In this document: positions 1 through 64,000 of the stretch, one piece after another
How the letters are laid out: each line of letters starts with the position of its first letter
How positions within the stretch are numbered: the first letter of the stretch is position 1
Source of the DNA: a virus
Virus record (IMG/VR): IMGVR_UViG_3300029002_000085
DNA length: 64,000 nt
Strand: one strand, 5' to 3'
Translations under genes and position numbers: made by a program
The notes under the pieces: generated by a model
The model's input: only the letters and a program-made list of their open reading frames with translations
What the model was told of the DNA's origin: nothing
Database searches by the model: none

Positions 1-703
1 AGGCGGAGTTAGTATCCCAAATTGTTGATGACCAGTAGTATTTATCAGTCATCAGCATACTGTCACTACTCCAAAAGGTACGCATCATCTCATTGATTTT
101 ATCGCGGTAGCGGTACATCAGAAGCATTTGGCCGGATGAAGGAAGGAACCAGTTGGATTCATCCTCGATACCGTCACTTTCCAAAGTGTAGGCACGGTAT
201 GCACGGGCGGCTTCGGCAGCCGGCGCACCGATTACACCGCTATTGTTTTGGTCTTTCAGGCCGGTGATAATCAGGTCGGTATCTTCCTCACCCGTGAAGC
301 AGCCGTACATGGCACCCAGTCCTTTTTGGTTCAGGCCGTCTATGGCTTTACCCTGACCGCCCCAATAGAAGGTAGTAGTCATATCGGCATTATAGCACTC
401 CTGGGCGGCGATTACGAAGGAGTGTCCATGGGCACGGATACGAAGCCCGCGTTTGATATACAGTTGCTTATTAGCGAGCGTAAGGGAGTTCCATTCGGCA
501 GCAGTAAAGTATGCCTTGGAGTTATCCGAAATACGATTACAGGCAAGATGCAGATCAAGCAGACCGGCGGCCCACTTGATACGTTGTCCAAATTCAGATG
601 CGCGGGAATTCTCGGTGACATCCGAGAAGCCCACGGCGTTCAGTGCTGCCACTTGTGCCTGTTTATTCAAGCGAAGCAGCGTTGCGCTTTGTTCATTCGT
701 CAT
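1..703 (-). CDS. Phage structural protein (hypothetical); N-terminal 234 aa in window, gene continues off the left edge
   Basis: ATG at 703..701 sits 2 nt after the stop of the 2057-aa gene and the frame stays open to position 1 (MTNEQSATLLRLNKQ...). It is absent from the ORF track only because no stop lies in the window. Codon usage matches the neighbouring genes. Confidence 0.5.
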   Translation of the reverse strand, partial: MTNEQSATLLRLNKQAQVAALNAVGFSDVTENSRASEFGQRIKWAAGLLDLHLACNRISDNSKAYFTAAEWNSLTLANKQLYIKRGLRIRAHGHSFVIAAQECYNADMTTTFYWGGQGKAIDGLNQKGLGAMYGCFTGEEDTDLIITGLKDQNNSGVIGAPAAEAARAYRAYTLESDGIEDESNWFLPSSGQMLLMYRYRDKINEMMRTFWSSDSMLMTDKYYWSSTIWDTNSA

Positions 704-705
704 AG

Positions 706-3700
706 TTACTTGTTGATTAAATCATTAATATCCATATTGTCTTCAGCGAAGCGTTCGAGATATTCTTCGTAGGTTTCGCCGTTATAATATTCAAGGACTT
801 CATTGATGTTGTCCAGCGTTACGTTATCGTAGTACGGTTCTCCGCCATAAGACTCATTATTGAACCAGTTGATCAGGTCGATGTAGGCATCTATGACGGT
901 AAGGATGACAAGGTCGTCGATACCGGATTCAAGGGATTCGATTTCATCCGTTTCACGGATAACTGTCAGTTCATACGTGCCGTTGACTACCGGTTTATCC
1001 TGTCTGTTGCCGTCCTCATCTATTCCGGCAACTCCATATTCGAGAATGGCAAGAAGCTCGGAGCCGTCAGCCTTCAGTGTCATGTTCGAGATACGGAGCA
1101 TGGAAAGTTTACGGGATGCCGTTTGTGAAGCGAGGACGTCACGGAGCATCTGAATGGCGTCAAGTTTAGGCGACGTTTCAAGACGCAGGCGTTGGACGTT
1201 CGGCATGGATTCTATTTGCAGGCCGGACGGGGCGGAAAGACCTGTATAGGTCAGTTCAGGAAGACCGACAAAACGGAGGCTTGTCATTGTTGGTGGAAGA
1301 GAGATGTCATTAATCGGAGAAGTCTCTGCAAGAGTGATGTTCTCCAGTTTGCTACCGGACGCATTGATATGGGCGATACGTGGGCATTTGTCGGTGACGA
1401 GCGTAGCGATTTGTGTGTTCCGGATATCGAGTGATACGAGGAAGGGCATTTCGCCGCAGTTCAGCGAGGTAAGCGGTGCGTAAGAACCGATGGATTGTTC
1501 TGTATGGGTGTCAGAGCCCAAGATAAGGGTTTCCACAAGTTGCATGGCGGAGAAGCCCACCGTACTTGACAGGGAGATTTCAGACAGGTCGAGTAGCTTC
1601 ATGCGGTCAGCCTGATAGATATACAGCAAGGCGCCTTCCTCATGTGAGAAGTTGGTGAATACATATTCTTCGCCCGCTTCAAGGAAGCAGCTTTCGGAAA
1701 GGTTGCCGCTAGCGTCATTGCCGACACCGAAGTAACCGTTTTTAGCAGCGACAATCCGGATGGTGGCGTTTGATTTGGAAGATACGCGCCCGGAAATTAC
1801 ACCGCTGAAGAAATCACCGGTTTGGAAATAGCCGTCACGAATACGCCAACGTCTTTCAATGAAGGACGGAAGGGCAGTAAGTCCAAGACCTTGCAGGGCA
1901 TAAAAGTAGATAGCGTCAGAAGTGGCTGTATAGGAGATGTATTTCCGTTCACCATCGTAAGAACTAACCAGTTTCTGCCATTTTTTGAGCCGTTTGTCAA
2001 TGAAGAAATGCGTAGCTCCTTCGGGTGAAAACGGATGCAGGGTGACGCCGTCAATGGTCGCCTGAACGTTACGCATGGCGGCGGCAACAGTACGCAGGGA
2101 CAGTTCCGTACCGGATGAGTCAATCCACACTGTTTGCTGGAGATAGATGTTATTAAACAGGACGGAGCCGTAGCCGGCATAAGGGTTAGTGAATGTTTCA
2201 TCGCTCGTCCGGTTGGGGTCCACCTCGGCGTCAACCGTGCAACCACCGTCGTTGTCCTTGCTATTGAGCGTATCGCAGTCATAGATTTTATTCAGGTACA
2301 TGCGCATGGCATCCTCGGAGCTGTACACACCGTCTGTTACGGAAGCATACTCTTCCAGGAACCACATCGGCTGCATATTCTTGGCGCGTTGGTCAGTGGC
2401 GGCAAGGTAGTCGGTGAAGATGTCATAACTCAAGACACTTTCCGGGCAGGCATATTTATACAGGTTTTCCTTCCATGTTCTCTGCCAGTTTCCGCCTTTG
2501 GAGTAATCGCAGGAATCACAGAAGCGCAACCATCGGTAGAGGTTATAGGGCACTTTCTTACCCAAAGCGTAATCAATGGCGAGCTGGTCATCATCGACAA
2601 GCGATTCAAAGTAGTAAGTCCATGCCGGGAAGGTATCAGCAGAGATAGTTCCGTTATCCACGAGTTTTTGAACCCATGAGGACTTGTCCGTTTTCATGGC
2701 CATCATATCCTGAACAGAACCGACGCCCTGAAACCAGTCCATACCTTGGTAATTAAGAAGTTCGAAGCCTTCAACGGGATTAAGGACATCACCGGTGACA
2801 TTCCATTTGCCGTTTTCATACTTCATGGAACCGGACTGCTTTTTCCATGAGCCGTCCTGATACCTCATTATTCGGTACGAACTACCGCAATATAGGGAAA
2901 GCAGGTACACGCTGTCCGTATCGAGTCCGTCAGTCTGTTTGAAGCGTATCTCAATTGCGTCTAAAGTTTCGTCAGGAGTACCGAAGAACTCTATGAAGTC
3001 ACCATAATTCAGGCAACCTTTATTATAGCCGGGGGTATCTTTGAAACCGAGGGCGAACTGTTCCCCTTTGTCTTCTTTCCAGTTGCCTTTGGCATGGAAA
3101 TAGACGTTTTGCAGGCTGTCATCCTTACACCGATAGGTGGCTACCGGGTGATTGGCGGTGGAGTGGTTCATCTGCAAGCCTTCGATATGCAAGTCACCGC
3201 TGTCAAATGTTCCGTCAAATGCACGTTGGACAGGTGTCATATAGTTACCACCCAAGGCACGGTATGTAACGTTCATCATTTCACAGGCGCCGCAGTCGTT
3301 CGCATTGCCGGAATCGGAGTAATCGACTTTTACGGTAATGACATCGACCGGGATTGTATTATCACCGACCTGTACTTTGTTGATGGCAGCCAAGGCTATT
3401 GCACGGCGTCCTTCCTCCGTCGTATCGTCCGGATTAAGTAGTATGATTCGAGTGTCCTTGTTTTTGCCTTTACTCTTGGCGAGGTAGTAGCGTTTATTCT
3501 TTACCGGGCGTTTGGCAGAGGTGGTTCCCTGGTTGCGGGTTTGGACACTCACGGCCTTGAAATTACGCCACGGGCGTTCGGGGTCAAAGTAATAGAGCGT
3601 GATGTATATCTTCGTACTAGTGGAAGTGGTGCCGTCCAGTGCTTCTATATCGGAGCCTTCATAGGGGCATTCGACAATGTAAGGCATACCGCGTGAATAG

Positions 3701-6700
3701 ATTTCGGCAGCTGACGGGCGGCTTTGGGTACTACCCTCGGCTGTCTGGCTTTTAAGGACGTCCTCAAAGGCGTATTCCTTCACCATTACCTCTGTATCGG
3801 TCAGACGGACAAGGTAGTTCTTGAACGCCTGTGCCCATTCCATATAGGAGTTCCAGGCCATCATGTAATAAAGATACAAATCACCCAGTTTGCCGTCCAT
3901 CGTTATATACTTGGTTTGAATCAGGGAGCCGCCGCCCGGAACATAACCAAGACAGGCGACTTCCTCACCGTTGAGGAAGAGTTTCATCATGGAATATCGT
4001 GTGCCGTCACGTTCGACGTAGTTGCTTGCAGGTTCAACAACTACGGCTACGGTTATCTTTTCACCCTGCCAGTAGGCGCGTTCTTCACGACGGGCGACAC
4101 CATTGTTACAGAAGATGCCGACCACCCGGCCGGTGACATAGAAGCCGGCACCGGACGTTTCGTCATAGCAGCTAAGGAGCAGGGCATCATCATCGGTCAC
4201 GTTCTTGGAAGCGAAAGCGAACTGGATGGCGGCACCGTTGGATTCGATGGACGAGCCGGCAAACGGGGCATGGTTTAATGACACGCCCACATTCTCGGCT
4301 ACGCGAAGGCAGTTCTCACCCAAGAATGTGCCAAAACCGTTGGTAGTCCAGTTGGCACCGTCCACTTTCATTTCATAATTACCGCTGACAATGCTATGGT
4401 CAGTTTCCTGATTGGTACGGGATGAGAAGTCAAAGTTATAGATGGCGCCTTCTTTTATGGCGGCATCAATGGCGGAACCGCTAACTGTCACCCGGACAGG
4501 TTCGCTAGTCACGTCCTTGCATACGGCAGTATAGTTGACCGTATCGGTGCCGTCAGCCTTGTAGCCCTGCAGTTGTTGTTTGACCTGATAGGTTTTGTTA
4601 CGACTGGCAGCAATTTGTGTTACCTGCACGTTATTGGCTTTCACGCTGACGGGTGAAGTCATTTCCAACGGGTCATAACAGGCAACATCAAGTTCTACGG
4701 TTTCGTACAGTCGGACTACTCCACCGTTTTTATCATCGTATCTCAAGGCAACAAGAGGTGTGGAACTATTCGGGTCAATTACCATGACAGCCGTGTAGAT
4801 GACATTTCCTTTCACTCCGGATGCGACATCCGTTCCTTGGATGCGCAAGGGATAGGTACCGTGTTCTAGGCCGAGGGAAGCAGGGCGGATTACAACGGAG
4901 TGCGAGTAGTTGTCATTTACAACGGTGGTAGACAGGGATTGCCATTCACCATTAATCTTGATGTCAACCTGGGCACTGATACCTTTATCAGAGGTGTTGT
5001 TTCCGAACTTATAGAGTGGAAGGCTGAAACTTTCAGTTGTCGGAGTAAGCAGAGTTTCAGGGGTATAGTTGAGCACCTGCACACAGGTACAGGTAATATC
5101 AACAGCTGTTACATTGACATTCTTGGAACCGGTGTTGCCGCTTTCGTCAGTGGCTATCAGCTTGAATTTCCGAGTACCGGCAGCCGTAAAGTATGTGGTG
5201 AAGTCCAGTTCAAAGGAGAAGTCCTTCATGTCACCGGAAGATGCTTTGTTGACGGTTTCAGTCCAGACGGTAAGCCCGCTTTCACGGTCTACGAGTTCCA
5301 ATTTCTCAATCAGGTTGTCAGAGGATTCGACACCGTTCGAGGTCACAGAACGAATGGCAGCAAAGGTTCGTAACGTGGAGCCGTAAGAGCCATAGACAGG
5401 TGTCGACTGGAAAGCAATGGCAACAATGGTACCACCAGTCTGACCGCCGCCACCCGTGCCGATAGCGAACTGCACTTCATCGCCAAGGGTTTCACCGGCA
5501 GCGTTCTTCATCTGAAGTTTTACAATACCTTCTGTTTCCACGTTTACGTCGAGGTTGGCCGGAACATAGGCATAGGCGCCACCAGTTGAAAAGGCGTCCT
5601 TTCCCCCTTCCGCCGGTTCATCGGAAGTTTCAAAAACGGAACCGCCACCACCATTCCCGAAGGGTTTCCAAAGAGAAGGGGTCGCAAAATCGGACACAGC
5701 ACCCTGGAACTGCCGGGTTTCCATTTCATACTCGCCTGTTTTGTAAGTAATGATGAGACCCGTTCGCTCATATTTGACGCCAGATTCCTGTTGATAGGAG
5801 ACAATGGCGGCAATAGCGGTTTCAAGGGTATAGTAGCCGTCTTTCAATGGGCGGATCTCATCAACAATGACGATGGGGTGTGTTACATCGTCAGCGGGCG
5901 TGCCGCTCTTCATATCCTCAAGGGCTTGCTTATCCTCGGCGGACAAAAGGCCGGCTTGTTCAAGGGTAGCAGAAGGCAGACGGAAGCTGTCATCCGTTTC
6001 TTTACCGGTTGTTTTGGACACTTTCTTAAAATACACATTGAGATAGGAAGCGTCAGACAGGACGGAGAAAGAACCCGGTTTGATTATATCGGAAGGGATA
6101 TTTTTCATTGTATCTTCCAAAGACTTTCCACGGTTGCCGGGGAAAGCTTCTTCTTCACCTTCCCCAAGAGACAACGGTTCAGGCAGACATTCAGAAGGAA
6201 CTTTACTTTCTTCGTTCAAAGGAGCGATACCGTTCGCTTTTCCTATCCTTTCCTCAAAGTCATTTATTACAGAGGTCCATTTGCCCCATGTAACACTCTC
6301 ATTGGAAACAATACCTATTCGTGAGATTGTACAAACTGTACCTAAATATACACCTTCGGCATTGTCTGACATGGTAGCCAGTTGTATACACGAAGTGAAT
6401 GATTGACAAACCTTATTAAGCTCCAACCGTTCAATTTGTATATTTACAGGAATCTTAGACGAATCAACAGACAAAATACACCGATAATTCCCAATAGAAG
6501 AATCCCCAGAATACATTGTTTTTAATTTATCTTTAAAGCTACCAATAGTAGTAAAAGAGCCAATACTTTTAAATGGGTCAGTCAAAGGATTGGATTTATC
6601 AGACACTCCTGTTATACGTTTCAATAACTCGGCGTCTCCATCCGATAAATCTTTTGCAATCTTATTGACATTCTCCACTAATGCATCAAAATCACCATTC

Positions 6701-6879
6701 ACCATTTTAGCAATGGTACTTGAAAGTAAATCAATAGATATTTTCCGACCGCCACTAACTTCAACGTACATATCTTTGGATAGCTCTGTTGTATCAGTCA
6801 GTTGCTCTATTGTAAGACTGTTTGTCTTCAACGCTTGTAACACAAGGCTAATAATCTGTTGTTTTTCTGTTTCTGTCAT
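706..6879 (-). CDS. Very large tail fibre / host-specificity protein (2057 aa) with Gly-rich linkers and a leucine-rich-repeat-like C-terminal region
   Basis: Uninterrupted 6.2 kb ORF at the distal end of the tail module. It has GGGG linkers (FGNGGGGS, GTGGGGQTGG) and LRR-like LxxLxL repeats near residues 1750-1900. Call is by position and composition only. Confidence 0.55.
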   Translation of the reverse strand: MTETEKQQIISLVLQALKTNSLTIEQLTDTTELSKDMYVEVSGGRKISIDLLSSTIAKMVNGDFDALVENVNKIAKDLSDGDAELLKRITGVSDKSNPLTDPFKSIGSFTTIGSFKDKLKTMYSGDSSIGNYRCILSVDSSKIPVNIQIERLELNKVCQSFTSCIQLATMSDNAEGVYLGTVCTISRIGIVSNESVTWGKWTSVINDFEERIGKANGIAPLNEESKVPSECLPEPLSLGEGEEEAFPGNRGKSLEDTMKNIPSDIIKPGSFSVLSDASYLNVYFKKVSKTTGKETDDSFRLPSATLEQAGLLSAEDKQALEDMKSGTPADDVTHPIVIVDEIRPLKDGYYTLETAIAAIVSYQQESGVKYERTGLIITYKTGEYEMETRQFQGAVSDFATPSLWKPFGNGGGGSVFETSDEPAEGGKDAFSTGGAYAYVPANLDVNVETEGIVKLQMKNAAGETLGDEVQFAIGTGGGGQTGGTIVAIAFQSTPVYGSYGSTLRTFAAIRSVTSNGVESSDNLIEKLELVDRESGLTVWTETVNKASSGDMKDFSFELDFTTYFTAAGTRKFKLIATDESGNTGSKNVNVTAVDITCTCVQVLNYTPETLLTPTTESFSLPLYKFGNNTSDKGISAQVDIKINGEWQSLSTTVVNDNYSHSVVIRPASLGLEHGTYPLRIQGTDVASGVKGNVIYTAVMVIDPNSSTPLVALRYDDKNGGVVRLYETVELDVACYDPLEMTSPVSVKANNVQVTQIAASRNKTYQVKQQLQGYKADGTDTVNYTAVCKDVTSEPVRVTVSGSAIDAAIKEGAIYNFDFSSRTNQETDHSIVSGNYEMKVDGANWTTNGFGTFLGENCLRVAENVGVSLNHAPFAGSSIESNGAAIQFAFASKNVTDDDALLLSCYDETSGAGFYVTGRVVGIFCNNGVARREERAYWQGEKITVAVVVEPASNYVERDGTRYSMMKLFLNGEEVACLGYVPGGGSLIQTKYITMDGKLGDLYLYYMMAWNSYMEWAQAFKNYLVRLTDTEVMVKEYAFEDVLKSQTAEGSTQSRPSAAEIYSRGMPYIVECPYEGSDIEALDGTTSTSTKIYITLYYFDPERPWRNFKAVSVQTRNQGTTSAKRPVKNKRYYLAKSKGKNKDTRIILLNPDDTTEEGRRAIALAAINKVQVGDNTIPVDVITVKVDYSDSGNANDCGACEMMNVTYRALGGNYMTPVQRAFDGTFDSGDLHIEGLQMNHSTANHPVATYRCKDDSLQNVYFHAKGNWKEDKGEQFALGFKDTPGYNKGCLNYGDFIEFFGTPDETLDAIEIRFKQTDGLDTDSVYLLSLYCGSSYRIMRYQDGSWKKQSGSMKYENGKWNVTGDVLNPVEGFELLNYQGMDWFQGVGSVQDMMAMKTDKSSWVQKLVDNGTISADTFPAWTYYFESLVDDDQLAIDYALGKKVPYNLYRWLRFCDSCDYSKGGNWQRTWKENLYKYACPESVLSYDIFTDYLAATDQRAKNMQPMWFLEEYASVTDGVYSSEDAMRMYLNKIYDCDTLNSKDNDGGCTVDAEVDPNRTSDETFTNPYAGYGSVLFNNIYLQQTVWIDSSGTELSLRTVAAAMRNVQATIDGVTLHPFSPEGATHFFIDKRLKKWQKLVSSYDGERKYISYTATSDAIYFYALQGLGLTALPSFIERRWRIRDGYFQTGDFFSGVISGRVSSKSNATIRIVAAKNGYFGVGNDASGNLSESCFLEAGEEYVFTNFSHEEGALLYIYQADRMKLLDLSEISLSSTVGFSAMQLVETLILGSDTHTEQSIGSYAPLTSLNCGEMPFLVSLDIRNTQIATLVTDKCPRIAHINASGSKLENITLAETSPINDISLPPTMTSLRFVGLPELTYTGLSAPSGLQIESMPNVQRLRLETSPKLDAIQMLRDVLASQTASRKLSMLRISNMTLKADGSELLAILEYGVAGIDEDGNRQDKPVVNGTYELTVIRETDEIESLESGIDDLVILTVIDAYIDLINWFNNESYGGEPYYDNVTLDNINEVLEYYNGETYEEYLERFAEDNMDINDLINK

Positions 6880-6890
6880 AATTCTCTTTT

Positions 6891-8204
6891 TTAATCATTT
6901 TCATATACCCATACAAGCTCAATGGTCATACCAAGATTATCTATGTCGCAATCATAGACATTATCAAGATAAAGTTGGAACTCCTTCAGAGCACCAATAT
7001 CTCCACCGTTAATACCTTTCAAGACACATACACCATCCCTACTGATTACACTCCCTTCAATGAGGTTAGTATACGAATCTCCTTTATATAGTACAGCACG
7101 CAAATTTATCGAACCGTTGTCCAAATCGTTCTTTAGTCTATCCAGTCCATTAACTGTAAGTTTACCGTAACCTCTTCTACCAATATACTTGTTATCTATG
7201 TCAGTCGTCTTGATTGCAATCAAATCCCAATATGAATTTTCATCAACACCTAGGTGATGAATACTGTTGACAGTAACCATAGTATCACTATTAATAGAAA
7301 CTCCAGTATTAGGAATAGCCTTAGTCATATTGATATATGCTCCGACCTCTGCAACCTCACTTTCTGAACCATACTTGATACTACGCATTCCTTCATCATC
7401 TGCTATCCTATAAGCACCGCTTTGTACACACCTCATAGCAAGCTGGTTATTCCATTCCAAAATTGGATTCATCGTTCTTACCTTCTGTAACATTTGATTG
7501 AACACAAAACTCTTCAATCCCTCTATTTGCTGGTTAAGTTCCGGAACATTACTTTCCTTTCTGGTATATCGGACACCATCAAAGTAGACGTAATTACAGC
7601 ATAAGACACGATTCAATAATTCAGCAAACCACACAGGGCATCCCATCCCATTTCCAAGCGTGAATAATACTGTTGTATATTCGTGGCTGAATAGCTCAAC
7701 AATATCCTCATCAGAGGTCACGAACTGCTCATTATCCACACCGAACGTCCATCCGTTATCTTTGAAACCACCAGGAACGCGAAAATCAAAAAAGTATTGC
7801 ATCCCATCTATCCACCAGACAGCATCAAGACGCTGCTTATTATCTTTCATTGAATACTGAATAAGGCTGGTTTCTGATAACTCACATTCATCGTCCGTAA
7901 CTTTAAAAATCTCACTCGTATTCCCATTAACTGTTACAGTATAGTATCCACATGGAAGCAATGAAATGTTATAGAAATAAAGAATCTTATCATCATTCAT
8001 CTTCCATGAGCTTAATGATACAGGTGTAGATATATTACTTAAAAGATTATTAATGTAAACAATAGGCTCCTGCTCTCTGGGCGTCAAAATCAATTCAACA
8101 AAAATCCGGTCTGTACGTGCAAATAACTGCACATATTTGCTCTTCGCTCCAAACTTATCGGTAGACGGAGAAAAAAACAGTGGGGTAAACGGGCTTATAA
8201 TCAT
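6891..8204 (-). CDS. Tail/baseplate protein (hypothetical)
   Basis: 437-aa ORF packed between the tail genes; 12-nt gap to the downstream gene. Confidence 0.45.
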   Translation of the reverse strand: MIISPFTPLFFSPSTDKFGAKSKYVQLFARTDRIFVELILTPREQEPIVYINNLLSNISTPVSLSSWKMNDDKILYFYNISLLPCGYYTVTVNGNTSEIFKVTDDECELSETSLIQYSMKDNKQRLDAVWWIDGMQYFFDFRVPGGFKDNGWTFGVDNEQFVTSDEDIVELFSHEYTTVLFTLGNGMGCPVWFAELLNRVLCCNYVYFDGVRYTRKESNVPELNQQIEGLKSFVFNQMLQKVRTMNPILEWNNQLAMRCVQSGAYRIADDEGMRSIKYGSESEVAEVGAYINMTKAIPNTGVSINSDTMVTVNSIHHLGVDENSYWDLIAIKTTDIDNKYIGRRGYGKLTVNGLDRLKNDLDNGSINLRAVLYKGDSYTNLIEGSVISRDGVCVLKGINGGDIGALKEFQLYLDNVYDCDIDNLGMTIELVWVYEND

Positions 8205-8207
8205 ATT

Positions 8208-10199
8208 CTAGGCTTTTGTTATTGAACGGACAAATAAATCATACTTCACTCCCTCATTTCTCTCAACCACACTACTCACCTCTTTGATGTAACCTTCGTA
8301 AACAAGGCCACCTTTTTGAATCTTAATCGTTCCATCATCTGTTTGTGGAATATCCTCATCAAAGGTTGTAAATGAAACATCTCCACAAGTGACCAAATGC
8401 TCTTCAAGTATAAAGTCATCAGTTAATTTCACATCATTGACTATAACATTGCTATTCCCATCCGAAGAAGCATAATGAAGAGAATCAGCGAACATGCCAA
8501 TATACTTAGCATTAGCTTTCAACATAGCTTTCTGCCAATACATAACATTAAACATTGCATCAGGATTTAGAACACCTGCAATCTTCCAATCCGCATTCCT
8601 TTCTAGTACATATTCCGCTTTCCCAATAACCTTATTATAAGCGAGCATTGCGCCAACGATAAACACATCATTATCACTTTCGTTATCAGTAGAACTACTT
8701 CCCCTTTTCTGTGACACGATTTCCAAGCCATAAGCATCTGCACGATAAGGACTCACTAACTCTAGTGTATTGTCTGTTACTTGCAATCCAGTAGTATATT
8801 CAGCAGTAAATCGAAATTCATCACGACCATTCAAGCATTCATAATCAACTTTATCATAACCAACTTTAACTCGTGCATATATCCTAGAACTGTCTACTTT
8901 AAATTGAAAATCTGAAATGCTTCTTGATATATTCTTATTACCATTAAAAGTAAATAAGCTGTCACGATGGACAAACTTTACAATATCCCCCTCAATCTTC
9001 TGAACAAAGCCAAAACAGGCTTCCATCCAGTCTACAAACTTCGTATATGAGGTATATAATTTAGCAGACAATATCCCACGAATACTTTCGGCAGCCAAAA
9101 TAAGGCAATTGTCCAACCGATTGTCTACACCGGAAGCTATCTCGCCTTTTATACCCCCTTTACCACCATTCATACTTTTGAGCAAACTATTCAGAACAGT
9201 AATAGGTTTTACCACATCTATATTGATAGGTGATGCTATTGAAGTCCATTTAACCTGTAGTGAATATTTAGAAAAATACACCTTTCCAGGTCCGTTAACA
9301 TTCATATTACCTATCGGATCATGTATGACAAATTGAAGACATTCACCATCTTGAAGGTCTATTGCATAAACATCCCGATATTGTTCGGGTCTATAAGTGT
9401 CTTTTTCTGTTGTATGTGTATTTCCTGAATAATCGGTATTTATCCAACTCGCAATAGTGCTTGTGGTACCGTTCCCATCAACTTTAGCAAGTGTCAACAT
9501 TACATCTCCTCTGCCTAAATAAAAGTTGAATTCGGGGGTTATATATACCTTGACTGGTTTATGCGCCCTTAAAAAAGCAGGTACAGAAGTATCTAAAGTC
9601 ACAGAATTTATTTCTACAGGACTATCTGATTCTGGTAAGTCTTTTTCTACGACTTCCAATGGAAGAGACTGGAATATAGTTTTTCCTGTTATATCTCTTG
9701 AGAAATCAACATATTGCCCTCCATCTTCTAAAGAGTATCCACCACATATATAGTTCGCGTAGTAATTAAACGGTAGTCTATCATAATAAAGCTGATATAC
9801 ATCTTTTATCTCATCTACCGAATATTCGTACTGCGTTCCTTTGTTAGCCTTTATGATATTAGCGACACTATCATCTATCGAATTAATAGAAACAGTATTT
9901 CCATCATAGGTCAATGAACTGAAATCCAGTCGGCAACTGAAGAATTCCTCATAAGTATGAGAATTAGTTATAGTATAAACAGTGATACTAGCATTAGAAG
10001 CCAAATATTTGCTCAAATACTCCTCCAATATGAGATCATAGGCTTCTCCCACAAACTGGAATTTTGAAGTAAAGGTTCTAGTTATTCCTTCAAGTCCGGA
10101 GCGTTTACGGGAAAACTTTATTTCATCCCAATTCTGAATACAAGATTTGGGAATATCATAGGAAATACTATCAACTGTAAGCACATATTTACAAAGCAT
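8208..10199 (-). CDS. Tail protein (hypothetical, distal-tail/baseplate-like, 663 aa)
   Basis: Large ORF in the tail module; 4-nt gap to the next gene; no recognisable motif. Confidence 0.45.
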   Translation of the reverse strand: MLCKYVLTVDSISYDIPKSCIQNWDEIKFSRKRSGLEGITRTFTSKFQFVGEAYDLILEEYLSKYLASNASITVYTITNSHTYEEFFSCRLDFSSLTYDGNTVSINSIDDSVANIIKANKGTQYEYSVDEIKDVYQLYYDRLPFNYYANYICGGYSLEDGGQYVDFSRDITGKTIFQSLPLEVVEKDLPESDSPVEINSVTLDTSVPAFLRAHKPVKVYITPEFNFYLGRGDVMLTLAKVDGNGTTSTIASWINTDYSGNTHTTEKDTYRPEQYRDVYAIDLQDGECLQFVIHDPIGNMNVNGPGKVYFSKYSLQVKWTSIASPINIDVVKPITVLNSLLKSMNGGKGGIKGEIASGVDNRLDNCLILAAESIRGILSAKLYTSYTKFVDWMEACFGFVQKIEGDIVKFVHRDSLFTFNGNKNISRSISDFQFKVDSSRIYARVKVGYDKVDYECLNGRDEFRFTAEYTTGLQVTDNTLELVSPYRADAYGLEIVSQKRGSSSTDNESDNDVFIVGAMLAYNKVIGKAEYVLERNADWKIAGVLNPDAMFNVMYWQKAMLKANAKYIGMFADSLHYASSDGNSNVIVNDVKLTDDFILEEHLVTCGDVSFTTFDEDIPQTDDGTIKIQKGGLVYEGYIKEVSSVVERNEGVKYDLFVRSITKA

Positions 10200-10232
10200 T
10201 TTAACTCGTTTTGAACGTTCACGAGCAAATAT

Positions 10233-10264
10233 ATAGAAAAAGCCAACCGGTTTCCCGATTGGCT
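10233..10264 (-). terminator. Rho-independent terminator after the moron membrane gene
   Basis: Hairpin agccaaccgg-tttc-ccgattggct (10241-10264), followed on the minus strand by a U-run (plus-strand aaaa at 10237-10240). Confidence 0.45.
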
Positions 10265-10329
10265 AAATTCTTGAAAATCACGCTTTGTCCAAAACTAATA
10301 TAATCTACTAATTATGAGCTATATACAAA

Positions 10330-11136
10330 TCATTTTATTAAATATGGATTTTCTTCTCCCTGTGAAATATCACATGTCTTATCTGTTAAATAATAAAATG
10401 AGTCTCTTGTTTCAACAAAGACATTTCGCATCAATCTCTCAAATTCTTTAAAATTGGAAGATTCTTTAGGATAATAGATATTTTTAAACAAATGGGCTTC
10501 ATCTAACAATTCATAATACAAAATACCCTTTAGAGCCTTTTCCTCTGTTTTACGTTTATCACCAAGAAGGAGATATAAAACAACAAACAATTCTTTATCT
10601 CCCATTTGGGCTTGTATAATATCATAATACTTCTTCTTTTTTTTAATTGAGGTCAAAACCTCACTCAAATAAATATATTTATATAGTTGATATAAATGAC
10701 GATAATACCTCATTAAATGTCGACTTTTGCCATTATCTAAATTCCTCTCAAATTCTACTGGCACTAAATCATTTGAATTTGAAATAAAAATAGAAACAAC
10801 CTCATCATAATATTTTTCAATATCCACCTTGCACTCATTATATATGGAATTATGCATCTCAAGCCATTGAAAAAAAGAAGATTCAAACTGTAATATAGAT
10901 GATAATTCCTGCTGACTTCTATAAGTCATAAAGATAAAAATTATAGAAATTAATGATAGACTAAAACCACAAAATGTAGCAAATCCAGCCCAATCATCTA
11001 TATCAGTAGAAATCGGTCCGTTAAAATATCTAGAATAGAACACCAGACAGGACACAACAATACCAGTACTCAAACAAAACGACACCATTATTGGATTTCG
11101 TTTTAAGTATTCTAAAAAACTCATTCTTCTTTTCAT
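10330..11136 (-). CDS. Membrane protein (two N-terminal TM helices), moron gene
   Basis: 268-aa ORF with hydrophobic segments VSFCLSTGIVVSCLVF and FATFCGFSLSLISIIFIFMTY, then a Lys/Tyr-rich soluble domain. Lies downstream of the sigma factor gene. Confidence 0.5.
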   Translation of the reverse strand: MKRRMSFLEYLKRNPIMVSFCLSTGIVVSCLVFYSRYFNGPISTDIDDWAGFATFCGFSLSLISIIFIFMTYRSQQELSSILQFESSFFQWLEMHNSIYNECKVDIEKYYDEVVSIFISNSNDLVPVEFERNLDNGKSRHLMRYYRHLYQLYKYIYLSEVLTSIKKKKKYYDIIQAQMGDKELFVVLYLLLGDKRKTEEKALKGILYYELLDEAHLFKNIYYPKESSNFKEFERLMRNVFVETRDSFYYLTDKTCDISQGEENPYLIK

Positions 11137-11193
11137 AGCTTATTCTTTTTAGCAAAAATATAAAAATTCACAATAACACATATATATAAGCCA

Positions 11194-11673
11194 TTAAAAT
11201 CGGCTATATAATTCATGCCATATCATTTTTCGTCCGGAAGAGATACGACTTCTTACAGTTCCAACAGGAATGTTCAGGATTTCACTTATCTCATCATAAG
11301 AATATCCACTAGCATAATACATCACACTATCAATACAACGGGATTTTTTAGCACACCGTTGTATTGTGGAAACCAAATCATCAAACAGTATTGAATGAGC
11401 TGTACAGTTAGAAATAGCACTTCCGTCTACCATATCAAGCCCTGTAAAATGTATAAGGGAATTTCTATTGTATCTTATTATATAAGTATTCCTCATTATA
11501 ATAAGGCACCACGGTTGAAGTGGTTTAGAACAATCAAATTTATCACGATTCACAAGTAGCTTATAAACTGTATCACCAGCTAAGTCTTCAGCATCTTGTA
11601 TGGAACAGCAGAATTTTCTTGCCACCTTTAATATCCAAGGATATATTTCTGATAATTCCTTTTCAAAGTCCAT
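11194..11673 (-). CDS. Sigma-70 family (ECF-like) RNA polymerase sigma factor
   Basis: Region-2-like segment DAEDLAGDTVYKLLVNRDKF and region-4 HTH YDEISEILNIPVGTVRSRISSGRKM; 159 aa. Confidence 0.6.
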   Translation of the reverse strand: MDFEKELSEIYPWILKVARKFCCSIQDAEDLAGDTVYKLLVNRDKFDCSKPLQPWCLIIMRNTYIIRYNRNSLIHFTGLDMVDGSAISNCTAHSILFDDLVSTIQRCAKKSRCIDSVMYYASGYSYDEISEILNIPVGTVRSRISSGRKMIWHELYSRF

Positions 11674-11950
11674 TGTCAGCCCTCCTTATCAGGTGTATCC
11701 TCGGTTCGCCATTAATGCACCTTTCCACGTATTCCCGGTGCATGATACTTTGCTCGTGCATTTCCTTAGCAGAACGCTCGATTGAACTAATAAGAGTGCC
11801 TATATCGGGGGGCAATAAGGCAATCATTTTTTTTACCTCGGACACCTCTGCTGTTATCCGATTACACTTCGTCTCTAATGTACGTAATTCTGACAATAAA
11901 ACATTGTATAAATGCCTATTTATACAATGGATGCTCTTTTTTTTATTCAT
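11663..11950 (-). CDS. Hypothetical small protein upstream of the sigma factor gene (start probably at the internal Met, MNKKKSIHCINRHL)
   Basis: The ORF track gives 11663..11986, but a terminator hairpin overlaps that 5' end. The ATG at 11950 follows the U-run directly. Confidence 0.3.
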   Translation of the reverse strand: MNKKKSIHCINRHLYNVLLSELRTLETKCNRITAEVSEVKKMIALLPPDIGTLISSIERSAKEMHEQSIMHREYVERCINGEPRIHLIRRADNGL

Positions 11951-11992
11951 AAAAAAGTCGTTTGTGATTCCAAAAGAGATGTACAAACGACT
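11951..11992 (-). terminator. Rho-independent terminator closing the tape-measure/193-aa transcription unit
   Basis: 10-bp inverted repeat aagtcgtttgt...acaaacgact (11956-11992), followed on the minus strand by UUUUUU (plus-strand aaaaaa at 11951-11956). Confidence 0.5.
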
Positions 11993-12058
11993 GTATGAAA
12001 TAATTCGCTTTAATTAAAAATTAATCGAATTACAGCATATATGTAATGCCCAATATTA

Positions 12059-12640
12059 TCATGTGCTTCTTTTTCTGATTGATATTTCAACATCAGCTTG
12101 ATGAACGATATTTGCGTAGACAGCAGCATTAATTACACGAGAATCTATACTCATTTTAAAGAATGTCATTAGAAAAGCAATCTCGGCATCGAAAGAAGAA
12201 CGAATTTGTTCAGGAGTAACCTTATTTCCTTTATGTTCCTCACTGCGTCTCTCCTCATTCCGTTTTTGCTCAAAAATTGCAGAATGAAGTAAATAATCAA
12301 TCTTCGATATTACTTGTTCATCACTCATATTTTGAGTATCTACATTTAGTTGACCCAATACCTGACGAACATCATCATAAAAGCCAAGAGAAACAAGAGC
12401 CTGACAAATACGAAGACTCAATAGTTTGGCACGTTCCTTCACCATATCCTCTTTGTCCATTATCATAGCCTTCATACTTGAGGGATTAACAATACTTCTG
12501 TATTCGACAAGTAATTTAGACGCTATTTCTTTAAGCGTGCTTTCGGACATAGATTTGCAGTCCGAAAGCAAACAAGCATAGTTTCCGCATGAAAGTTCAA
12601 TGAAATCATTCAAGGTTATCTGATTTAATCTTTCAATCAT
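12059..12640 (-). CDS. Hypothetical protein downstream of the tape measure
   Basis: 193-aa ORF; its ATG lies 2 nt after the tape-measure TAG. Confidence 0.5.
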   Translation of the reverse strand: MIERLNQITLNDFIELSCGNYACLLSDCKSMSESTLKEIASKLLVEYRSIVNPSSMKAMIMDKEDMVKERAKLLSLRICQALVSLGFYDDVRQVLGQLNVDTQNMSDEQVISKIDYLLHSAIFEQKRNEERRSEEHKGNKVTPEQIRSSFDAEIAFLMTFFKMSIDSRVINAAVYANIVHQADVEISIRKRST

Positions 12641-12642
12641 AG

Positions 12643-15600
12643 CTATTTCAATTTAGATAACTTATACAGTTCAAATTCACGGTTGGAAGCATCCTGACGT
12701 TGCATTTTTAGACTCTTCATTAAAAGGAGATTTGTTCTATCAACCCTTTTTTCTAACCGGGAATAATCATTGAAAACAATGGTGTCACCGGAAGAAGATG
12801 CAAAATATGTCGGTGAAAATGTAGGAAAGTCCCAATCCGGCATATCAAAATTAGAGATATCTATCTTATCAACATCAGGAAAGACTTGTGCACCTTTAGG
12901 AATATCAACTAAAGTTGGAGTAGCAGGAGTAATCCATGCTTTTCCGGAATACATAATAACTTCATGCTTACCAGCATCACCAACTAAAGCGGTACCGCCA
13001 GGATGCCTATCATTACCTTTAGTACCGTCTGCATAGGAAGGAATAGGAGTTGCAAGAATAGTTGCAACCTGAATTGCTCCCATGGCACCAATAACAATAG
13101 ATAAAGGAATATTCGGTAAAGCTTCAGTTATTGCCAGTGCAGTGGCTATTCCAGCTTGGGCAACACTAGTCGCCTTTTCCCAAATGGCTTGTTTACGCGC
13201 CATTTCTTGTTTTTGTTTTTCTAGTTCAGCATTTTTTGCTTCTGTCAAAGATTTTGCAGCACGTTTACGTGCTTCTGCTTCTTCTTCGGAAATAGCACCT
13301 GACTCTGCCAGTTTATCAACCCGTTCAACATCTTTGTCATATTTTTCATCATTAGCATCCTGCTCTTCCTCTATCTTATCAATTTGAGCATCATAAAGTG
13401 TAGAAACAAGATTTCCAATAGTCCCTACAGCTTGTGATGCAGTTTGCAACCATTTTTTGAGATTCTTTTGGCGTTCTTTTAACGCTTTATCTTCAGCTTT
13501 AGTAATATTTTGAATAGCACTTATCTGTAATTCTGCCTCCTTTTTAGCGAGAGCAGCCTTCAAAACATACAACTGAGTAACAATCTTAGTACGTTCTTCA
13601 GCAGTAATATTTTCAACGGTTAATTCCAGTTCCAAAGCTTCAATCGCTGCTTCAGTAGTCTTATGTGCATATTCAAGTTGTAAATTGTATTCCTCTATCG
13701 CATATTGCTCTTCTGTTATTAGCTTGGATGCTAACTTCTTTTTAAGAGCAAGCATATCCATTACATACGCAGCGTCACGTATCTCTTGCTCATGGGCTGC
13801 ATTTTCCGCAATCAATGCTACCTGATCAGAAGCATACTTTCCGTAAATCTCTTGTTTTTTCCTAGCATATTTTTCATCTATCAATATTACATCTTCACCT
13901 GTTTTCTCCGCTGCATCAATTTCTGCTTCACGTTGCAATTCCAACTGGTGCAATTTCAAATCAAGTTCTTCCTGGGACCCCTTTTTTACAACAGCAAGAG
14001 CGTTCTCAACATCCTTCTTTTCACGGTCAGAATTATACTTAATAGTAAACTCATCTAGCTTTTCCTGCATTTCCTTAGCTAAATTCTGACGTGTAGCAAT
14101 TTCCTCTTTGCTATTACCCTTGACGGCAGCAATCTTCTTCGAGTAAGCAACACCAATTTTAGCAAGTTCTTTCTCCAGTCCCTCATCCATAAGAGCTAGT
14201 TCTGACTCCTGATAAGTTTCATGAATTTTCAGCTTCTCTTTGAGAGCTTTTTCCTGTTCACGTTTTTCTTTATCAGTAAGGACTGTTATACCTGAACCAT
14301 TTTTGTCGTTACCCTTTGGACGGAACTTTTCTGCAATCACATCAAGTCCACGATTAAACTCATCGCTAGATGCTATTTTGAATAAGTTTTTAGAAAATTC
14401 CAACTGAGCCTTATCCGCTTTTTCTGCTTCCGATGTGTAATAGCCAAACATTTTAGCAGCACCATTCTTTATCCAAGACATATCTTCAAACTCTGATGTT
14501 GCATATTGAGCACGAGTTTTCATCCGTTTTAAAGCTTCTCTCTCTTGGGCCGTTACTTCAATACGTTTATTTTTCATTTGAATAACAGCTTTTGTGTATG
14601 CTTGTTCCTCTGTATCACCAGCATCAATAAGCCTCTTATATTCTGCCTGAAAATCTTTTTCTACTTCCAATAACTTTTTGTTCGCATCTTTTTTTGCAAG
14701 TGTTCTAAAATTATAATCTATCTTTTCTATTTTTTCTTCAGGAGATTTCAAATCATTGGCGATACCTCTTATTTTATCAGCCATCCAATTAAGAAACTCC
14801 TTAGCAGGTCCCGTTGACTCGGAGAAAGAAAGCATAAACGCTTCCCATGCTGAAGATAAGTTAGCAAGAGCTCCATGAACATTATCTCCCATCGTGTGAG
14901 CCATATCGCCCAATTCACGTTCTACACCAGTAATCTGTTCTCTAAGTGGTAATATTTTATCAACAGCGGTGAGAAAGGCATTAAAAGCGGCAACACTACG
15001 CTTATCAGTTAATTCAAGAGTAGTATTCAAGTCTACCCCTTTTTCTTTTAGCGATTTCAATCCTTCAACTAACTCAGGCAATGTTTTAACGGGCTTACCT
15101 AACGCCTTTGCCAGCTTTCCATTACTATCAGCTAAATTTAGAAAAACATTACGGGTAGCAGTAGCAGCCATTGAAGCATCAAAGCCGGCATCCGATAATT
15201 TACCCAACAAAGCCAAAGTATCTTCAATACTGAAATTAAAGGCTTTTGCAACCGGTCCAACAATTGGTAATGCAGTAGCGAGATATGAAAACGACAATGC
15301 GCTTTTGGTTGTTGCGACAGCCATCGCAGACACATATCTTTCAGTTTCTCTTGTATCAGCATTAAACATACGAAGAGAAGCACCTGCCAATGAAGCCGCA
15401 TCTGCTAATTCTGCCCCGGTAGCTTGTGCAAATTTTAGAACGTGCTCTGTTGCATCTAATATTTCTTTTCGAGTAAAACCTAGTTTAGCAAGTTCTATTT
15501 GCAAATCCGTAGCTTCGGATGCAGTGTATTTCGTTGTAGCACCCAAACGTTGAGCATCCGCAGTTAACTCCTTCACTTTATCAGAAGTGGTTCCTAATAT

Positions 15601-16554
15601 TGCAGCAAGCCTACTATTAGCTAATTCAAATTTAACAATATCACCTACTCCTTCACGCAGTTTTGTAAATAAAGCAACAACTCCACTAACAACAGCTTGT
15701 GCACCAATATATCCAGCTGCCCACCCTTTTAAACCAGCACCAACTTTACTTAACCCAGGAGCAAGCTCTGTATTAAGCATCCTACCGGCATTCCGGGCAA
15801 TAATACCCATATTCTGCATGGACTTATTACCGTTCTGTATCTCAACCCATGCAGCCTTTACTTCTTCCCGGTATGCACCGATAGTCATTTTCTGTTGACT
15901 ATATCGATCGGAATTTCGCTTTATGTAATCGGTATTGATTCCGATTGTAGAATTAAGACGGGCAAGTGTACGAATATAGTTTTCATCCGTATCTTTCAAA
16001 ACATCAACAGCCTTATGCAGCTGCTTATTCATTTCCTTTGCTTGTGAACGGCTATGTACTTCCTGATTAGTCAAGGTAATAGCAGTTCTGATAAGTTTTA
16101 AACGTTCTTCTTCAGATAAAACAGCTTTCTTACGAGTAGTATTACCGGCATTCTGCGCTTTTGTCAAGTTAGCTTCCGCTTTAGCAGCCTTTTCCAAGGA
16201 CGCAGCATTATCCGAATTTGCCTTGGTTAGTTTCTTCAGTTCAGCAGCAGATAATTTCTCTACATTTAGCTTTTCCTCTATCTTCTTACTGACAGTTTGA
16301 GTTATTTCAGACTGTTTTCTAAGAGCTTCGGTTAATTCAGCAGATGCAGAACCAGCCGTTTTTGCTTGAGTATTATAAAGATTACTCAACTTTTCAAGAT
16401 CAGCAACGCCTTCTACATTTAGTTTCAAACCTTTTGCTAATTCTTTGGCCGTATTAGCATAATCAGCCCTCACACGCTCAATAGTATTATCAAGCTCCAC
16501 CAATTTCTGCAAATCGCTCTCATCAACGAAATCTTTTAATTTTAAATCTGCCAT
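12643..16554 (-). CDS. Tail tape measure protein (1303 aa)
   Basis: Very long Ala/Lys/Glu-rich coiled-coil ORF with a hydrophobic Gly-rich core (KGWAAGYIGAQAVVSGVVALF). It sits after the chaperone pair and before the distal tail genes. Confidence 0.8.
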   Translation of the reverse strand: MADLKLKDFVDESDLQKLVELDNTIERVRADYANTAKELAKGLKLNVEGVADLEKLSNLYNTQAKTAGSASAELTEALRKQSEITQTVSKKIEEKLNVEKLSAAELKKLTKANSDNAASLEKAAKAEANLTKAQNAGNTTRKKAVLSEEERLKLIRTAITLTNQEVHSRSQAKEMNKQLHKAVDVLKDTDENYIRTLARLNSTIGINTDYIKRNSDRYSQQKMTIGAYREEVKAAWVEIQNGNKSMQNMGIIARNAGRMLNTELAPGLSKVGAGLKGWAAGYIGAQAVVSGVVALFTKLREGVGDIVKFELANSRLAAILGTTSDKVKELTADAQRLGATTKYTASEATDLQIELAKLGFTRKEILDATEHVLKFAQATGAELADAASLAGASLRMFNADTRETERYVSAMAVATTKSALSFSYLATALPIVGPVAKAFNFSIEDTLALLGKLSDAGFDASMAATATRNVFLNLADSNGKLAKALGKPVKTLPELVEGLKSLKEKGVDLNTTLELTDKRSVAAFNAFLTAVDKILPLREQITGVERELGDMAHTMGDNVHGALANLSSAWEAFMLSFSESTGPAKEFLNWMADKIRGIANDLKSPEEKIEKIDYNFRTLAKKDANKKLLEVEKDFQAEYKRLIDAGDTEEQAYTKAVIQMKNKRIEVTAQEREALKRMKTRAQYATSEFEDMSWIKNGAAKMFGYYTSEAEKADKAQLEFSKNLFKIASSDEFNRGLDVIAEKFRPKGNDKNGSGITVLTDKEKREQEKALKEKLKIHETYQESELALMDEGLEKELAKIGVAYSKKIAAVKGNSKEEIATRQNLAKEMQEKLDEFTIKYNSDREKKDVENALAVVKKGSQEELDLKLHQLELQREAEIDAAEKTGEDVILIDEKYARKKQEIYGKYASDQVALIAENAAHEQEIRDAAYVMDMLALKKKLASKLITEEQYAIEEYNLQLEYAHKTTEAAIEALELELTVENITAEERTKIVTQLYVLKAALAKKEAELQISAIQNITKAEDKALKERQKNLKKWLQTASQAVGTIGNLVSTLYDAQIDKIEEEQDANDEKYDKDVERVDKLAESGAISEEEAEARKRAAKSLTEAKNAELEKQKQEMARKQAIWEKATSVAQAGIATALAITEALPNIPLSIVIGAMGAIQVATILATPIPSYADGTKGNDRHPGGTALVGDAGKHEVIMYSGKAWITPATPTLVDIPKGAQVFPDVDKIDISNFDMPDWDFPTFSPTYFASSSGDTIVFNDYSRLEKRVDRTNLLLMKSLKMQRQDASNREFELYKLSKLK

Positions 16555-16556
16555 AA

Positions 16557-16745
16557 TTACAGGTAATGTCTATATTCAACAATCTTTCCTTTTATCTCAA
16601 TTCCTAGTTTATCAAAAGCATAGGTACCATCTTCTTTCTGATAAACGACATACATGCAACCATCCAAGACAGCTGCTTTCTTTGCAAGATCACTGATACG
16701 TTCCAGTTCACTCTGCATCTTTCTTATTTCGCAACTACAAGCCAT
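16557..16745 (-). CDS. Small ORF (62 aa) directly after, and in frame with, the tail chaperone gene; possible chaperone extension
   Basis: Same frame as 16749..17270, separated only by TAG plus one Lys codon. No -1 overlapping ORF of the usual G/GT type is present. Confidence 0.35.
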   Translation of the reverse strand: MACSCEIRKMQSELERISDLAKKAAVLDGCMYVVYQKEDGTYAFDKLGIEIKGKIVEYRHYL

Positions 16746-16748
16746 TTT

Positions 16749-17270
16749 CTACCGATATCCACATTCTGAAAAGAAACGTTCCATCCAGGGACGGAGATAC
16801 ATAATATTAAAGTACTCTTTAGCTGTATCACCAATGCCTAAAATCTGCTCACCGTATTTCTTCTCAATAGAACTACCGTCCGTAAATCCTTTCGTTGAAA
16901 ATCGAAGCCCGGAATCAATTCTATCGGCAGTTATGCTATCATAGAAAGTACCAGTAATAAAAAGGTTAGGTACCTCAACCGGACGCGGTGGCAAATAAAG
17001 CATCTCACTTCTAAGAGGCGGAGTTATCCTCTCCTTCCATCGTTTATATTGTTCCGCACGGTTATGCCAGGGACCAGGCTCGTTAAAATAGGTGTCAGTA
17101 TCATAATCAGGATTCAATAGATGTTCGGTACCGTCCAAGCCGGAATATAATTGTTCCTGAATACAATCAACGAGCACATTCTTATGTTCTTCCATACACC
17201 TAATACATTCCTCTTCAAACCCGGATGCAATGGAATGAATAACTCTATGTAATTCATCAAAATCTGCCAT
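16749..17270 (-). CDS. Tail assembly chaperone (putative, by position)
   Basis: 173-aa acidic ORF between the major tail protein and the tape measure. Confidence 0.45.
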   Translation of the reverse strand: MADFDELHRVIHSIASGFEEECIRCMEEHKNVLVDCIQEQLYSGLDGTEHLLNPDYDTDTYFNEPGPWHNRAEQYKRWKERITPPLRSEMLYLPPRPVEVPNLFITGTFYDSITADRIDSGLRFSTKGFTDGSSIEKKYGEQILGIGDTAKEYFNIMYLRPWMERFFSECGYR

Positions 17271-17306
17271 ACAGTAAAAATATAACGGGCCGGGCTGTAA
17301 TCACAC
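17262..17306 (-). terminator. Partial (attenuating) terminator between the major tail and chaperone genes
   Basis: GC-rich 7-bp stem cgggctg...cagcccg (17282-17306). The following U-rich tract overlaps the chaperone ATG. Confidence 0.4.
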
Positions 17307-17310
17307 CCCA

Positions 17311-17475
17311 GCCCGTCGGTTACTTAGTTATCGCATCGTACACTTCCGAGAGCTTCTTCTTGCGGTCAGCTTCCTTCAGTTCCTGCCACACGACTTTAAT
17401 GTGTGCATTAATAAACTCTTCCTTCGTCATGCCCTTCACAGCAACTTCGACGAACGTAACATTATCTACCTTCAT
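17311..17475 (-). CDS. Small hypothetical protein (54 aa) sharing an ATGA overlap with the major tail gene stop
   Basis: MKVDNVTFVEVAVKGMTKEEFINAHIKVVWQELKEADRKKKLSEVYDAITK; below the ORF-track length cutoff. Confidence 0.3.
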
Positions 17476-18311
17476 GACACCTGCTCGATACCTCTGATTC
17501 CTTTTTCATACAATACAGAAGGAGCTTTCAACGAAGGAACCGCCCCGGCTTTAGGAACAATGGTAATGATACCATCCGAATATGTAGCAGAAGTTACGTT
17601 ATTCATAACTTCAGCAGCACCATCAGCAATAAGACTGCCAAATTCTTCTGTACGGTCATAACCACCAACAACTTCAACTATTTTGTAAGTATTTTCGGCC
17701 TCCAACTTTTGAAGCACAACATCAACCAAGCCTTTAACGAAATTTTTGGGATTGAAGTCTAACTGCACGTAGTCAAAGTGCAATTGGCTGTCTTCCACAT
17801 CTTCATGTGAAAAACTAACAGTCATCGCAGACTTAGCACTACTGGTCGGGTACTGTGTCACGGTCGGGTAAACAGTAGACATCGGAATACCGGCAAGGAT
17901 ATCAGTGTCATCATTATAACCGATCAACATATTATCCTGATTCCAAAAGTAAACGTCCCATCCTTTATTGGCACATTTCAGAAGCTGGGCATTCAAAACC
18001 TCATCAAATTTCTTCAAAGTGAAGGTGTCTGTTTGAGCGCTTAGCCCGTTGTATTCACTTGCACCGTACCCTACAGCATTAACTTGGGGCTCTCCACCAT
18101 TCTTGGCATACTCCAGGAATGGCAAAATAGGGTAAATACGCCCGGGACGGTCTGCATGGCACAATTCGAGCAATTTCTCACCTGTTATATCAGCAGGGAG
18201 TTTGACACCATGTTCCGCCAAGATAGCACCTTTGACTTTTTTCCAGTCAATACTACAAGCAGAACTACCAGTGTTCATCCGGGAACCCTTACACGTTCTA
18301 ATCTTTCTCAT
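17472..18311 (-). CDS. Major tail protein (putative, by position)
   Basis: 279-aa ORF just upstream of the chaperones and followed by a terminator hairpin. The likely start is the internal Met (MNTGSS...). Confidence 0.45.
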   Translation of the reverse strand: MRKIRTCKGSRMNTGSSACSIDWKKVKGAILAEHGVKLPADITGEKLLELCHADRPGRIYPILPFLEYAKNGGEPQVNAVGYGASEYNGLSAQTDTFTLKKFDEVLNAQLLKCANKGWDVYFWNQDNMLIGYNDDTDILAGIPMSTVYPTVTQYPTSSAKSAMTVSFSHEDVEDSQLHFDYVQLDFNPKNFVKGLVDVVLQKLEAENTYKIVEVVGGYDRTEEFGSLIADGAAEVMNNVTSATYSDGIITIVPKAGAVPSLKAPSVLYEKGIRGIEQVS

Positions 18312-18880
18312 TTTCTTCTACAATTAAGATTATTAATTTTTATTTCCATCGAGCGTATATTTATGGCATCAATCGGCTCGCTCACAGCCTCACCGGAATC
18401 TGTATAGGCTCCGTATCTGCCATATGAATAGTTTTCTGAATAACTATGTTTCACTTTTTCGTCATAGTCGCAGTCGAAACGGGAATCTTCACATAACACC
18501 TCAAGCAATCGTTTATAGATTGGTCGGAGAATATTTTTAAAAGAGGTCGTTCTGCGCATCTCATTGCTCCACTCTTTACAAGAAGAACAGGCTATAATTA
18601 ACGAAACCTTTGCTTTTGAAAAATAATCCGCGTCACCTCTATCCTCACTAATTGGAGTGAATAGTGCAACCAATGGAAACTTCCTTTCAGACTGGGCAGA
18701 AGACTTACTGTATTCATCTAAAATATCTTTGATATATTGACTGCTACCGAAGATGTAATTCAACCTTGGGGACTTCACAACTTTAGTTCCCCCTTTCCCA
18801 TTTGGATAGAGGATTTCAAGCCCTTCTGGAAGTTCCTTCACAATCTCCTCAAACAGTTCTGTTATATCTAAATCTATCAT
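18308..18880 (-). CDS. Head-tail joining / tail completion protein (hypothetical)
   Basis: 190-aa ORF between the capsid and major tail genes; 4-nt overlaps with both neighbours. Confidence 0.4.
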   Translation of the reverse strand: MIDLDITELFEEIVKELPEGLEILYPNGKGGTKVVKSPRLNYIFGSSQYIKDILDEYSKSSAQSERKFPLVALFTPISEDRGDADYFSKAKVSLIIACSSCKEWSNEMRRTTSFKNILRPIYKRLLEVLCEDSRFDCDYDEKVKHSYSENYSYGRYGAYTDSGEAVSEPIDAINIRSMEIKINNLNCRRK

Positions 18881-19419
18881 AAATTGAAAGCATTAATTGG
18901 GGTCAAAAGATTCTTGGTTATTTGCACATCGAAAGGACAATCATTCGACATAGCCCATTCAACAAACTGTTTATTCTTCTCTACCATGCTATTCCATGTG
19001 CTTACTTGTCTCTTCAAAGGAGCTACATATTCATTAGCACATTTCAAACGGACAAGCCCGGTTATTGTAGCCTGGGTGTTTGCGTCACGAAGAATATGAT
19101 AAAAGACATAGTCAGCGAACGGTTCACACAGCTTCTCGCACAATACTGCATAGCCGGACTGGGATTCTTCCTTCTCTTCTGAAATATCAACTTCATCTGA
19201 AGAATCTTCCTTTTCCCGTTCAATAAGCTCCAAGTAATCTGTGATAGCTTGGGAAAGAGTCAAACCAACAACATTCCGGAGAAATTCGGGCTGAAATGCC
19301 TTAATATACCCATTTATCACCTCATTCACAGCAAGAGATTGGGGCGAAGGCATTTCAGCGACCGAAACATTCTCAATATGCCTGGGACCTGACATAAAAT
19401 ATGAAACATCAATCAACAT
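18877..19419 (-). CDS. Head-tail connector protein (hypothetical)
   Basis: 180-aa ORF in the head-tail joining block. Confidence 0.4.
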   Translation of the reverse strand: MLIDVSYFMSGPRHIENVSVAEMPSPQSLAVNEVINGYIKAFQPEFLRNVVGLTLSQAITDYLELIEREKEDSSDEVDISEEKEESQSGYAVLCEKLCEPFADYVFYHILRDANTQATITGLVRLKCANEYVAPLKRQVSTWNSMVEKNKQFVEWAMSNDCPFDVQITKNLLTPINAFNL

Positions 19420-19427
19420 AGCGATAG

Positions 19428-19850
19428 TTATTTAGAAGTCTTGCCTTTCCCGGTTTTCTTTTCATCTTCCACGGAAACGGCTTTATCATCTGTAACAGTT
19501 ACCTCCTTGGCATCTTCCTCTTGCAAATCTTTTGAATCGGCAACCGGAAGATTCTTTTCATCAGAAGGCACCTGTACTTCAAGTTCTGCAATGCGAGCTT
19601 TCATTGTTTCACGCTCTTCTGTCAGTTCAACAATTGTCTTATCTTTCTCTACAATGGATGCAGTAAGCCTGCCAATCTCTTCATTTTTCTCTGCAAGCAT
19701 ACATTCCAATGTCTTTCGGGCATCTTCTTCTGTAACAAGACCACATTCGGAAATAGGGATGAGTTGAATCATCCCTCTATTAATCCGAATGCGTTGCTCT
19801 TTAAGCACATTGGTTACATCCTTATCGTTACCTCTAAGTATGTAATCCAT
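19428..19850 (-). CDS. Hypothetical coiled-coil protein after the capsid gene (decoration or connector?)
   Basis: 140 aa with a coiled-coil core and a Lys-rich C-terminus; its ATG lies 2 nt after the capsid TAG. Confidence 0.4.
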   Translation of the reverse strand: MDYILRGNDKDVTNVLKEQRIRINRGMIQLIPISECGLVTEEDARKTLECMLAEKNEEIGRLTASIVEKDKTIVELTEERETMKARIAELEVQVPSDEKNLPVADSKDLQEEDAKEVTVTDDKAVSVEDEKKTGKGKTSK

Positions 19851-19854
19851 AATC

Positions 19855-21432
19855 CTACGCTTTAGTTATTGCAGTCTTCAATGCGGCCAAATCCCCATAA
19901 GCGAAAGCCCACGGCATATAAATTGGGAAGATAACTTCTTCTTGTGCCATCAGCACAACCTCATTGCAAAGCTTGGTCTCCACATCTTCAGCCCATTCAA
20001 GTGTCAAAGTGGTATAATCAACCAAATTTGCAGCTTGGTTAAAGTCACCTAAAAGATACTTACCTGGAAGAATACCACCATACTCGATAATCGGACGACC
20101 GGCAATATATTTCACCCCATCAACCATTTTAACGATACCAAGATTACGTCCTGTCGTATCTTTCTCTGATTCCATACCGTTAACAGTCATTGGATTAAGA
20201 ATAATAGCATTCGGAAAATACTGGGCATATGTCATTGCGGCGAAAGCTGTTTTCACTACATCTTCAGAGTTGGGTTCCTCAATGTTCTTAAAGCCGGCTT
20301 CATGAACACTGAATGTCATTTTATCCGTAGCCGTTTCAGCACCGGAGAACGCGACACCAGGAATAAGGATACGACCATCTTCCATTTTCACAAGAGCGTG
20401 TGTTTTGTTCAGTTCTGTAAGAACAGCGGCACCAGCGAACGTGATACTCATTCCATCAAGAATCAAATCCTGTGGTTCTGCAAACTCTACAATTACATCC
20501 TTATCACCGTTATATCCGGTAATAGCTTTTACAGCACCGGCGGCACCTGTAACAATGGCTGTACTAATAATCTTCTCTACAGAAGTCACCCCAGTATTAT
20601 TAATAATACCAAGCAAATTCTCACCATTACCGTCACCAAACAAAATGTTCCAGTCTTCTGCCATCCAAACAGCTTCAGGAAGCATGTTCAAGATGTAGGA
20701 ACGAATGTACACTCTTGATTTCAACATACGTTTTGAGATACGGATATGAGTACCAAGGCGCTTAGTTCCTGTCTGTATCTCTTTTACCTTGATACTTGAT
20801 TCCGGTAAACGACCGTTCTCTGTTACAAAACGGGCATTGCGGTTGAAAGCATATACTTGCGCATAGGCGAGTTGAGGATATGCAGGATCAGCTGTCAGCG
20901 TCGTTAATACATCACGCATATGCAACTTTTTGTTGGCAACCTGAGTCACAACACGTTTCTGTTGTTGAGTAATCAACAAATCACCGGTGTAATTGTCAGT
21001 CATGGAAACGACATCTTTCAAGGAGAAGCCGTCAAACTCTCCTGATTTGCGTGTTTTTCCTTCTGCGAAATCTCTGAATTTTTCAGAATCAAGCATCTCG
21101 TTCAACTTCTCATCGAACTTGTTGATAGCATTCATAGACAAGCCCTTTTGTTTCATTTTCTCAATACTTTCTCCAAGGGTCTTTACCTGGGCAACGAGTT
21201 CTTCATTGTCTTTAACCAATTGCTGGAACTTCTCATTGTCATAGGATTTCAGCAATTTATTAATATCGTCAAACTGTTTTGATACCTCATCCGGTGATGC
21301 AATTCCTTCAAGGGACTTGTTTACTACTTCACACATCATGCCGACGATGTTTTCCATAAACGCCTTCTGTTCTGCCGGCAAGCCGTCCGTTTTCAGATTA
21401 AAATCTGATACTGTAAATTTTCTAATTGGCAT
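19855..21432 (-). CDS. Major capsid protein, HK97-like, with N-terminal delta/scaffold domain (putative)
   Basis: 525-aa ORF immediately after the prohead protease, with an N-terminal coiled coil (KQFDDINKLLKSYDNEKFQQLVKDNEELVAQVKTLGESIEKMK). Position and size fit. Confidence 0.65.
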   Translation of the reverse strand: MPIRKFTVSDFNLKTDGLPAEQKAFMENIVGMMCEVVNKSLEGIASPDEVSKQFDDINKLLKSYDNEKFQQLVKDNEELVAQVKTLGESIEKMKQKGLSMNAINKFDEKLNEMLDSEKFRDFAEGKTRKSGEFDGFSLKDVVSMTDNYTGDLLITQQQKRVVTQVANKKLHMRDVLTTLTADPAYPQLAYAQVYAFNRNARFVTENGRLPESSIKVKEIQTGTKRLGTHIRISKRMLKSRVYIRSYILNMLPEAVWMAEDWNILFGDGNGENLLGIINNTGVTSVEKIISTAIVTGAAGAVKAITGYNGDKDVIVEFAEPQDLILDGMSITFAGAAVLTELNKTHALVKMEDGRILIPGVAFSGAETATDKMTFSVHEAGFKNIEEPNSEDVVKTAFAAMTYAQYFPNAIILNPMTVNGMESEKDTTGRNLGIVKMVDGVKYIAGRPIIEYGGILPGKYLLGDFNQAANLVDYTTLTLEWAEDVETKLCNEVVLMAQEEVIFPIYMPWAFAYGDLAALKTAITKA

Positions 21433-21449
21433 AAAATTTAAATTTTAAG

Positions 21450-22526
21450 TTATTTATTCTCGAAACAGCTATTCAAACTCTTAAAATCGAGTAAAGTGCC
21501 ATTATCAGCGGCTTTAATCGTCACTTCATCGTTCCCATTTTCCCCGTCATTCTTTTCTTGAGTGTCAACAGACGGCTCATTTTTTCCGGTGGTATCTTCA
21601 GAAGTGTTTTGCAGAATAGCATTCGAACGATATACTTTTCCCCAACAGTGGGGACATCTTACATAATTCATAAGGTCTTGTAGACCCTTTTGAGAAAATT
21701 CTTTCTTTTCTGATTTGACAGAATCAATAAGAGAAATTACTTGGGTTCTAATCTCCGGAGTGAGCTTCTCCATTTCTTCCCTTACAATGTCCTGTGTTAT
21801 CCATCTCTGATAATCAGCAGCATAATCTAATACCTGTTGGGCAAAGGTATGCTCTGTTTCTGCATCATAATCAAATTGATAACCACAATGAGGACATGAG
21901 ACAACGGCACCACCGTTGAGGCTCTTCAGTAATAAACTTAATTCCATATCGTATCCTTTTAAACGTTCATCACTATATCCATGCTGCAAGAACGCTTTCC
22001 GGACGAAATCAACAGCTTCCTTTACCTGGTCAGCAGTAGCAGACTTGATATTCACAAGGAACGTCTGTGGATTACTCCCCCAACTTGTCAATGTTGAATA
22101 TTCCATCATACGCCATTCAAGCACCTTACAAGGATCGATAGAATCCCTTTTGATGGCTTTTACTCCGATAGAGTGTTCTAGGGTTCTTCCATTCTCTGCA
22201 AACAGCTTATAATCAGCTAACGTATCACGGCCAATCTGTTTTTCAAGATTTAACTGACCGACCATAACCAAATTACCTTCTGTTTCCTTACCACTCAACG
22301 GAACACCTAACAACTGGTCTGTACGATGATTCAGGAACCAACGCATCCGACCAATATTTTCTTTCAATGTCTTATTGAATGAGCCGGGCATAGATATGTC
22401 ATTTTGTGAGTCCTTCACACCGATACCGTTCACCGCAACGGTAACGATACCCTTCTCATCAACATCATTTGCCTTTGTCTTGTACTGAAGGCTTTTGATT
22501 TTCTCTTCCATCTTTTTCATCTCCAC
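21450..22526 (-). CDS. Prohead (HK97/S78-family) protease with C-terminal zinc-ribbon extension
   Basis: N-terminal GIVTVAVNGIGVKDSQNDISMPGSFNKTL resembles the prohead-protease core. The C-terminal half carries CPHCGYQ...CPHCWGK. The annotated start overlaps the portal 3' end by about 60 nt, so the true start may be internal. Confidence 0.6.
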   Translation of the reverse strand: MEMKKMEEKIKSLQYKTKANDVDEKGIVTVAVNGIGVKDSQNDISMPGSFNKTLKENIGRMRWFLNHRTDQLLGVPLSGKETEGNLVMVGQLNLEKQIGRDTLADYKLFAENGRTLEHSIGVKAIKRDSIDPCKVLEWRMMEYSTLTSWGSNPQTFLVNIKSATADQVKEAVDFVRKAFLQHGYSDERLKGYDMELSLLLKSLNGGAVVSCPHCGYQFDYDAETEHTFAQQVLDYAADYQRWITQDIVREEMEKLTPEIRTQVISLIDSVKSEKKEFSQKGLQDLMNYVRCPHCWGKVYRSNAILQNTSEDTTGKNEPSVDTQEKNDGENGNDEVTIKAADNGTLLDFKSLNSCFENK

Positions 22527-23910
22527 TTTTAGTGTTAAAAACTCGATTTACTTTATCCAGTTCCTCATCTGACATATCAAATTTCAATTTGTCAAACAAG
22601 GGATTTTCTATCATACTTTCGCCTATTTGGGCACGCCAGTCATTGAGTGTTATAAGCCCACATGAGAATTGTTCACGACAACGTTTATTTATATTTGTCT
22701 TTACGTCTTCGGATTCTTTCAATCCTTCCTGCAAACAATCAACATCAGAGAAATCACAATCCAAATAATATCCCCCTCCTTCAAGACCAAGGAAAGCTGT
22801 AAAATCCTTGCAGAATTGTTTGGCCATAGGAATAACAGTTGAACAATATACGCTCTTTTCAGCAGTAGCCTGATTGCTAAATGTGGACTGGTCTTTTCGC
22901 GGAACAAGAACGGCAGGGATGCCGTATGCCCCTGCAATATTTATTGCATCAGCCAAAGTCTCTTCAAACGGCTGTAACTCTGCAATAGAAAGATTAGTAC
23001 GAACAAAGTCAATGTCTGCATCTGAAATACCATAAGGTACCTGGCCCTTCCTTACACCATACTTCTCAAAATTTTGCTTCAAAAGCTGTTCCTTTTCATC
23101 GTCAGTCAACGCTATTGAACCGGTAGCATCAGTTTTCTTACTTACAATAAAGCCCAATCCACCCCGCTTTACATAAATTACATTTCTAGCTTCATATACA
23201 GCAATTAGGTTTGATATTGGCTTATTTTGTGAATCCAAGCGACTTTTGGACTTCAAGAACATAGCCCCTGAATAGAACTCTGCACTTCCGTCTCTATCAT
23301 GCCATATTTGGTATGGAGGAATTTCCAAACTACCATTCCAACCATACTCCAAACGATAGCTACGAATAATATCTTCTGTTTGGGCAATGCCAAACAATGG
23401 CATATTCCCGTAAACAGGTTCTACAATAGTCTTATTAGAAGGTATTACCCAATAATTATCACAATACCGCCATTTTTCAGCATTAGAAAAGGCATCAGAC
23501 ATAGCAGCACGAATAAAGCTATTCCCTGTACACAATTTATAAATATGGTGCTGATAAATCAATTCTTTCCAACGCATCAAACAATTAGGACGACTAAGTA
23601 TGCCATTCATTCGTTTATTCGCCCATACTATACTGTCATCCTTAGTTTTCTTCAATTGAAAATTAGCACCTGCAATTCGCGATGCAATATAATCGATCGG
23701 AAAAAAGACTTCAGGTATCGTACTGAATAGCGTTAGATAGTTACTGCCCGCTACAATAGGACTAGTAAGGTCCTCAATGTATGCAACTGACCATTTTTCA
23801 GCCTTGCCACTTTGAGTATCTATATCCTTATTTTCAGATGAAGTAACTATTTCAACTTCACCTTTAGTCTTAGATTTCTTTCCAAATAGATTATCAAAAA
23901 AAATATTCAT
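22465..23910 (-). CDS. Portal protein (putative)
   Basis: 481-aa ORF between the large terminase and the protease; portal-typical size and acidic C-terminus. Confidence 0.6.
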   Translation of the reverse strand: MNIFFDNLFGKKSKTKGEVEIVTSSENKDIDTQSGKAEKWSVAYIEDLTSPIVAGSNYLTLFSTIPEVFFPIDYIASRIAGANFQLKKTKDDSIVWANKRMNGILSRPNCLMRWKELIYQHHIYKLCTGNSFIRAAMSDAFSNAEKWRYCDNYWVIPSNKTIVEPVYGNMPLFGIAQTEDIIRSYRLEYGWNGSLEIPPYQIWHDRDGSAEFYSGAMFLKSKSRLDSQNKPISNLIAVYEARNVIYVKRGGLGFIVSKKTDATGSIALTDDEKEQLLKQNFEKYGVRKGQVPYGISDADIDFVRTNLSIAELQPFEETLADAINIAGAYGIPAVLVPRKDQSTFSNQATAEKSVYCSTVIPMAKQFCKDFTAFLGLEGGGYYLDCDFSDVDCLQEGLKESEDVKTNINKRCREQFSCGLITLNDWRAQIGESMIENPLFDKLKFDMSDEELDKVNRVFNTKSGDEKDGRENQKPSVQDKGK

Positions 23911-24036
23911 TGGGTTCCTTTTTGAGCAAAACTAAGTAAAAAGGAGAACCGTTTTCCAAAACACTAAAATCTTGAAATTACGAAAGCATAATACCAACAA
24001 TATAACATTCTTATTTTCAACTACATATAACACAAT

Positions 24037-26052
24037 TCAATTCAAACCTAATTTTACAACGAACTGTACTAGCCCACTCAAAACAGCACTGGCCTCTTTT
24101 GTTTCACTATCTTTATTATAGTCCATCAGGTTATTCATGAAGGCAACATATTCCGTATCAGATTCTACTTTTGATGCAGAAAAAAGAATACTATTTTTCA
24201 CATAATCAGATGTTGCAGCAATACGCTTATCTACATCCGGAAACTCTTTCATTACACGAATCTCCTTGTTTGTACTAGAACGGAGTTCCCGGATAAAAGG
24301 GAAATAAGCATCTGTACATTCAATTACACATGAATCAGATTCATGGGACAAAATAGAAGAACGTATATCTTCTGTTGAAGTAGTATCCATAAATACGACA
24401 TCAACAACATGCCATTTATTCCCACATCTAAACGCTTGTATAAGGACAAATTTCCCATTAACATTCGGCATCACATATAGAATCTTCTTAGTGTATTTAC
24501 ATTCGGTATCTGGATTGAAGAAATTAATAGTGCCATTACAAGCATACAAGTTCCTTTTTCGCCGGTTACTAAACTCTATATACTGCTCACTACACAAATC
24601 CACAACAACATAGCGAAACGTATCGGATAAATGACCATGTTCCTCATATGTCTGCAAGGTAGTTTTATTCTTGACCTTGGTTTTAAGAATAGCACCGTTA
24701 GCATCTTTCTGTACGCTCATGTAGTCCTCAATAGATACCGAACATGATTCGTCAATGTATATCTCTATACCGGGAACTGTACAATCAAAGATAGCATTGA
24801 TAAACTCACCGGTCATCGCTACACTCGGATTCTTGTTGCCTACCTTATCTTCAATCTCGAACCCTTCTTTTTGCAATGTATCTATGAATAAGTCCATCCA
24901 GGAACGCTTCTCATCGTCAATGCTGTTTGCCGCTTTCGTTGAAGCATCACCATGTACATATAACCTATCAGAATATTGGATAGATTTCAGATACTTTGCA
25001 ACAAGTTTGGAAGCTTTCTTTACAGTATTGTTTGGGCTTTCAGCGCACATTTCATGAAATTGCCAAACCTTGGTACCAGTTGTGAAATCGACCTGCCAAT
25101 ATGATACGCTGATATACGGAAGCACGTTGTTATCGACAGAAATATGAATAGGTAAGTCCGGAACATACTTATGTTCACCGGAATGTTTGCCACGATTGAA
25201 GGAACCGAAGAACTCACTACCGGTACGAATGACACCCCATTCTCCCAATGCGTACACATTGTAATAATCCGGATCGTGGACTCTATCATACTCAAAGTCG
25301 GCAACACATTGCTCATCATAGAAACCATACGTACCGTCAGGACTACCGACCACCCAAAAATTATTCAAATAGGTAGATTGGATAATAACTGTATTAGGTG
25401 CCTGTTCCTCGATTTGCTTAGTACGAAGATTAAGTATTTGCCTGGGTGCATTCTTCTTTACGGATTTGACCTTGGTAAGTTCTTTCGGCAACTCTTTGCC
25501 GGCAATGGTAACCGTCATCGGTACATCATGCCATTTGTCTTTATCAATAAACTCTTTCTTTATCCAATGGCTTTCACTAATCGGGTTGAAGGTACAAATA
25601 ATCTGCTGTCCTTTCTTACCACGCAAACGCTTACGTAGCTGCTTGAAATCCGGATGCTCGAACTCTGACCATTCCTCTAACTGAACACGCTTGTAGTTAG
25701 AGATACCTTTTATTTTCTCAGGATCATCAAGACCGGAGAAATCTATCTTCGCACCATTTACTAGACATTTAATAGTATTCTGTTGGAATTTGAACAAATG
25801 GGATATGCCAAGACCGGCCGCAGCGACCTTATAATCTTCATAAATGGTTTTGAGAATAGAAGCTCCTACCTTACGCATGACAAGAGTGTTTTCACCGTCC
25901 TGTAATGTCTGTATCAGTATGGTTTGTGCCACACTATACGATTTACCGGAAGATGAACCTCCATAGAGAATGATAAAACGGATAGTCTCATCATTCAAGT
26001 ACTTCAATAAATAAAATCCGTTAGGATTTAGCTTCTTATAATTTATAACCAT
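24037..26052 (-). CDS. terL: Terminase large subunit
   Basis: Walker A motif ILYGGSSSGKS near the N-terminus, 671 aa, follows the small terminase. Confidence 0.85.
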   Translation of the reverse strand: MVINYKKLNPNGFYLLKYLNDETIRFIILYGGSSSGKSYSVAQTILIQTLQDGENTLVMRKVGASILKTIYEDYKVAAAGLGISHLFKFQQNTIKCLVNGAKIDFSGLDDPEKIKGISNYKRVQLEEWSEFEHPDFKQLRKRLRGKKGQQIICTFNPISESHWIKKEFIDKDKWHDVPMTVTIAGKELPKELTKVKSVKKNAPRQILNLRTKQIEEQAPNTVIIQSTYLNNFWVVGSPDGTYGFYDEQCVADFEYDRVHDPDYYNVYALGEWGVIRTGSEFFGSFNRGKHSGEHKYVPDLPIHISVDNNVLPYISVSYWQVDFTTGTKVWQFHEMCAESPNNTVKKASKLVAKYLKSIQYSDRLYVHGDASTKAANSIDDEKRSWMDLFIDTLQKEGFEIEDKVGNKNPSVAMTGEFINAIFDCTVPGIEIYIDESCSVSIEDYMSVQKDANGAILKTKVKNKTTLQTYEEHGHLSDTFRYVVVDLCSEQYIEFSNRRKRNLYACNGTINFFNPDTECKYTKKILYVMPNVNGKFVLIQAFRCGNKWHVVDVVFMDTTSTEDIRSSILSHESDSCVIECTDAYFPFIRELRSSTNKEIRVMKEFPDVDKRIAATSDYVKNSILFSASKVESDTEYVAFMNNLMDYNKDSETKEASAVLSGLVQFVVKLGLN

Positions 26053-26113
26053 ATTGTTCTAAAAGTAAGGTTTCTCCGTAGGGTGAATACCGGATTTTGC
26101 AGTTCAAATTGTT

Positions 26114-26659
26114 CTATTCTTCCGAATCCTCATTATCTTCAAATCCGATACGAAGTTCACCGACTTTATTTCCGTCTCCACCTTTGATGTTGACATTCTT
26201 ATCGGCTTCCCATCCATTCCAGGCACCAAGAATCCGGGCGGCTTCTGTCTTGCCGTTGAACTCATAATTAACCACTCCTCTATTATTCTGAATCTTCTTC
26301 AACGCATTACGAGCACGCTTTGGAAGTTGGGACGGACTTCTCATCTTTGTTTTCCCGGTAACAGGGTCTACATAATGTAAATCATCGGGATCAGCGAGTA
26401 CAATATCCATTAATACCTTCTCGACCGTTTTCCTCTCTACTTCAGTCTCTTTCGCCCTCTGTTGCTTAATCTCACTTATCCTTGCACTAACCTTGCTATT
26501 TGCTAATAGTCTACTCGCAGCGCTCCAAATTGTCTCTGGCTTCATGTTGGAAGTATTATAAGACATTCGATATGCTTCACTTGCATTACCTTCTGTATCA
26601 ACGTAATATTTACAGAATTTCTCTTGCTTAAATGTTAATGGTTCCTCTCGCTTTCCCAT
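26114..26659 (-). CDS. terS: Terminase small subunit (Terminase_2/P27-like)
   Basis: N-terminal LTFKQEKFCKYYVDTEGNASEAYRMSY pattern and a 181-aa basic protein directly upstream of terL. Confidence 0.7.
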   Translation of the reverse strand: MGKREEPLTFKQEKFCKYYVDTEGNASEAYRMSYNTSNMKPETIWSAASRLLANSKVSARISEIKQQRAKETEVERKTVEKVLMDIVLADPDDLHYVDPVTGKTKMRSPSQLPKRARNALKKIQNNRGVVNYEFNGKTEAARILGAWNGWEADKNVNIKGGDGNKVGELRIGFEDNEDSEE

Positions 26660-26660
26660 A

Positions 26661-27227
26661 TCAATTATTGTTTATTCCTATGAGAAAAAGAAGCTGCTCT
26701 CTATCTCTTAAAAGCTCATAGGTGGCAAGTAATGTACTGCCGGTTGTTAATATGTCATCATACACTATTATCTTCTTTTCCTTTATCGGACGAAGAAGAA
26801 AGAATTCCGGATTCAATCTATCTTTAGTTAGGCACTGAATTGCATTCTCATAGAATGGTATTTTCACCGCCCCCGCAATTTTCGTACAGATAGAGGTTGC
26901 AAAATGAAAGCCCTCGTTGTGTCTCCGTCGCGGTGTGGTGACTATACACCATCCTTCATATCCCCCTACAATGAAGCGGTGGAGAAACTCACACGCTCTC
27001 TCTGCAAAGAATGATGCAAGTTCCTCCGACTGTTTAATTTCTGAAAAGCTGGTGCCAGTCTTGGAACGGGTGAACTGGGAGATGTAATAGATATCACCCT
27101 TTTTATGAAGTGATACCTTTTCTTTCAGATCACATAACCGTTCCTGATGAGACCAGCTCTTACATTTCACCGCTTCCGGCTTATCCCAGTCATCAATACG
27201 ACATATCTTTCCTTTTCCTTTCATCAA
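26661..27227 (-). CDS. ComF/GntX-family phosphoribosyltransferase-domain protein
   Basis: PRTase signature KKIIVYDDILTTGSTLLATYELL with upstream VTTPRRRHNEGFHFATSI, matching the ComFC C-terminal domain. The N-terminal part is Cys/His-containing. It overlaps the epimerase gene, so the two are co-transcribed. Confidence 0.65.
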   Translation of the reverse strand: MMKGKGKICRIDDWDKPEAVKCKSWSHQERLCDLKEKVSLHKKGDIYYISQFTRSKTGTSFSEIKQSEELASFFAERACEFLHRFIVGGYEGWCIVTTPRRRHNEGFHFATSICTKIAGAVKIPFYENAIQCLTKDRLNPEFFLLRPIKEKKIIVYDDILTTGSTLLATYELLRDREQLLFLIGINNN

Positions 27228-27984
27228 AGATCTTCTTTACTCCGTCCTCGACAGATGTGTAAGACAAAGGTACTAAATAGATATCCCGGTTCACCGACTG
27301 CTCCAAATTGTCAAAATCCCGTTTTTTATTAATCAACTCTATTTCAATCGGTTTGTAGTATTTTACTAAAGATGCAAAATACATAGTAGTCACAGGTTGG
27401 ACGTTACAAATATTGATGAGCTGACGTTTACAGCCCACCGCATAAATAAGCCCTTCGACAACATCATCTATGTAAGTGAAGCACCGGATATTCTGACCAC
27501 AGTTGTATAATGACACGTTTTCCTTTTCCATCAGGAACCAGAGAAGAGTTCTTTTTCGCGGATTAGGTCCATATACATTATGCAGCCGGCACCCGGTCGC
27601 AGCCTTACAATAGATAGATGCATACTGTTCATCGAAATACTTGCTTATTCCATACATAGAAGTGGTATTCTCCGGATTAGCCGTTGACGAACTGGCATAT
27701 ATTAACTTCACATGATTTTGATTGCAAGCATCAGCTACTCGCATGAAAGTATCAATGTTATCCCTCCTGATTTGTTCCAGGTTTCCATTGAACACACTGG
27801 TTTGCGCTGCCAAATGGAACACACAATCAATCCCCCCATTCTTCAGGAGCTCGCATACTTTTGTGGCTTCAGTACCAGACTTTCGATCAAGTCCTATGAC
27901 TTCAACACCTCTTTTTGTCAATTCGCAGCAAAGGGCTTTGCCTATAAACCCCTCACTACCGGTTACAATCATTTTTCTCATCAT
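27193..27984 (-). CDS. NAD-dependent epimerase/dehydratase (extended SDR) family protein
   Basis: Rossmann motif MIVTGSEGFIGKALCCEL, a YxxxK-like motif and a UDP-sugar 4-epimerase-like layout. The ORF track starts at 28014; the start at Met-11/15 is more plausible. Confidence 0.75.
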   Translation of the reverse strand: MMRKMIVTGSEGFIGKALCCELTKRGVEVIGLDRKSGTEATKVCELLKNGGIDCVFHLAAQTSVFNGNLEQIRRDNIDTFMRVADACNQNHVKLIYASSSTANPENTTSMYGISKYFDEQYASIYCKAATGCRLHNVYGPNPRKRTLLWFLMEKENVSLYNCGQNIRCFTYIDDVVEGLIYAVGCKRQLINICNVQPVTTMYFASLVKYYKPIEIELINKKRDFDNLEQSVNRDIYLVPLSYTSVEDGVKKIFDERKRKDMSY

Positions 27985-28052
27985 CACAAAAAATAAAAAA
28001 GGTTGTGCCAACATTTTGACACAACCTCAAGTTCAACAATAATTAAGAGAAA

Positions 28053-28502
28053 TCACTTCTTATTGGTTTTCTTTTTAAAATAGCCCCACAATGGTGGAAT
28101 GAAAGGAAATAGGGAAATAAAAAATGCCATAATAGATAAAATATAGCTTTGATTTGATTTATCTAAATACTTATCTATATCATTGTTTTTATTATATAAT
28201 TCATTTGCTATTGAGATTATTTCATTTTCAATCTTAACATAATCATCTCCTGCCGATTTTTTGACTTTTTCAAATAGTTCTTTTTGAGTTGAATTCAATT
28301 TATCGAATGGATACTTTAGTCTAGCCTCCTCTTTTAAAAAATATAATTTTGACAAAAAAATGGTATCGACTTCTGTTCCAAGATAATAATCGCATATAAT
28401 ATCATTTATAATATACTCAATATCTACATTAGCTGTATAAGTATCCATATTTCGATCGCCTCTTACCATAACTCTTTCTTTCCTATCGTACAAACTCTTC
28501 AA
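28053..28502 (-). CDS. Hypothetical protein with C-terminal TM anchor; first gene of the TM-epimerase-PRTase operon
   Basis: 149 aa with C-terminal SIMAFFISLFPFIPPLWGYF followed by KKKTNKK. It is preceded by an inverted repeat at 28535-28560. Confidence 0.45.
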   Translation of the reverse strand: MKSLYDRKERVMVRGDRNMDTYTANVDIEYIINDIICDYYLGTEVDTIFLSKLYFLKEEARLKYPFDKLNSTQKELFEKVKKSAGDDYVKIENEIISIANELYNKNNDIDKYLDKSNQSYILSIMAFFISLFPFIPPLWGYFKKKTNKK

Positions 28503-28837
28503 ATCATCATAACTACAATTTTTATCTATTGCACTAACAAAATCATATTTTAGATTTTCATCGGTTAGACTTAACCGATTGAGGAATAAACTTTTAGCGA
28601 ATTATTTGAAAAGTGGCGGTAACGAGTTAGCAACCGTGCGAATTTCAGCGTTTTGCGTTGCTATGCTGTCAAATAACTCTTTCATTTGCAAATATAGCAT
28701 CTTTTTTCGAAAGTACGAACTATCGGCGGCAGTTTTATAAAATCGACTGGCGAAAAAACAAATAGAATTTTCCAAAATAGCTTGGGATAAGCCATTAACG
28801 AAATACTTTCTTTTAAGAGCACAGTGGTTTACCCAAT

Positions 28838-28860
28838 AAAATTATATACCTTTGTAACAA
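28838..28860 (+). promoter_or_regulatory. Bacteroides-type promoter (TAnnTTTG -7 box) for the C-protein/methyltransferase operon
   Basis: tatatacctttgtaacaag lies about 20 nt upstream of the ATG at 28879. Confidence 0.4.
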
Positions 28861-28878
28861 GTTAAAGAAGATGTCGCA

Positions 28879-29079
28879 ATGAATCGGATAAAAGAAGCAT
28901 TGATTGAGGCGGGGATTAGTCAAACTGAATTGGCTAAACGACTTGGCAAAGGTTTTAATATGGTCAATCTATACGCCACGAACAAAGTGCAACCTCCTAT
29001 ACCCGTACTATACAGGATAGCGGAAATACTGAATGTGGATGTGCGTACACTTCTTGTACCTAACGAAATAAAAAAATAG
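28879..29079 (+). CDS. XRE-family HTH protein (controller C-protein-like)
   Basis: ISQTELAKRLGKGFNMVNLYATNKVQP HTH; 66 aa; 4 nt upstream of the methyltransferase ATG. Confidence 0.7.
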   Translation: MNRIKEALIEAGISQTELAKRLGKGFNMVNLYATNKVQPPIPVLYRIAEILNVDVRTLLVPNEIKK

Positions 29080-29083
29080 ACAT

Positions 29084-30217
29084 ATGGCAAATACTAATCT
29101 AAAAGAAGCTAAGGCGGCTAAGAATGATGAGTTCTATACGCAATTTCATGACATAGAGATTGAAATGAATGCCTATCTTGAATATGACCCGGACGTGTTT
29201 AGGGGAAAGACTGTATTGCTTCCTTGTGATGACCCCGAATGGAGTAACTTTACCCGATACTTTGCTGCCAAGTTCGATGAGTTAGGCTTGAAAAAACTGA
29301 TTTCTACGAGTTATGCTCCGGATAGCAAAAAATACAAAACACCTTATCAGCCCTCTTTGTTTGAGCAAGAAGCGCCTCAATTCGACCCGTCCAAGGCACA
29401 GGTAAAAGGTAAGATATTCATCTTGGAACGAGACAAAAGCGGGGACGGGCGTATCAATATTGATGACCTCGAATGGAAGTATATGGATGGTGACGGGGAT
29501 TTCCGAAGCAAAGAAGTTACCGAACTTCGTAATGAAGCGGATTTTATTATCACCAATCCGCCGTTCTCCCTCTTTCGTGAGTTCTTGGCTTGGATTGTGG
29601 AAGCTGGGAAGAAGTTTGCTGTAATAGGTAACATGAACGCAATCACTTATAAAGAGGTCTTTCCCTTGATAAAAGATAACAAAGTTTGGTTAGGTGCTAC
29701 AGGAAATGGAAATGATATGGTTTTTGGCGTTCCTGACGGAGCTAAAGTAGATGAGAAAGACAAGGCTAAAGCTGCAAGATTGGGATATGTCGGTAATTAT
29801 ACCCGATTAGGTAATTCATGTTGGTTTACCAGCATAGAGCATGGCCGTCGTCATGAACCATTGCCACTGATGAGCATGGCAGACAACCTCCGCTTTTCCA
29901 AACATAAGGAACTGAAAGGCAAAGCTGCCTATGACCGCTACGATAATTATGATGCCATTGAAGTACCTTTTACGGATGCCATTCCTTCAGATTATGATGG
30001 AGTGATGGGAGTTCCTATATCCTTTTTGATTAAGTATTGTCCGGAGCAATTTGAAATCTTAGGGATAACCGATAGGGGCAATCAATGGGGATTAAAAACC
30101 AAGGAATACACCATTTCCGACACACCTAACTTTGCGGATTTGAACCGTAGGGGAACTATTGGGAGCAATGGCTCTTTGGTTTCAACATATGCCCGATTAC
30201 TCATACGCAAATTATGA
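29084..30217 (+). CDS. N6-adenine DNA methyltransferase, EcoRI-methylase family
   Basis: N-terminal NDEFYTQ and FTRYFAAKFDELGLKKLISTSY closely recall the M.EcoRI N-terminus. Catalytic DFIITNPPFS motif is present. Confidence 0.8.
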   Translation: MANTNLKEAKAAKNDEFYTQFHDIEIEMNAYLEYDPDVFRGKTVLLPCDDPEWSNFTRYFAAKFDELGLKKLISTSYAPDSKKYKTPYQPSLFEQEAPQFDPSKAQVKGKIFILERDKSGDGRINIDDLEWKYMDGDGDFRSKEVTELRNEADFIITNPPFSLFREFLAWIVEAGKKFAVIGNMNAITYKEVFPLIKDNKVWLGATGNGNDMVFGVPDGAKVDEKDKAKAARLGYVGNYTRLGNSCWFTSIEHGRRHEPLPLMSMADNLRFSKHKELKGKAAYDRYDNYDAIEVPFTDAIPSDYDGVMGVPISFLIKYCPEQFEILGITDRGNQWGLKTKEYTISDTPNFADLNRRGTIGSNGSLVSTYARLLIRKL

Positions 30218-30457
30218 TCTGATATGTTTAATAAGAACTCTTGCATAAACTTGGGTATAATATTTCCCGTCAACCATATAATATGTTTCATTCTGAGGAA
30301 CTTCGGAATGAAGCAAGACTGCCCCGTCATTGAGTTTCGTCACTTTCGTCTCTTTGCCATGACGGTCTACTTGAATCTGTTCTGGATAGACCTTGGAAGC
30401 ACTACCATACCAAGTTTTAGTTATCCCTAAGATTTCAAAGTACTTCATCACTCGCAA
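30212..30457 (-). pseudogene. Degenerate inverted copy of the methyltransferase C-terminal segment (with a second copy in another frame at 30458-30640)
   Basis: The 81-aa ORF reads MKYFEILGIT...YTQVYARVLIKHIRS. The methyltransferase C-terminus reads EQFEILGITDRG...STYARLLIRKL. The minus-strand frame of 30458-30640 reads EILGQTQGDSGKELG...KPYARVLIRKIASDEVL. Confidence 0.4.
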
Positions 30458-30645
30458 TTTTTCTAATTAGTACTCGTGCATATGGTTTTTGAGGTATTCC
30501 GTTCTCTAAATAGTAAAGCTGACCATCTCGTAAACTGGGATTTAGTTTCTTTAATTCACGGGGGTATGGACGCAAACCAAGTTCTTTTCCTGAATCACCT
30601 TGTGTCTGACCTAAGATTTCAACTTAAAAACAAAAACAATAAATT

Positions 30646-31497
30646 ATGACACAACATAATACCATCAAGCTTTTTGAAGCTAAAAAAGTCCGTACTATTT
30701 GGGACGACAAAGATGAAAAATGGTACTTTTCCATAGTGGATGTGGTGGCTGTCCTAACCGATAGCCCTAATCCTCGTAAGTATTGGAGTGTCTTGAAAAC
30801 ACGTTTAAAAAAAGAAGGGAGTGAGTTGACTACAAATTGTAGTCAACTGAAAATGAAATCGGCTGATGGAAAGATGTATTTAACCGATGTGGCAGATACT
30901 CAGCAGCTTCTCCGTTTGATTCAGTCTATTCCATCGCCCAAAGCAGAACCGTTCAAGCAATGGATGGCACAAGTGGCGACTGAACGTCTTAACCAAATGC
31001 AAGACCCCGAACTCTCTATCAATCAAGCACTGGTGGACTATAAGCGGTTGGGGTATTCGGATAATTGGATTAATCAGCGTCTCAAATCCATAGAGATTCG
31101 TAAAGACCTCACGGATGAATGGAAGCGGCACGGATTGCAAGAGGGAGTGCAGTTTGCTACGCTGACCGATATTATTTATCAGACTTGGAGTGACATGACC
31201 GCCAAGGAATATAAGCAGTTCAAAGGTCTGAAAAAAGAGAACTTACGTGACAATATGACCAATAAGGAATTGGTGCTAAATATGTTGGCGGAACTTTCCA
31301 CCAAAGAAATATCTGAAAGTAAAAATCCGGAAACATTTCGGGAACACATGGATGTGGCGGAAGCCGGTGGTGAGATTGCCCGCAATGCCCGTATGGAGTT
31401 GGAAGCCAAGACGGGTAAGGCAGTCATCAGTCCGCTGAACGCCAAGACAGGCATTGCGCTCAATTCATCTCCGGAAGAAGAAGACACAAAAGAATAA
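30646..31497 (+). CDS. Bro-N domain protein (DinD-like / phage antirepressor-like)
   Basis: Bro-N N-terminus IKLFEAKKVRTIWDDKDEKWYFSIVDVVAVLTDSPNPRKYWSVLK with a long helical C-terminal domain. Confidence 0.7.
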   Translation: MTQHNTIKLFEAKKVRTIWDDKDEKWYFSIVDVVAVLTDSPNPRKYWSVLKTRLKKEGSELTTNCSQLKMKSADGKMYLTDVADTQQLLRLIQSIPSPKAEPFKQWMAQVATERLNQMQDPELSINQALVDYKRLGYSDNWINQRLKSIEIRKDLTDEWKRHGLQEGVQFATLTDIIYQTWSDMTAKEYKQFKGLKKENLRDNMTNKELVLNMLAELSTKEISESKNPETFREHMDVAEAGGEIARNARMELEAKTGKAVISPLNAKTGIALNSSPEEEDTKE

Positions 31498-31519
31498 TCC
31501 TAAAAAGTGAATCAATATC

Positions 31520-32692
31520 ATGAAGACAACATTGCATACAGAATGGACTGTCGAAGACATCTGTAAAGGATTTACCTACAACGAATTGGAAGGTAAAGGT
31601 CTGTTTGGATTGGACGGGCGGCTCACTATCCAACCCGAGTATCAACGCCATTACATCTACAACGATGGGAAACGTGATGTAGCGGTGATAGAATCCCTGC
31701 TGAAAGGTTATCCCATCGGACTAATCTATTTCAACCGGACTGTGGACGGACGATTTGAAGTACTTGACGGGCAGCAACGCATCACTTCTATCGGTCGGTT
31801 CGTTACAGGAAAATTCGCCATCAAGGATGAAGCGGATAACGTACAGTATTTCTCGGGATTGCCCGAAGAGCAGCAACAAAAGATTATGCAATCCTCTCTG
31901 CTGGTATATGAATGCGAGGGTGAAGAAAAGGAAATAAAGGAGTGGTTCAAGACCATCAATATTGTAGGCATTCCGCTCAAGGAGCAGGAATTGCTCAATG
32001 CCATCTATTCGGGCGAGTTCGTAAATGCAGCCAAGCGGGTGTTCAGTAATTCCCAAAATGCGGAAATACAGAAATGGAGTCATTATATCAAGGGAGATGT
32101 GAAACGGCAGGATTATCTGGCGGAAGCCCTCCGGTGGATTTGCGACAGTAAGGGGATGAGCATTGATGCCTATATGAGCATACACCGTCACGAGCCTTCC
32201 ACGGGAGAATTGGAAAGTTATTTCCGTTCTGTGATTGACTGGGTATCGGCTACCTTTACTATGGTAGAGCGTGACATGTGCGGCTTGGAATGGGGACGGC
32301 TGTATGAAACGTACCATGCCACCCCTTATAGCACCGTCCATGTCGCGGAACGGGTAAAAGCCTTGCAAGCGGATGAAAGTGTGCGGTGTCCCCGAAATAT
32401 TTACGAATATGTACTGGGTGGAGAAGAGGATAAGAAACTGCTTGACATCCGTATCTTTGAAGAATCAACCAAGCGGGCTGCTTACAAGCGTCAGACCGAA
32501 GCGGCTGAGAAACAAGGAATTTCCAATTGTCCGCTCTGTGCGTTGGGGAATAATGCCAACAAGACCCGCATTTACAAACTTTCGGAAATGGATGCCGACC
32601 ATGTGACTGCATGGAGCAAGGGAGGGGCAACCAGCATGGAAAATTGCGAGATGCTTTGTAAAACCCATAATCGTTCAAAGGGAAATCGGTGA
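31520..32692 (+). CDS. DUF262 (ParB/Srx-like) + HNH endonuclease fusion; GmrSD-like type IV restriction enzyme
   Basis: DUF262 signatures [12 protein letters not shown] and [14 protein letters not shown]-terminal HNH CPLC...[30 protein letters not shown]. Confidence 0.8.
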
Positions 32693-32738
32693 AAGTGTGT
32701 TATTTTGAGAGAGTTAAATCAATTAATTCTCTCAAAAT

Positions 32739-33662
32739 ATGAACAATAAAAAAACATTTCACGAAGTTTCCGAGATTTGGTGTGATGCAAAGCGTCCGAT
32801 AGTGAAGCATTCCACCCTATGTGCTTATCAGCTTACGTTACAAACACACCTATTGCCACGATTTGGCGCTGCGGAAAATATAACAGAGAAGGATGTCCAG
32901 CAGTTTGTGATAGACAAATGTACTTCCGGATTAGCAAGAAAAACAGTCCGGGATATAGTGGCAGTGCTCAAATCTGTTATCAAATACGGGAATAAGCACG
33001 GGATTTTCCATTTTGAAGAATGGGAAATCGAATATCCTACCCAAACAGAAAACAAACTGCCGCCCACATTGTCATTAAATCATCAGCGTATATTGATGCG
33101 TCACTTGCTGGAACAGCCCACTCCACAAAATATAGGTGTACTGTTGGCTCTCTGTACCGGAATGAGAATCGGTGAGGTTTGTGCTTTGAAATGGGAAGAT
33201 GTGGATTTTGCACAAAAGACAGTCATCGTGAAGCATACTGTAGGCAGAATATATAACTGTGAGTTGAAATCTACAGAAAGGGTTCACTCTTCCCCAAAAA
33301 CCAAGAATTCCTATCGTGAGATTCCTATATCCAAACAGCTTCTCCAAGCGTTGAAAATGGTAAGGAAACAATCTCAATCCCCATACGTGGTAGGCACTTC
33401 CACACAATCTAAAGAGCCCCGTTCTTATCGTGATTATTTTGGCAGGTTGCTAAAACGATTGGATATTCCCCACTTGGTCTTTCATGGACTTAGGCATACA
33501 TTTGCGACCCGATGTATTGAAAGCCAGTGTGATTATAAAACTGTCAGTGTCATACTCGGTCACTCAAATGTGGCAACGACACTTAATCTGTACGTTCATC
33601 CTAATCTCAATCAAAAGAAACGGTGTATTGACCGTATGAGTAATTTCTTGGGAATAACATGA
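32739..33662 (+). CDS. Tyrosine recombinase / integrase (307 aa)
   Basis: R-H-R-Y region HGLRHTFATRC...LGHSNVATTLNLYVHP and the Arg-I box LALCTGMRIGEVCALKWEDVD. Confidence 0.85.
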   Translation: MNNKKTFHEVSEIWCDAKRPIVKHSTLCAYQLTLQTHLLPRFGAAENITEKDVQQFVIDKCTSGLARKTVRDIVAVLKSVIKYGNKHGIFHFEEWEIEYPTQTENKLPPTLSLNHQRILMRHLLEQPTPQNIGVLLALCTGMRIGEVCALKWEDVDFAQKTVIVKHTVGRIYNCELKSTERVHSSPKTKNSYREIPISKQLLQALKMVRKQSQSPYVVGTSTQSKEPRSYRDYFGRLLKRLDIPHLVFHGLRHTFATRCIESQCDYKTVSVILGHSNVATTLNLYVHPNLNQKKRCIDRMSNFLGIT

Positions 33663-33684
33663 GTTAGTCTTGGACTCTATATAT

Positions 33685-33713
33685 ACATGGGGGACAAAAA
33701 ATGTCCTCCATGT
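33685..33713. terminator. Bidirectional hairpin terminator between the convergent integrase and relaxase genes
   Basis: acatggggga-caaaaaatg-tcctccatgt inverted repeat. Confidence 0.45.
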
Positions 33714-33732
33714 ATGTGATGCGCATGATTGA

Positions 33733-35088
33733 CTATAGCTTGAAGCCTTTATTCTTTTTCTGAATAGGCTTCAAGCCGACATTCTGTTGTAATCGTTCAA
33801 ATTGTTTCTTGAACCATTCCCCGATATGCAGTCCGTCAATGGCAAGTATCAGCTTTCCATTGTTTGTACCAACTTTGGCAGTAACATCATTCGTCTTGAA
33901 CTTACGCCTATGCTCATCGGAATAGAGTTCGCCGTTGTACGGCAATGGCTTGCCTGTCATTAAATGGGCGGTCTGTTCATGGGTAAAACCGACAGCAAGG
34001 CACAATTTCTCAATACGGAGCATAGCACGAAACCAAGGAAACCATTCTGTGGCTTTTATCAACAAGGCGTTAAGCCTTGATACTTCCGTTTGATGTTTTG
34101 TTACCGTCTCGTTCTTTTCCAGCAAGTGCCGTTGCTGCATTTCCAGCACTTGGCGGCTGTGGTCTGCCCGTATGGTCTGTATCTCGGCTTGCAGGGCTCC
34201 GATGGTCTCCTCGTGTGTGGCTACCTTCCTATGCAGGGCGGTGTTCTCCCTCTCCAGTGTCTTGACCTTGTTGCTCCCGAAAAGAGAACCGACACTCTCG
34301 GCGATGTTGGCGGCTGCGGTCGTGGCTGCCCCTTTCAGCCGTTCGGTCTGTATCTCTTTTTTCGCCCGTTCAAGCTCTTCCCGTGCCGTTTCTTTCCGTT
34401 CCTGCAATTCCACCACTTCCGTTTTCAGTTCCTCTGTTTGTCGCTTTATGTCACGGTAATATTGCTGCGTGGAAACGTGCCTCGCTTCCGAACCGTCCAC
34501 GCCCCGTTGTAAACCGTATTTTTTCATCGCAACAGCGTAGCTGTCTTGATAGGCTTTCAGTTTCAAGCGGCTCATGATGTCATCGGCGCACAGCCTCACG
34601 GTGTCGGTCGGCTTCTTGCGGTAGCGTTTCTTCGCCTGCTCCTCCCTTTTCTTCCGCTTGCGTTCCCCCTTGACTATCGGCACAAGTGTGACGTGCATGT
34701 GCGGTGTTTTCTCGTCCAAGTGCAGGTGAGCCGCCACGATGTTCTCCTTCCCGAACGTGTCGGCAAAATATTTGAGGTTGTCGGCGCACCACTCGTCCAG
34801 CCGTCCCTCCCGTTCGATGCGTTCCATGTCTTCGGGTGTTGCCGACACGTTGATGCGGATTGCCCGCACTTGGTTACTTCCGATTTTGCGTGTCAGTCCC
34901 GCTTCTTCCAGCCTCCTTTGGATAGCCGCCGAACGGTCTTTCACTCCTTCGGGATATTCGATGAGTTTTCGGTTTAGATGCGTGCGTGTGGGGTCAGCGT
35001 TCTTGGGTATGATGAAACGCTCTATGTGGGCGGTCGTCCCGCTGTCGGAACCGTGCGCCTTTTCCATGTGTAAAACTACGAAACCCAT
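33733..35088 (-). CDS. MobV-family (Mob_Pre) relaxase / mobilisation protein
   Basis: MGFVVLHMEKAHG...AHLHLDEKTPHMHVTLVPIV is the Mob_Pre His-triad region, with a long coiled-coil C-terminus. The probable start is the internal Met at 35088; the ORF track starts at 35151. Confidence 0.8.
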   Translation of the reverse strand: MGFVVLHMEKAHGSDSGTTAHIERFIIPKNADPTRTHLNRKLIEYPEGVKDRSAAIQRRLEEAGLTRKIGSNQVRAIRINVSATPEDMERIEREGRLDEWCADNLKYFADTFGKENIVAAHLHLDEKTPHMHVTLVPIVKGERKRKKREEQAKKRYRKKPTDTVRLCADDIMSRLKLKAYQDSYAVAMKKYGLQRGVDGSEARHVSTQQYYRDIKRQTEELKTEVVELQERKETAREELERAKKEIQTERLKGAATTAAANIAESVGSLFGSNKVKTLERENTALHRKVATHEETIGALQAEIQTIRADHSRQVLEMQQRHLLEKNETVTKHQTEVSRLNALLIKATEWFPWFRAMLRIEKLCLAVGFTHEQTAHLMTGKPLPYNGELYSDEHRRKFKTNDVTAKVGTNNGKLILAIDGLHIGEWFKKQFERLQQNVGLKPIQKKNKGFKL

Positions 35089-35151
35089 ATATTCTTCCTT
35101 TCTTTTTTGGCTTGTGCAACAATGATTTTTTTGTATCTTCAGGGGCGGCAA

Positions 35152-35300
35152 ATGCCGTCCCCGATGGGGTGTGCAGAGGGGCTTGCCCCTTGCCTTATTG
35201 GGGAATTTTCAGCGATACGTAGTATTGCGGCTCGGAAAATTCCCTAATAAGCTACGGTATTTTCTCCGTAAATACCCTGCGGCGTACCGTCCGTCTGCCT
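35152..35300. promoter_or_regulatory. Putative oriT / regulatory region upstream of the relaxase gene
   Basis: GC-rich non-coding stretch with inverted repeats (ggggaattttc...gaaaattccc; gcaaatgccgtcccc). The ORFs listed here look spurious. Confidence 0.35.
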
Positions 35301-35608
35301 TTCTGCGGTGGCTATCCCTGCCGTCTGCTTACCCATATAACCCCACCCTTATTTTTTCCCTTTCGGTCGGTGGGTGGCGGGGCGGTCGGATACAAGGTTT
35401 TCCCGATAAATACGCTCGCAGCGAAGCGAGAGGAAGATTTATCGGGAAACGGCGCAGCCGCCTGACCTTTTAGCCGACATAAAGCCCCGTGCTTGCTTTG
35501 CCTTTGTAAACGGAAATGATTGCTCCGCTTTCCTCTGAAAAGAGGAATAGAACCTGCAATATATATCACCATAGTGATATGTTTGCATGTTGGTATGTTG
35601 ATATATCA

Positions 35609-36001
35609 TCATGCTTTCCAACGGCTGTTGGGCTTGCCGTCCGAAACAACCGACACGAATACCTTCGTTTTCTCTTTTCGCCCGTGTATAATCCTTTCCA
35701 ACAACACTTTGCGGACTTTCGCCGCCCCGAACGATTCAACACGGAAAGCGAGGGCGGCTATCGTTTCGAGGTTGTAAACCTCCGCGCTGTATTTGTCCGA
35801 TATGCGGATAATGCGCTTTATGTCATATACGCTCAAAACTCCGCTTTTGCAGAGTGCCTTTATCCCTGCCCGAACCGTCGGGGCGATAACCCCGAACAGT
35901 TCGCAGATTTCCCGCTCGGTCATGGCGGTTGCACCTATATCGCTCGGCAGGGAGATATTGCCCTGCCCGTCCATCGTGATAATGTTCCTTTCTTCTTTCA
36001 T
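35609..36001 (-). CDS. HTH DNA-binding protein (putative excisionase/regulator of the mobilisable cassette)
   Basis: HTH-like MTEREICELFGVIAPTVRAGIKAL; starts at the internal Met 17 nt after the integrase stop; 130 aa. Confidence 0.45.
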   Translation of the reverse strand: MKEERNIITMDGQGNISLPSDIGATAMTEREICELFGVIAPTVRAGIKALCKSGVLSVYDIKRIIRISDKYSAEVYNLETIAALAFRVESFGAAKVRKVLLERIIHGRKEKTKVFVSVVSDGKPNSRWKA

Positions 36002-36018
36002 CGGGATTCTGTTTTTAA

Positions 36019-37251
36019 TTAGATGGTTCGGCAGATATTCTTCTCCATATCCTCCAACTTGTGCGACAAGGTTTCCATGTCTTGGCTTATCTTCTGGGCG
36101 GTGATTTTGGCGTAAATTTGGGTGGTTTTTATGTTCGTGTGTCCCAAAAGGCGGCTCACCGTTTCGATGGGTACGCCGTGCGACAGAAGTACGGTCGTGG
36201 CGTTCGTGTGGCGTGCCACATGGTAGGTCAAACGTACCTTGAAGCCGCATTGTCTGCCTATATCTTTGAGTATCTTGTTGCAGCTTCCGTTACTCGGAAC
36301 GGGGAAAACATGACCGTCCCTTGCCAGCCCCTTGTACTTTTCGATGATACGCTTGGGAACGTCCAAAAGGCGGATGTTTGATTCGGTGTTGGTCTTCTTT
36401 CTTCGGGTGATTATCCACAGGTTGCCGTCGAAGAATGTTTGCAGGCGGTCGACGGTGAGGTTCTTCACGTCCGAATACGCCAAACCCGTGAAAACAGAAA
36501 AGACGAACAAGTCCCGTACAAGCTCGTGGGTGGCGTTCTTCATCGGTGCGTCCATGAGCGTCTGTATCTCCGTTTGGGTGAGGTAGCCCCTATCCACGCT
36601 TTCGGGAGAGTTGATATATCCGGCAAAGGGATTGAACGGCAAACGCCCGTTGTTCCTTGCAATGGAAACGATGTGTTTCAACACAATCATGTAGCCCCAC
36701 ACGGTATTGGTGCGGCATTTCTTCTCCGTGCGCAGAAAATACTCGAAATCGTTGATGAACGTGAGGTTGAGTTCCTTTAACGGAATATCCTCACGCCTGT
36801 AGGTATGGGGCAAAAACTCCCGAATATGGTTGCAGACCGTCCGATAACGGGTAAATGTACCCTGCGCCCTGCTGTGCCCGACTTTCTTCTCAAACTCGGC
36901 GTTGTGCTGCTCGAACAGTTTCAGCAAAGTTTCCTGCTTGACGCCGATACCGAGATAGGCGTCTTTGAGTTTGGCGGCGGTAACATAACCGTCCGTCTGC
37001 ATTAACTCTTGATAGCGGCGGTTTACCTCCACACGGATTTTATCTACCGCAAGGTTGATTTTCTGTGCTTCGACGCTCTTGCCCGAAGCACGGCTGTTCT
37101 TCACGTCCCACAACCGTGGGGGAACGTCCATCTTGCAACTGAACTGTTTAATCTCGCCGTCCACCGTGATACGGCACATTAAAGGCAGGTTGCCGTTCGG
37201 CTTCTCGCTGCCTTTCTTCACGTAAAATAATACCTTGAATGTACTACGCAT
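36019..37251 (-). CDS. Tyrosine integrase of the Bacteroides IntDOT/IntN1/Tn4555 type (410 aa)
   Basis: N-terminal arm-binding-type domain (MRSTFKVLFYVKKGSEKPNGNLPLMCRITVDGE) and catalytic HVARHTNATTVLLSHGVPIETVSRLLGHTNIKTTQIYAKI. Confidence 0.8.
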   Translation of the reverse strand: MRSTFKVLFYVKKGSEKPNGNLPLMCRITVDGEIKQFSCKMDVPPRLWDVKNSRASGKSVEAQKINLAVDKIRVEVNRRYQELMQTDGYVTAAKLKDAYLGIGVKQETLLKLFEQHNAEFEKKVGHSRAQGTFTRYRTVCNHIREFLPHTYRREDIPLKELNLTFINDFEYFLRTEKKCRTNTVWGYMIVLKHIVSIARNNGRLPFNPFAGYINSPESVDRGYLTQTEIQTLMDAPMKNATHELVRDLFVFSVFTGLAYSDVKNLTVDRLQTFFDGNLWIITRRKKTNTESNIRLLDVPKRIIEKYKGLARDGHVFPVPSNGSCNKILKDIGRQCGFKVRLTYHVARHTNATTVLLSHGVPIETVSRLLGHTNIKTTQIYAKITAQKISQDMETLSHKLEDMEKNICRTI

Positions 37252-37825
37252 AACTCACTCCTTTTTTTGATTACAAAATTAGTTATTAGTGAGTTACCGA
37301 CAGCTATGTAAATCTACGCAAAACGCAGAAACAGAACTGTTTAGCAAGAAATCTGCACCCGTTACGGGAGTAACGAGGTGGTAACTGGACTTCTGCACCG
37401 TTTGGCTTCGAGGTGGTATTTCGTTGGCTCTGTCCCATAGAAAAACAAAGCGTAACGAACGCTCTATCAGCTAATTCGCTACGCTTTGCCCAAATTTACT
37501 TTTTCGCTATGTGTTTATTTTATACTTTTAGGAATTAACACTTCTGTTTTTTCAAAAATCATAATTATTGTTGCTTTTACAAGAACAGCTATAGCCAATA
37601 ACAAAAATATAAATGCAACAAAAGAAAATCTAAGCATTATATCACGCTGTACACTATTAGTCATACTAGGAGGAAGTAGTTTCTTATCTAACCATTCTTT
37701 AAATCTCATAGCTAATATATTTTTTTGCAAAAATACACTTTTTAATTAAATACAAGATTATTCAGCATAACTCCATTTTAATTTCGCATATTTCAAAAAT
37801 TGTTCATTTTTACAAAAACACATTG

Positions 37826-38104
37826 CTATTTTATTATATTCCATTCACTTTCCATAATTACGTGTTCACACTTATTGCACCTATGCAAATAAGTTGGAAA
37901 AGGGGCTGTTGTATAATCTTCAACTGCTATCTCTATACTACCACATTCCGGACACTCAATACTTACTTCTTTGATACCGGGATAGTCCCAGAAAGATAGT
38001 TTCCCTTTTACATTTTCGATAGGTTCTTCATAAATAATAGGATTAGCTAACACCCAGTTATAAACTTTTTTTCGGCCCAGATAGAAGAATGATTCTGTAC
38101 ACAA
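37826..38104 (-). CDS. Zinc-ribbon hypothetical protein
   Basis: CPECGS...CNKCEH pairs; 92 aa. Confidence 0.35.
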   Translation of the reverse strand: MCTESFFYLGRKKVYNWVLANPIIYEEPIENVKGKLSFWDYPGIKEVSIECPECGSIEIAVEDYTTAPFPTYLHRCNKCEHVIMESEWNIIK

Positions 38105-38367
38105 TCCACTATCTCAATGCTACCGATAATGGAGCCTGTACAAAAACTAAAATCTTTCCACTCTTTGTTTTCCGGTAATGCCAATAACTGCTCATTGGTA
38201 AGTATTGAATCATAGAAATTATCGTAATTCAAAGGTTTACCGCTTGAATGAATCAGTACCCTCTGTCCTAAGTATTTCTTAGGACACGGCCAAGTTCGGT
38301 TCTCGATGTTTTTAATACCATGGACTATTAAAGAAGCCCACGGTTGTTTTATTGCTATTGCTTTCAT
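38047..38367 (-). CDS. ASCH-domain protein
   Basis: MKAIAIKQPWASLIVHGIKNIENRTW is the ASCH/PUA-like N-terminal signature. Confidence 0.55.
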   Translation of the reverse strand: MKAIAIKQPWASLIVHGIKNIENRTWPCPKKYLGQRVLIHSSGKPLNYDNFYDSILTNEQLLALPENKEWKDFSFCTGSIIGSIEIVDCVQNHSSIWAEKKFITGC

Positions 38368-38616
38368 TGTTCCAAACTTTTTTTGTTGCTACTTGTTTAA
38401 TTAAAAAATATATTATATGAGAACCAAATTACTACTTACGTTATTCTGCATATCATTATGCCTTAACATTACTTCATGTATGTCGGTGAGGGTTCACCCA
38501 CATAAGGATAAAACAATTCCTCTAGGACAAATAAAGAAAGTGACAGGCAGTAAGTCTGCGAGATATTATGCTCCGGGGCACAATAAGTAGAATCGTTATT
38601 ATTTCTGTTTTGAGGG

Positions 38617-39240
38617 TTAATTCCACTTGGTTACTGTTGAAAAGTCACAAGGGGAATTGAATCTATTAGTTAATATGTATGCCGCCTTGTACTGGTTCCT
38701 CAAAGTATCACCGTGGAATACGATACCGGATATTCCCCTGACAGCCAGATTAAATAAAAGGAAAGGTACTGTTTTGTCTGACAACTCACCGCATACAATC
38801 AAATGGTCGTTAGGCTTGTAATCTAAGAAACTAATACTATTCCGGTGATTGTACCAATTTGAAATGAGCATTCCGCCTGTTCCGGCTGTTGGCTCATAGG
38901 TTACGCCCGTATCAGAACCTAATAATTTAGAAACCAAAGTTGAAATACATTTAGGAGTGAAATCCTGCTTGTTGTTCTTTCGGTCAGCATGTTCATCTTC
39001 AAAGTATTCATGGAACCAATCATAACTGACATCACATTTGAAGTAGTCCAAAAAGTCTTTGAATACCTTTGTCCGTTCTTTTTCCTCTCCAAACAAAAGA
39101 CTCATTATCCGTTCCGGTGCCTGATAACTGTCTGTTATTCCCAACATTCCATTTATGTCAGATAATATATTTCTCATGGGATAATTTAATTTCGTCATTG
39201 GTTGATTGTGCATAGATAGTAGTTGTCTCAATGCTCTCAT
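38617..39240 (-). CDS. Truncated N6-adenine methyltransferase (HsdM-like) fragment lacking the NPPF catalytic motif
   Basis: KQDFTPKCISTLVSKLL (the FYTP-like segment) and motif I YEPTAGTGGMLI, plus GELSDKTVPFLLFNLAVRGISG. The protein ends before any NPPF. The 5' end overlaps the recombinase gene, so the start is uncertain. Confidence 0.55.
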   Translation of the reverse strand: MRALRQLLSMHNQPMTKLNYPMRNILSDINGMLGITDSYQAPERIMSLLFGEEKERTKVFKDFLDYFKCDVSYDWFHEYFEDEHADRKNNKQDFTPKCISTLVSKLLGSDTGVTYEPTAGTGGMLISNWYNHRNSISFLDYKPNDHLIVCGELSDKTVPFLLFNLAVRGISGIVFHGDTLRNQYKAAYILTNRFNSPCDFSTVTKWN

Positions 39241-40177
39241 GACCTAGCATCTTCTGTACCTGTTCTATTGGCATTCCTCGTTTTAGGGCTGTAGTTGCCG
39301 CTGTTCTCCTAAGTCTATGTGGATGTACATTGGATATACCCGCCTTTTTCCCTAGATTCCTTAGCATGATTTCAACTGCTCCCTTGGATATCCGGGATAG
39401 TTTATTCATATCTTTTATCTGCTGGCACATTCCCTCATAATCAGATAAAAATAGGGCTTCTAAATCATCTGTTCTTGAATCAACATATTCCTGAAGAGCT
39501 ATTTTACAGCGAGCAGACAAGTAAACAGTTCGATACTTACGCCCTTTTCCAAGTACATCAATCTGCCCATTTTGCCAATCTACATCACCGAGATTCACAT
39601 TTACCATTTCGGATACGCGACAGCCGGTGGAAAACAAGAATTCGATTATAGCCTTATTCCTTTTTGTCCTAGCCAAAGACCTTAATCTCTCCATATCATC
39701 CTCACTTAATGGCTTCTTCAATTTCTTCACTTGTCGCACCCCCTTGATTCTAAGCATTGGATTCCTATCAAGTACACCTTCTTCTGTGCACCAAGTAAAG
39801 AAGCTGCTCAAAGTTCTTCGAATGTTGTTAAGAGTATTATCACTACATTTATTAATCTTCTTATAGGCTAAATAGACACGGACATCATCGGTAACGATTT
39901 CCTTGATATGTTTTCCTACATGTAAGATAAACGCTCTTAAAATGACACGATAATAGTCTAATGAACTTTGGCATAATCCTTCCACGGCTTTGGCTATGAA
40001 GAATTTACTGATAATTTGAGAATCGGAATTATCATATACTACAACGGACGTTTCCTTTGCCATTATATCATAATTCCTTAGGCAGAAAGATACCGAATCA
40101 ATTACTGTCGAAATTTCTTCATTGGGTATCTTACCGTACAAAGTATCACGTATTTTAGTTAAAACATATTCTTTCAT
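39158..40177 (-). CDS. Tyrosine recombinase (XerC/D-like, 339 aa)
   Basis: HPHRLRRTAATTALKRGMPIEQVQKMLGHESIETTTIYAQ and ARTKRNKAIIEFLFSTGCRVSE. Confidence 0.8.
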   Translation of the reverse strand: MKEYVLTKIRDTLYGKIPNEEISTVIDSVSFCLRNYDIMAKETSVVVYDNSDSQIISKFFIAKAVEGLCQSSLDYYRVILRAFILHVGKHIKEIVTDDVRVYLAYKKINKCSDNTLNNIRRTLSSFFTWCTEEGVLDRNPMLRIKGVRQVKKLKKPLSEDDMERLRSLARTKRNKAIIEFLFSTGCRVSEMVNVNLGDVDWQNGQIDVLGKGRKYRTVYLSARCKIALQEYVDSRTDDLEALFLSDYEGMCQQIKDMNKLSRISKGAVEIMLRNLGKKAGISNVHPHRLRRTAATTALKRGMPIEQVQKMLGHESIETTTIYAQSTNDEIKLSHEKYII

Positions 40178-40198
40178 AATGATTCCTTTTTGTATTGC

Positions 40199-40705
40199 TT
40201 AAATATATTTATCCAATTCCTTTTCTAGCAATTCTCCATCTATTTCAGGAAACAGTCTCAAAACTAAGTCCAAAGATTTGCAATAATTGTTACTGTATTC
40301 TTCAGTATCCATTAATCGAAGTACCATAGAACAAAAGATACTTTTTGTGTCTCTTAATTCGCCTTTCATCAGCAACTTTGATAGTTCGATAATTTGACTA
40401 GCAGGATTATGAAATTTTCCGTTTATATATTGAAAAATTATTCTTCCTTCAAATTGGCATATTTCACAATCTAGTTCACAATCAATGTACTCTATTTTAC
40501 TATCCATGAATTCACAATAAACACATTCACTATTAGAAGCAAATAAAATTGCAAAATCATAGATATCATCACTATTACCTACAATTATTGAAGTAGATTC
40601 AAGAGTTTCCGAAACACCATTATTACACCTTGCATCTTCAATAAGTTCCCTCACATATTCTTGAACTTTTGTGATGTTCTGCTCTATTAAATCTTTTTTA
40701 CTCAT
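40199..40705 (-). CDS. Hypothetical protein (Cys-rich)
   Basis: 168-aa ORF with consistent codon usage. Confidence 0.45.
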   Translation of the reverse strand: MSKKDLIEQNITKVQEYVRELIEDARCNNGVSETLESTSIIVGNSDDIYDFAILFASNSECVYCEFMDSKIEYIDCELDCEICQFEGRIIFQYINGKFHNPASQIIELSKLLMKGELRDTKSIFCSMVLRLMDTEEYSNNYCKSLDLVLRLFPEIDGELLEKELDKYI

Positions 40706-40728
40706 AATTTCAATTCAATTAAGTTCGA

Positions 40729-40974
40729 TTATTTTTTTGCAATATTCTCCCAAAAAGCAACGCCTTCAGGAGTACCATTAAAAGGGAATGAAATAGCTAG
40801 AAACCGATGAAAACAGCAATCAACATCTAACAAATTGTTCATCCGCTCTTCATTTGTCATTGAGAAGTCAGGACACTCAATATTAAATGTCTCATTTGCT
40901 CTTTCTGTATTATATTTCCATTGATTGAAAATACCCATTCTTTCTAATTTTTCTATTTTTTCATTCCTCTTCAT
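40729..40974 (-). CDS. Hypothetical protein
   Basis: 81-aa ORF preceded by a copy of the conserved promoter element. Confidence 0.4.
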   Translation of the reverse strand: MKRNEKIEKLERMGIFNQWKYNTERANETFNIECPDFSMTNEERMNNLLDVDCCFHRFLAISFPFNGTPEGVAFWENIAKK

Positions 40975-40976
40975 GT

Positions 40977-41067
40977 TGATTGACTTTTAATGCTTTACGT
41001 CTATAAAGATAATCGTTATTGACAAGTTTAGCAAACAGAAACTTCGCCATTTTAACGCCATTTTACC
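40977..41067 (-). promoter_or_regulatory. Conserved early promoter/operator element, copy D (second half of the motif)
   Basis: ataatcgttattgacaagtttagcaaacagaaacttcgccattttaacgccatttt is almost identical to the copies at 49640-49686 and 56490-56546. Confidence 0.5.
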
Positions 41068-41383
41068 CGGTCTTTTTCTTCAACAATTCAAGTATTATTC
41101 TCTCACTCTCTCTTAATCCATCAAGGTAGCCTTTTGCATGTTCACCGGCATTATACACTATAAAAGAGAGGAACAACAAAAACAGTCCGAGCGAACGATG
41201 CCAGTATGGAAGTTGGACTGTGAACGGCTTGATTGTTATAGACAAATGCCCTACATATAACAGGAACACAAACAAAATCACACATGAAATAATTGTTGTT
41301 TTCAACTTAATCTGTAAACAAATTAAGTTGAGTTGTAAACTCGGGTTTATAAATTCTAAACTTACGGCTAAAGAAAGTCTCAA
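41063..41383 (-). CDS. Possible small membrane protein (questionable; overlaps the 183-aa gene)
   Basis: Hydrophobic 106-aa ORF; 77-nt overlap with 41307..41858. Confidence 0.2.
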   Translation of the reverse strand: MRLSLAVSLEFINPSLQLNLICLQIKLKTTIISCVILFVFLLYVGHLSITIKPFTVQLPYWHRSLGLFLLFLSFIVYNAGEHAKGYLDGLRESERIILELLKKKTG

Positions 41384-41858
41384 AGGCTGTTACAATTTCA
41401 GAGATGGTATTATCAGTAATGCCTAACAACTTGTCATCGGCAACTATAAGGGACAAAGCCTTGTCAAGAGTCATCCTCTTCTCAATAAACAGGGAATATA
41501 CCAAATATCTATGAGTGTATTCTCCTGCCTTGAGTGACGCCACTTCTTCAGGTGTAGCCTTTCTCTTGTATAGCACTTTGTACCAGTGCGTTTCAGCAGT
41601 ACGAGCACGCTTTTGTCTCGGTAACAAGTCATAAAACACAGCTATTTCATTCCTCTTAATAGACTTGTGTTTTTTACGAACTCCATACATTACGTAGGGA
41701 ATATCCCAATCTGGATGGGTTCTTCGATATTCAAGCTCTCTCTCCCGGTCAATAAGGTCTTGCTCAAAGTCTTGTTTCATTAACCATTCCTCGAACCAGG
41801 CAGCAAGTGCTTCTTCTCGATTATAATAATCTCTTCCATTTACACATATGGGAATCAT
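41307..41858 (-). CDS. Hypothetical protein
   Basis: 183-aa ORF. Confidence 0.45.
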   Translation of the reverse strand: MIPICVNGRDYYNREEALAAWFEEWLMKQDFEQDLIDRERELEYRRTHPDWDIPYVMYGVRKKHKSIKRNEIAVFYDLLPRQKRARTAETHWYKVLYKRKATPEEVASLKAGEYTHRYLVYSLFIEKRMTLDKALSLIVADDKLLGITDNTISEIVTAFETFFSRKFRIYKPEFTTQLNLFTD

Positions 41859-41869
41859 AATAACTCTTT

Positions 41870-42577
41870 CTATTGCATTTCACGTTTAAATCTTTCCTCT
41901 AAATCAAAAATGGTTTCTCCACTATTACGCCGATAGGGCCTATCGGTATTTAACTGAAGTTCTTTCAGCTTTTTCCAATACCAGGGAAGGTACAAGTACA
42001 TATTCTTCAACTCCTTCAAGTTCTTATTTCCACAACACCAGCAACTCACACGATCAAGTAGCTCATATAGCCTTACTCCATCCTCATGCCAAACAAAGCC
42101 TTTTGTGTAACAGTACTGGAGTGCATCTGCTTCAGTAATGCCCCAATCACGAAGTGGTAAAACCCGATTTGGTCGTTTTTCCTTTTCAAAGCGATGGGTC
42201 TCATCGGCAGCAATACCGACATAATCAATTCCGTCTTTTGTGTGAGCTTTCAATGCACGAAGTTTTTCACTCGTTCCCCACCGGCATGTTCCCCCACACC
42301 AACTATATCCTTTTTTATGGATAATATTGGTCCCTCTTTTCTTAACCGGCCTTTCAAACATTGTCCAAAGAAAAGGTTGCTCCGGATGCAGTTCTGTATA
42401 TTTAATGCCAAGTTTTTTAAGAATTGGAAGAACAGCATCACGAGTGTTATAGATTGCCTGAAATTCCATACCTGTATCATAGAAAACGACTTCATCCAAC
42501 TGATATCCTTTATCTATTAGCATGAAAAGCATTGCCAAGGAATCCTTTCCAAAGCTGACTGAAGCATAATATTTCAT
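41870..42577 (-). CDS. PAPS-reductase-like / PP-loop ATP pyrophosphatase family protein (IbrA/DndC-like)
   Basis: PP-loop SFGKDS near the N-terminus and a C-terminal Cys cluster SCWCCGNK. Confidence 0.7.
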   Translation of the reverse strand: MKYYASVSFGKDSLAMLFMLIDKGYQLDEVVFYDTGMEFQAIYNTRDAVLPILKKLGIKYTELHPEQPFLWTMFERPVKKRGTNIIHKKGYSWCGGTCRWGTSEKLRALKAHTKDGIDYVGIAADETHRFEKEKRPNRVLPLRDWGITEADALQYCYTKGFVWHEDGVRLYELLDRVSCWCCGNKNLKELKNMYLYLPWYWKKLKELQLNTDRPYRRNSGETIFDLEERFKREMQ

Positions 42578-42598
42578 ACAAAAAATTTAATAGACAAG

Positions 42599-42925
42599 TC
42601 ACTTTTTCTTCTTTGCCCTCTGATTATTAATCTGTGACATACACATACGGCACCAGGAAGTCAACAAATGATATTCCTTACCTTTTCTCACCACTATACG
42701 ATTGTAGAACCGGTTCAAGTAGAAGTAATTTCCGCAATGGGTACATTTTTTCATTTCACGTCCTGAATCATCTATAATCCGATTACGCGGCTTACGACGA
42801 ATTAGAGTACAACTTTTACACTTCTCATCAGTTTCGCGGTGCCGCCGGCAATGTGATAAGGATTTTGCTCCACATTTAGCAAACACCTTACAATCTCTAC
42901 GAGGTATTGATTGACACACATTCAT
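42599..42925 (-). CDS. Zinc-finger hypothetical protein
   Basis: CTHCGNYF...CRMCMSQ; basic protein of 108 aa. Confidence 0.4.
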   Translation of the reverse strand: MNVCQSIPRRDCKVFAKCGAKSLSHCRRHRETDEKCKSCTLIRRKPRNRIIDDSGREMKKCTHCGNYFYLNRFYNRIVVRKGKEYHLLTSWCRMCMSQINNQRAKKKK

Positions 42926-43386
42926 GGCTTCCTCGCATTCAAGAATTTATTTACTACACGAGAAAGTACATCCTCATTCTCCGGCATCAGCCATTCTTTT
43001 GCAACGTTCCAAGCAATACTCATAGCAGGATTGAAGTTATCCTTCCTGACTGTGTGATGAGACAAACGTCCTTCAGTGGGCTTCAAACCCTTATCATGTA
43101 AGATACACAGTCCATTCTCGAAAAAAGCACAATACTCCTTACCAGCAACGGGCTGAATCATCGGAATAGCAATATTAATAACCCCTAAGAATATACCAGC
43201 AGCCCAGTTCGTCAGCGCTAACCTGTCGGCATAACCTGCATCAATAATTCGTTCAATATCATCAGGAGTACCTAAACATGGCGTATGACATTGTTGTTTA
43301 CAAACACTGCATGAGCATTGTACAGGTACACGACCTGAAGCCCTCATTACCCTTTGTAATGAGGTTTCTTTTGATAATTCTCTCAT
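42922..43386 (-). CDS. CxxCxxCC (YkgJ-like) putative Zn/Fe-chelating domain protein
   Basis: QCSCSVCKQQCHTPC near the N-terminus. Confidence 0.4.
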   Translation of the reverse strand: MRELSKETSLQRVMRASGRVPVQCSCSVCKQQCHTPCLGTPDDIERIIDAGYADRLALTNWAAGIFLGVINIAIPMIQPVAGKEYCAFFENGLCILHDKGLKPTEGRLSHHTVRKDNFNPAMSIAWNVAKEWLMPENEDVLSRVVNKFLNARKP

Positions 43387-43414
43387 AGTAAATTATTTGA
43401 GATACTACAAATTA

Positions 43415-44061
43415 TTAAACATCGCCCCACAGCTTTACTGCAAGGTCATAATTTTTTTTAGCCTCTTTTACTGCTTTATTGGCATAAGCCATAGCGTATG
43501 TATGCTCGCGTCGGTACTTACCGGACTTCAATCCTTCGTGATATTCTTTTGCTTGTTCCAACTTATGTTCGTAGAAATCTATACTTTCCGGCATGGACAA
43601 GTTTATCGTATTAGCCCTTTTTTCCCAATACTTCGCAACTCTTTCATGTTCGGCAGCCTTATCGCTAAACTCAACGCTTTTCCCCATATTGTTCCACGCA
43701 TCATCTATCGCTTTTCTGTGTCGCTTCTCGCTATGATGTCCCACTTTGATAGGCTCACCTAGAGAAAGAAAATCCTTATCTTTATTGGACTTGTTGTAAT
43801 ATTCACAGCTTTTCTGTACAGCAGATGTAGCCCATTCATGACGACGTTCAGCTCTTTGTTTGGCCCACTCTTGCACATTAAAGCCATCAGCCCGTACGAT
43901 TGAGTAGTAATAGAATCCATCACGTTCGTAAATGAGGTTGAAAACAATACATTCATTTTCTTTTCCATACTTGGTGGTAACTTCAATAGTTTCACCTTTT
44001 TCGTGCTTCTCATCACACTTTGCCAAAAATACATTTGGCGCAAATTTGTAATACGTGTTCA
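43415..44061 (-). CDS. Hypothetical protein (start at internal Met, MNTYYKF)
   Basis: The ORF-track version extends to 44314, but the ATG at 44061 directly follows an AT-rich promoter-like fragment. Confidence 0.45.
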
Positions 44062-44089
44062 TTTTTTTAATTAAATTGGTTTGACTTAT

Positions 44090-44131
44090 ATGAAAAATGA
44101 TGAAACCACAGCTACTTAGCCGTGGTTTCAT
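44090..44131 (-). terminator. Rho-independent terminator overlapping the stop of the 191-aa gene
   Basis: atgaaaccacagctacttagccgtggtttcat hairpin, followed on the minus strand by a U-run. Confidence 0.5.
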
Positions 44132-44687
44132 CATTAAATAACTTTGGTTGACTGGATTGAACCAAATCATCGAATAAACCAGGAACACGAGGTTGTAACG
44201 CCTTGTATTCTTCCTGAAAGAATTCTTCTTTGGTTCTCCCATGTTTTTTACCCTTTCGTGTATGTACATCGAAAGTGTAATCTGGAATAGGAATAGGGTA
44301 ACGCCTGACATCATTTATCCACTTTTCTATATCAATATCCTTTCTATCATAGATGAAGTTTTGCAAATGATCCGCATCACGATTCTTTCTACATTCACAA
44401 AGGAGAATAACAGCTTTACTGACAAATATCCTCCCTTTGGGTTCAGTAGCAGTCTTGTTTACCAGCTCATGCCCCTGCCACAATGCTTCTATCTCTTTAG
44501 TAATGATTCCATAGCAATCTTCAGCACTAATGGTAAACAGACGCTTCCACACATAATCGCGGTACCCACTCGCCCAAAGTTCCAATGCAAAAAAGCCGGC
44601 TACCCCGGTGTCGGCTCGCCTAATGGCTTTCTGCATTGCAGAACTCACCTCAAAGAAATCATATCCGCAAACTGTTCTTATAATCAT
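44112..44687 (-). CDS. Hypothetical protein
   Basis: 191-aa ORF preceded by conserved promoter copy C. Confidence 0.45.
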   Translation of the reverse strand: MIIRTVCGYDFFEVSSAMQKAIRRADTGVAGFFALELWASGYRDYVWKRLFTISAEDCYGIITKEIEALWQGHELVNKTATEPKGRIFVSKAVILLCECRKNRDADHLQNFIYDRKDIDIEKWINDVRRYPIPIPDYTFDVHTRKGKKHGRTKEEFFQEEYKALQPRVPGLFDDLVQSSQPKLFNDETTAK

Positions 44688-44790
44688 AATTCTAATTTAA
44701 TGGTTTGACTTTTAGTTTATTACATCAGTAAAATTAGCTAAAAAAGGCGAATATGACAAACAGAATGGACGCCATTTAAACGCCTTTTTT
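44688..44790 (-). promoter_or_regulatory. Conserved early promoter/operator element, copy C
   Basis: taatttaatggtttgacttttagtttattacatcagtaaa followed by a degenerate second half (gacaaacagaatggacgccatttaaacgcc). Confidence 0.5.
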
Positions 44791-44798
44791 ACAGACTA

Positions 44799-45551
44799 TT
44801 AGAATTTGAATTTGCATGATATATTATATTGAACGAGCTGCTTTGTTTTGTCTTTCCCATTAGTGGTTGCACTCTTTAGCAAAATACTATCACCAAAATT
44901 CTTTTTGATAAAGAGGATAGATTTACGTTCCTCTTCCTGATTCCTTATAGAAGCAAGCCCACCAGCGTTTACAAAAGTGTTCTTTTGCTCAAAATTATAC
45001 CGCAAATCGGTTAAAACCTTACGTTCTTTGTACTTCATGTAACAAGAAATCCAAAAATCTTCCTTCAAACGTATTTCCTCATTCCACCAAGTGTTTTTGT
45101 TATAGATTACTCCATAACTGCAACCGGTTATCATTTTCGAAAGAGAAAGAAAAGCGGATTCATCATACATTACCGGCGATATCCGAGCGGTGAAGCCAAA
45201 CAGATGTACATCCATCATACTGGCCATCTCAAATAATGACTGAATGATATTGGTTATCTTATCTTTATCCTTTATCCGGCTAGGTTCTCCTTTTTCCACA
45301 TAAATAGGTTTGCAGGCATGGACATCATCATCAAGCATGAAAAGTTCTCCAAAATGCTTTGCCATCCAGTTACGTTTCGGGATGAGGCCCATAACGTCGT
45401 CAGGATGAGTAACAATTTCACATTCCGGGTTAAATTGTTGATATAAGTCAGCTTGACTTTCAGCAACGCAAATGATAGGATCGTTCACCAACTTTTTAGC
45501 GAACACCCGGTCATGGCGTTTATGACTTGGTATTACTATCTTGCAGGGCAT
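44799..45551 (-). CDS. Hypothetical protein (250 aa)
   Basis: ORF overlapping the ParB-like gene by 32 nt. Confidence 0.45.
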   Translation of the reverse strand: MPCKIVIPSHKRHDRVFAKKLVNDPIICVAESQADLYQQFNPECEIVTHPDDVMGLIPKRNWMAKHFGELFMLDDDVHACKPIYVEKGEPSRIKDKDKITNIIQSLFEMASMMDVHLFGFTARISPVMYDESAFLSLSKMITGCSYGVIYNKNTWWNEEIRLKEDFWISCYMKYKERKVLTDLRYNFEQKNTFVNAGGLASIRNQEEERKSILFIKKNFGDSILLKSATTNGKDKTKQLVQYNISCKFKF

Positions 45552-46176
45552 GGCGAACGTCTTTTATATCAATTACATTGGATTTACTTATTTTCCCGGT
45601 TTTGTACGACTTCATGTGCTGCATGTCCAGCCTTTCACGAAGCCAGTTGCTATCTACCTCATTACTTGAGGTGATGATAAACAACTCATGTTTTTCGTCA
45701 TACTTTGGAATGAGAGGATAAATGGCTGTATCATCCGTGATGGCATCGAAGCGCTCTTTAAATTCATCCTCTTTCTTCTCCGGGGCAAATTCGATGCCCC
45801 AATCTTGGAGTTCCGCCTTATTCCACTCGTTTTCCATAACGTCCAAATCATTCTCACCAAAATTGACATTATCTTTAGTGGCATATTCCCTCAACTTCTT
45901 AACGGGGGTATCAGGTGCCAGAATTTTACAAGGCAGTTCTTTATAACCTAACTCCTTGCAAGCTCGCAAACGTAAATTACCACAAACAACAATATATCTG
46001 CCATCATTGTAGGGAAAAACTATAAGTTCTCGAAGCTCAAGCATCTCTGGCGAATCCTGAATGCTTTTCTTCATCGCTTCAAAGCGGTAATCACGAAAAA
46101 AACGTGGATTTTTCGGCAATCCCGTGAGCTGCCCCTTATTAAAATCAAGTAGGCAGACTTGAATAATCTCTGTCAT
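45520..46176 (-). CDS. ParB-like nuclease domain protein (IbrB-like)
   Basis: ELIVFPYNDGRYIVVCGNLRLRACKELGY is a ParB N-terminal (GxRRxRA-type) motif variant. Confidence 0.6.
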   Translation of the reverse strand: MTEIIQVCLLDFNKGQLTGLPKNPRFFRDYRFEAMKKSIQDSPEMLELRELIVFPYNDGRYIVVCGNLRLRACKELGYKELPCKILAPDTPVKKLREYATKDNVNFGENDLDVMENEWNKAELQDWGIEFAPEKKEDEFKERFDAITDDTAIYPLIPKYDEKHELFIITSSNEVDSNWLRERLDMQHMKSYKTGKISKSNVIDIKDVRHALQDSNTKS

Positions 46177-46236
46177 AACTAACTATATTAAAATCAACAA
46201 CACAAAATCAACAACACAAACAGTCAGTAACAACAC

Positions 46237-46530
46237 CTAATCATTTTTTCTATCATCGAACTCTATCTTATCTTTGATAAGCTGTTCAATGTCCTCACAA
46301 CCAAATCTTTTTAAATAGGCAACAAGGTAAATTATCATCTCGGCTGCCAATTCTTCATCTTCCGAATATTTAGGAAGATTATCACTCCTATATTTAGAAG
46401 CAATATCGAATTTTCTCCAAACGGCTTCAATTCTTATGCTAAACGCTTTTCTTGAGCTATGCTCATTCATCTTAAAGCGCTTCCTCATGATATTCAAGCA
46501 TCTCTGGGCAAACCTATTCAATGTTATCAT
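46237..46530 (-). CDS. Hypothetical protein
   Basis: 97-aa ORF. Confidence 0.4.
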   Translation of the reverse strand: MITLNRFAQRCLNIMRKRFKMNEHSSRKAFSIRIEAVWRKFDIASKYRSDNLPKYSEDEELAAEMIIYLVAYLKRFGCEDIEQLIKDKIEFDDRKND

Positions 46531-46639
46531 ATCGATCGGGTTAAATTGTTAGACTATGAATAATCTCACACGATTCTATTAGGTTGGTCTCTGATGCGAA
46601 ACCAATGAACATATTCTTTATCTATCAGCATACTATTAT

Positions 46640-47077
46640 TTATTTTGAGGGGTCTGTTGTATCTAAATATTTCCTGTACTCTAATTCTGTCTTAGCAAGA
46701 TTGATTACGGTATTAACCCCTTGGAAAACTTGTTTTGCTTGGCTCACTTTACTAGGATCTTCTTTCACATCCTTAATTTGTTGAAGAACCAAATTCCTCA
46801 AATCTTGTAAAATGGTAGGGTTCACTGTAGACACCTTATTCAACCGTTCATTAGCCAACACGACAACTGTGTTTGTTATTGGCCGAAAACGATTCAATTT
46901 GGAAGCCAAATCAAACATACTAAATACCAATACTTTGCCATTATTCAAGTATATCTCAACTTCGGTACCATCATCACCGGTACCGTCACAGTAATTGAGA
47001 ATTACAACTTCTTCATTCTGATAAAGGAATGGTTTATTAACCATTTCTTTCAATCTATCTATTGCTCCATCAGTCAT
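46640..47077 (-). CDS. Hypothetical protein
   Basis: 145-aa ORF; 4-nt overlap with the HNH gene. Confidence 0.4.
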   Translation of the reverse strand: MTDGAIDRLKEMVNKPFLYQNEEVVILNYCDGTGDDGTEVEIYLNNGKVLVFSMFDLASKLNRFRPITNTVVVLANERLNKVSTVNPTILQDLRNLVLQQIKDVKEDPSKVSQAKQVFQGVNTVINLAKTELEYRKYLDTTDPSK

Positions 47078-47838
47078 GATTCATTCTTTTTTGTTGCTTT
47101 ATTAATTTGTCTATTCAAAGCTCCTTTTAGTTTGATTAGGTACTGAACATCTTCCGGATATCGGGCATACAAAGAATTCTCTTTTTTTAATTGTTCAGAA
47201 CGACTAATCATGTAAAGGTTCTCAATGGAAACGTTTTGCCTGTTGCCATCTTTAAACTGAATATTATAACCAGGGGGGATTTCTCCATTATGCTCAATCC
47301 ATACAAGCCGATGTTTAAGTTCAAAGACATTCGGTTCGGCAGTTTTCACTTCAATGTAACCGTCACGAGTTATGCGTTCATAACCGACTGGTTTATGATT
47401 TTTGGGGACATGTCCTTTCTTAAATCGAGTAGCTTTCGTTTTTGCTAATTGTTCCTCTGACATATATTCCGTTTGCTTACGTCCCTTGTTCATCGGTTGG
47501 TGGCCTTTGGGAAAGAAGCTTTTAGAAGCGCATTGAAATTTAAATTCTTTAGATTTAAAGAGCCGTAATTTAAATGCAACTCCATTTACAGCAGAATAAG
47601 TGGTACCTAATATCTGTGCTATTTCCTCATTAGTATGATTGGGATACAACTTTTTCAATTTATCAAGTCTCTCACTATTCCAAAACGAGATTCTCGGAGA
47701 GCGCCTAAGTTTTCGAATCAAGGCCTTTGTTTTAACAGCACTAAGTGTTTTATCAAGACGCCTAGCAAGTTCTTTTAAATCAGCAGTCGGGTACTCACTG
47801 TCAAGTATAGCAAGTTGTTCGTCAGTCCACGTTTTCAT
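47074..47838 (-). CDS. HNH (HNH_3-type) endonuclease with N-terminal HTH
   Basis: HRLVWIEHNGEIPPGYNIQFKDGNRQNVSIENLYMISRSEQ. Confidence 0.65.
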   Translation of the reverse strand: MKTWTDEQLAILDSEYPTADLKELARRLDKTLSAVKTKALIRKLRRSPRISFWNSERLDKLKKLYPNHTNEEIAQILGTTYSAVNGVAFKLRLFKSKEFKFQCASKSFFPKGHQPMNKGRKQTEYMSEEQLAKTKATRFKKGHVPKNHKPVGYERITRDGYIEVKTAEPNVFELKHRLVWIEHNGEIPPGYNIQFKDGNRQNVSIENLYMISRSEQLKKENSLYARYPEDVQYLIKLKGALNRQINKATKKNES

Positions 47839-47865
47839 AAGTGCGTCAATAAAGAGAGGAAACCA

Positions 47866-49584
47866 CTAGGCTTCCTCTGTGTTATCGTTATTTAGTTCTT
47901 TCAGTCTTTCTTTGAGCTTCTTTTCTTTCTTATCATATGAATCCGCAAGTTTCTTAGAGAGCGCTTTGAAATCATCCGGATATTGTTCTGCAAAAAGGAT
48001 TTTCTGACACTTTTGCAAATAGGAGTAGAAATTCACATTATTCGATGATAAGCATTCAGCAATAAAGGCTCTATACCATTGGTGTCGGTCAGCTTGGTTG
48101 TTCTTGACATAATTTACAAAATCACTCTCACCATTCCATTTTTTTAAATTCAGTTTTTCAAGATAAGTACTGCTACAACCGCTAAGAACCAGCACATCAA
48201 AAACAAGTTGTTCATTTTCAGAGAATTCTTTTGTTCTCTGATAATATGTTTTCTCTTGCGCCCACTTGCGCATTTCTTCAGCAGACTTCTCCTTGACTAT
48301 ATCCTTCGCTCTTTTTAATTGGGCGTTTATTTTTTCCCTTTCTATCTCTTTTAGATCGGCAACGGCGGAAGTAGAGGAAGCCGTTTCTTTTCTAACATAA
48401 TAGAAACTAACGTTAAATTCGGGAGAATAATGTCCAAAAAATGAAAGACAACGATAAACTTCTCCATCTTCAAGCATTTTCAAAGTGCGTTCATCATCTT
48501 CTGAATACCAGCACTTACATCTAAAGATTTCATCAGGATCAACTATTTCAAATCCAAGTTGTTTAACAGCTTCCAAAGTTTTTTCATAGAAAACCTTTCT
48601 ATCTTCTCCCCAATATGTATCGGGACGTCTAGCGATAATTACTGTTTTTCCAAATGAAAGAGGTTCGCCAACTTTAACAAGATGTTCATATTCTAGTTGA
48701 ATTTTCCGCGTCACATAAGCAATCTGTTTTTTCTCATAGCAAGCAGCATTGATACATCTAGCATCCTTACTATTCATTTCATAGAACAAACAACCATGAT
48801 TACACGTATTATTCTCACATTGAGAACATGATTTAATATCGGTATTTTCCCAATTATCGGAATCATCTTTAATCCAAGGTGCGTTACCAAGCTCCATGAA
48901 AGAATTACTCACAAATTCTCGAATCATAGCAGTAGTACATTGTTCTTCCTCCTCCTCATGAAACTCTTTTTGAGTATCTTCATCCAATTTAGAAAGAATC
49001 ATAGCACCGGACAATGGTATATCTCCATTTCTTACCCGCTCTTTTAGTTCAGGAATAAGAGAATTCAATTTAATACGGTCAAAAACAAACCGGGTAGACT
49101 TTCCTATTTTAAGAGCGATATCTTCCAAAGTTCGTCCTTTTTCAGCCAACTGCGCAAAGGCAAAAGCTTCTTCGATGGGATCAACATCTTTTCTTTGAAG
49201 ATTCTCGGTAATCATCGCTTCAAAAGCCTCATCATCTGTCATTTCTCTGACAATGCAGGATATTGTCTGAAATTTTTCCGACTTTTTTCGATGGGCTTTG
49301 ATTTTTGCAACATTCGCTTCATCTTCCTTTGCTTTCAAAAGTGACACAGCCCGGAAACGACGCTCACCGCAAACAATTTCGTATGTGTAAGGTAATGGGG
49401 TAACATCTCCGGTTTCTAGGTTAGTCATCTCCTCGGATTTAGCAACTCTGACAGTGATAGGTTGCAATAAACCTTGCTTTTCAATGTTGCTTGCAAGCTC
49501 TTCAAGAGCTGCTTCATCAAAAGTCTTTCTCGGATTCAAAGGAGAAGGACTGATAAGGTCAATTCTAATGTTTTGTACTTCCAT
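47866..49584 (-). CDS. ParB/Spo0J-family N-terminal domain protein with HTH and long C-terminal extension (572 aa)
   Basis: LQPITVRV...YEIVCGERRFRAVSLL ParB box and an HTH segment KIGKSTRFVFDRIKL. Confidence 0.7.
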   Translation of the reverse strand: MEVQNIRIDLISPSPLNPRKTFDEAALEELASNIEKQGLLQPITVRVAKSEEMTNLETGDVTPLPYTYEIVCGERRFRAVSLLKAKEDEANVAKIKAHRKKSEKFQTISCIVREMTDDEAFEAMITENLQRKDVDPIEEAFAFAQLAEKGRTLEDIALKIGKSTRFVFDRIKLNSLIPELKERVRNGDIPLSGAMILSKLDEDTQKEFHEEEEEQCTTAMIREFVSNSFMELGNAPWIKDDSDNWENTDIKSCSQCENNTCNHGCLFYEMNSKDARCINAACYEKKQIAYVTRKIQLEYEHLVKVGEPLSFGKTVIIARRPDTYWGEDRKVFYEKTLEAVKQLGFEIVDPDEIFRCKCWYSEDDERTLKMLEDGEVYRCLSFFGHYSPEFNVSFYYVRKETASSTSAVADLKEIEREKINAQLKRAKDIVKEKSAEEMRKWAQEKTYYQRTKEFSENEQLVFDVLVLSGCSSTYLEKLNLKKWNGESDFVNYVKNNQADRHQWYRAFIAECLSSNNVNFYSYLQKCQKILFAEQYPDDFKALSKKLADSYDKKEKKLKERLKELNNDNTEEA

Positions 49585-49686
49585 AATTTAATTATATTGG
49601 TTTGACTTTTAATTCATTACATCAGTAAAGTTATCGTAAAATGACAAGTTATGCAAACAGAAACTTCGCCATTTTAACGCCATTTT
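49584..49686 (-). promoter_or_regulatory. Conserved early promoter/operator element, copy B (full length)
   Basis: ttggtttgacttttaattcattacatcagtaaag...gacaagttatgcaaacagaaacttcgccattttaacgccatttt. Confidence 0.55.
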
Positions 49687-49907
49687 CATGCGGGCTTATT
49701 ACGTATTTGAATGAAGCCACGTTTTTCCGTTTCCCGAAGCAATTCCATATCTTCCTCACGGATATAACAATCCGTTTCACCATTAACAGTTGTGTGATTA
49801 GGAATACCAAAACGCTCCCGTATTCTTCTTTTCACTTCAGGAATATCTTCAAGTTTGATATGCCTAGTGTTCCAGTAAATTGTCACCTTCTGCTTCTTGT
49901 TTGCCAT
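49686..49907 (-). CDS. Hypothetical small protein
   Basis: 73-aa ORF. Confidence 0.4.
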   Translation of the reverse strand: MANKKQKVTIYWNTRHIKLEDIPEVKRRIRERFGIPNHTTVNGETDCYIREEDMELLRETEKRGFIQIRNKPA

Positions 49908-50511
49908 ATTCTCTTTTGTTTAGATAAGAGATTATTTCATTTGAGAGACTTAACGCTTTAGCAGCTTCTTCATCTCCTTGCTCAACTCTAAGTTTGAGTT
50001 CGTTCCGGTATTCTTCATACGACAAGCCACTTGTAAAACTCGTTTCCCCTGACAATTTAGCCTTATGAGTATTCCATGACTGATTATCAGCAACAGCACA
50101 ACGTTCTTTGTTGTATTCACGAAGCCATCCCATAATGATAGAACCATCAATACGATTGTAATTTTCACCATATTTCATTTTCATTGCATTCTTGAAACAC
50201 AGTTTAAAATCATCAGTTTTCATATAGGGATATTCTTCAATGATTAAATCTACTGTAGTAGCAACTTGGGTAGCAGACATTGTATTACTGACATTGAAAA
50301 ACTCCAAGGCATCAGCTATCAATATGACCAGCACTGCTCTAGCCTGTGGTTCACCAAACTTTCTTATGATAGTGCCAATAGAAGGTTCATCACTTTGAAA
50401 TACATCTTCAACCTTCTTTGGGCATAGAGCTTTGCAGTAGTTCTTCGGCGAGGTCCGTAAGACTGCTAACCGATTCTCTTCTTGTGGCCGCAGTATCAGT
50501 TCGTTTTCCAT
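49864..50511 (-). CDS. Hypothetical protein
   Basis: 215-aa ORF. Confidence 0.4.
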   Translation of the reverse strand: MENELILRPQEENRLAVLRTSPKNYCKALCPKKVEDVFQSDEPSIGTIIRKFGEPQARAVLVILIADALEFFNVSNTMSATQVATTVDLIIEEYPYMKTDDFKLCFKNAMKMKYGENYNRIDGSIIMGWLREYNKERCAVADNQSWNTHKAKLSGETSFTSGLSYEEYRNELKLRVEQGDEEAAKALSLSNEIISYLNKREYGKQEAEGDNLLEH

Positions 50512-51220
50512 TATAGTTACCTTCTAAAATATTTGTAAATTTTGTAGGCAAGAATATCCAGTCAAAAGTGCACCTCCAATTTTTATCGTTTTGTCCAAGC
50601 AAGAAAGGACTGTCTAAAACCAATTGGAACACATCGAATATAGCTTGCTTCCCGTATTGTGCGACACGTGCTTTAATAGCTTTCTTTCGTTTTGCATCTA
50701 TGGACTTTATAGCAGGAAGTTTACCTTTAAACGTGGAATTAAAATAATCCATTAGCCCACCCCAATCAATCTTTTCCTCGGGGAACAAAGAAAGCTCGTC
50801 TTTCTTTGATTCTCCTTTAGGAGAAGTTTCTTTCTTTTTTAAATGAGAATCATTATCATCTACATAATCATTATCATATTCATTATCATTATCGGGTTTT
50901 GTGGGTTCTTTTGGGTTTCCAAATAACCCAGTGGGTTTTGTGGGTTCTTTGGGTTCTTTTGGGTTTTCACTTTTCGGACGTCCCCCCTTAGAACCATTGC
51001 TCTTATTCCTTTCCACAATAGACATATACTTTTCAGTATCCCTGTCTATATCTATCTTTATAAAGTTGAAAGCAATATTTGCCATAGGTTTCAACCCCCG
51101 AAGATTTCCCGTTGTCGCATACTCAATTATGCTTTCGTAAATCTCCAGCCTGACATCATCCGGCAAATCCTTGATTGCTTCTCTCCACCCTTTATAAAAG
51201 ATGAATGAATTTCTTTCCAT
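50408..51220 (-). CDS. Putative replication / replisome-organiser-like protein with low-complexity repeat
   Basis: N-terminal MERNSFIFYKGWREAIKDLPDDVRLEIYESIIEYA resembles phage replisome-organiser N-termini. It contains tandem NPKEPTKPTGLFG repeats. Weak call. Confidence 0.3.
   Translation of the reverse strand: MERNSFIFYKGWREAIKDLPDDVRLEIYESIIEYATTGNLRGLKPMANIAFNFIKIDIDRDTEKYMSIVERNKSNGSKGGRPKSENPKEPKEPTKPTGLFGNPKEPTKPDNDNEYDNDYVDDNDSHLKKKETSPKGESKKDELSLFPEEKIDWGGLMDYFNSTFKGKLPAIKSIDAKRKKAIKARVAQYGKQAIFDVFQLVLDSPFLLGQNDKNWRCTFDWIFLPTKFTNILEGNYNGKRTDTAATRRESVSSLTDLAEELLQSSMPKEG
50870..50990. repeat. Short tandem repeats (about 15-18 bp) inside a coding region
   Basis: gggttttgtgggttcttttgggtt units repeated; they encode KPTGLFGNPKEPTKP repeats. 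Confidence 0.5.
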
Positions 51221-51255
51221 ATTTTAAGGGATTATACTCCGATTAGTAATAAAAC

Positions 51256-51774
51256 TCACAGACCTTTTGCTTCCTTCAGTTTTTTCGCTTCTTCCTTGTA
51301 ATGAGTAATCAGCTTTTCTAATTGAAAGTCACTAAATTGCTTAGTAACATTTTTCTTGGCTTCCAGGATCAGCACATTTCGTTCACCATACTTGGCAACT
51401 AGACGTCTGCGATAATCCTGAATATTTCCTTCCATGAAGCGGTTACAATGTGAACATTGAGCATTGCAGTTCATTTCATCAAAGCGAGTACTCATGTGTT
51501 GGCGGTTGATGTAATGACCGCAATCTGCTTTATTGAAAGGCTTTATTTTACCACATGAAATACACTGAAAATATCCATTAGGCATCGTATCACGATAACG
51601 GATGAATAAACTAAATATTCTGTCTAGTTTATCGACAAGATCAGGTTTCTTCTTGACCTTAACACCTTCTACCTCGAAAAGAGGCTTTTTCTTTTCTTTC
51701 TTCTTGTAATTTCTCCACATGATAATTAAAATACTACATTGGTTAATTGACGGCCACGACTCATTATACACCAT
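51256..51774 (-). CDS. NinG/Rap-like recombination protein (putative)
   Basis: Cys pairs CISCGK...CGHYINRQHMSTRFDEMNCNAQCSHCN. Confidence 0.4.
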   Translation of the reverse strand: MVYNESWPSINQCSILIIMWRNYKKKEKKKPLFEVEGVKVKKKPDLVDKLDRIFSLFIRYRDTMPNGYFQCISCGKIKPFNKADCGHYINRQHMSTRFDEMNCNAQCSHCNRFMEGNIQDYRRRLVAKYGERNVLILEAKKNVTKQFSDFQLEKLITHYKEEAKKLKEAKGL

Positions 51775-52883
51775 TTTCCCTTTTCAGGCTGTTCTATGCG
51801 TAACTCTTCAACACGCCCAAAACGCCGGAAATTCCCACTCAAATCAACAACCAAACCCTCTTTACCTTGGCAGGGACGAATAACACGACCGACCATTTGA
51901 TAATAGAGGGAAAGGGATTTGGTTGGACGTGCAAGAACAACCGTATCAAGCTCCGGGTAATCGAATCCGGTTGTAAGTACTCCGACATTAGCAACAACTT
52001 TTATTCTTCCATCTTTAAAACCTTTCAGAATTCGTGCCCTTTCTTCCTTTGGAGTAGAACCGCTAACGATCGCACAATTAGGAATTTCGGAAGCCAGTTT
52101 TTCAGCTTCACGAATAAACCTCGTGAATATTAAAATACCTTTGCGTGGTATGCCCGATTTGGGGTTCAACAGACGTTTTGTCCATCCAACTATATCTTTG
52201 TATATGTCCACACGTTCAAACTCTTGCAGAAGACTTTTTTCATCGTAATCTGCACCAGTAGAATTAGTCCTGACTCTACTTAAATCCAACTTTGTAATAT
52301 CATAGTATTTCAAACTTGCGAGAAATCCTTTAGCAAGTAGTTCACTCACCTGACAGTGATAAATAACATCAGTGAAAACCTTTGGCCGGGTACGAGTTAT
52401 AAATTTAAGCATAGCACCACCTCTTCCTGAACATAATCTGTAAGGAGTCGCTGTCAGCCCAATAACTTTCCTTTGCTCATCTTCAAAGAATTCCTTATAC
52501 ATTCCTTTCTCCGGATTCACTAAATGACATTCATCAATCAGAACGTGCTTGAAATGCTTGAAGAAACTCATGTGTTTCATCACACTACCAATCATAGCGA
52601 ACGTAATACGATTGATATCCTTTCTTCCGGCAGAAGCTGAATAAACTCCACAATCGAATATGCCGTATGATTGAAGTTTCGCAAAATTTTGTTCGAGTAT
52701 TTCCTTGCTAGGCTGGAACACTATCAGCGGCCCGTCTATCCGTGCAGCTATATTGGCAATGACAAGGGACTTCCCGGCACCAGTGGGAAGAACTATCACG
52801 TAGTTTTTCTTTTCCTTGGATTTAAAAACGCTGACCGCTGCATCACTAGCACTTTTTTGGTAGTCTCTTAACTGGTATGTCAT
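51726..52883 (-). CDS. SF2 DEAD/DEAH-box DNA helicase
   Basis: Motif I VLPTGAGKS, motif II LIDECH and motif VI-like YQMVGRVIRP. Confidence 0.75.
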   Translation of the reverse strand: MTYQLRDYQKSASDAAVSVFKSKEKKNYVIVLPTGAGKSLVIANIAARIDGPLIVFQPSKEILEQNFAKLQSYGIFDCGVYSASAGRKDINRITFAMIGSVMKHMSFFKHFKHVLIDECHLVNPEKGMYKEFFEDEQRKVIGLTATPYRLCSGRGGAMLKFITRTRPKVFTDVIYHCQVSELLAKGFLASLKYYDITKLDLSRVRTNSTGADYDEKSLLQEFERVDIYKDIVGWTKRLLNPKSGIPRKGILIFTRFIREAEKLASEIPNCAIVSGSTPKEERARILKGFKDGRIKVVANVGVLTTGFDYPELDTVVLARPTKSLSLYYQMVGRVIRPCQGKEGLVVDLSGNFRRFGRVEELRIEQPEKGKWCIMSRGRQLTNVVF

Positions 52884-53233
52884 AATTTGATGTGATATTT
52901 ATGAACTTTCGAATGACAGTCACCACAAAGGGTAACGAGACAATCAAGATGTTCAAGTTCATGACCAACGATTGATTTTCCGTTAACCCTGTATGTTTTG
53001 TGGTGAATCTCTAAATTGAAGTCTTTACCGCACATCTGGCATTTATGTCCGTCCCTAATACGAATTTTACGCTTGGCTTCTTCCCAATCTGGATTATTCA
53101 CAAGCCGCTTCACATAGTTGGACTTCCTGCCTTTTTTGTGCTGCAATCTACTCATCGTCTTCCGGTTCTTCTTCAGGAAGTTTATCAGACAGGTCTTCTT
53201 CGAACTTGTCCCCATAATCTTCTGTATCATCAA
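52880..53233 (-). CDS. HNH endonuclease
   Basis: CQMCGK...HHKTYRVNGKSIVGHELEHLDCLVTLCGDCHSKVH. The start may be at the internal Met (about 53155), given the overlap with the upstream gene. Confidence 0.7.
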   Translation of the reverse strand: MMIQKIMGTSSKKTCLINFLKKNRKTMSRLQHKKGRKSNYVKRLVNNPDWEEAKRKIRIRDGHKCQMCGKDFNLEIHHKTYRVNGKSIVGHELEHLDCLVTLCGDCHSKVHKYHIKL

Positions 53234-53816
53234 TAGGACGTTCTACTTCAGGATATTCAATACCAAACAAATCAAGCATCGCTTTTCTGTTTCGATCTTC
53301 CTGTGCCCAAAGAGAACGTTTGTCCCAATCAGGAATTTTTTCAGCTTTCACAAGCTTAAACTCACCGTTCACCCATGAATAATACAGGAAATATCCATCA
53401 AGAGCAAACCGGATCGTATTCTTACTTGAAAGATGATACTCCCTCGTCCCCTTTTTGACCTCGGCAGCCAGGTCTTTAATTTCAGTCTTAATAGAAGCTA
53501 ACCTGTCTTGAGCATCACTCTTAATTTTCTTCGCACGTTCAATGGCTTCCAACAATTCACGTTCGCGTTTGGGGACCTCATTCTCTTGCTTGATGCAATA
53601 CTCTTCACGAATTTCGGAAATCTCAAATTCATCCAGTAAACGTTGTGTCACCTCACTTTCAGGGAATGTAGCATTGAAATGCTCATTCACCAACTTTATC
53701 AATTCATCTACATTCGTAGAACCCTGAAATAAAACAGGGGGAAATTTTTCCCGAATAGAATCGGGAACTACAAACTCGATTGTCTCGGGTTCGTAGTTTC
53801 TCAAATTTGCAATCAT
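53148..53816 (-). CDS. Hypothetical protein with acidic C-terminus
   Basis: 222-aa ORF. Confidence 0.4.
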   Translation of the reverse strand: MIANLRNYEPETIEFVVPDSIREKFPPVLFQGSTNVDELIKLVNEHFNATFPESEVTQRLLDEFEISEIREEYCIKQENEVPKRERELLEAIERAKKIKSDAQDRLASIKTEIKDLAAEVKKGTREYHLSSKNTIRFALDGYFLYYSWVNGEFKLVKAEKIPDWDKRSLWAQEDRNRKAMLDLFGIEYPEVERPIDDTEDYGDKFEEDLSDKLPEEEPEDDE

Positions 53817-53834
53817 AAATTATAAAAGGATTAA

Positions 53835-54287
53835 TTAGTACCGGTTTTGGTACTCATGAATAAAATCTAAGTAATGCTGGTCTTCAGGCAATGGAAGTGT
53901 AATACCAAACTCGGTGGCCGCATCTATTTTCACGCTTTCCATGAAATTATGCATCTCTAAAGTATTAAGTTTACTTGTTCCTCGCACAATAGTTTCCACC
54001 TTACCATTCACATGAACCTGTTTCACAAGAAACTTCTTACAATACAAGTCATGTATATCCTGAACTCCAGCAGCAGTGCTCCAATACTCTTCACCTGTGT
54101 ATTCACGCAAACAGGCACCAATACACTGAAACCATTTCCACATGAGAGCATTTTGATTTAATGTTCTCGGCTGTGTTTTTTTCTTAATGGTTACAGTGTA
54201 TTCTCCATTACGAAGTGTGCTGCACATGAACTCGAAAGACTTATCCATTTGGATTTTGCCATCTTTCTTCGTCAATGTTGCTTCCAT
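53835..54287 (-). CDS. Hypothetical protein
   Basis: 150-aa ORF. Confidence 0.4.
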   Translation of the reverse strand: MEATLTKKDGKIQMDKSFEFMCSTLRNGEYTVTIKKKTQPRTLNQNALMWKWFQCIGACLREYTGEEYWSTAAGVQDIHDLYCKKFLVKQVHVNGKVETIVRGTSKLNTLEMHNFMESVKIDAATEFGITLPLPEDQHYLDFIHEYQNRY

Positions 54288-54293
54288 AACCTA

Positions 54294-54743
54294 TCAGAAT
54301 GGCAAATCGTCCTTAGTCGGTGGTGGCGGTGGCGGGCACTCATTCACCGCACTTCGAGTCTGATTATTGGTGTGTTCCGGAAGAGGTGGCGGTGGTGGCG
54401 CTTGTTGAGGCTTAACAGAAAGCATCTCCATATTATCAACAAAAAGTTCTGTAATATACCGTTTAATTCCTCTGCTATCATCATAACTCCGAGTTCTTAT
54501 CTTTCCTTCCAGATACAACTTGTCTCCCTTATGGACATACTTCTCAACAACATCGGCAAGACCACGCCAAACAACAATATTATGCCATTCAGTTCTTTCA
54601 GGAACCTGTGTTCCATTGGCAAGGGTATAACCTTTTTCAGTGGTGGCAAAGGAGAAAGTGGCCACTTTAGAACCAGCTTCCAAAATTCTAATATCGGGGT
54701 CTTTGCCAACATGCCCGATAAGCATCAATTTATTTAAACTCAT
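54294..54743 (-). CDS. ssb: Single-stranded DNA-binding protein
   Basis: OB-fold N-terminus MSLNKLMLIGHVGKDPDIR, a Pro-rich linker and the C-terminal acidic tip DDLPF. Confidence 0.85.
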   Translation of the reverse strand: MSLNKLMLIGHVGKDPDIRILEAGSKVATFSFATTEKGYTLANGTQVPERTEWHNIVVWRGLADVVEKYVHKGDKLYLEGKIRTRSYDDSRGIKRYITELFVDNMEMLSVKPQQAPPPPPLPEHTNNQTRSAVNECPPPPPPTKDDLPF

Positions 54744-55663
54744 GATTTATCCTCCCTTATTGTTACACGGATACTATCAGCTTTAGGAACTGTTTTGATA
54801 TACTTAGAATATAATTCCGGATAGTCAGCCTGAAACTTTTTAGTATCAAAATTGTCACTCGTAGAAGCGGGTGTATAACTAACTCGCAATCTTCCGGCAT
54901 CCCATGACTTGACACCATTCTCACGCATAGCAGTTTTCAGTTTTGCCTTATAATCTTTCTGAATCTTGGTTAGATCTGCAAGTTCTTCCTCAATTCCGAT
55001 TATAGTATTTACAAGTTGCATTGGAATAAGTAACTTGTCATCATCAGGGGCAGGAACAGGAAGAATGGATAGATATTGCTCACCCTTCTTCTCGCATTCC
55101 ATTAATTTCTTGACTTCTTTATCAGGCTTACGGCTAATTTCAACAAATTCATGTTTATTACCACGCAACCAAGTGCTAAACAATTTATCAACTTTGAGTA
55201 ATGGATTTTGAAGTTCAAACAGATAAGCATAAATTGACAACTGCCAACTCAAATACTCTTCGTCAAGATGCAGCGTAGTTTTGATGTCACCAAGACAGAT
55301 TCTACCGGCTTTCTCCCAAACACAATCTATATTCGATGCAAAGTATTCGTTATCAGAAACGGTATATTCATTGGCAAGCGCCTTATATCCGGCATTTACC
55401 CTCATTCTGATATAATTCTCTGCTTCAATACTTTCAGGAGGTAAGCCTGTTACATCAGCAAACTGGCATTGAGCATGAATAAGGCTACCCTTCTCTGCAG
55501 CTCTCTTCAATACAAAATCGGGGACATCTTTATATTTGTCAGGGAACAACTGCCGGCTAATCATACCGGTTATACCTTGCAACTGTTTTTCACCGAGCAT
55601 ATAAGTGTGGTTTTCCTCATTGAAAACCACACTGGATTTCACTAATTCTATCATTATTATCAA
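54740..55663 (-). CDS. PD-(D/E)XK family exonuclease (YqaJ/lambda-Exo-like, putative)
   Basis: D...GDIKT (D/ExK) and QLSIYAY (QxxxY) motifs; lies between ssb and the Rad52-like gene. Confidence 0.55.
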   Translation of the reverse strand: MIIMIELVKSSVVFNEENHTYMLGEKQLQGITGMISRQLFPDKYKDVPDFVLKRAAEKGSLIHAQCQFADVTGLPPESIEAENYIRMRVNAGYKALANEYTVSDNEYFASNIDCVWEKAGRICLGDIKTTLHLDEEYLSWQLSIYAYLFELQNPLLKVDKLFSTWLRGNKHEFVEISRKPDKEVKKLMECEKKGEQYLSILPVPAPDDDKLLIPMQLVNTIIGIEEELADLTKIQKDYKAKLKTAMRENGVKSWDAGRLRVSYTPASTSDNFDTKKFQADYPELYSKYIKTVPKADSIRVTIREDKS

Positions 55664-56442
55664 TTTCTAGGAGGATACGTTTTCTGCATGTCAATAGTTA
55701 TGTTTCTGAACTCCTTATTATTGTGAAGTTCGGGATGTTCAGCCCAAACTCTCTCAAGCTCTTCGCGGCTTTTAACACCAGTCATTTGTTTAATTGCACG
55801 ATCCAGGTCTACACCAGTATATACTTTGCCCGAAGCGTTTGAAGCAGAAACATTGGGAGCATATACTTTTTCCTTTGTATTACCATAAGCAAAACGAACG
55901 CGGTTTTTATTGTCCACAATAACAAGTAAAATAATCTCCTTTTGCTCGTTATAACCAATCTCTTTTACACTGAATTTGGTGTATAGAGCAGGAGAACCTG
56001 TTTTGCTCTGATATATTTCATTTTTCTCAAGTGGAATCCAAATGAAAGGACCCGTATAAAGTTCACGCCCAATTCCCCAGTTAAATCCTGCACGTTTAAA
56101 GGCGTCCGAAGCCTGCCCTTTCTCTTTTTCTGTGCTAGATTCTGTCCCAACATCCTGTTTACTCACCCATTCCTTCTTTTCATTATCCCAAATGGACAAC
56201 GTACAGAATAGATTCCCATTAACGACATCATGGTGCCGTTTCCAGTTCATTTCTCCGAACACTTCATCAAGTATTCTCATGTCTACTCGAGCATCCTTGT
56301 ATAATAGCAAGGAGCAGCCCGAACCGTCCGGTTTCATAGTACCAACCCTACATTCAATTTCAGAAGCTAGAAGCGGTCTGATAGAATTTTTCTTCTTCTC
56401 TTCATTCTGAACCGTTGATACAGTGTTTTTTCTCGCTGTCAT
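55660..56442 (-). CDS. Rad52/Rad22-like single-strand annealing protein (Sak family)
   Basis: SDAFKRAGFNWGIGRELY signature and VDMRILDEVFGEMNWKRHH. Confidence 0.75.
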   Translation of the reverse strand: MTARKNTVSTVQNEEKKKNSIRPLLASEIECRVGTMKPDGSGCSLLLYKDARVDMRILDEVFGEMNWKRHHDVVNGNLFCTLSIWDNEKKEWVSKQDVGTESSTEKEKGQASDAFKRAGFNWGIGRELYTGPFIWIPLEKNEIYQSKTGSPALYTKFSVKEIGYNEQKEIILLVIVDNKNRVRFAYGNTKEKVYAPNVSASNASGKVYTGVDLDRAIKQMTGVKSREELERVWAEHPELHNNKEFRNITIDMQKTYPPRN

Positions 56443-56546
56443 AATTCTAATTTAATGGTTTGACTTTTAGCTCATTACATCAGTAAAGGTAATCGTTATT
56501 GACAAGTTTAGCAAACAGAAACTTCGCCATTTTAACGCCATTTTCA
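56441..56546 (-). promoter_or_regulatory. Conserved early promoter/operator element, copy A (full length), upstream of the Sak gene
   Basis: Read on the minus strand: AAAATGGCGTTAAAATGGCGAAG direct repeats, then TTTG-N20-TAccTTTa (Bacteroides -33/-7 like), then the ATG. Confidence 0.55.
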
Positions 56547-56679
56547 GGTAGTAAAAACTGCCTGTACGATATTGTACAGGCAGAAAAATAAGAAAATGAA
56601 TAATCCAATGTACCTTATGGAACGGCTACGCTTTGAAGGGTGTACGGCTCCCTGATTTATACATAATGTAAATGCTAGT

Positions 56680-56761
56680 GGACGGAACCGGAGTCGAACC
56701 GGTCTCACGGAATATTGGTGCACCTCACCGCAGTTTCAACCAACGATATACATATCCGCCC
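56680..56761 (-). tRNA. tRNA-like gene 1 (non-canonical D and anticodon arms)
   Basis: Minus-strand T-arm accgg-TTCGACT-ccggt and a 7-bp acceptor (gggcgga/tccgtcc with one G-U). The internal region does not fold into a 5-bp/7-nt anticodon arm by eye. Confidence 0.35.
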
Positions 56762-56862
56762 GATTAATTAAAAAGGTGCACTATCTTCACAGACCATACA
56801 CCCCAATCACAAACACAAAACAAAACTCATGAACTACTATAATTTAATTAGGATCAGAAGGG

Positions 56863-56929
56863 TGAATGGCGTGGGGATCGAACCCACATCACGCATATCT
56901 GCGTATGCTGCCAATTACACCAGCCATCC
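56863..56929 (-). tRNA. tRNA-like gene 2 (short, about 67 nt)
   Basis: Acceptor ggatggc/gccattc and T-arm gtggg-TTCGATC-cccac. The middle hairpin is acgca-gata-tgcgt, a 5-bp stem with a 4-nt loop. Confidence 0.4.
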
Positions 56930-57156
56930 GTTTTAAGTGAACTATTCTCACGAACCATTCACCTAGAACACAAACACAAAATAAAACACGACATTAACTA
57001 TTAAATAGCACTCTCACGAGCTTCTTGCTTCCAGATAGCCGTTCAAAGCACACCGGAATAGTATAGAACAATTAAAACTCAAATAACAGGGGCTTTAACC
57101 CTACAGCGTCCTTTTCGCTGGCAACATTAGTTAAACATAAAAAGAAAAATTCTCTG

Positions 57157-57254
57157 TGAAGGAACCCGGACTCGAACCGAGATGATAGATTACCTATGTA
57201 TGACTTTCTTCAATCTATCTGCATACTTGCGTTTACCAATTCCGCCATTCCTTC
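57157..57254 (-). tRNA. tRNA-like gene 3 (about 98 nt, long insertion between D and T arms)
   Basis: Acceptor gaaggaa/ttccttc, D-arm gcgg-aattggtaa-acgc and T-arm ctcgg-TTCGAGT-ccggg. A 64-nt middle region contains no canonical anticodon arm. Confidence 0.3.
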
Positions 57255-57346
57255 AGGTCGTAGCCAGACGCTTCCGGCTACATTGATTGTATATATAATG
57301 CAAATATATTTTCACCCTCACGGGTTACTTAACTCTGATTGAGTTG

Positions 57347-57417
57347 AGCCGGGAAACGGATTCGAACCGCTGACCTCATGTAGAAACATGCGCTCTAACC
57401 AACTGGGCTATCCCGGC
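57347..57417 (-). tRNA. tRNA-like gene 4 (71 nt; canonical acceptor, D and T arms; 14-nt hairpin in place of the anticodon arm)
   Basis: Minus strand reads GCCGGGA TA GCCC AGTTGGTTA GAGC G CATGT-TTCT-ACATG AGGTC AGCGG TTCGAAT CCGTT TCCCGGC T. The acceptor pairs perfectly (7/7), and the T-loop is a classic GGTTCGAATCC. Confidence 0.55.
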
Positions 57418-57479
57418 AGATGCCCGGCGAACCGGGCTAAATAAACATGACAAATACTAAAATTAAGCAATGCAGACCT

Positions 57480-57671
57480 TCACAGGCTATCTTTATTTTG
57501 TTTCCTATCTTCGTAGTATCGAAAACAGATATAATTCACTGATACGACAGTCACCAATACAAAAGCAGCAATAAATTCTTTCTTGCTAACTTCAATGCTA
57601 TCTATAAGATACAGTGTTGTCCATAAGGCAATGAACATCATGGCATACTGTATCACTTTAATCTTTTTCAT
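57480..57671 (-). CDS. Small membrane protein (2 TM)
   Basis: 63 aa; MFIALWTTLYLIDSI...AAFVLVTVVSVNYICF. Confidence 0.4.
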   Translation of the reverse strand: MKKIKVIQYAMMFIALWTTLYLIDSIEVSKKEFIAAFVLVTVVSVNYICFRYYEDRKQNKDSL

Positions 57672-57931
57672 TTCTTCCGTTTTTTAGATTTAACTTTCCT
57701 TCCCGCACATCGGCAATGAAGTAATACTTGAGCAGCATTACAATGCCACTTGCCGTTTTGGACATTAGTGGGCTTATCACTTTCAATCTTACCCGCTTCT
57801 ATAAGATTCATCAATTTCTTTTCCCCACCTACGTAATATGCAGACTTATCTTTTCCGAATGTCTCTGTAGAAAACAGACGGAGAATATTATCTAGCAATA
57901 TTTCAGCCATTTCACCCCTAATAGTTTCCAT
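57668..57931 (-). CDS. Hypothetical small protein
   Basis: 87 aa with a basic C-terminus. Confidence 0.35.
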   Translation of the reverse strand: METIRGEMAEILLDNILRLFSTETFGKDKSAYYVGGEKKLMNLIEAGKIESDKPTNVQNGKWHCNAAQVLLHCRCAGRKVKSKKRKK

Positions 57932-57944
57932 AGCCTTATATTAC

Positions 57945-58139
57945 TTACTCAACCCGTGTAACTGTAACAATACCACCGTTTCTATCAGACTTAATCCCCC
58001 ATTTTTTATCAGGCTCCTTCTCCTTTAGCCTGTAAGAAGTCAGATTCAAAAGATACGCCCTTTTGGAAATGGGAAAGTCTTTTTTGTCATCAATCTCCAT
58101 TTCACGGAGAATGCACATAATACTCTTTTCTTTTTCCAT
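57945..58139 (-). CDS. Hypothetical small protein
   Basis: 64 aa. Confidence 0.3.
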   Translation of the reverse strand: MEKEKSIMCILREMEIDDKKDFPISKRAYLLNLTSYRLKEKEPDKKWGIKSDRNGGIVTVTRVE

Positions 58140-58225
58140 ACTGATTGATTTTAAAATAAAAGCTCCCCCGAACCAATTCGATCGGCAGCATCACGCTTTA
58201 TTCGGAGGATTTACTTAACTTTGGG

Positions 58226-58603
58226 GTGTATAATCAAAAATTAAGTAATATGAGAGCAGAATTTTACAAAAAACACGCAGAAGATATACTTTCTAACCTT
58301 GAAAGCATACGAGCAACATTTAAAGAATTGGTTGATTCTAACAAGATAGCGCCCAAAAGCTATAAAGATAGTACTCCAGGAACAAATGATGTATATTCAT
58401 GCAAATTCAAAGAAGTACAAGATGATTTCATCAATCTTGTACATGCTTTTGACCAAGAAATGCCATTTTACAAAAAAATGATGTCAGAACCTCGACCTCG
58501 ATTTGATTCAGGTTTTTTAGATCATTATTACAATGATGATTGCAACAAACTCAAATCACTCATAGAAAAATTCATTCATTATCTCTCTTTTTATCTCGAT
58601 TAA
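58226..58603 (+). CDS. Hypothetical protein
   Basis: 125-aa ORF on the plus strand. Confidence 0.4.
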   Translation: MYNQKLSNMRAEFYKKHAEDILSNLESIRATFKELVDSNKIAPKSYKDSTPGTNDVYSCKFKEVQDDFINLVHAFDQEMPFYKKMMSEPRPRFDSGFLDHYYNDDCNKLKSLIEKFIHYLSFYLD

Positions 58604-58797
58604 ACCCGACTTTACAATCTGCATAATCCCGAAAAGCTTTCTGTATCATAGCAGGAAGCTTTTCGGCTACTACTTTAGCTGATTTTATCGGCATATTCTC
58701 TACACTTAATGAGAATGTGGCATCTTCCAAATTCTCATTCCTATCGTTTTTAATTGTTACTTGAACCATAAATATGTTGATTAATTAATGGGGCTAC

Positions 58798-59025
58798 TCA
58801 ATGAGTAAGATAGTCCAATAACCGTTCCCAATCAGACTCATCGCCTGACCCACATTCATCTTTGAAATGAGTGACACACCACAATCGGATGCGCCACTCT
58901 TTCAAAGGTGCGTTAATTACAAAAGAGACTGCTTTTTGGTAATCTCCATCGGGTTGCATTTTCTTAACAACTCGCATCTTAATCATTCGGATTAAGTATT
59001 TCCAAATAAACTTGGGTAATTTCAT
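58798..59025 (-). CDS. Hypothetical small protein
   Basis: 75 aa; ATGA overlap with the upstream lipoprotein gene. Confidence 0.35.
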   Translation of the reverse strand: MKLPKFIWKYLIRMIKMRVVKKMQPDGDYQKAVSFVINAPLKEWRIRLWCVTHFKDECGSGDESDWERLLDYLTH

Positions 59026-59834
59026 TATTGAGTTATTTTCAGAAAATCAGGAGCAATACCATAGAGCGGTGTTTTTCCATCCCATTTATCAATAAACTGC
59101 TTATACAGGATTTCTTTAGTCAACCCTTTCGATGTAATAAGAGCCTGTTCCGTTTTCAATCGTTCCAATTCATTTTGTTTCTTCTGCTCTTCAATTTTCT
59201 GATCGAGAACAGATATATTGGTATTTACTTCATTGCGACTATCAATCTTATCACGAACAGCTCTTGAAAACTCCAACTGTGCAGAAAAAGTAAGTAATTG
59301 TAATCCTCGTTTATCAAACTCTTTATCTACTATTTGCTCCAGTCTCTTTTCAAAAACTAACGAACCACCATCCGCCATCAGGCTATCAGTCTTATGTTTT
59401 CGGCTTTCCTCCTTAATAAGGTCATAAATACGAGGTTCCAAGATATTATCTTCCAACGATTGCATAAAGCCATCCTTTCCTGATGGAGTATCGGCTTTAT
59501 CAATATGCTTATTGTCAAATACAATATCAATAGCCCTATTTTTCATCACCTTATAGGAATAAGTCGGACGTGCTGTAAACTCCGTATTGTCAGCAGCCTT
59601 TAATGTTACTGGCTCTGCGAATTCTCCACGTTGGTCAAACAAAGGAACTTGAAATAGCTCCGTCCCCCATTCCCATGTAGATACTTTGCCCGAAACTACC
59701 TTAAAATCATCTTTCCCCTGTTTACCGTAATTCTCCATGAGCACACCAGCATAATTAGGAGCAACTCTTTTACACGATGCAAATAAAATAATGGCAATCA
59801 ATGCCAAAAACAGACAATCAATGTTTCTTCTCAT
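59025..59834 (-). CDS. Putative lipoprotein (signal peptide plus lipobox; SPFH/band-7-like helical C-terminus?)
   Basis: MRRNIDCLFLALIAIILFASC has a lipobox Cys; Lys/Glu-rich coiled C-terminal region. Confidence 0.5.
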   Translation of the reverse strand: MRRNIDCLFLALIAIILFASCKRVAPNYAGVLMENYGKQGKDDFKVVSGKVSTWEWGTELFQVPLFDQRGEFAEPVTLKAADNTEFTARPTYSYKVMKNRAIDIVFDNKHIDKADTPSGKDGFMQSLEDNILEPRIYDLIKEESRKHKTDSLMADGGSLVFEKRLEQIVDKEFDKRGLQLLTFSAQLEFSRAVRDKIDSRNEVNTNISVLDQKIEEQKKQNELERLKTEQALITSKGLTKEILYKQFIDKWDGKTPLYGIAPDFLKITQ

Positions 59835-59985
59835 TTTTCAGTGCTTTTATTAATTTATATGTGACAAAAAATATCGTGAACAAGATTACACCCACACCTA
59901 TCCACGCATTTACATGATTAAATATTCTATTTCCAACAAATAGACCGATGATGAACATCACAATTAGAGTTATGTAATTCTTCAT
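59818..59985 (-). CDS. Small TM protein (55 aa) overlapping the lipoprotein start
   Basis: MKNYITLIVMFIIGLFVGNRIFNHVNAWIGVGVILFTIFFVTYKLIKALKNEKKH; not in the ORF track because it is under 60 aa. Confidence 0.3.
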   Translation of the reverse strand: MKNYITLIVMFIIGLFVGNRIFNHVNAWIGVGVILFTIFFVTYKLIKALKNEKKH

Positions 59986-60105
59986 AATAATACGCTTAAT
60001 ATTAATTGATTAATAAATTTCCCCCGTTCCAAGATTATTCGCTAATAAAAAAGGAACAGGGGATTTTCTTATTTTTGAAGTGTCAAATCAAAAAAACAAG
60101 AAAAT

Positions 60106-60552
60106 ATGAATAATGAAGAAAAAGTAGTTTCATACTACAAAGAAACTTTAGAGAAAAAAATCGAATGGACTTTCAGACTCCAAAGCACTCTATTGACTGT
60201 TGCATCCGCTACTTTTGCTGTACTTGTTTCTTTAAGCAATCTTTCAACCAACAACGCTTGCAGTCGAATTTTACTATTGGTAGTAATATGTTCAAACGCA
60301 CTATCCATCCTTTTTTCGTGTATAACCATATACGAGAATCGAGCAATGAGCAACGTGATGATACGCAACGCTCAAAAACGGGTAGAAGAATATATCCTCT
60401 ATAGCTTATACAATTCCAAAATGACCGTAACGCCAGCCGTACCACGCAATAAATTCTTCGCTATTTGTGAGTCAATTTCCTACATTTCATTTCTATTTTT
60501 TATTATTAGTTTAACAGCCTATGCAATTTATAAGATACACACGCAGTTGTAA
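60106..60552 (+). CDS. Multi-pass membrane protein
   Basis: 148 aa with 3-4 hydrophobic helices. Confidence 0.45.
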   Translation: MNNEEKVVSYYKETLEKKIEWTFRLQSTLLTVASATFAVLVSLSNLSTNNACSRILLLVVICSNALSILFSCITIYENRAMSNVMIRNAQKRVEEYILYSLYNSKMTVTPAVPRNKFFAICESISYISFLFFIISLTAYAIYKIHTQL

Positions 60553-60568
60553 CGTCAATTAAACATTG

Positions 60569-60640
60569 AAGTGACGAGCGGATTCGAACCGCCGACCTCA
60601 TGTAAAAACATGTGCTCTAACCTGCCTGAGCTACATCACC
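60569..60640 (-). tRNA. tRNA-like gene 5 (paralogue of tRNA-like 4 with a different acceptor stem)
   Basis: GGTGATG TA GCTC AGGCAGGTTA GAGC A CATGT-TTTT-ACATG AGGTC GGCGG TTCGAAT CCGCT CGTCACT. The core from the D-loop to the T-loop is near-identical to tRNA-like 4. Confidence 0.55.
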
Positions 60641-60914
60641 TTTATATACATAAAGCAAATACCTCGATTTGCCGACAAACGTCTAACTGATTTAGTTTTA
60701 CAACGATACGGTTTGACCATTAACCACAGCATTATATCGTTGGGAAGTCTGCCTACATCAGTAATCCCTTTCGGCACGTGTCGGCTTCCAAAACACCATT
60801 TTACCAATATGCCAAAGAACTCTTCTCTGTTGTTCCCAGTCTCCCTTCAAGGGCAGGCTCAAAGACCGGACTGGGTACCGGATAACCGGCGGTTTGGTTT
60901 GACTTTAGTGAGGG

Positions 60915-61118
60915 TTATGATTTAGCAGCGGTGCAAATCAAGTTAGCTATTGTAGAAATGGATTTGACATTCTCCGCCAGTTCGCAGTTCTTAGCATCCG
61001 CTTTTCTCCACCAATCCTCATACATAGCTCTTTCTTTTTTTAGCTGTTCGTTCTCTTTCTTCAGTTCCTCTACTTGTTCTTCAAGAATCTGCTCACGTGA
61101 TTTCTTTTGCTCTTCCAT
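60915..61118 (-). CDS. Small coiled-coil protein
   Basis: 67 aa; EEQVEELKKENEQLKKERAMYEDWW. Confidence 0.35.
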   Translation of the reverse strand: MEEQKKSREQILEEQVEELKKENEQLKKERAMYEDWWRKADAKNCELAENVKSISTIANLICTAAKS

Positions 61119-61136
61119 GATTATTGTATAAATTGA

Positions 61137-61454
61137 TTAATCTCCGACATAATGTGCACCGTAATGTGTACTATTTGAATTGTAGTAAGCGGAAGTAGGT
61201 ATATTAAGATTATTGTACCCCTCATGCCTTGTAGCTTTAGCCGCTTTACTCATTACCTCGTTTCTTTCTGATAAGAATTTATCCGTTCTTGCTTTCATGG
61301 CTTCCTGTGAGAAATTTTCTTGAAGTTTAGCAAGTCTCCAGGTAGCTTTCAGAACCTCTCCAAAAGTTTTTCCCTGCTTCTTGCCTGAATACTTATAGGT
61401 TCTATGAGCATTTCTCATTATTTCGGATAAATCAAATCTTTTCATGTCTGTCAC
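61137..61454 (-). CDS. Hypothetical protein, first gene of the leftward early transcript (Cro-position)
   Basis: 105-aa ORF divergent from the HTH repressor-like gene. Confidence 0.4.
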   Translation of the reverse strand: MTDMKRFDLSEIMRNAHRTYKYSGKKQGKTFGEVLKATWRLAKLQENFSQEAMKARTDKFLSERNEVMSKAAKATRHEGYNNLNIPTSAYYNSNSTHYGAHYVGD

Positions 61455-61529
61455 ATTTATTGAGTTTCACATTTGTTTTATCAATCATTTTTTATACTTT
61501 TGGAGTATTGATTGATTGATGATGCAAAT

Positions 61530-61605
61530 GTAATCCGAATATGGATAATTTCAAATCCAAAAACCTATTTTATTATCCATATTTGGATATATTAACTTTA
61601 TAGTA
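61530..61605. promoter_or_regulatory. Divergent promoter/operator region with palindromes
   Basis: Inverted repeat AATATGGATAAT (61538-61549) / ATTATCCATATT (61572-61583) and palindrome ATCCATATTTGGAT (61575-61588), between divergent genes. Confidence 0.45.
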
Positions 61606-61611
61606 AATTTT

Positions 61612-61992
61612 ATGATTGATAGAATTAAAGAAGTTATAGCCTATTCGGGGCTATCTGATAGGGCATTTGCCCTCAAATGTGGTATTAAACAAAACACATT
61701 GAGTAGACAATTAGGAGGGGTAAGTGAGGTTAGTGCCTCAACTATTAATACAATATTGGATAACTACCAAGAAATATCCGCAGAATGGCTGTTAAGAGGA
61801 AAAGGCTCCATGCTTCTTCAAAAAGAAGAAACAGAACCAGGAATGGAGAAATTGAAAAGTATAGTATATACCATAGCCAATTTGCAGGATGAAATCAATG
61901 AAAAGACAGTGCTTACCCAACGGCTTTTGGAAGAAAACCAAAAATTAAAGGGTGAATTGGCTATGTTGAAGAATGAAAGAAATGTAGGATAA
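61612..61992 (+). CDS. XRE-family HTH transcriptional regulator with C-terminal leucine-zipper-like coiled coil (repressor-like)
   Basis: LSDRAFALKCGIKQNTLSRQLGG HTH, with a C-terminal LQDEINEKTVLTQRLLEENQKLKGELAMLKNE. Confidence 0.6.
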   Translation: MIDRIKEVIAYSGLSDRAFALKCGIKQNTLSRQLGGVSEVSASTINTILDNYQEISAEWLLRGKGSMLLQKEETEPGMEKLKSIVYTIANLQDEINEKTVLTQRLLEENQKLKGELAMLKNERNVG

Positions 61993-61995
61993 GCC

Positions 61996-62235
61996 ATGAA
62001 AAGGACATATTATACTATAGTACTCAAAATAGCATTTGTAATCACTTACTTTATAGTACTGTTTAACTATCCAATAACAACAGTTATTATAAGCTTGATT
62101 CTTATTGCACTATACTATAACATAATGTCTGATTCAAGCCAAACTAATAGGCCGGATAAATGGGTCAATGGATATACAAAAAAGGATGGAACCTATGTAA
62201 ACGGTCACTGGAAAAGAAAAAGAAATAAATACTAA
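61996..62235 (+). CDS. Small membrane protein
   Basis: 79 aa; two hydrophobic helices, then a basic tail. Confidence 0.4.
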   Translation: MKRTYYTIVLKIAFVITYFIVLFNYPITTVIISLILIALYYNIMSDSSQTNRPDKWVNGYTKKDGTYVNGHWKRKRNKY

Positions 62236-62370
62236 ATGAAGAAAATCACATTAGTTTCATTTGCATTGTAAATTAATAAAATAAACCTCATCATTATCAA
62301 AAACAGCAGTTCTTAGCATACCTTTAGAACTCTAAAAACACTGAATAATCACATATAAATAATCAATATT

Positions 62371-63240
62371 ATGGAGCAGACAAAAGAAAGTAAAAGAATC
62401 ATTGGCGGAAAAATGTATGTTATAAACATCAAGTCTAGATACGAACAAACGCCACAAAAATATGTTAAATTATTTGAGCAACTATATGCTAAAGATCCCC
62501 TCATATTATTACATAGTAATAGATATATCAGTATAAAACAGCTTCTTAAAAGCGAATATTTAGAGGATGACGGTACCCCAAGAATGCTATTAATCAAATT
62601 AATTTCATATGATATTCTTAATCCAGATGCTTTTTATGATAAAAAAACGAAAACACAGGTAAAGATTGACATTAATCCTGATATTGTTGCTAACCTAAAA
62701 GAGGTAGAGCTATATTTTATCCCTAAAGTGCACCGATTAATAGTCAGCATAAGCTCTAAAATCGGTATAAATCAAGTGATGAAATATCTTACCCATAGTT
62801 TTGCAGAAACAGCTAGTAATGGAGCTGTTGATATTAATATAGAGAAAAGTAGAGATATCATCACAAGAGTTTTAAACGCACATAAAATATTTTTAATTGA
62901 TGCAGATATAACTTTTTCAAATAAAGATTTTACAGAAGGATTTATTGCAAAGTTTGACAAAAAAATAAAAGATGCAAGACCAAGAAATGTTAAATTCAAA
63001 ATGGAAGGAACAGACGAAGAACCTCTTAAAAAAGAAGAAGATGGAATAATCGAAGCAATAGTCAACATGTCACGTAGTAACGGTACAATGATAGCTAGAG
63101 TACAAGAAAAAGAAAATGGAAAACCGATCAAGATTGATACAAAAGATTATCCTATGAGAATAGAAATTAAAGATACAGAAAAAAATTATTTTAATAAGAT
63201 ATACACAGAATTATGTAGTATATTTGGGCATAATCAATAA
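62371..63240 (+). CDS. Hypothetical protein (AT-rich cassette)
   Basis: 289-aa ORF in a GC-poor stretch. Confidence 0.45.
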   Translation: MEQTKESKRIIGGKMYVINIKSRYEQTPQKYVKLFEQLYAKDPLILLHSNRYISIKQLLKSEYLEDDGTPRMLLIKLISYDILNPDAFYDKKTKTQVKIDINPDIVANLKEVELYFIPKVHRLIVSISSKIGINQVMKYLTHSFAETASNGAVDINIEKSRDIITRVLNAHKIFLIDADITFSNKDFTEGFIAKFDKKIKDARPRNVKFKMEGTDEEPLKKEEDGIIEAIVNMSRSNGTMIARVQEKENGKPIKIDTKDYPMRIEIKDTEKNYFNKIYTELCSIFGHNQ

Positions 63241-63248
63241 CTAGAATC

Positions 63249-63767
63249 ATGAATGCTAAAGATGAATTTGGATGGAGAAGTATTTTTAAAGTATATACTA
63301 GTAAAGATATTTTAAAAGATTCTTTAGTACCAATACTTCTCTCTATTTCGATGATTATTATAGGTAACTTTAGTGATATCCCATCATATAAGTCATTAAG
63401 TACAATCATAGACTTATGTATTGGAATTATCCCTACCATTGTCTCACTCGTATTAGCTGCATATGCCATTTTATTATCTATATATTGCTCTAATCTACTA
63501 AATGATTTAAAAGATGATGAAGGAATAAAACTACTCTCTGGACTAAATTCCTCATTTGTAGTATGTATGATTATTATGTTTATTGGTATTTTTTTTAGTA
63601 TTATATTTAAATATATACATAGTCTAAACATCCAATTTTTATATAGCGATTATGTTAATAATACAGCATCATTCTTGTTACTTTACCTTCTATTATATTC
63701 TATATGGTCCATGAAGGATATAGTTATAAACATATATAATTTAAGCAAGGCTGCATTACTTTCTTAA
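63249..63767 (+). CDS. Membrane protein (AT-rich cassette)
   Basis: 172 aa with multiple TM helices; 8 nt after the preceding gene. Confidence 0.45.
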   Translation: MNAKDEFGWRSIFKVYTSKDILKDSLVPILLSISMIIIGNFSDIPSYKSLSTIIDLCIGIIPTIVSLVLAAYAILLSIYCSNLLNDLKDDEGIKLLSGLNSSFVVCMIIMFIGIFFSIIFKYIHSLNIQFLYSDYVNNTASFLLLYLLLYSIWSMKDIVINIYNLSKAALLS

Positions 63768-63805
63768 AATACAGTTCTGTTCAAAGAAAATGTGGAAAAA
63801 AGTAA

Positions 63806-64000
63806 TCATATTCTCTTCTTCCATTCCCATGGTTTGGGAGAAGAAATATAGTCGACAGGAATTCCTTTTTCGGATAAGATCCTTTGCAAATGCCAAACAA
63901 GTGCTTCATCAGTAACATTTTTTTCGCCTGTAAGGTATCTTATTTGATAAACGATTCCTTCCAAGGAGGCTTTTGAAATAGGCTTTATTCTTTTGAACAT
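63806..64000 (-). CDS. Hypothetical protein at the window edge (may extend upstream beyond the window)
   Basis: 64-aa ORF whose ATG is the last three bases of the window. Confidence 0.3.
   Translation of the reverse strand: MFKRIKPISKASLEGIVYQIRYLTGEKNVTDEALVWHLQRILSEKGIPVDYISSPKPWEWKKRI

Follow-up and report, generated by a model that had tools for sequence, protein, structure and literature searches.

ComFC is a PRTase-fold protein that binds single-stranded DNA (ssDNA) and PRPP and interacts with DprA (PMC9005727). PRTase domains of phages share an arginine with ComFC, and their role has been called enigmatic (Iyer et al. 2017, PMC5512222). These domains of polyvalent proteins occur on mobile elements, mainly of Proteobacteria and Verrucomicrobia, either solo or fused—to MuF—next to MuF/portal genes. 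Some phage glycosyltransferase (GT) genes come with an NAD epimerase, the presumed source of the donor, and a role for ParB in steering modification at packaging has been suggested (Burke et al. 2021, PMC8256090).

Here, we describe a locus in which a ComFC-like PRTase and a compact epimerase-type SDR precede the terminase genes of a Bacteroidales prophage. The window—the whole stretch of DNA analysed—spans 64 kb. The original prediction for this locus was a three-gene operon of a TM-anchored protein, an SDR and a ComF-like PRTase, inserted as a moron upstream of terS. Instead, the locus consists of three unrelated layers: a cargo gene split by a mobile element, a hairpin, and the SDR and PRTase genes at the head of the packaging genes.

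Organization of the locus

Three minus-strand ORFs of the same orientation (28053-28502, 27193-28014 and 26661-27227) are indeed located directly 5′ of terS and terL. The predicted overlap holds for the SDR and PRTase genes, which share 32 nt, but not for the TM ORF, which ends at least 38 nt before the SDR; the gap between the PRTase gene and terS is 1 nt. The features of the packaging side are as follows.

24037-26052, minus strand: terL, of the PBSX/Terminase_3 type (Terminase_3, 3e-40)
26114-26659, minus strand: terS (Terminase_2, 1.3e-25; phrog_51), the third cistron after SDR and PRTase
26661-27224, minus strand: ComFC-like type I PRTase-fold protein, 187 aa, without zinc finger; overlaps the SDR stop
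27193-27990, minus strand: extended SDR, compact, of the NAD-dependent NDP-sugar 4-epimerase type, about 265 aa
27999-28028, minus strand: terminator-like hairpin (stem of 13 bp, loop of 4 nt) with a T run behind it; the SDR start lies about 10 nt further on

On the other side of the hairpin, the remaining features belong to the cargo gene and to the element that disrupts it.

28053-28545, minus strand: 3′ remnant of a 228-aa two-TM cargo gene, retaining the C-terminal TM segment only; the predicted TM-anchored protein
28546-37515: integrative mobilizable element of 8.97 kb, with TAAAATA direct repeats at 28546-28552 and 37516-37522
28560-28579: palindrome ATCGGTTAgacTTAACCGAT, a subterminal inverted repeat of the element, 7 nt inside the TAAAATA repeat
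37515-37709, minus strand: 5′ remnant of the split gene, 64 aa with TM1; its stop codon is made by the insertion junction

The split becomes apparent from an otherwise identical prophage, L008, which lacks the element and carries the intact 228-aa gene (locus positions 7921-8607). Both flanks of 28546-37515 match this prophage with 100% identity (99.98% over the second segment), and the ORF seen in the window matches the intact gene only downstream of the insertion point. Hydropathy peaks of the 228-aa protein lie at about residues 27-52 and 199-220. At the place of the 5′ remnant, a 71-aa gene is called in a further locus (L224), and the TM ORF has no family match in Pfam, PHROG, PADLOC or NCBIfam.

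The 228-aa gene is one of several alternatives. Among 76 close relatives, the slot 5′ of the SDR gene holds at least eight different cargos, including AbiH and a putative AbiC (8e-13), on the opposite strand, as well as, in some, a deoxyribosyltransferase-like gene; the TM gene was found in 3 of the 76. The TM ORF is cargo; its slot is hypervariable and, in sister prophages, contains abortive-infection genes. Insertion of the element has truncated or inactivated the gene here. Variation among near-identical phages, as expected for a moron or hotspot, applies to the TM gene, but not to the SDR and PRTase genes in any of the loci analysed. The hotspot lies just 5′ of the pair, which is invariant in the 76 close and 23 species-level relatives, and the DNA inserted relative to related phages is the adjoining 8.97-kb element rather than the two enzyme genes. 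The TM gene is unrelated slot cargo, disrupted in this prophage and followed by a terminator-like hairpin; the three genes show no conserved linkage as a single unit, and their co-transcription would not be expected from the sequence.

The 8.97-kb element encodes, by Pfam annotation, an HTH protein, an EcoRI-like methylase, Bro-N, GmrSD_N with HNH, a tyrosine recombinase, a Mob_Pre relaxase and an integrase with Arm-DNA-bind_5. The same element is present at no fewer than four unrelated chromosomal sites with identical ends. We liken it to the NBU-type integrative mobilizable elements of Bacteroides, with which it shares a tyrosine integrase with arm-binding domain, a single Mob relaxase, a short direct-repeat core and the use of multiple chromosomal sites. 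It differs from these in its cargo—a GmrSD-like type IV restriction system, the EcoRI-like methylase and Bro-N—and in a target core that consists only of TAAAATA and not of a tRNA 3′ end. The palindrome, predicted to sit just upstream of the gene trio, is present, but is the subterminal inverted repeat of this NBU-like element and no part of the trio. A palindrome with 8-bp arms is not unusual in 64 kb, where by our own arithmetic about one per fixed spacer is expected by chance. Its meaning derives from position rather than rarity, because its distance to the element end is constant in five loci (L224-L228) whatever the insertion site.

The border between slot and packaging genes is marked by the hairpin, which has a folding energy of −25 kcal/mol (z −4.2). 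The nominal SDR start at 28014 falls inside this structure; the SDR probably starts at the ATG at 27990 or 27987 (MMRKMIVTG). A hairpin of 9-13 bp is found at the same position in every cargo variant of the sister prophages, with stems that differ in sequence in a compensated manner between conserved flanks, TGTTGAAC and TTTATTTTTTTGTGATGATG. Here, each variant was folded separately; counting covariation in a MAFFT alignment was dropped, as the alignment was out of structural register. The hairpin might serve to close the variable slot and to separate it from the packaging operon; the promoter scan that was used does not cover Bacteroides promoters. For annotation, it is a gain in its own right to tell apart the slot for defence cargo (AbiH, putative AbiC, membrane proteins), the GmrSD-carrying mobilizable element inside the prophage and the conserved phage core.

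Conservation of the SDR-PRTase pair

The pairing of an SDR with a ComF-like PRTase 5′ of terS, as originally pointed out, is real, conserved in its linkage and outside any described phage module. In all 23 of 23 loci of the related group A—from Bacteroides, Phocaeicola, Muribaculaceae and other Bacteroidales hosts, with PRTase identities of 46-98%—the PRTase gene immediately follows the SDR gene, and terS and/or terL come next wherever the contig continues. As the order SDR-PRTase-terS-terL-portal is constant in all 23 loci, the pair is core and not a moron: the packaging operon begins with SDR and PRTase, and both are core genes of a widespread temperate lineage of Bacteroidales siphophages. 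In Muribaculaceae-type relatives, a DUF4406 gene (PF14359, above cut-off) is positioned directly 5′ of the SDR, giving DUF4406-SDR-PRTase-terS; the window does not contain it. The literature offers no characterised function for the SDR-PRTase pair or for DUF4406.

Each of the two genes also occurs without the other, and hence they do not form an obligate enzyme pair. An abundant Phocaeicola phage (L143-L145) carries the SDR before terS without a PRTase, and all lineages in which the PRTase is fused to ParB_N (group B) lack the SDR. No SDR-PRTase fusion was found among 102 scanned representatives of the PRTase family. The additional domains in these were ParB_N (detectable in 27 of the 102) and, once each, IMS, ManC_GMP_beta-helix, V_ATPase_prox and other PRTase models; most PRTase clusters at 50% identity are about 300 aa long. 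A pathway of the 'Amadori' type, combining the PRTase with a TrpF-like PRAI and an SDR, was considered from one locus (L006) and discarded, with PRAI occurring in that one locus only.

Among the 50,697 GenBank phage records, no match to the region and no cultured relative was found, and terL is at most 43% identical. The PRTase had no match in these records by nucleotide or protein searches, and the SDR matched only distantly, at 34% identity or less and in part in polysaccharide-type contexts. In the viral fold library BFVD, one uncharacterised protein of a gut siphovirus was the only close match.

The PRTase-like protein and the SDR

The PRTase carries a canonical PRPP loop, KKIIVYDDILTTGSTL; the segment IIVYDDILTTGSTL conforms to the pattern of four hydrophobic residues followed by D-[DE]-x-x-[ST]-[ST]-G-x-T. 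Across 45 homologues, this loop (DDIxTTGxT) and a second one, TTPRRRHxxGFH, are invariant or nearly so, with D156, D157, T160, T161, G162 and T164 of the former and R100 and R101 strictly invariant. Profile scores are low: PF00156 yields 22.1 bits, below its cut-off of 26.3, and aligns residues 148-176 only; TIGR00201 (ComF) gives 19.8 against a cut-off of 233.55; and PHROGs, PADLOC and NCBIfam contain nothing specific for the protein. The AF2 model (pLDDT 87) displays the five-stranded parallel-sheet core of type I PRTases. It has 155 PDB matches at E≤1e-3, of which the 50 listed are all PRTase-fold proteins (ComFC, PyrR, HGPRT, APRT, OPRT), with ComFC of Helicobacter pylori (7p0h) as the top match (TMq 0.62, 182 columns). 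The PRTase motif stands both on careful alignment, as the original view required, and in the structure model, and the two genes are not ordinary capsule or LPS orthologues lacking conserved linkage. The family comprises about 200 homologues in a 90%-identity collection and 202 clusters (E≤1e-10) in a 50%-identity collection, and the domain is basic, with a median pI of about 9.

ComFC from H. pylori is the best structural match over the whole chain, sharing a type I PRTase core with two additional strands at its N-terminus, the DDIxTTGxT loop, an arginine-rich loop after strand 2, a basic character and, in some relatives of the phage protein, a DprA neighbour. However, sequence identity is only about 12%, and the phage protein is encoded in a packaging context with SDR and terminase neighbours, without ComFA or ComEC. 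It also lacks the four-cysteine zinc finger of ComFC. The Cys/His-containing N-terminus, to which the PRTase was thought to be fused, is no conserved metal site: it has no CxxC pairs, and its conserved cysteines and histidines are limited to C31 (at least 90%) and the invariant H40. In contrast to the PRTase domains of polyvalent proteins as described by Iyer et al. (PMC5512222), the domain described here comes from Bacteroidales and Firmicutes phages, in which it stands alone or carries a fused ParB_N and is positioned before terS or within methylase islands.

For the SDR, family assignment is straightforward (PF01370, 1.3e-27, 97.2 bits against a Pfam cut-off of 20.9; phrog_540, 3.5e-61). 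The NAD-binding TGxxGxxG motif and the Ser-Tyr-Lys triad are intact, and 38 homologues share an invariant TGSEGFIG with T6, G7, G10 and G13, as well as S96-98, Y109 and K113. The AF2 model (pLDDT 87.5) has two domains, of which the C-terminal one is the NDP-sugar-binding domain of this family, and resembles best TunA, Pal, MoeE5 and UDP-GlcNAc/UDP-Glc 4-epimerases (TMq 0.75-0.80, about 305-320 alignment columns). Dehydratases carry TDE at the place of the catalytic threonine. The SDR reads ASSSTANPEN there, and the 4,6-dehydratase signature—Asp-Glu after the catalytic Thr—is absent, which makes the protein epimerase- or reductase-like. With the NAD epimerases beside phage DNA GTs (PMC8256090) and with GalE, WbgU and MoeE5, it has the extended-SDR fold and the Ser-Tyr-Lys triad in common; its phage, too, carries a gene of a DNA-GT family. 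Nevertheless, it measures only about 265 aa compared with 300-340 aa for these enzymes. It further differs in that it is not adjacent to the GT here but always at the head of the packaging operon, in a window without a TET or C5-MTase cluster.

Genomic context of a possible DNA modification

The GT in question lies on the far side of the inserted element, next to a ParB_N-like protein; both are candidate functional partners of the pair.

44799-45551, minus strand: TET-associated glycosyltransferase, TAGT (PF20691, 1.1e-15, 58.5 bits against 27.5; phrog_842, 5.8e-52)
45520-46176, minus strand: ParB_N-like protein (ParB_N, 3e-4), overlapping TAGT

Together with a third gene, u191, these two form a ParB_N-TAGT-u191 triad that is conserved across the lineage. 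The distance from TAGT to the SDR is 16 kb in the window and about 7 kb when the element is subtracted, and in L143 the triad and the SDR are contiguous, with the order TAGT-u191-DUF3560-SDR-terS. An assignment of u191 as the P-loop DNA kinase of hypermodification clusters was rejected; the protein instead weakly resembles the C-terminal domain of MgsA/RarA. A maker of hydroxymethyl-pyrimidines (TET/JBP with C5-MTase, dCMP/dUMP hydroxymethylase) is absent from the Pfam annotation of 37.5-62 kb and 16-37 kb, where many ORFs carry no annotation.

The ParB_N-like protein of the prophage is 31% identical to the ParB_N domain that is fused to the PRTase in other phages. Such a ParB_N-PRTase fusion directly precedes terS-terL-portal/MuF in 11 loci and adjoins a ParB_N-N6/N4 DNA methylase in 13. 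In the three of the latter that have Pfam annotation, the order is terS (Terminase_4), fusion, a SAM synthetase-like protein or DprA, ParB_N methylase and C5 methylase, with terL further 3′ in L152; DprA is adjacent to or near the fusion in four loci (L174, L150, L115 and L125). The fusions resemble phage ParB_N-DNA methyltransferase fusions, which have the same N-terminal ParB_N module at the same place—the terS-terL interval or just before terS—and are often encoded by the adjacent gene; their own catalytic domain, however, has a PRTase fold and is not a SAM methyltransferase. Unrelated phage lineages repeatedly carry a PRPP-binding ComFC-like domain at their packaging genes, often fused to ParB_N and among DNA methylases, and this domain is a candidate, open to testing, for a new activity in DNA modification or DNA handling. 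Work on the phage protein might also clarify what the PRTase domain does for ComFC in natural transformation.

The argument from ParB_N-methylase islands is one of guilt by association, and the analogy to ComFC carries little mechanism.

Possible functions

Of the roles considered originally, nucleotide or DNA modification fits this context best, and surface-glycan conversion and a PRTase-effector defence module are unsupported. We infer that SDR and PRTase serve DNA modification or DNA handling coupled to packaging. As an explanation of the whole locus, three layers with an SDR and a PRTase that act on phage DNA or its immediate precursors during modification and packaging stands at about an even chance in our judgement. 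Both proteins would be active ligand-binding enzymes, made together with the terminase. The PRTase-fold protein might bind PRPP or a nucleotide and engage DNA as ComFC does, being brought to the DNA in other phages by the fused ParB_N domain, and the GalE-like SDR might oxidise or epimerise a nucleotide-linked sugar—either the donor for the ParB_N-associated TAGT or a ribosyl unit handled by the PRTase. The outcome would be virion DNA protected from host restriction.

A possible, though not favoured, alternative is that two independent accessory genes merely share the place before terS. The SDR would then feed an epimerised UDP-sugar to TAGT, and the PRTase, as a ComFC-like factor without catalytic activity, would bind ssDNA and a nucleotide and help to handle or protect the ends of DNA during packaging or recombination, in some phages together with DprA. 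Their separate occurrence in L143-L145 and group B speaks for this, as do the contiguity of TAGT and SDR in L143, the DprA neighbours of the four fusion loci, the ssDNA binding and DprA interaction of ComFC (PMC9005727) and the precedent of epimerases with GTs (PMC8256090). However, SDR and PRTase are adjacent in every group A locus with both and overlap in the window and its close relatives in what looks like translational coupling; the invariant PRPP loop argues for ligand chemistry rather than a scaffold alone; and no enzyme generating an acceptor for TAGT appears in the Pfam annotation.

Less likely is a pathway of free nucleotides, in which DUF4406—N-deoxyribosyltransferase/N-glycosidase-like—the SDR and the PRTase would salvage or remodel nucleotides from PRPP and base, yielding an unusual nucleotide for incorporation or a counter to nucleotide-based immunity of the host. 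Making nucleotides is the normal job of type I PRTases, and the DUF4406-SDR-PRTase-terS order and the deoxyribosyltransferase-like slot cargo would both suit such a pathway. On the contrary, the window does without DUF4406, the ParB_N fusions and the place in methylase/terminase islands point to DNA and not to pools, and a packaging-operon position suggests late expression, presumably too late for remodelling pools before replication.

A more specific version of the favoured reading, action on phage DNA at packaging, is unlikely: the PRTase domain would itself be a DNA modifier that ParB_N delivers, as a fusion in cis for most lineages but in trans here, and that phosphoribosylates or exchanges a DNA base via PRPP at packaging, and the GalE-like SDR of Bacteroidales phages would then epimerise or oxidise the attached pentose. 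If true, phage DNA hypermodification would gain a class that depends on PRPP and stands beside methylation in the terS-terL 'modification islands', and the finding would hint at the job of the enigmatic PRPP site of ComFC.

A prophage module that acts in defence or as a toxin, like ShosTA, retron-PRTase or DprA-PRTase systems, is improbable. The ShosT toxin likewise has a PRTase fold and a PRPP loop, DprA-like neighbours in a few ParB_N-fusion loci recall the pairing of ShosT with ShosA, and Abi genes occupy the adjoining slot. Yet the PADLOC match to ShosT (E 2e-5) covers residues 137-175 only, that is, the generic PRPP loop, and the window contains no partner gene, be it ShosA/DprA, a reverse transcriptase or a helicase. 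Moreover, true defence cargo varies and is often encoded on the opposite strand, whereas SDR and PRTase do not vary, belong to the phage core and not to a defence island, and adjoin terS in the same orientation. Lysogenic conversion of the host surface glycan, or glycosylation of a virion protein, is just as improbable: the SDR family normally serves polysaccharide pathways and distant phage homologues lie in O-antigen-like clusters (e.g., in Aphanizomenon phage Yong-DA), but no membrane glycosyltransferase, flippase or acetyltransferase is linked, the sole GT of the prophage belongs to the DNA-glycosyltransferase family PF20691, the genes are situated inside the packaging operon away from att/integrase, and a PRTase partner has no role in such pathways.

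Experiments on the pair are feasible, as this prophage is found very commonly among Bacteroides of the human gut: in the assembly collection, 1172 blocks are indexed for its terS, and both B. xylanisolvens XB1A and B. acidifaciens DSM 15896 contain it.

Gene arrangement at the locus

Five minus-strand ORFs lie in the same orientation at the locus, as read from the ORF listing and the sequence:

28053–28502, minus strand: 149-aa ORF with a TTG start and a hydrophobic C-terminus (TM ORF)
27193–28014, minus strand: SDR ORF (epimerase-type) as listed, 273 aa
26661–27227, minus strand: PRTase ORF (phosphoribosyltransferase fold) as listed; ATG likely at 27224, giving 187 aa
26114–26659, minus strand: terS (Pfam Terminase_2, 1e-25)
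24037–26052, minus strand: terL (Pfam Terminase_3, 3e-40)

The SDR ORF encodes an extended SDR (Pfam Epimerase, 1.3e-27; phrog_540 "nucleotide-sugar epimerase", 3.5e-61). The 187-aa PRTase ORF is matched in its PRPP loop alone—by Pribosyltran (1e-4, below the Pfam cut-off), comF (6e-4), and PADLOC ShosT (2e-5)—all confined to residues ~137–177. For the TM ORF, searches of Pfam, PHROG, PADLOC, and NCBIfam gave no family match. The end of the SDR and the beginning of the PRTase share 32 nt, and 1 nt separates the PRTase stop from the terS start; the TM ORF, by contrast, ends at least 38 nt upstream of the SDR. The original prediction had joined TM ORF, SDR, and PRTase into a single inserted three-gene operon with a palindrome upstream. 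These ORFs, their motifs, and the palindrome do exist, but they do not form one such operon.

A mobilizable element splits the membrane protein gene

The terS of the window is present on many long Bacteroides contigs. The related locus L009 is 100% identical to window 16114–36659, and L008 represents the same prophage: it matches window 45629–37516 and then resumes directly at 28558–16114. Hence, the window holds ~8.97 kb of additional DNA. The L008 junction falls within an intact 228-aa gene with hydrophobic segments at ~aa 27–52 and 199–220, whose 3′ piece in the window is the TM ORF. The other parts are:

37709–37515, minus strand: 5′ piece of the split 228-aa gene, 64 aa, with a stop codon made by the insertion junction
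28546–37515: integrative mobilizable element inside the prophage, 8.97 kb, with flanking TAAAATA repeats

Pfam annotates in this element an HTH protein, an EcoRI-like methylase, Bro-N, GmrSD_N+HNH, a Mob_Pre relaxase, an integrase with an arm-binding domain, and a second tyrosine recombinase. The identical element sits at no fewer than four unrelated Bacteroides chromosomal sites, and its ends are constant (start TAAAATA-AACACATAGCG, end CAATCGGTTAAGTCTAACCGATGAAAATC-TAAAATA). Since these ends are invariant across its insertion sites, the palindrome at 28560–28579, immediately within the 7-bp direct repeat, is the subterminal inverted repeat of the element; it is unconnected with the SDR and PRTase genes. 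Its half-site octamer ATCGGTTA occurs eight times in the window (17917, 28560, 28572, 30066, 30755, 30881, 45006, and 50467) versus 1.9 expected, with five of the eight copies within the element, and may be a binding site for an element-encoded protein.

A variable slot and a hairpin precede the SDR gene

We compared 76 prophage loci, near relatives of the window prophage that each extend ≥2.5 kb upstream, taken from a set with PRTases mostly ≥96% identical. The slot next to the SDR carries at least eight alternative cargos among them and is a true hotspot.

Alternative cargos in the slot
337-aa membrane protein, putative AbiC domain (PF16872, 8e-13), opposite strand: 24 loci
AbiH, opposite strand: 16 loci
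87-aa ORF
318-aa protein with weak similarity to radical-SAM enzymes
319-aa Cys-rich protein
90-aa lipoprotein-like ORF
228-aa TM gene: only 3 loci

The layout between slot and SDR, examined at window 27999–28060 and the equivalent position in L008–L096, is kept in all variants: TGTTGAAC is followed by a hairpin, a T run, and the SDR ATG ~10 nt on. The hairpin is 9–13 bp long, and its stem sequence varies by cargo type with pairing preserved; in the window it spans 28028–27999 (minus strand, −25 kcal/mol, z −4.2). In more distant relatives the hairpin is absent, and the SDR comes after the stop of the gene before it. We infer that the hairpin is a terminator insulating the packaging operon. 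Because the listed SDR ATG at 28014 sits within the hairpin stem, 27990 or 27987 is the most likely SDR start (MMRKMIVTG); the N-terminal consensus of its homologues is MKMIVTG.

SDR and PRTase are core genes of the packaging operon

Homologues of the PRTase number ~200 in a 90%-identity collection, the few named ones stemming from Bacteroides and Muribaculaceae. At ~55% PRTase identity the gene order is SDR-PRTase-terS-terL-portal-capsid, and a one-genome-per-species scan recovered both genes from B. acidifaciens, B. xylanisolvens XB1A, Phocaeicola, Muribaculaceae, and other Bacteroidales. In all 23 SDR-PRTase loci of Bacteroidales (group A), the SDR lies directly upstream of the PRTase, with terS and/or terL next wherever the contig extends far enough. 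Hence, neither gene counts as variable cargo: SDR and PRTase belong to the core and head the packaging operon, and the TM ORF is a broken slot cargo. The predicted trio is thus not conserved as a unit elsewhere, only the pair is. As a non-standard phage module, SDR and ComF-like PRTase stand, now more sharply defined as a conserved packaging-linked arrangement.

Over a deeper evolutionary range the two genes are accessory. Both are missing ahead of terS in a faecal phage whose terL is 43% identical, and an abundant Phocaeicola phage (L143–L145), with 365 collection blocks indexed for its SDR, carries the SDR directly before terS without a PRTase gene, showing that the two are separable. In one related phage, L006 (3334–4041), SDR-PRTase is preceded at a few kb by a PRAI (TrpF-like, PF00697) and a 560-aa C5 methylase; PRAI occurs in no other locus examined.

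The two proteins

Domain searches and structure prediction identified the folds of both proteins, while the TM ORF was left without a family. In an alignment of 45 PRTase homologues, the PRPP loop (D156, D157, T160, T161, G162, and T164), the motif TTPRRRHxxGFH (T96, P98, R100, R101, and G105), and D32, H40, K64, and R136 are invariant. C31 is the sole conserved Cys, so a zinc finger is lacking. The AF2 model (pLDDT 87) is best matched by H. pylori ComFC (7p0h, TMq 0.62, 182 columns), with PyrR, HGPRT, and APRT ranking next; the single close viral model is a gut siphovirus protein. At a median pI of ~9, the domain is basic.

For the SDR, TGSEGFIG, D31, S96–98, Y109, and K113 are invariant among 38 homologues, and its model (pLDDT 87.5) resembles TunA, Pal, MoeE5, and UDP-GlcNAc/UDP-Glc 4-epimerases (TMq 0.75–0.80). 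An Asp-Glu pair is characteristic of the 4,6-dehydratases of this family; the SDR sequence does not bear it. Judged by alignments and models, both look like functional, ligand-binding enzymes. Their folds are known, and they stand in a new, conserved, packaging-linked arrangement of an uncharacterised family.

The PRTase domain in other phages

A PRTase profile search of 1.84 billion representatives yielded 202 clusters at E≤1e-10, most of ~290–330 aa with the PRTase domain C-terminal. Pfam found an N-terminal ParB_N in 27 of 102 scanned representatives, and an SDR domain in none of the 102. We analysed the contexts of 36 ParB_N-fusion-type loci, found in MAGs of Firmicutes and Bacteroidales and on IMG/VR contigs, within at most 10 kb to either side of the query gene. 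In 11 loci (pattern B1), ParB_N-PRTase is followed by a small DUF5681-like terS candidate, a T7-type terL, and a portal-MuF protein. In 13 loci (pattern B2), the fusion adjoins a ParB_N-N6/N4 DNA methylase; in the three of these with Pfam annotation (L152, L158, and L174), the order is ParB_N-PRTase, SAM-synthetase-like or DprA, ParB_N-N6/N4 DNA methylase, and C5 DNA methylase. A Terminase_4 terS precedes the fusion in L152 and L158, and terL lies farther downstream in L152. The SAM-synthetase-like gene has homologues in six loci, and DprA is adjacent in two and nearby in two more. A solo 167-aa PRTase form (L121 and L122) lies two genes away from a ParB_N-methyltransferase. Hence, the PRTase domain is recurrently sited among ParB_N-tethered DNA-modifying enzymes at terminase genes. 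"Modification islands" between Terminase_4 terS and terL were seen in L152, L158, L174, and related IMG/VR and MAG contigs.

Possible roles

These ParB_N and DNA-methylase contexts at terminase genes uphold the predicted tie to nucleotide or DNA modification as probable. SDR and PRTase are probably made together with the terminase and, while phage DNA is being modified and packaged, would act on that DNA or on its immediate precursors. The literature is consistent with such a mechanism: ComFC binds ssDNA and PRPP, interacts with DprA, and depends in vivo on its PRPP site (PMC9005727); phage PRTase domains, termed enigmatic, have a ComFC-like Arg in common (PMC5512222); an NAD-dependent epimerase, the presumed source of the donor, sometimes lies beside phage DNA glycosyltransferase genes, and ParB is proposed to direct modification enzymes in packaging (PMC8256090); TET-associated glycosyltransferases (TAGT) form the T2/T6 beta-glucosyl-HMC-alpha-glucosyltransferase family, and solitary ones of enigmatic role occur in many phages (PMC13216743).

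Lineages in which each gene is found without the other speak against a strict two-enzyme pathway. For the same reason three other readings stay live. SDR and PRTase might be independent accessory genes, set against their unbroken pairing in group A. They might also serve a free-nucleotide pathway: Muribaculaceae-type relatives (L097, L099, L100, L104, and L109) have the order DUF4406-SDR-PRTase-terS with DUF4406, a nucleoside 2-deoxyribosyltransferase-like gene above the Pfam cut-off, adjoining the SDR; DUF4406 is absent from the window. A ShosTA-like defence, suggested by the PRPP-loop match, has a low probability given the packaging linkage. Surface-glycan conversion, for which the epimerase fold might speak, is unlikely beside that same linkage.

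Other DNA-modification genes in the prophage

Apart from the SDR and PRTase, the prophage carries a triad at 44112–46176, kept throughout the lineage and, in the Phocaeicola phage, contiguous with SDR and terS:

45520–46176: ParB_N-like protein, 218 aa; its ParB_N domain is 31% identical to that of the fusions
44799–45551: TAGT (PF20691, 1e-15; phrog_842, 6e-52), overlapping the ParB_N-like gene
within 44112–46176: 191-aa protein u191, resembling the MgsA/RarA C-terminal domain, with the motif SAMQKAIRRAD

Pfam annotation of 16–37 kb and 37.5–62 kb of the window gave no TET/JBP enzyme or hydroxymethylase in the prophage. The window also codes for DUF3560, a PAPS-reductase-like protein, and N6 methylase fragments. 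Between triad and slot (41870–42577 and 38617–40177) lie the PAPS-reductase-like gene (phrog_424, 1.5e-36), a 339-aa internal tyrosine recombinase-like gene, and a 176-aa N6 methylase fragment—further candidates for DNA-modification or shufflon-like functions.

Follow-up and report, generated by a model that had tools for sequence, protein, structure and literature searches.

tRNA-shaped loci in an early phage gene block

Can a phage have a use for tRNAs that cannot read a codon? The question is raised by a 64,000-nucleotide stretch of viral DNA (hereafter the window). The DNA belongs to a temperate Bacteroides phage that also occurs as a prophage in B. xylanisolvens XB1A and B. congonensis. 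A sequence-only reading of the window had proposed five tRNA-like genes in which a short hairpin replaces the anticodon arm. All five loci lie on the minus strand, which is also the strand of the early-left genes, a block running from repressor-proximal small ORFs to rad52-exonuclease-SSB:

t1, 56679..56761, minus strand: acceptor stem and T arm with an irregular core (acceptor/T-arm scan)
t2, 56863..56929, minus strand: 67-nt tRNA body; Rfam 39.1 bits; A73
t3, 57157..57254, minus strand: class II tRNA-Leu-type body, 98 nt; Rfam 38.1 bits; A73
t4, 57347..57417, minus strand: tRNA-Thr-type body, 71 nt; Rfam tRNA model 54.7 bits; discriminator U73
t5, 60569..60640, minus strand: paralogue of t4, 72 nt, short allele; Rfam 53.7 bits

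All five keep an intact acceptor stem of 7 bp and a canonical T arm with a UUCGAAU-type loop. In t2 to t5 the D arm is regular too and carries the GG pair, and these four match the Rfam tRNA model RF00005 (gathering score 29 bits) on the minus strand. The fifth proposed gene, t1, is not significant as a tRNA: its sole Rfam match is to tRNA-Sec (17 bits, E=2.3), and its irregular core offers only a GUUGGUU stretch. The t1 acceptor has 7 bp, with G3:U70 and A73. The 4-bp/5-nt hairpin previously read in its core (GGUG-AGGUG-CACC) is plausible but unproven; a t1 homologue in relative L129 (5354-5431) has a 9-bp/4-nt hairpin (GCGC) at the same place, and in that homologue G3:U70 is not kept (A3-U70).

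The proposed geometry of a 5-bp stem and 4-nt loop holds for t2, t4 and t5, each with 14 nt as against the 17 nt of a tRNA: ACGCA-GAUA-UGCGU in t2 (fold z-score −2.41; loop GAUA or GGUA across relatives), CAUGU-UUCU-ACAUG in t4 (fold z-score −3.98) and CAUGU-UUUU-ACAUG in t5. The RF00005 alignments of these three show the anticodon loop as a deletion, and minimum-energy folds return the same capped hairpins; for these three the folds first proposed are right. ARAGORN found no tmRNA and called only t4 and t5 among the five loci, both as 'tRNA-???' with two-base 'anticodons' ((tc) for t4). The geometry thus applies to three of the five, since t1 is unproven and t3 is a class II body; both carry some other, non-anticodon structure in place of the anticodon arm. 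In t3, whose D arm is GGCGGAAUUGGUAAACGC, this structure occupies the 47 nt that separate the D arm from the T arm (not the 64-nt insertion first read there) and forms either a loop of 19 nt or a long extra arm, with alternative versions of this centre in relatives.

Spacers and flanking signals

The tandem elements t1 to t4 have no ORF between them and the array is closed by a terminator. The signals in and around the array are as follows:

56558..56583, minus strand: strong intrinsic-terminator-like hairpin, 10 bp followed by U5 (terminator scan and fold)
56770..56826, minus strand: module B, which has a GU-rich motif paralogous to that of module A, a hairpin with a GUGA loop and a U5 tract and stops 8 nt upstream of t1
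56934..56987, minus strand: module A, a GU-rich motif followed by a GUGA-tetraloop hairpin, ending 4 nt upstream of t2
57260..57281, minus strand: 9-bp hairpin, 5 nt upstream of t3 (fold)
57301..57308, minus strand: putative promoter box TATATTTG between t4 and t3 (pattern scan, consensus match only)
57422..57437, minus strand: hairpin GCCCGG-UUCG-CCGGGC, 4 nt upstream of t4 (fold)

A stable hairpin ends 4-14 nt upstream of every element (5/5). Substitutions in relatives leave the stem of the 57422..57437 hairpin paired, and the stretch 57255-57346 folds with a z-score of −3.61. The Bacteroides-type −7 promoter box, against which the putative box was matched, is TAnnTTTG. Module A is 90.8% identical to L129 5270-5333, while rad52 of the two phages is 72.8% identical. 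Module B looks like a terminator, and MT836424, an unrelated faecal phage, has the same module 3' of the stop codon of an ORF (L128 1657-1709). The motif that the spacers had been said to share is indeed present in two copies (56809-56826 and 56970-56987), where 0.02 would be expected. The terminator-like hairpin at 56558..56583 lies about 100 nt 3' of t1, ahead of rad52.

Conservation of the bodies in distant relatives

The elements are present in related phages at the same genome positions. Close relatives are 99-100% identical throughout, the neighbouring rad52 included, so persistence within this clade proves nothing and carries no information on selection. The evidence comes instead from eight syntenic distant relatives in which rad52 is 62-73% identical at the nucleotide level. 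Each has one to five tRNA-model matches (34-69 bits) at the same two positions, with bodies mostly of 65-70 or 87-162 nt rather than about 73-76 nt, and in all eight the non-canonical bodies outnumber the canonical ones. Their stems carry compensatory changes and their anticodon regions are canonical, capped, or expanded by 20-100 nt.

Canonical tRNAs do occur at the array positions (tRNA-Thr in L129, tRNA-Phe in L133 and tRNA-Arg in L132). The position of t4, which resembles annotated phage tRNA-Thr genes, is occupied in L129 by a colinear canonical tRNA-Thr(CGU) (4673-4745) and in L133 by a body with the same CAUG stem and an insert of about 90 nt. Capped arms recur independently across bodies and lineages: CAUGG-UUUU-CCAUG in L130, CCGGA-AGU-UCCGG in L132, UCUCA-AAA-UGAGA in L136, and the t1-like element of L129. 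The anticodon position behaves as a module site. The tRNA-Leu D arm and A73 are kept in 8/8 Leu-type bodies of the distant relatives, whose acceptor stems are wholly different; these features are identity elements of LeuRS, a synthetase that ignores the anticodon.

The t4/t5 type gives the most detailed comparison. The near-identical core and fully compensated acceptor stems described earlier for t4 and t5 agree with our pair counts, the acceptor stem of t5 being GGUGAUG/CGUCACU. In the alignment of this type, 97.6% of cells are paired when read as the capped cloverleaf, against 32-54% in slid registers. Nine pairs have changed on both sides, among them the pair that closes the loop, which is G-C in L130 instead of U-A; the observed values were not reached in any of 500 shuffles. 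The loops differ in sequence and length (UUCU, UUCC, UUUU, UUUUU, UUUGG) over a stem that is kept. In most close relatives t5 holds a nested module, and about 60 related loci carry this long t5 allele of 134 nt, in which a closed 7-bp stem surrounds T-arm-like and D-arm-like hairpins. Over its 67 nt the module shows 5 changes between phages with 73% identical rad52, and all of them lie outside the hairpin and closing stems.

Because relatives have kept the elements without decay, the selection on structure argued for in the sequence-only reading is real. The distant relatives' retention of bodies with compensatory stem changes indicates that t1 to t5 are maintained, non-decoding tRNA bodies and not decaying pseudogenes. 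That they cannot decode is a reasonable conclusion, because the loop-closing pair covaries and the loop drifts in sequence and length.

Possible roles of the array

We favor, at a probability of roughly 40%, a reading in which host tRNA enzymes excise t1 to t5 as stable tRNA mimics that act in trans. RNase P, RNase Z and the CCA-adding enzyme would recognise the acceptor/T-arm/elbow half, and the host would for that reason excise the elements from the early transcript as it does ordinary tRNAs, yielding stable L-shaped RNAs of about 67-98 nt whose capped loop would neither pair with codons nor serve as an anticodon-nuclease substrate. The tRNA body would then be a self-processing, nuclease-resistant chassis, and the mimics would address proteins that read the acceptor/elbow half, either synthetases indifferent to the anticodon (LeuRS in the case of the Leu-type t3, possibly AlaRS for t1) or host enzymes that attack tRNA acceptor ends. 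Relatives would carry interchangeable modules at the anticodon position of the same chassis, the tetraloop-capped forms seen here being the minimal version. The strong terminator at its end argues that the array is not merely a spacer between two mRNAs, and conserved, blind tRNA bodies at the same positions may point to a so far undescribed role for the tRNA shape as such. Several observations count against this reading. Canonical tRNAs stand at the same positions, and any tRNA-shaped processing site fits equally well or better. The roughly 50 annotated ORFs of the window, which take in a minority of its structural and small ORFs, include no partner protein: neither a tRNA enzyme nor a Ro60/TROVE protein nor a reverse transcriptase is among them. 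G3:U70 of t1 is not kept in the L129 homologue. Charging of t4 and t5 is unlikely because ThrRS requires the anticodon.

Processing signals had also been suggested, and they are a serious candidate and the main rival, although we consider it somewhat unlikely that the bodies exist only to have RNase P and RNase Z cut a long early transcript at fixed points. Such cis punctuation, akin to plant mitochondrial t-elements, mascRNA and engineered tRNA-guide-RNA arrays, would put a protective 3' hairpin on upstream RNAs and a short leader on downstream mRNAs and would set the conserved spacers free; decoding would have been switched off so that the elements leave translation undisturbed. Neither enzyme needs an anticodon arm. 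The hairpins upstream of all five elements favor a cis-processing role, as does the short distance to the next start codon in relatives, where the t5-position element ends 20-26 nt ahead of it in L129, L132 and L136; the t1-like element of L129 ends 15 nt ahead of a DUF3268 ORF. Canonical, capped and expanded versions swap at orthologous positions, and the best-conserved piece of all is the spacer module upstream of t2 (90.8%). However, the arm persists as a perfectly paired, covarying helix that neither nuclease needs, complex modules such as the nested T/D elbow of the long t5 allele are conserved, four tandem elements without an ORF between them end at a terminator, and the Leu-type D arm and A73 are kept beyond what processing would demand.

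A role at the DNA level, as recombination anchors or attachment-type sites, is improbable. As direct repeats whose 44-nt cores are nearly identical, t4 and t5 bracket a variable small-ORF cassette, the interval between them ranging from 1608 to 3151 nt across relatives with differing gene content. In some t5 alleles the core is exactly that of t4, which indicates gene conversion. Close relatives show a mosaic breakpoint just upstream of t4, the window holds an NBU-like mobilisable island, and tRNA genes are common integrase targets in Bacteroides. Yet the compensatory changes preserve RNA pairing and not DNA sequence, the island borders have no tRNA-like sequence, and inverted repeats with a spacer of 4 bp leave too little room for the overlap region of a tyrosine recombinase. 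The primer or att-like role proposed earlier finds no support either, there being no reverse transcriptase nearby and no integrase adjoining the array (the integrases are more than 16 kb away).

Slightly less probable still is that these are phage tRNA-Thr, tRNA-Leu and similar genes drifting after deletion or insertion in the anticodon loop. The canonical tRNA-Thr(CGU) at the t4 position, the uninformative identity of the close clade, the barely tRNA-like t1 and an acceptor mismatch in one copy from another lineage (L115) would fit such decay, but the cloverleaf pairing and nine two-sided changes persist among lineages with rad52 about 71% identical, capped arms occur in several separate bodies and lineages, and non-canonical bodies are the majority in every distant relative.

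Finally, it is very unlikely that the elements are decoys for anticodon nucleases, or decode by doublet or quadruplet reading once their closing pairs open: some phage tRNAs are known to escape nucleases through altered anticodon loops, and ARAGORN forces 6- or 7-nt loops on variants ((tc), (tt), Lys UUU in L111, Gln UUG in L040, Phe AAA in phage contigs of 128-198 kb), but these forced readings have 3-4-bp stems without U33/R37, the loop sequence drifts among near-identical genes, the closing pair covaries and so marks the 4-nt loop as a maintained state, and the loop that anticodon nucleases recognise and cut is absent, which would make the decoy the least likely of the ideas first put forward.

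Comparison with known systems

We found no earlier description of such elements. YrlA-type bacterial and phage Y RNAs (RF02553) are reported to undergo modification and cleavage by tRNA enzymes (Chen et al. 2014, PMC4201824). Like the elements here they do not decode, and their T arm, D arm and elbow resemble those of a tRNA; some are phage-encoded. The long-t5 module of relatives shares their permuted order, with the T arm ahead of the D arm, and matches YrlA weakly (21.8 bits). Such matches fall far below the gathering score of 69 bits, however, and that in L133 is merely two adjacent tRNA-like elements read together, while the elements in the window are unpermuted, have a free acceptor end and no Ro60-binding stem, and are accompanied by no TROVE gene among the annotated ORFs. 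The tRNA-like domain of tmRNA also joins an acceptor stem and T arm with a substituted anticodon arm, and t1 has the G3:U70 and A73. In contrast to tmRNAs of roughly 260-400 nt, the elements are 67-98 nt long and have no tag reading frame or pseudoknots, ARAGORN reports no tmRNA, and G3:U70 is absent from the L129 homologue.

MALAT1 mascRNA and the viral tRNA-like RNAs of MHV68 are tRNA-like processing elements. So are the t-elements of plant mitochondria (PMC1920247). These too are tRNA-shaped and non-decoding, with RNase P and RNase Z cuts that set the ends of flanking RNAs and an anticodon arm that is often short or degenerate, but they are eukaryotic, organellar or herpesviral, whereas the phage array is tandem, has swappable modules and keeps the D arm, core and anticodon stem well. 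T5-type phage tRNAs, which escape host anticodon nucleases through altered anticodon loops, are likewise phage-encoded and depart from the host in the anticodon region, but they keep a 7-nt loop and still decode, as t1 to t5 would not.

In engineered 'tRNA scaffold' RNAs, cargo is placed at the anticodon arm and the RNA is processed and stabilised by the cell, and polycistronic tRNA-guide-RNA arrays use tRNAs as cut sites between RNAs. Those systems are artificial; if the elements described here do serve as a chassis, the array would be their natural counterpart.

Structure of the tRNA-like elements

The window phage and its deep relatives maintain tRNA bodies whose anticodon arm is closed off or replaced, carried on the early-gene strand in an array that ends at a terminator. 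In the window there are five such loci:

t1: 56679-56761, minus strand, best match tRNA-Sec at 17 bits (E=2.3, not significant)
t2: 56863-56929, minus strand, Rfam tRNA model RF00005 at 39.1 bits, full-length, in a search of a smaller region; arm ACGCA-GAUA-UGCGU
t3: 57157-57254, minus strand, RF00005 at 38.1 bits, full-length; class II body
t4: 57347-57417, minus strand, RF00005 at 54.7 bits, full-length; arm CAUGU-UUCU-ACAUG
t5: 60569-60640, minus strand, RF00005 at 53.7 bits, full-length; arm CAUGU-UUUU-ACAUG

The sequence-only reading had credited all five with a tRNA fold. This stands for t2, t3, t4 and t5, which exceed the RF00005 gathering score of 29 bits, but not for t1, which fails it. 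In the model alignments of t2, t4 and t5 the acceptor stem, D arm, variable loop and T arm are normal and the anticodon loop is deleted, leaving arms of 14 nt against the 17 nt expected. Minimum-energy folds give the same hairpins of 5 bp and 4 nt (hereafter capped arms), and the two methods therefore agree with the initial observation that the t4 and t5 arms are 3 nt short. Elements t2 to t5 possess a 7-bp acceptor stem, a UUCRANY T loop and GG in the D loop. Element t1 combines a perfect 7-bp acceptor stem (G3:U70, A73) and a canonical T arm with an irregular core, including an irregular D arm. The D and T arms of t3 are separated by 47 nt rather than by the 64-nt insertion first described, which leaves either a loop of 19 nt or no anticodon arm; its D arm, GGCGGAAUUGGUAAACGC, is that of a tRNA-Leu.

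A 5-bp anticodon stem with a normal 7-nt loop (U33, anticodon, R37) was recovered from none of the five elements by ARAGORN, the Rfam tRNA and tmRNA models or minimum-energy folding. Neither ARAGORN nor Rfam detected a canonical tRNA anywhere in the 64-kb window, and ARAGORN reported only t4 and t5, as 'tRNA-???' with anticodons two bases long. Direct reading of the sequence shows that no element encodes CCA and that all have C74. The predicted structures support the view that the elements are non-decoding.

Host phage and genomic setting

The window carries the terminase, portal and major head genes of a tailed phage, and its terminase most resembles the enzymes from Flavobacterium phages and from an uncultured human faecal phage. 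When public collections were scanned, by exact patterns only, the arm of t4 and t5 was found in 106 viral DNA stretches, nearly all from the human gut, as well as in Bacteroides xylanisolvens XB1A, B. congonensis and Bacteroides metagenome-assembled genomes (one genome per species). Because the arm pattern recurs in Bacteroides genomes, the phage is identified as a temperate Bacteroides phage.

The elements sit within a leftward early block on the minus strand. Reading leftward, the order is small ORFs, t5, variable small ORFs and a lipoprotein gene, t4, t3, t2, t1, a terminator-like hairpin and a block of rad52-like, RecE-like exonuclease and SSB genes. Two features delimit this arrangement:

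61612-61992, plus strand, divergent HTH repressor-like gene at the right-hand start of the leftward block
56583-56558, minus strand, strong terminator-like hairpin with U5, between t1 and the rad52-like gene

A sigma-70 promoter scan performed no better than on shuffled sequence; the sole Bacteroides-type -7 box found on the minus strand is situated between t4 and t3. Megablast of the array region against annotated phages returned no match, distant blastn matched only tRNA-Thr (for t4) and one terminator module, and searching t1, t2 and t3 singly returned nothing useful. Pfam, PHROGs and PADLOC scans of approximately 50 ORFs yielded recombination, DNA-modification and restriction-modification genes and no tRNA-related partner enzyme.

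Several other features of the window deserve mention. Adjoining the repressor region, 62371-63767 encodes a DUF4747 protein followed by a 172-aa multi-pass membrane protein; the pair has no PADLOC match and may serve the prophage as an accessory or exclusion module. At 26661-28014, 41870-42577 and 44799-45551 lie genes that hint at DNA hypermodification, their products being a TET-associated glycosyltransferase, a phosphoribosyltransferase-like protein, an NAD-dependent epimerase and a PAPS-reductase-like protein; several ParB-N nuclease-like proteins are also encoded. The region 28800-37300 is apparently an NBU-like mobilisable island or a defence island inside the phage, and includes:

29084-30217, EcoRI-type adenine methyltransferase
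30646-31497, Bro-N/PDC-S13 protein
31520-32692, GmrSD-HNH type restriction enzyme
32739-33662 and 36019-37251, tyrosine integrases, the latter with an Arm DNA-binding domain
33733-35151, Mob_Pre relaxase

A search for the attachment site of this island revealed neither informative direct repeats nor a tRNA-like border.

Conservation across distant relatives

Greater conservation of the array than of its flanks in 43 distinct relatives had been taken as a sign of selection. We withdrew this argument because the neighbouring rad52 is also 99-100% identical there; the apparent '87%' identity in near-identical relatives reflects a non-homologous replaced segment upstream of t4. The informative set comprised eight syntenic relatives recovered via the rad52-like protein, whose rad52 genes are 62-73% identical to that of the window at the nucleotide level. 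All eight share the same layout: one to five tRNA-model matches per phage, scoring 34-69 bits, fall at the position of t5 and within the gap that precedes rad52. Few of these bodies are canonical, namely a tRNA-Thr(CGU) in relative L129, a tRNA-Phe(GAA) in L133 and a tRNA-Arg(CCU) in L132; the remainder are either short, at 65-70 nt, or long, at 87-162 nt. Window positions 57515-57013 are colinear with L129 4576-5099, so that by position t4 is orthologous to a normal tRNA-Thr(CGU), and both have U73.

We aligned the short forms of t4 and t5, including that of L130, and found the capped cloverleaf paired in 97.6% of cells. Nine pairs were changed on both sides, for example from U-A to G-C where the loop closes and from G-C to A-U at one place in the D stem. 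Not one of 500 shuffles reached the observed pairing values, and slid registers were only 32-54% paired. The loop itself drifts in sequence and length (UUCU, UUCC, UUUU, UUUUU, UUUGG). Capped arms also occur in separate bodies (CCGGA-AGU-UCCGG in L132, UCUCA-AAA-UGAGA in L136), and the t1-like element of L129 has a 9-bp stem with a GCGC loop. This pattern is that of a maintained structure whose loop is of no importance, and not that of a pseudogene. The earlier concern that the elements might be pseudogenes absent from related phages did not materialize: a reading as tRNA pseudogenes with lost pairing and unconstrained structure is contradicted by the pairing frequency, the nine compensatory pairs and the retention of the bodies at 62-73% rad52 identity.

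Elsewhere in the relatives, a DEAD/ResIII helicase gene (L136 9529-11724) carries an intein-type homing-endonuclease insertion (Hom_end_hint, LAGLIDADG), and L135 9497-9633, downstream of recombination genes, gives a weak tmRNA-model match of 20.6 bits.

The anticodon position as a site for structured modules

Our acceptor/T-arm scan revealed that in most close relatives, approximately 60 of them, t5 is a long allele of 134 nt. Copies in relatives include:

L001 3964-4097, minus strand
L123 1224-1357
L129 3069-3201, in a distant relative

The acceptor, D and T arms of the long allele are the same as those of short t5, and its anticodon arm runs into a 7-bp stem (UGUGGUG/CACCACA) enclosing both a T-arm-like hairpin (UGAGAG-UUCGAGU-CUCUCA) and a D-arm-like hairpin (CUCUU-AGCUUAACGG-AAGAG). 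Between the close clade and L129 this module differs by five changes in 67 nt, none of them in the hairpin or closing stems. The nested module would form a second 'elbow', and the allele could have arisen from a domain-swapped tandem tRNA pair. Other bodies are filled differently. The t4-like gene of L133 keeps the same CAUG stem with approximately 90 nt replacing the tetraloop, and the central part of t3 exists in at least three versions, one of which, an anticodon-type stem around a GGG-N8-CCC hairpin, is found again in L129, where its outer stem covaries, as read from the sequences. An intron reading of the inserts was rejected, as their removal leaves no canonical loop, and they matched no ribozyme or intron family at E<=0.05.

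Among the distant relatives there are eight Leu-type bodies, and all eight retain A73 and the D arm of tRNA-Leu on completely different acceptor stems. LeuRS recognises A73 and the geometry of the D arm and core, and the anticodon is ignored by LeuRS, AlaRS and SerRS.

We assign a probability of about 0.4 to the elements acting in trans, as tRNA mimics or a chassis. We favour this reading because the anticodon helix and the D arm and core are kept better than processing alone requires, because the anticodon site holds complex modules that have been conserved, and because the Leu-type identity set is retained. Host RNase P and RNase Z would excise the RNAs, CCA would then be added, and the products would be stable L-shaped RNAs without decoding ability. 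A more specific version, which we advance tentatively, is that the tRNA body is a modular chassis excised by the host tRNA machinery, that its plug-in anticodon arm may hold a tetraloop cap, a structured insert of 20-100 nt or a second T/D 'elbow', and that at least the Leu-type members are aminoacylated though they never decode. Such trans-acting mimics might serve as amino-acid carriers or as sponges for tRNA-binding proteins.

Hairpins, spacer modules and alternative roles

Each of the five elements is preceded by a stable hairpin whose end lies 4-14 nt upstream. The motifs originally noticed in the spacers are real and belong to a duplicated module, in which a GU-rich stretch precedes a GUGA-tetraloop hairpin:

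56770-56826, minus strand, copy before t1
56934-56987, minus strand, copy before t2
L128 1657-1709, copy in the unrelated faecal phage MT836424
L129 5270-5333, copy in a distant relative

Hairpin differences between the two window copies are compensatory in the folds. The copy before t1 terminates in U5, and no other piece of the region is as well conserved across the distant relatives as the copy before t2 (90.8%). Its occurrence after the stop codon of an ORF in MT836424 gives the module the look of a terminator-type element; its conserved linear motif beside a GNRA-type hairpin recalls the layout of lambdoid nut sites. Four of the 16 CGUGAG hexamers in the window lie on the minus strand within 620 nt of the array, where by our own arithmetic approximately 0.08 would be expected.

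The competing reading, which we hold somewhat less likely, is that the elements act in cis as 'punctuation', that is, as processing sites in the early transcript. The presence of a hairpin upstream of every element, the short gap to downstream start codons in several relatives and the interchangeability of canonical, capped and expanded versions at one position all point this way, and the better-than-necessary upkeep of the helices speaks for a function in trans. The two models are compatible and not mutually exclusive.

The remaining ideas are less likely than either. The interval between t5 and t4 (window 57418-60568) varies across relatives, both in length (1608 to 3151 nt) and in its small ORFs; the core of some t5 alleles is exactly that of t4, a sign of gene conversion between these direct repeats, and a mosaic breakpoint lies just upstream of t4 in close relatives. 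A role at the DNA level would fit both this gene conversion and the bracketing of a variable cassette by t4 and t5, and we nevertheless judge it improbable. Pseudogenes are more improbable still, given the covariation, and decoys for anticodon nucleases or an odd form of decoding we consider the least credible of all.

Recurrence in other phages and consequences for annotation

On sequence grounds, and with moderate confidence, short arms appear to recur in other lineages. Shortened arms on a Thr/Ile-type body were found in 11 further viral contigs of four lineages, some of which can be read as a 4-bp stem closing a 7-nt loop. One of these (L113, L115) has a 6-bp stem with a GCAA tetraloop in a body heading a normal tRNA array, and another, in phage contigs of 128-198 kb, has a 5-nt loop and is forced by ARAGORN into tRNA-Phe(AAA). 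At four loci (L111 3302-3375, L040 4093-4163, L107 2181-2253 and L135 5414-5489) the ARAGORN label, tRNA-Lys(UUU), tRNA-Gln(UUG), tRNA-Phe(AAA) or tRNA-Asn(AUU), turns on a single loop base, and false isotypes are therefore likely in automated phage tRNA inventories. Gene finders mislabel or miss such genes, and phage tRNA counts are inflated or distorted as a result. Separately, Bacteroidota-associated bodies (L110 3410-3519, minus strand, and L124/L117) have a D-loop insertion of 20-45 nt together with a shortened arm, CCA-AUUU-UGG or GUGG-UUUA-CCAC.

The usual explanations for phage tRNA genes are codon supply and escape from anticodon nucleases. In the elements described here the part that decodes is closed off while the rest is kept, and related gut phages do likewise, in many forms and at fixed genome positions. 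The cultivable lysogen B. xylanisolvens XB1A makes the system directly testable.

Comparison with known systems

For each known system in which membership could be tested, a defining feature fails. Canonical decoding tRNAs share the acceptor stem, T arm and D-loop GG with the window elements (the D arm of t1 being irregular), which lack the 7-nt anticodon loop. The same loop separates them from T5-type nuclease-evading phage tRNAs, which keep it in functional form and supply decoding. A tmRNA, with its G3:U70 domain, tag ORF and pseudoknots, was rejected as a candidate, as neither ARAGORN nor Rfam reported one in the window; G3:U70 is common to t1 alone.

The YrlA model (RF02553, gathering score 69 bits) had no match in window 56500-57500 at E<=10, and in relatives scored 21.8 bits on the long t5 module and 28.3 bits in L133, both below threshold. 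YrlA has a permuted order, with the T arm before the D arm (PMC4201824), and the weak match of the long t5 module arises because it shares this order; this is resemblance, not membership. The L133 match joins the T arm of one tRNA-like element to the D arm of the next and is an artefact of adjacency. Bacterial Y RNAs have a Ro60-binding stem and a nearby Ro60 gene, a combination that the window elements lack, and no Ro60 (TROVE) protein occurs among the approximately 50 annotated ORFs of the window.

RNAs of the t-element/mascRNA type are defined by an RNase P 5' cut and an RNase Z 3' cut that set the ends of the flanking RNA; they are non-decoding and not aminoacylated. The window elements resemble them in context, through the upstream hairpins and, in relatives, the short distances to downstream ORFs; their structure supports a non-decoding state, and the Leu-type bodies retain identity elements. 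The further nearest systems are the herpesvirus tRNA-like RNAs and engineered tRNA scaffolds. Full-text literature searches found no description of phage tRNA-like genes without an anticodon, and a virome survey of structured RNAs mentions tRNA-like candidates in general terms only. Structurally the case is firm, and the family has proved wider and stranger than the sequence-only reading suggested; the functions put forward for it are inferred. If the elements act in trans, they would form a class of phage tRNA mimics not described in the searched literature, in a genus that ranks among the most abundant of the human gut, and if they act in cis, they would be a bacterial-virus counterpart to organellar 'tRNA punctuation'.
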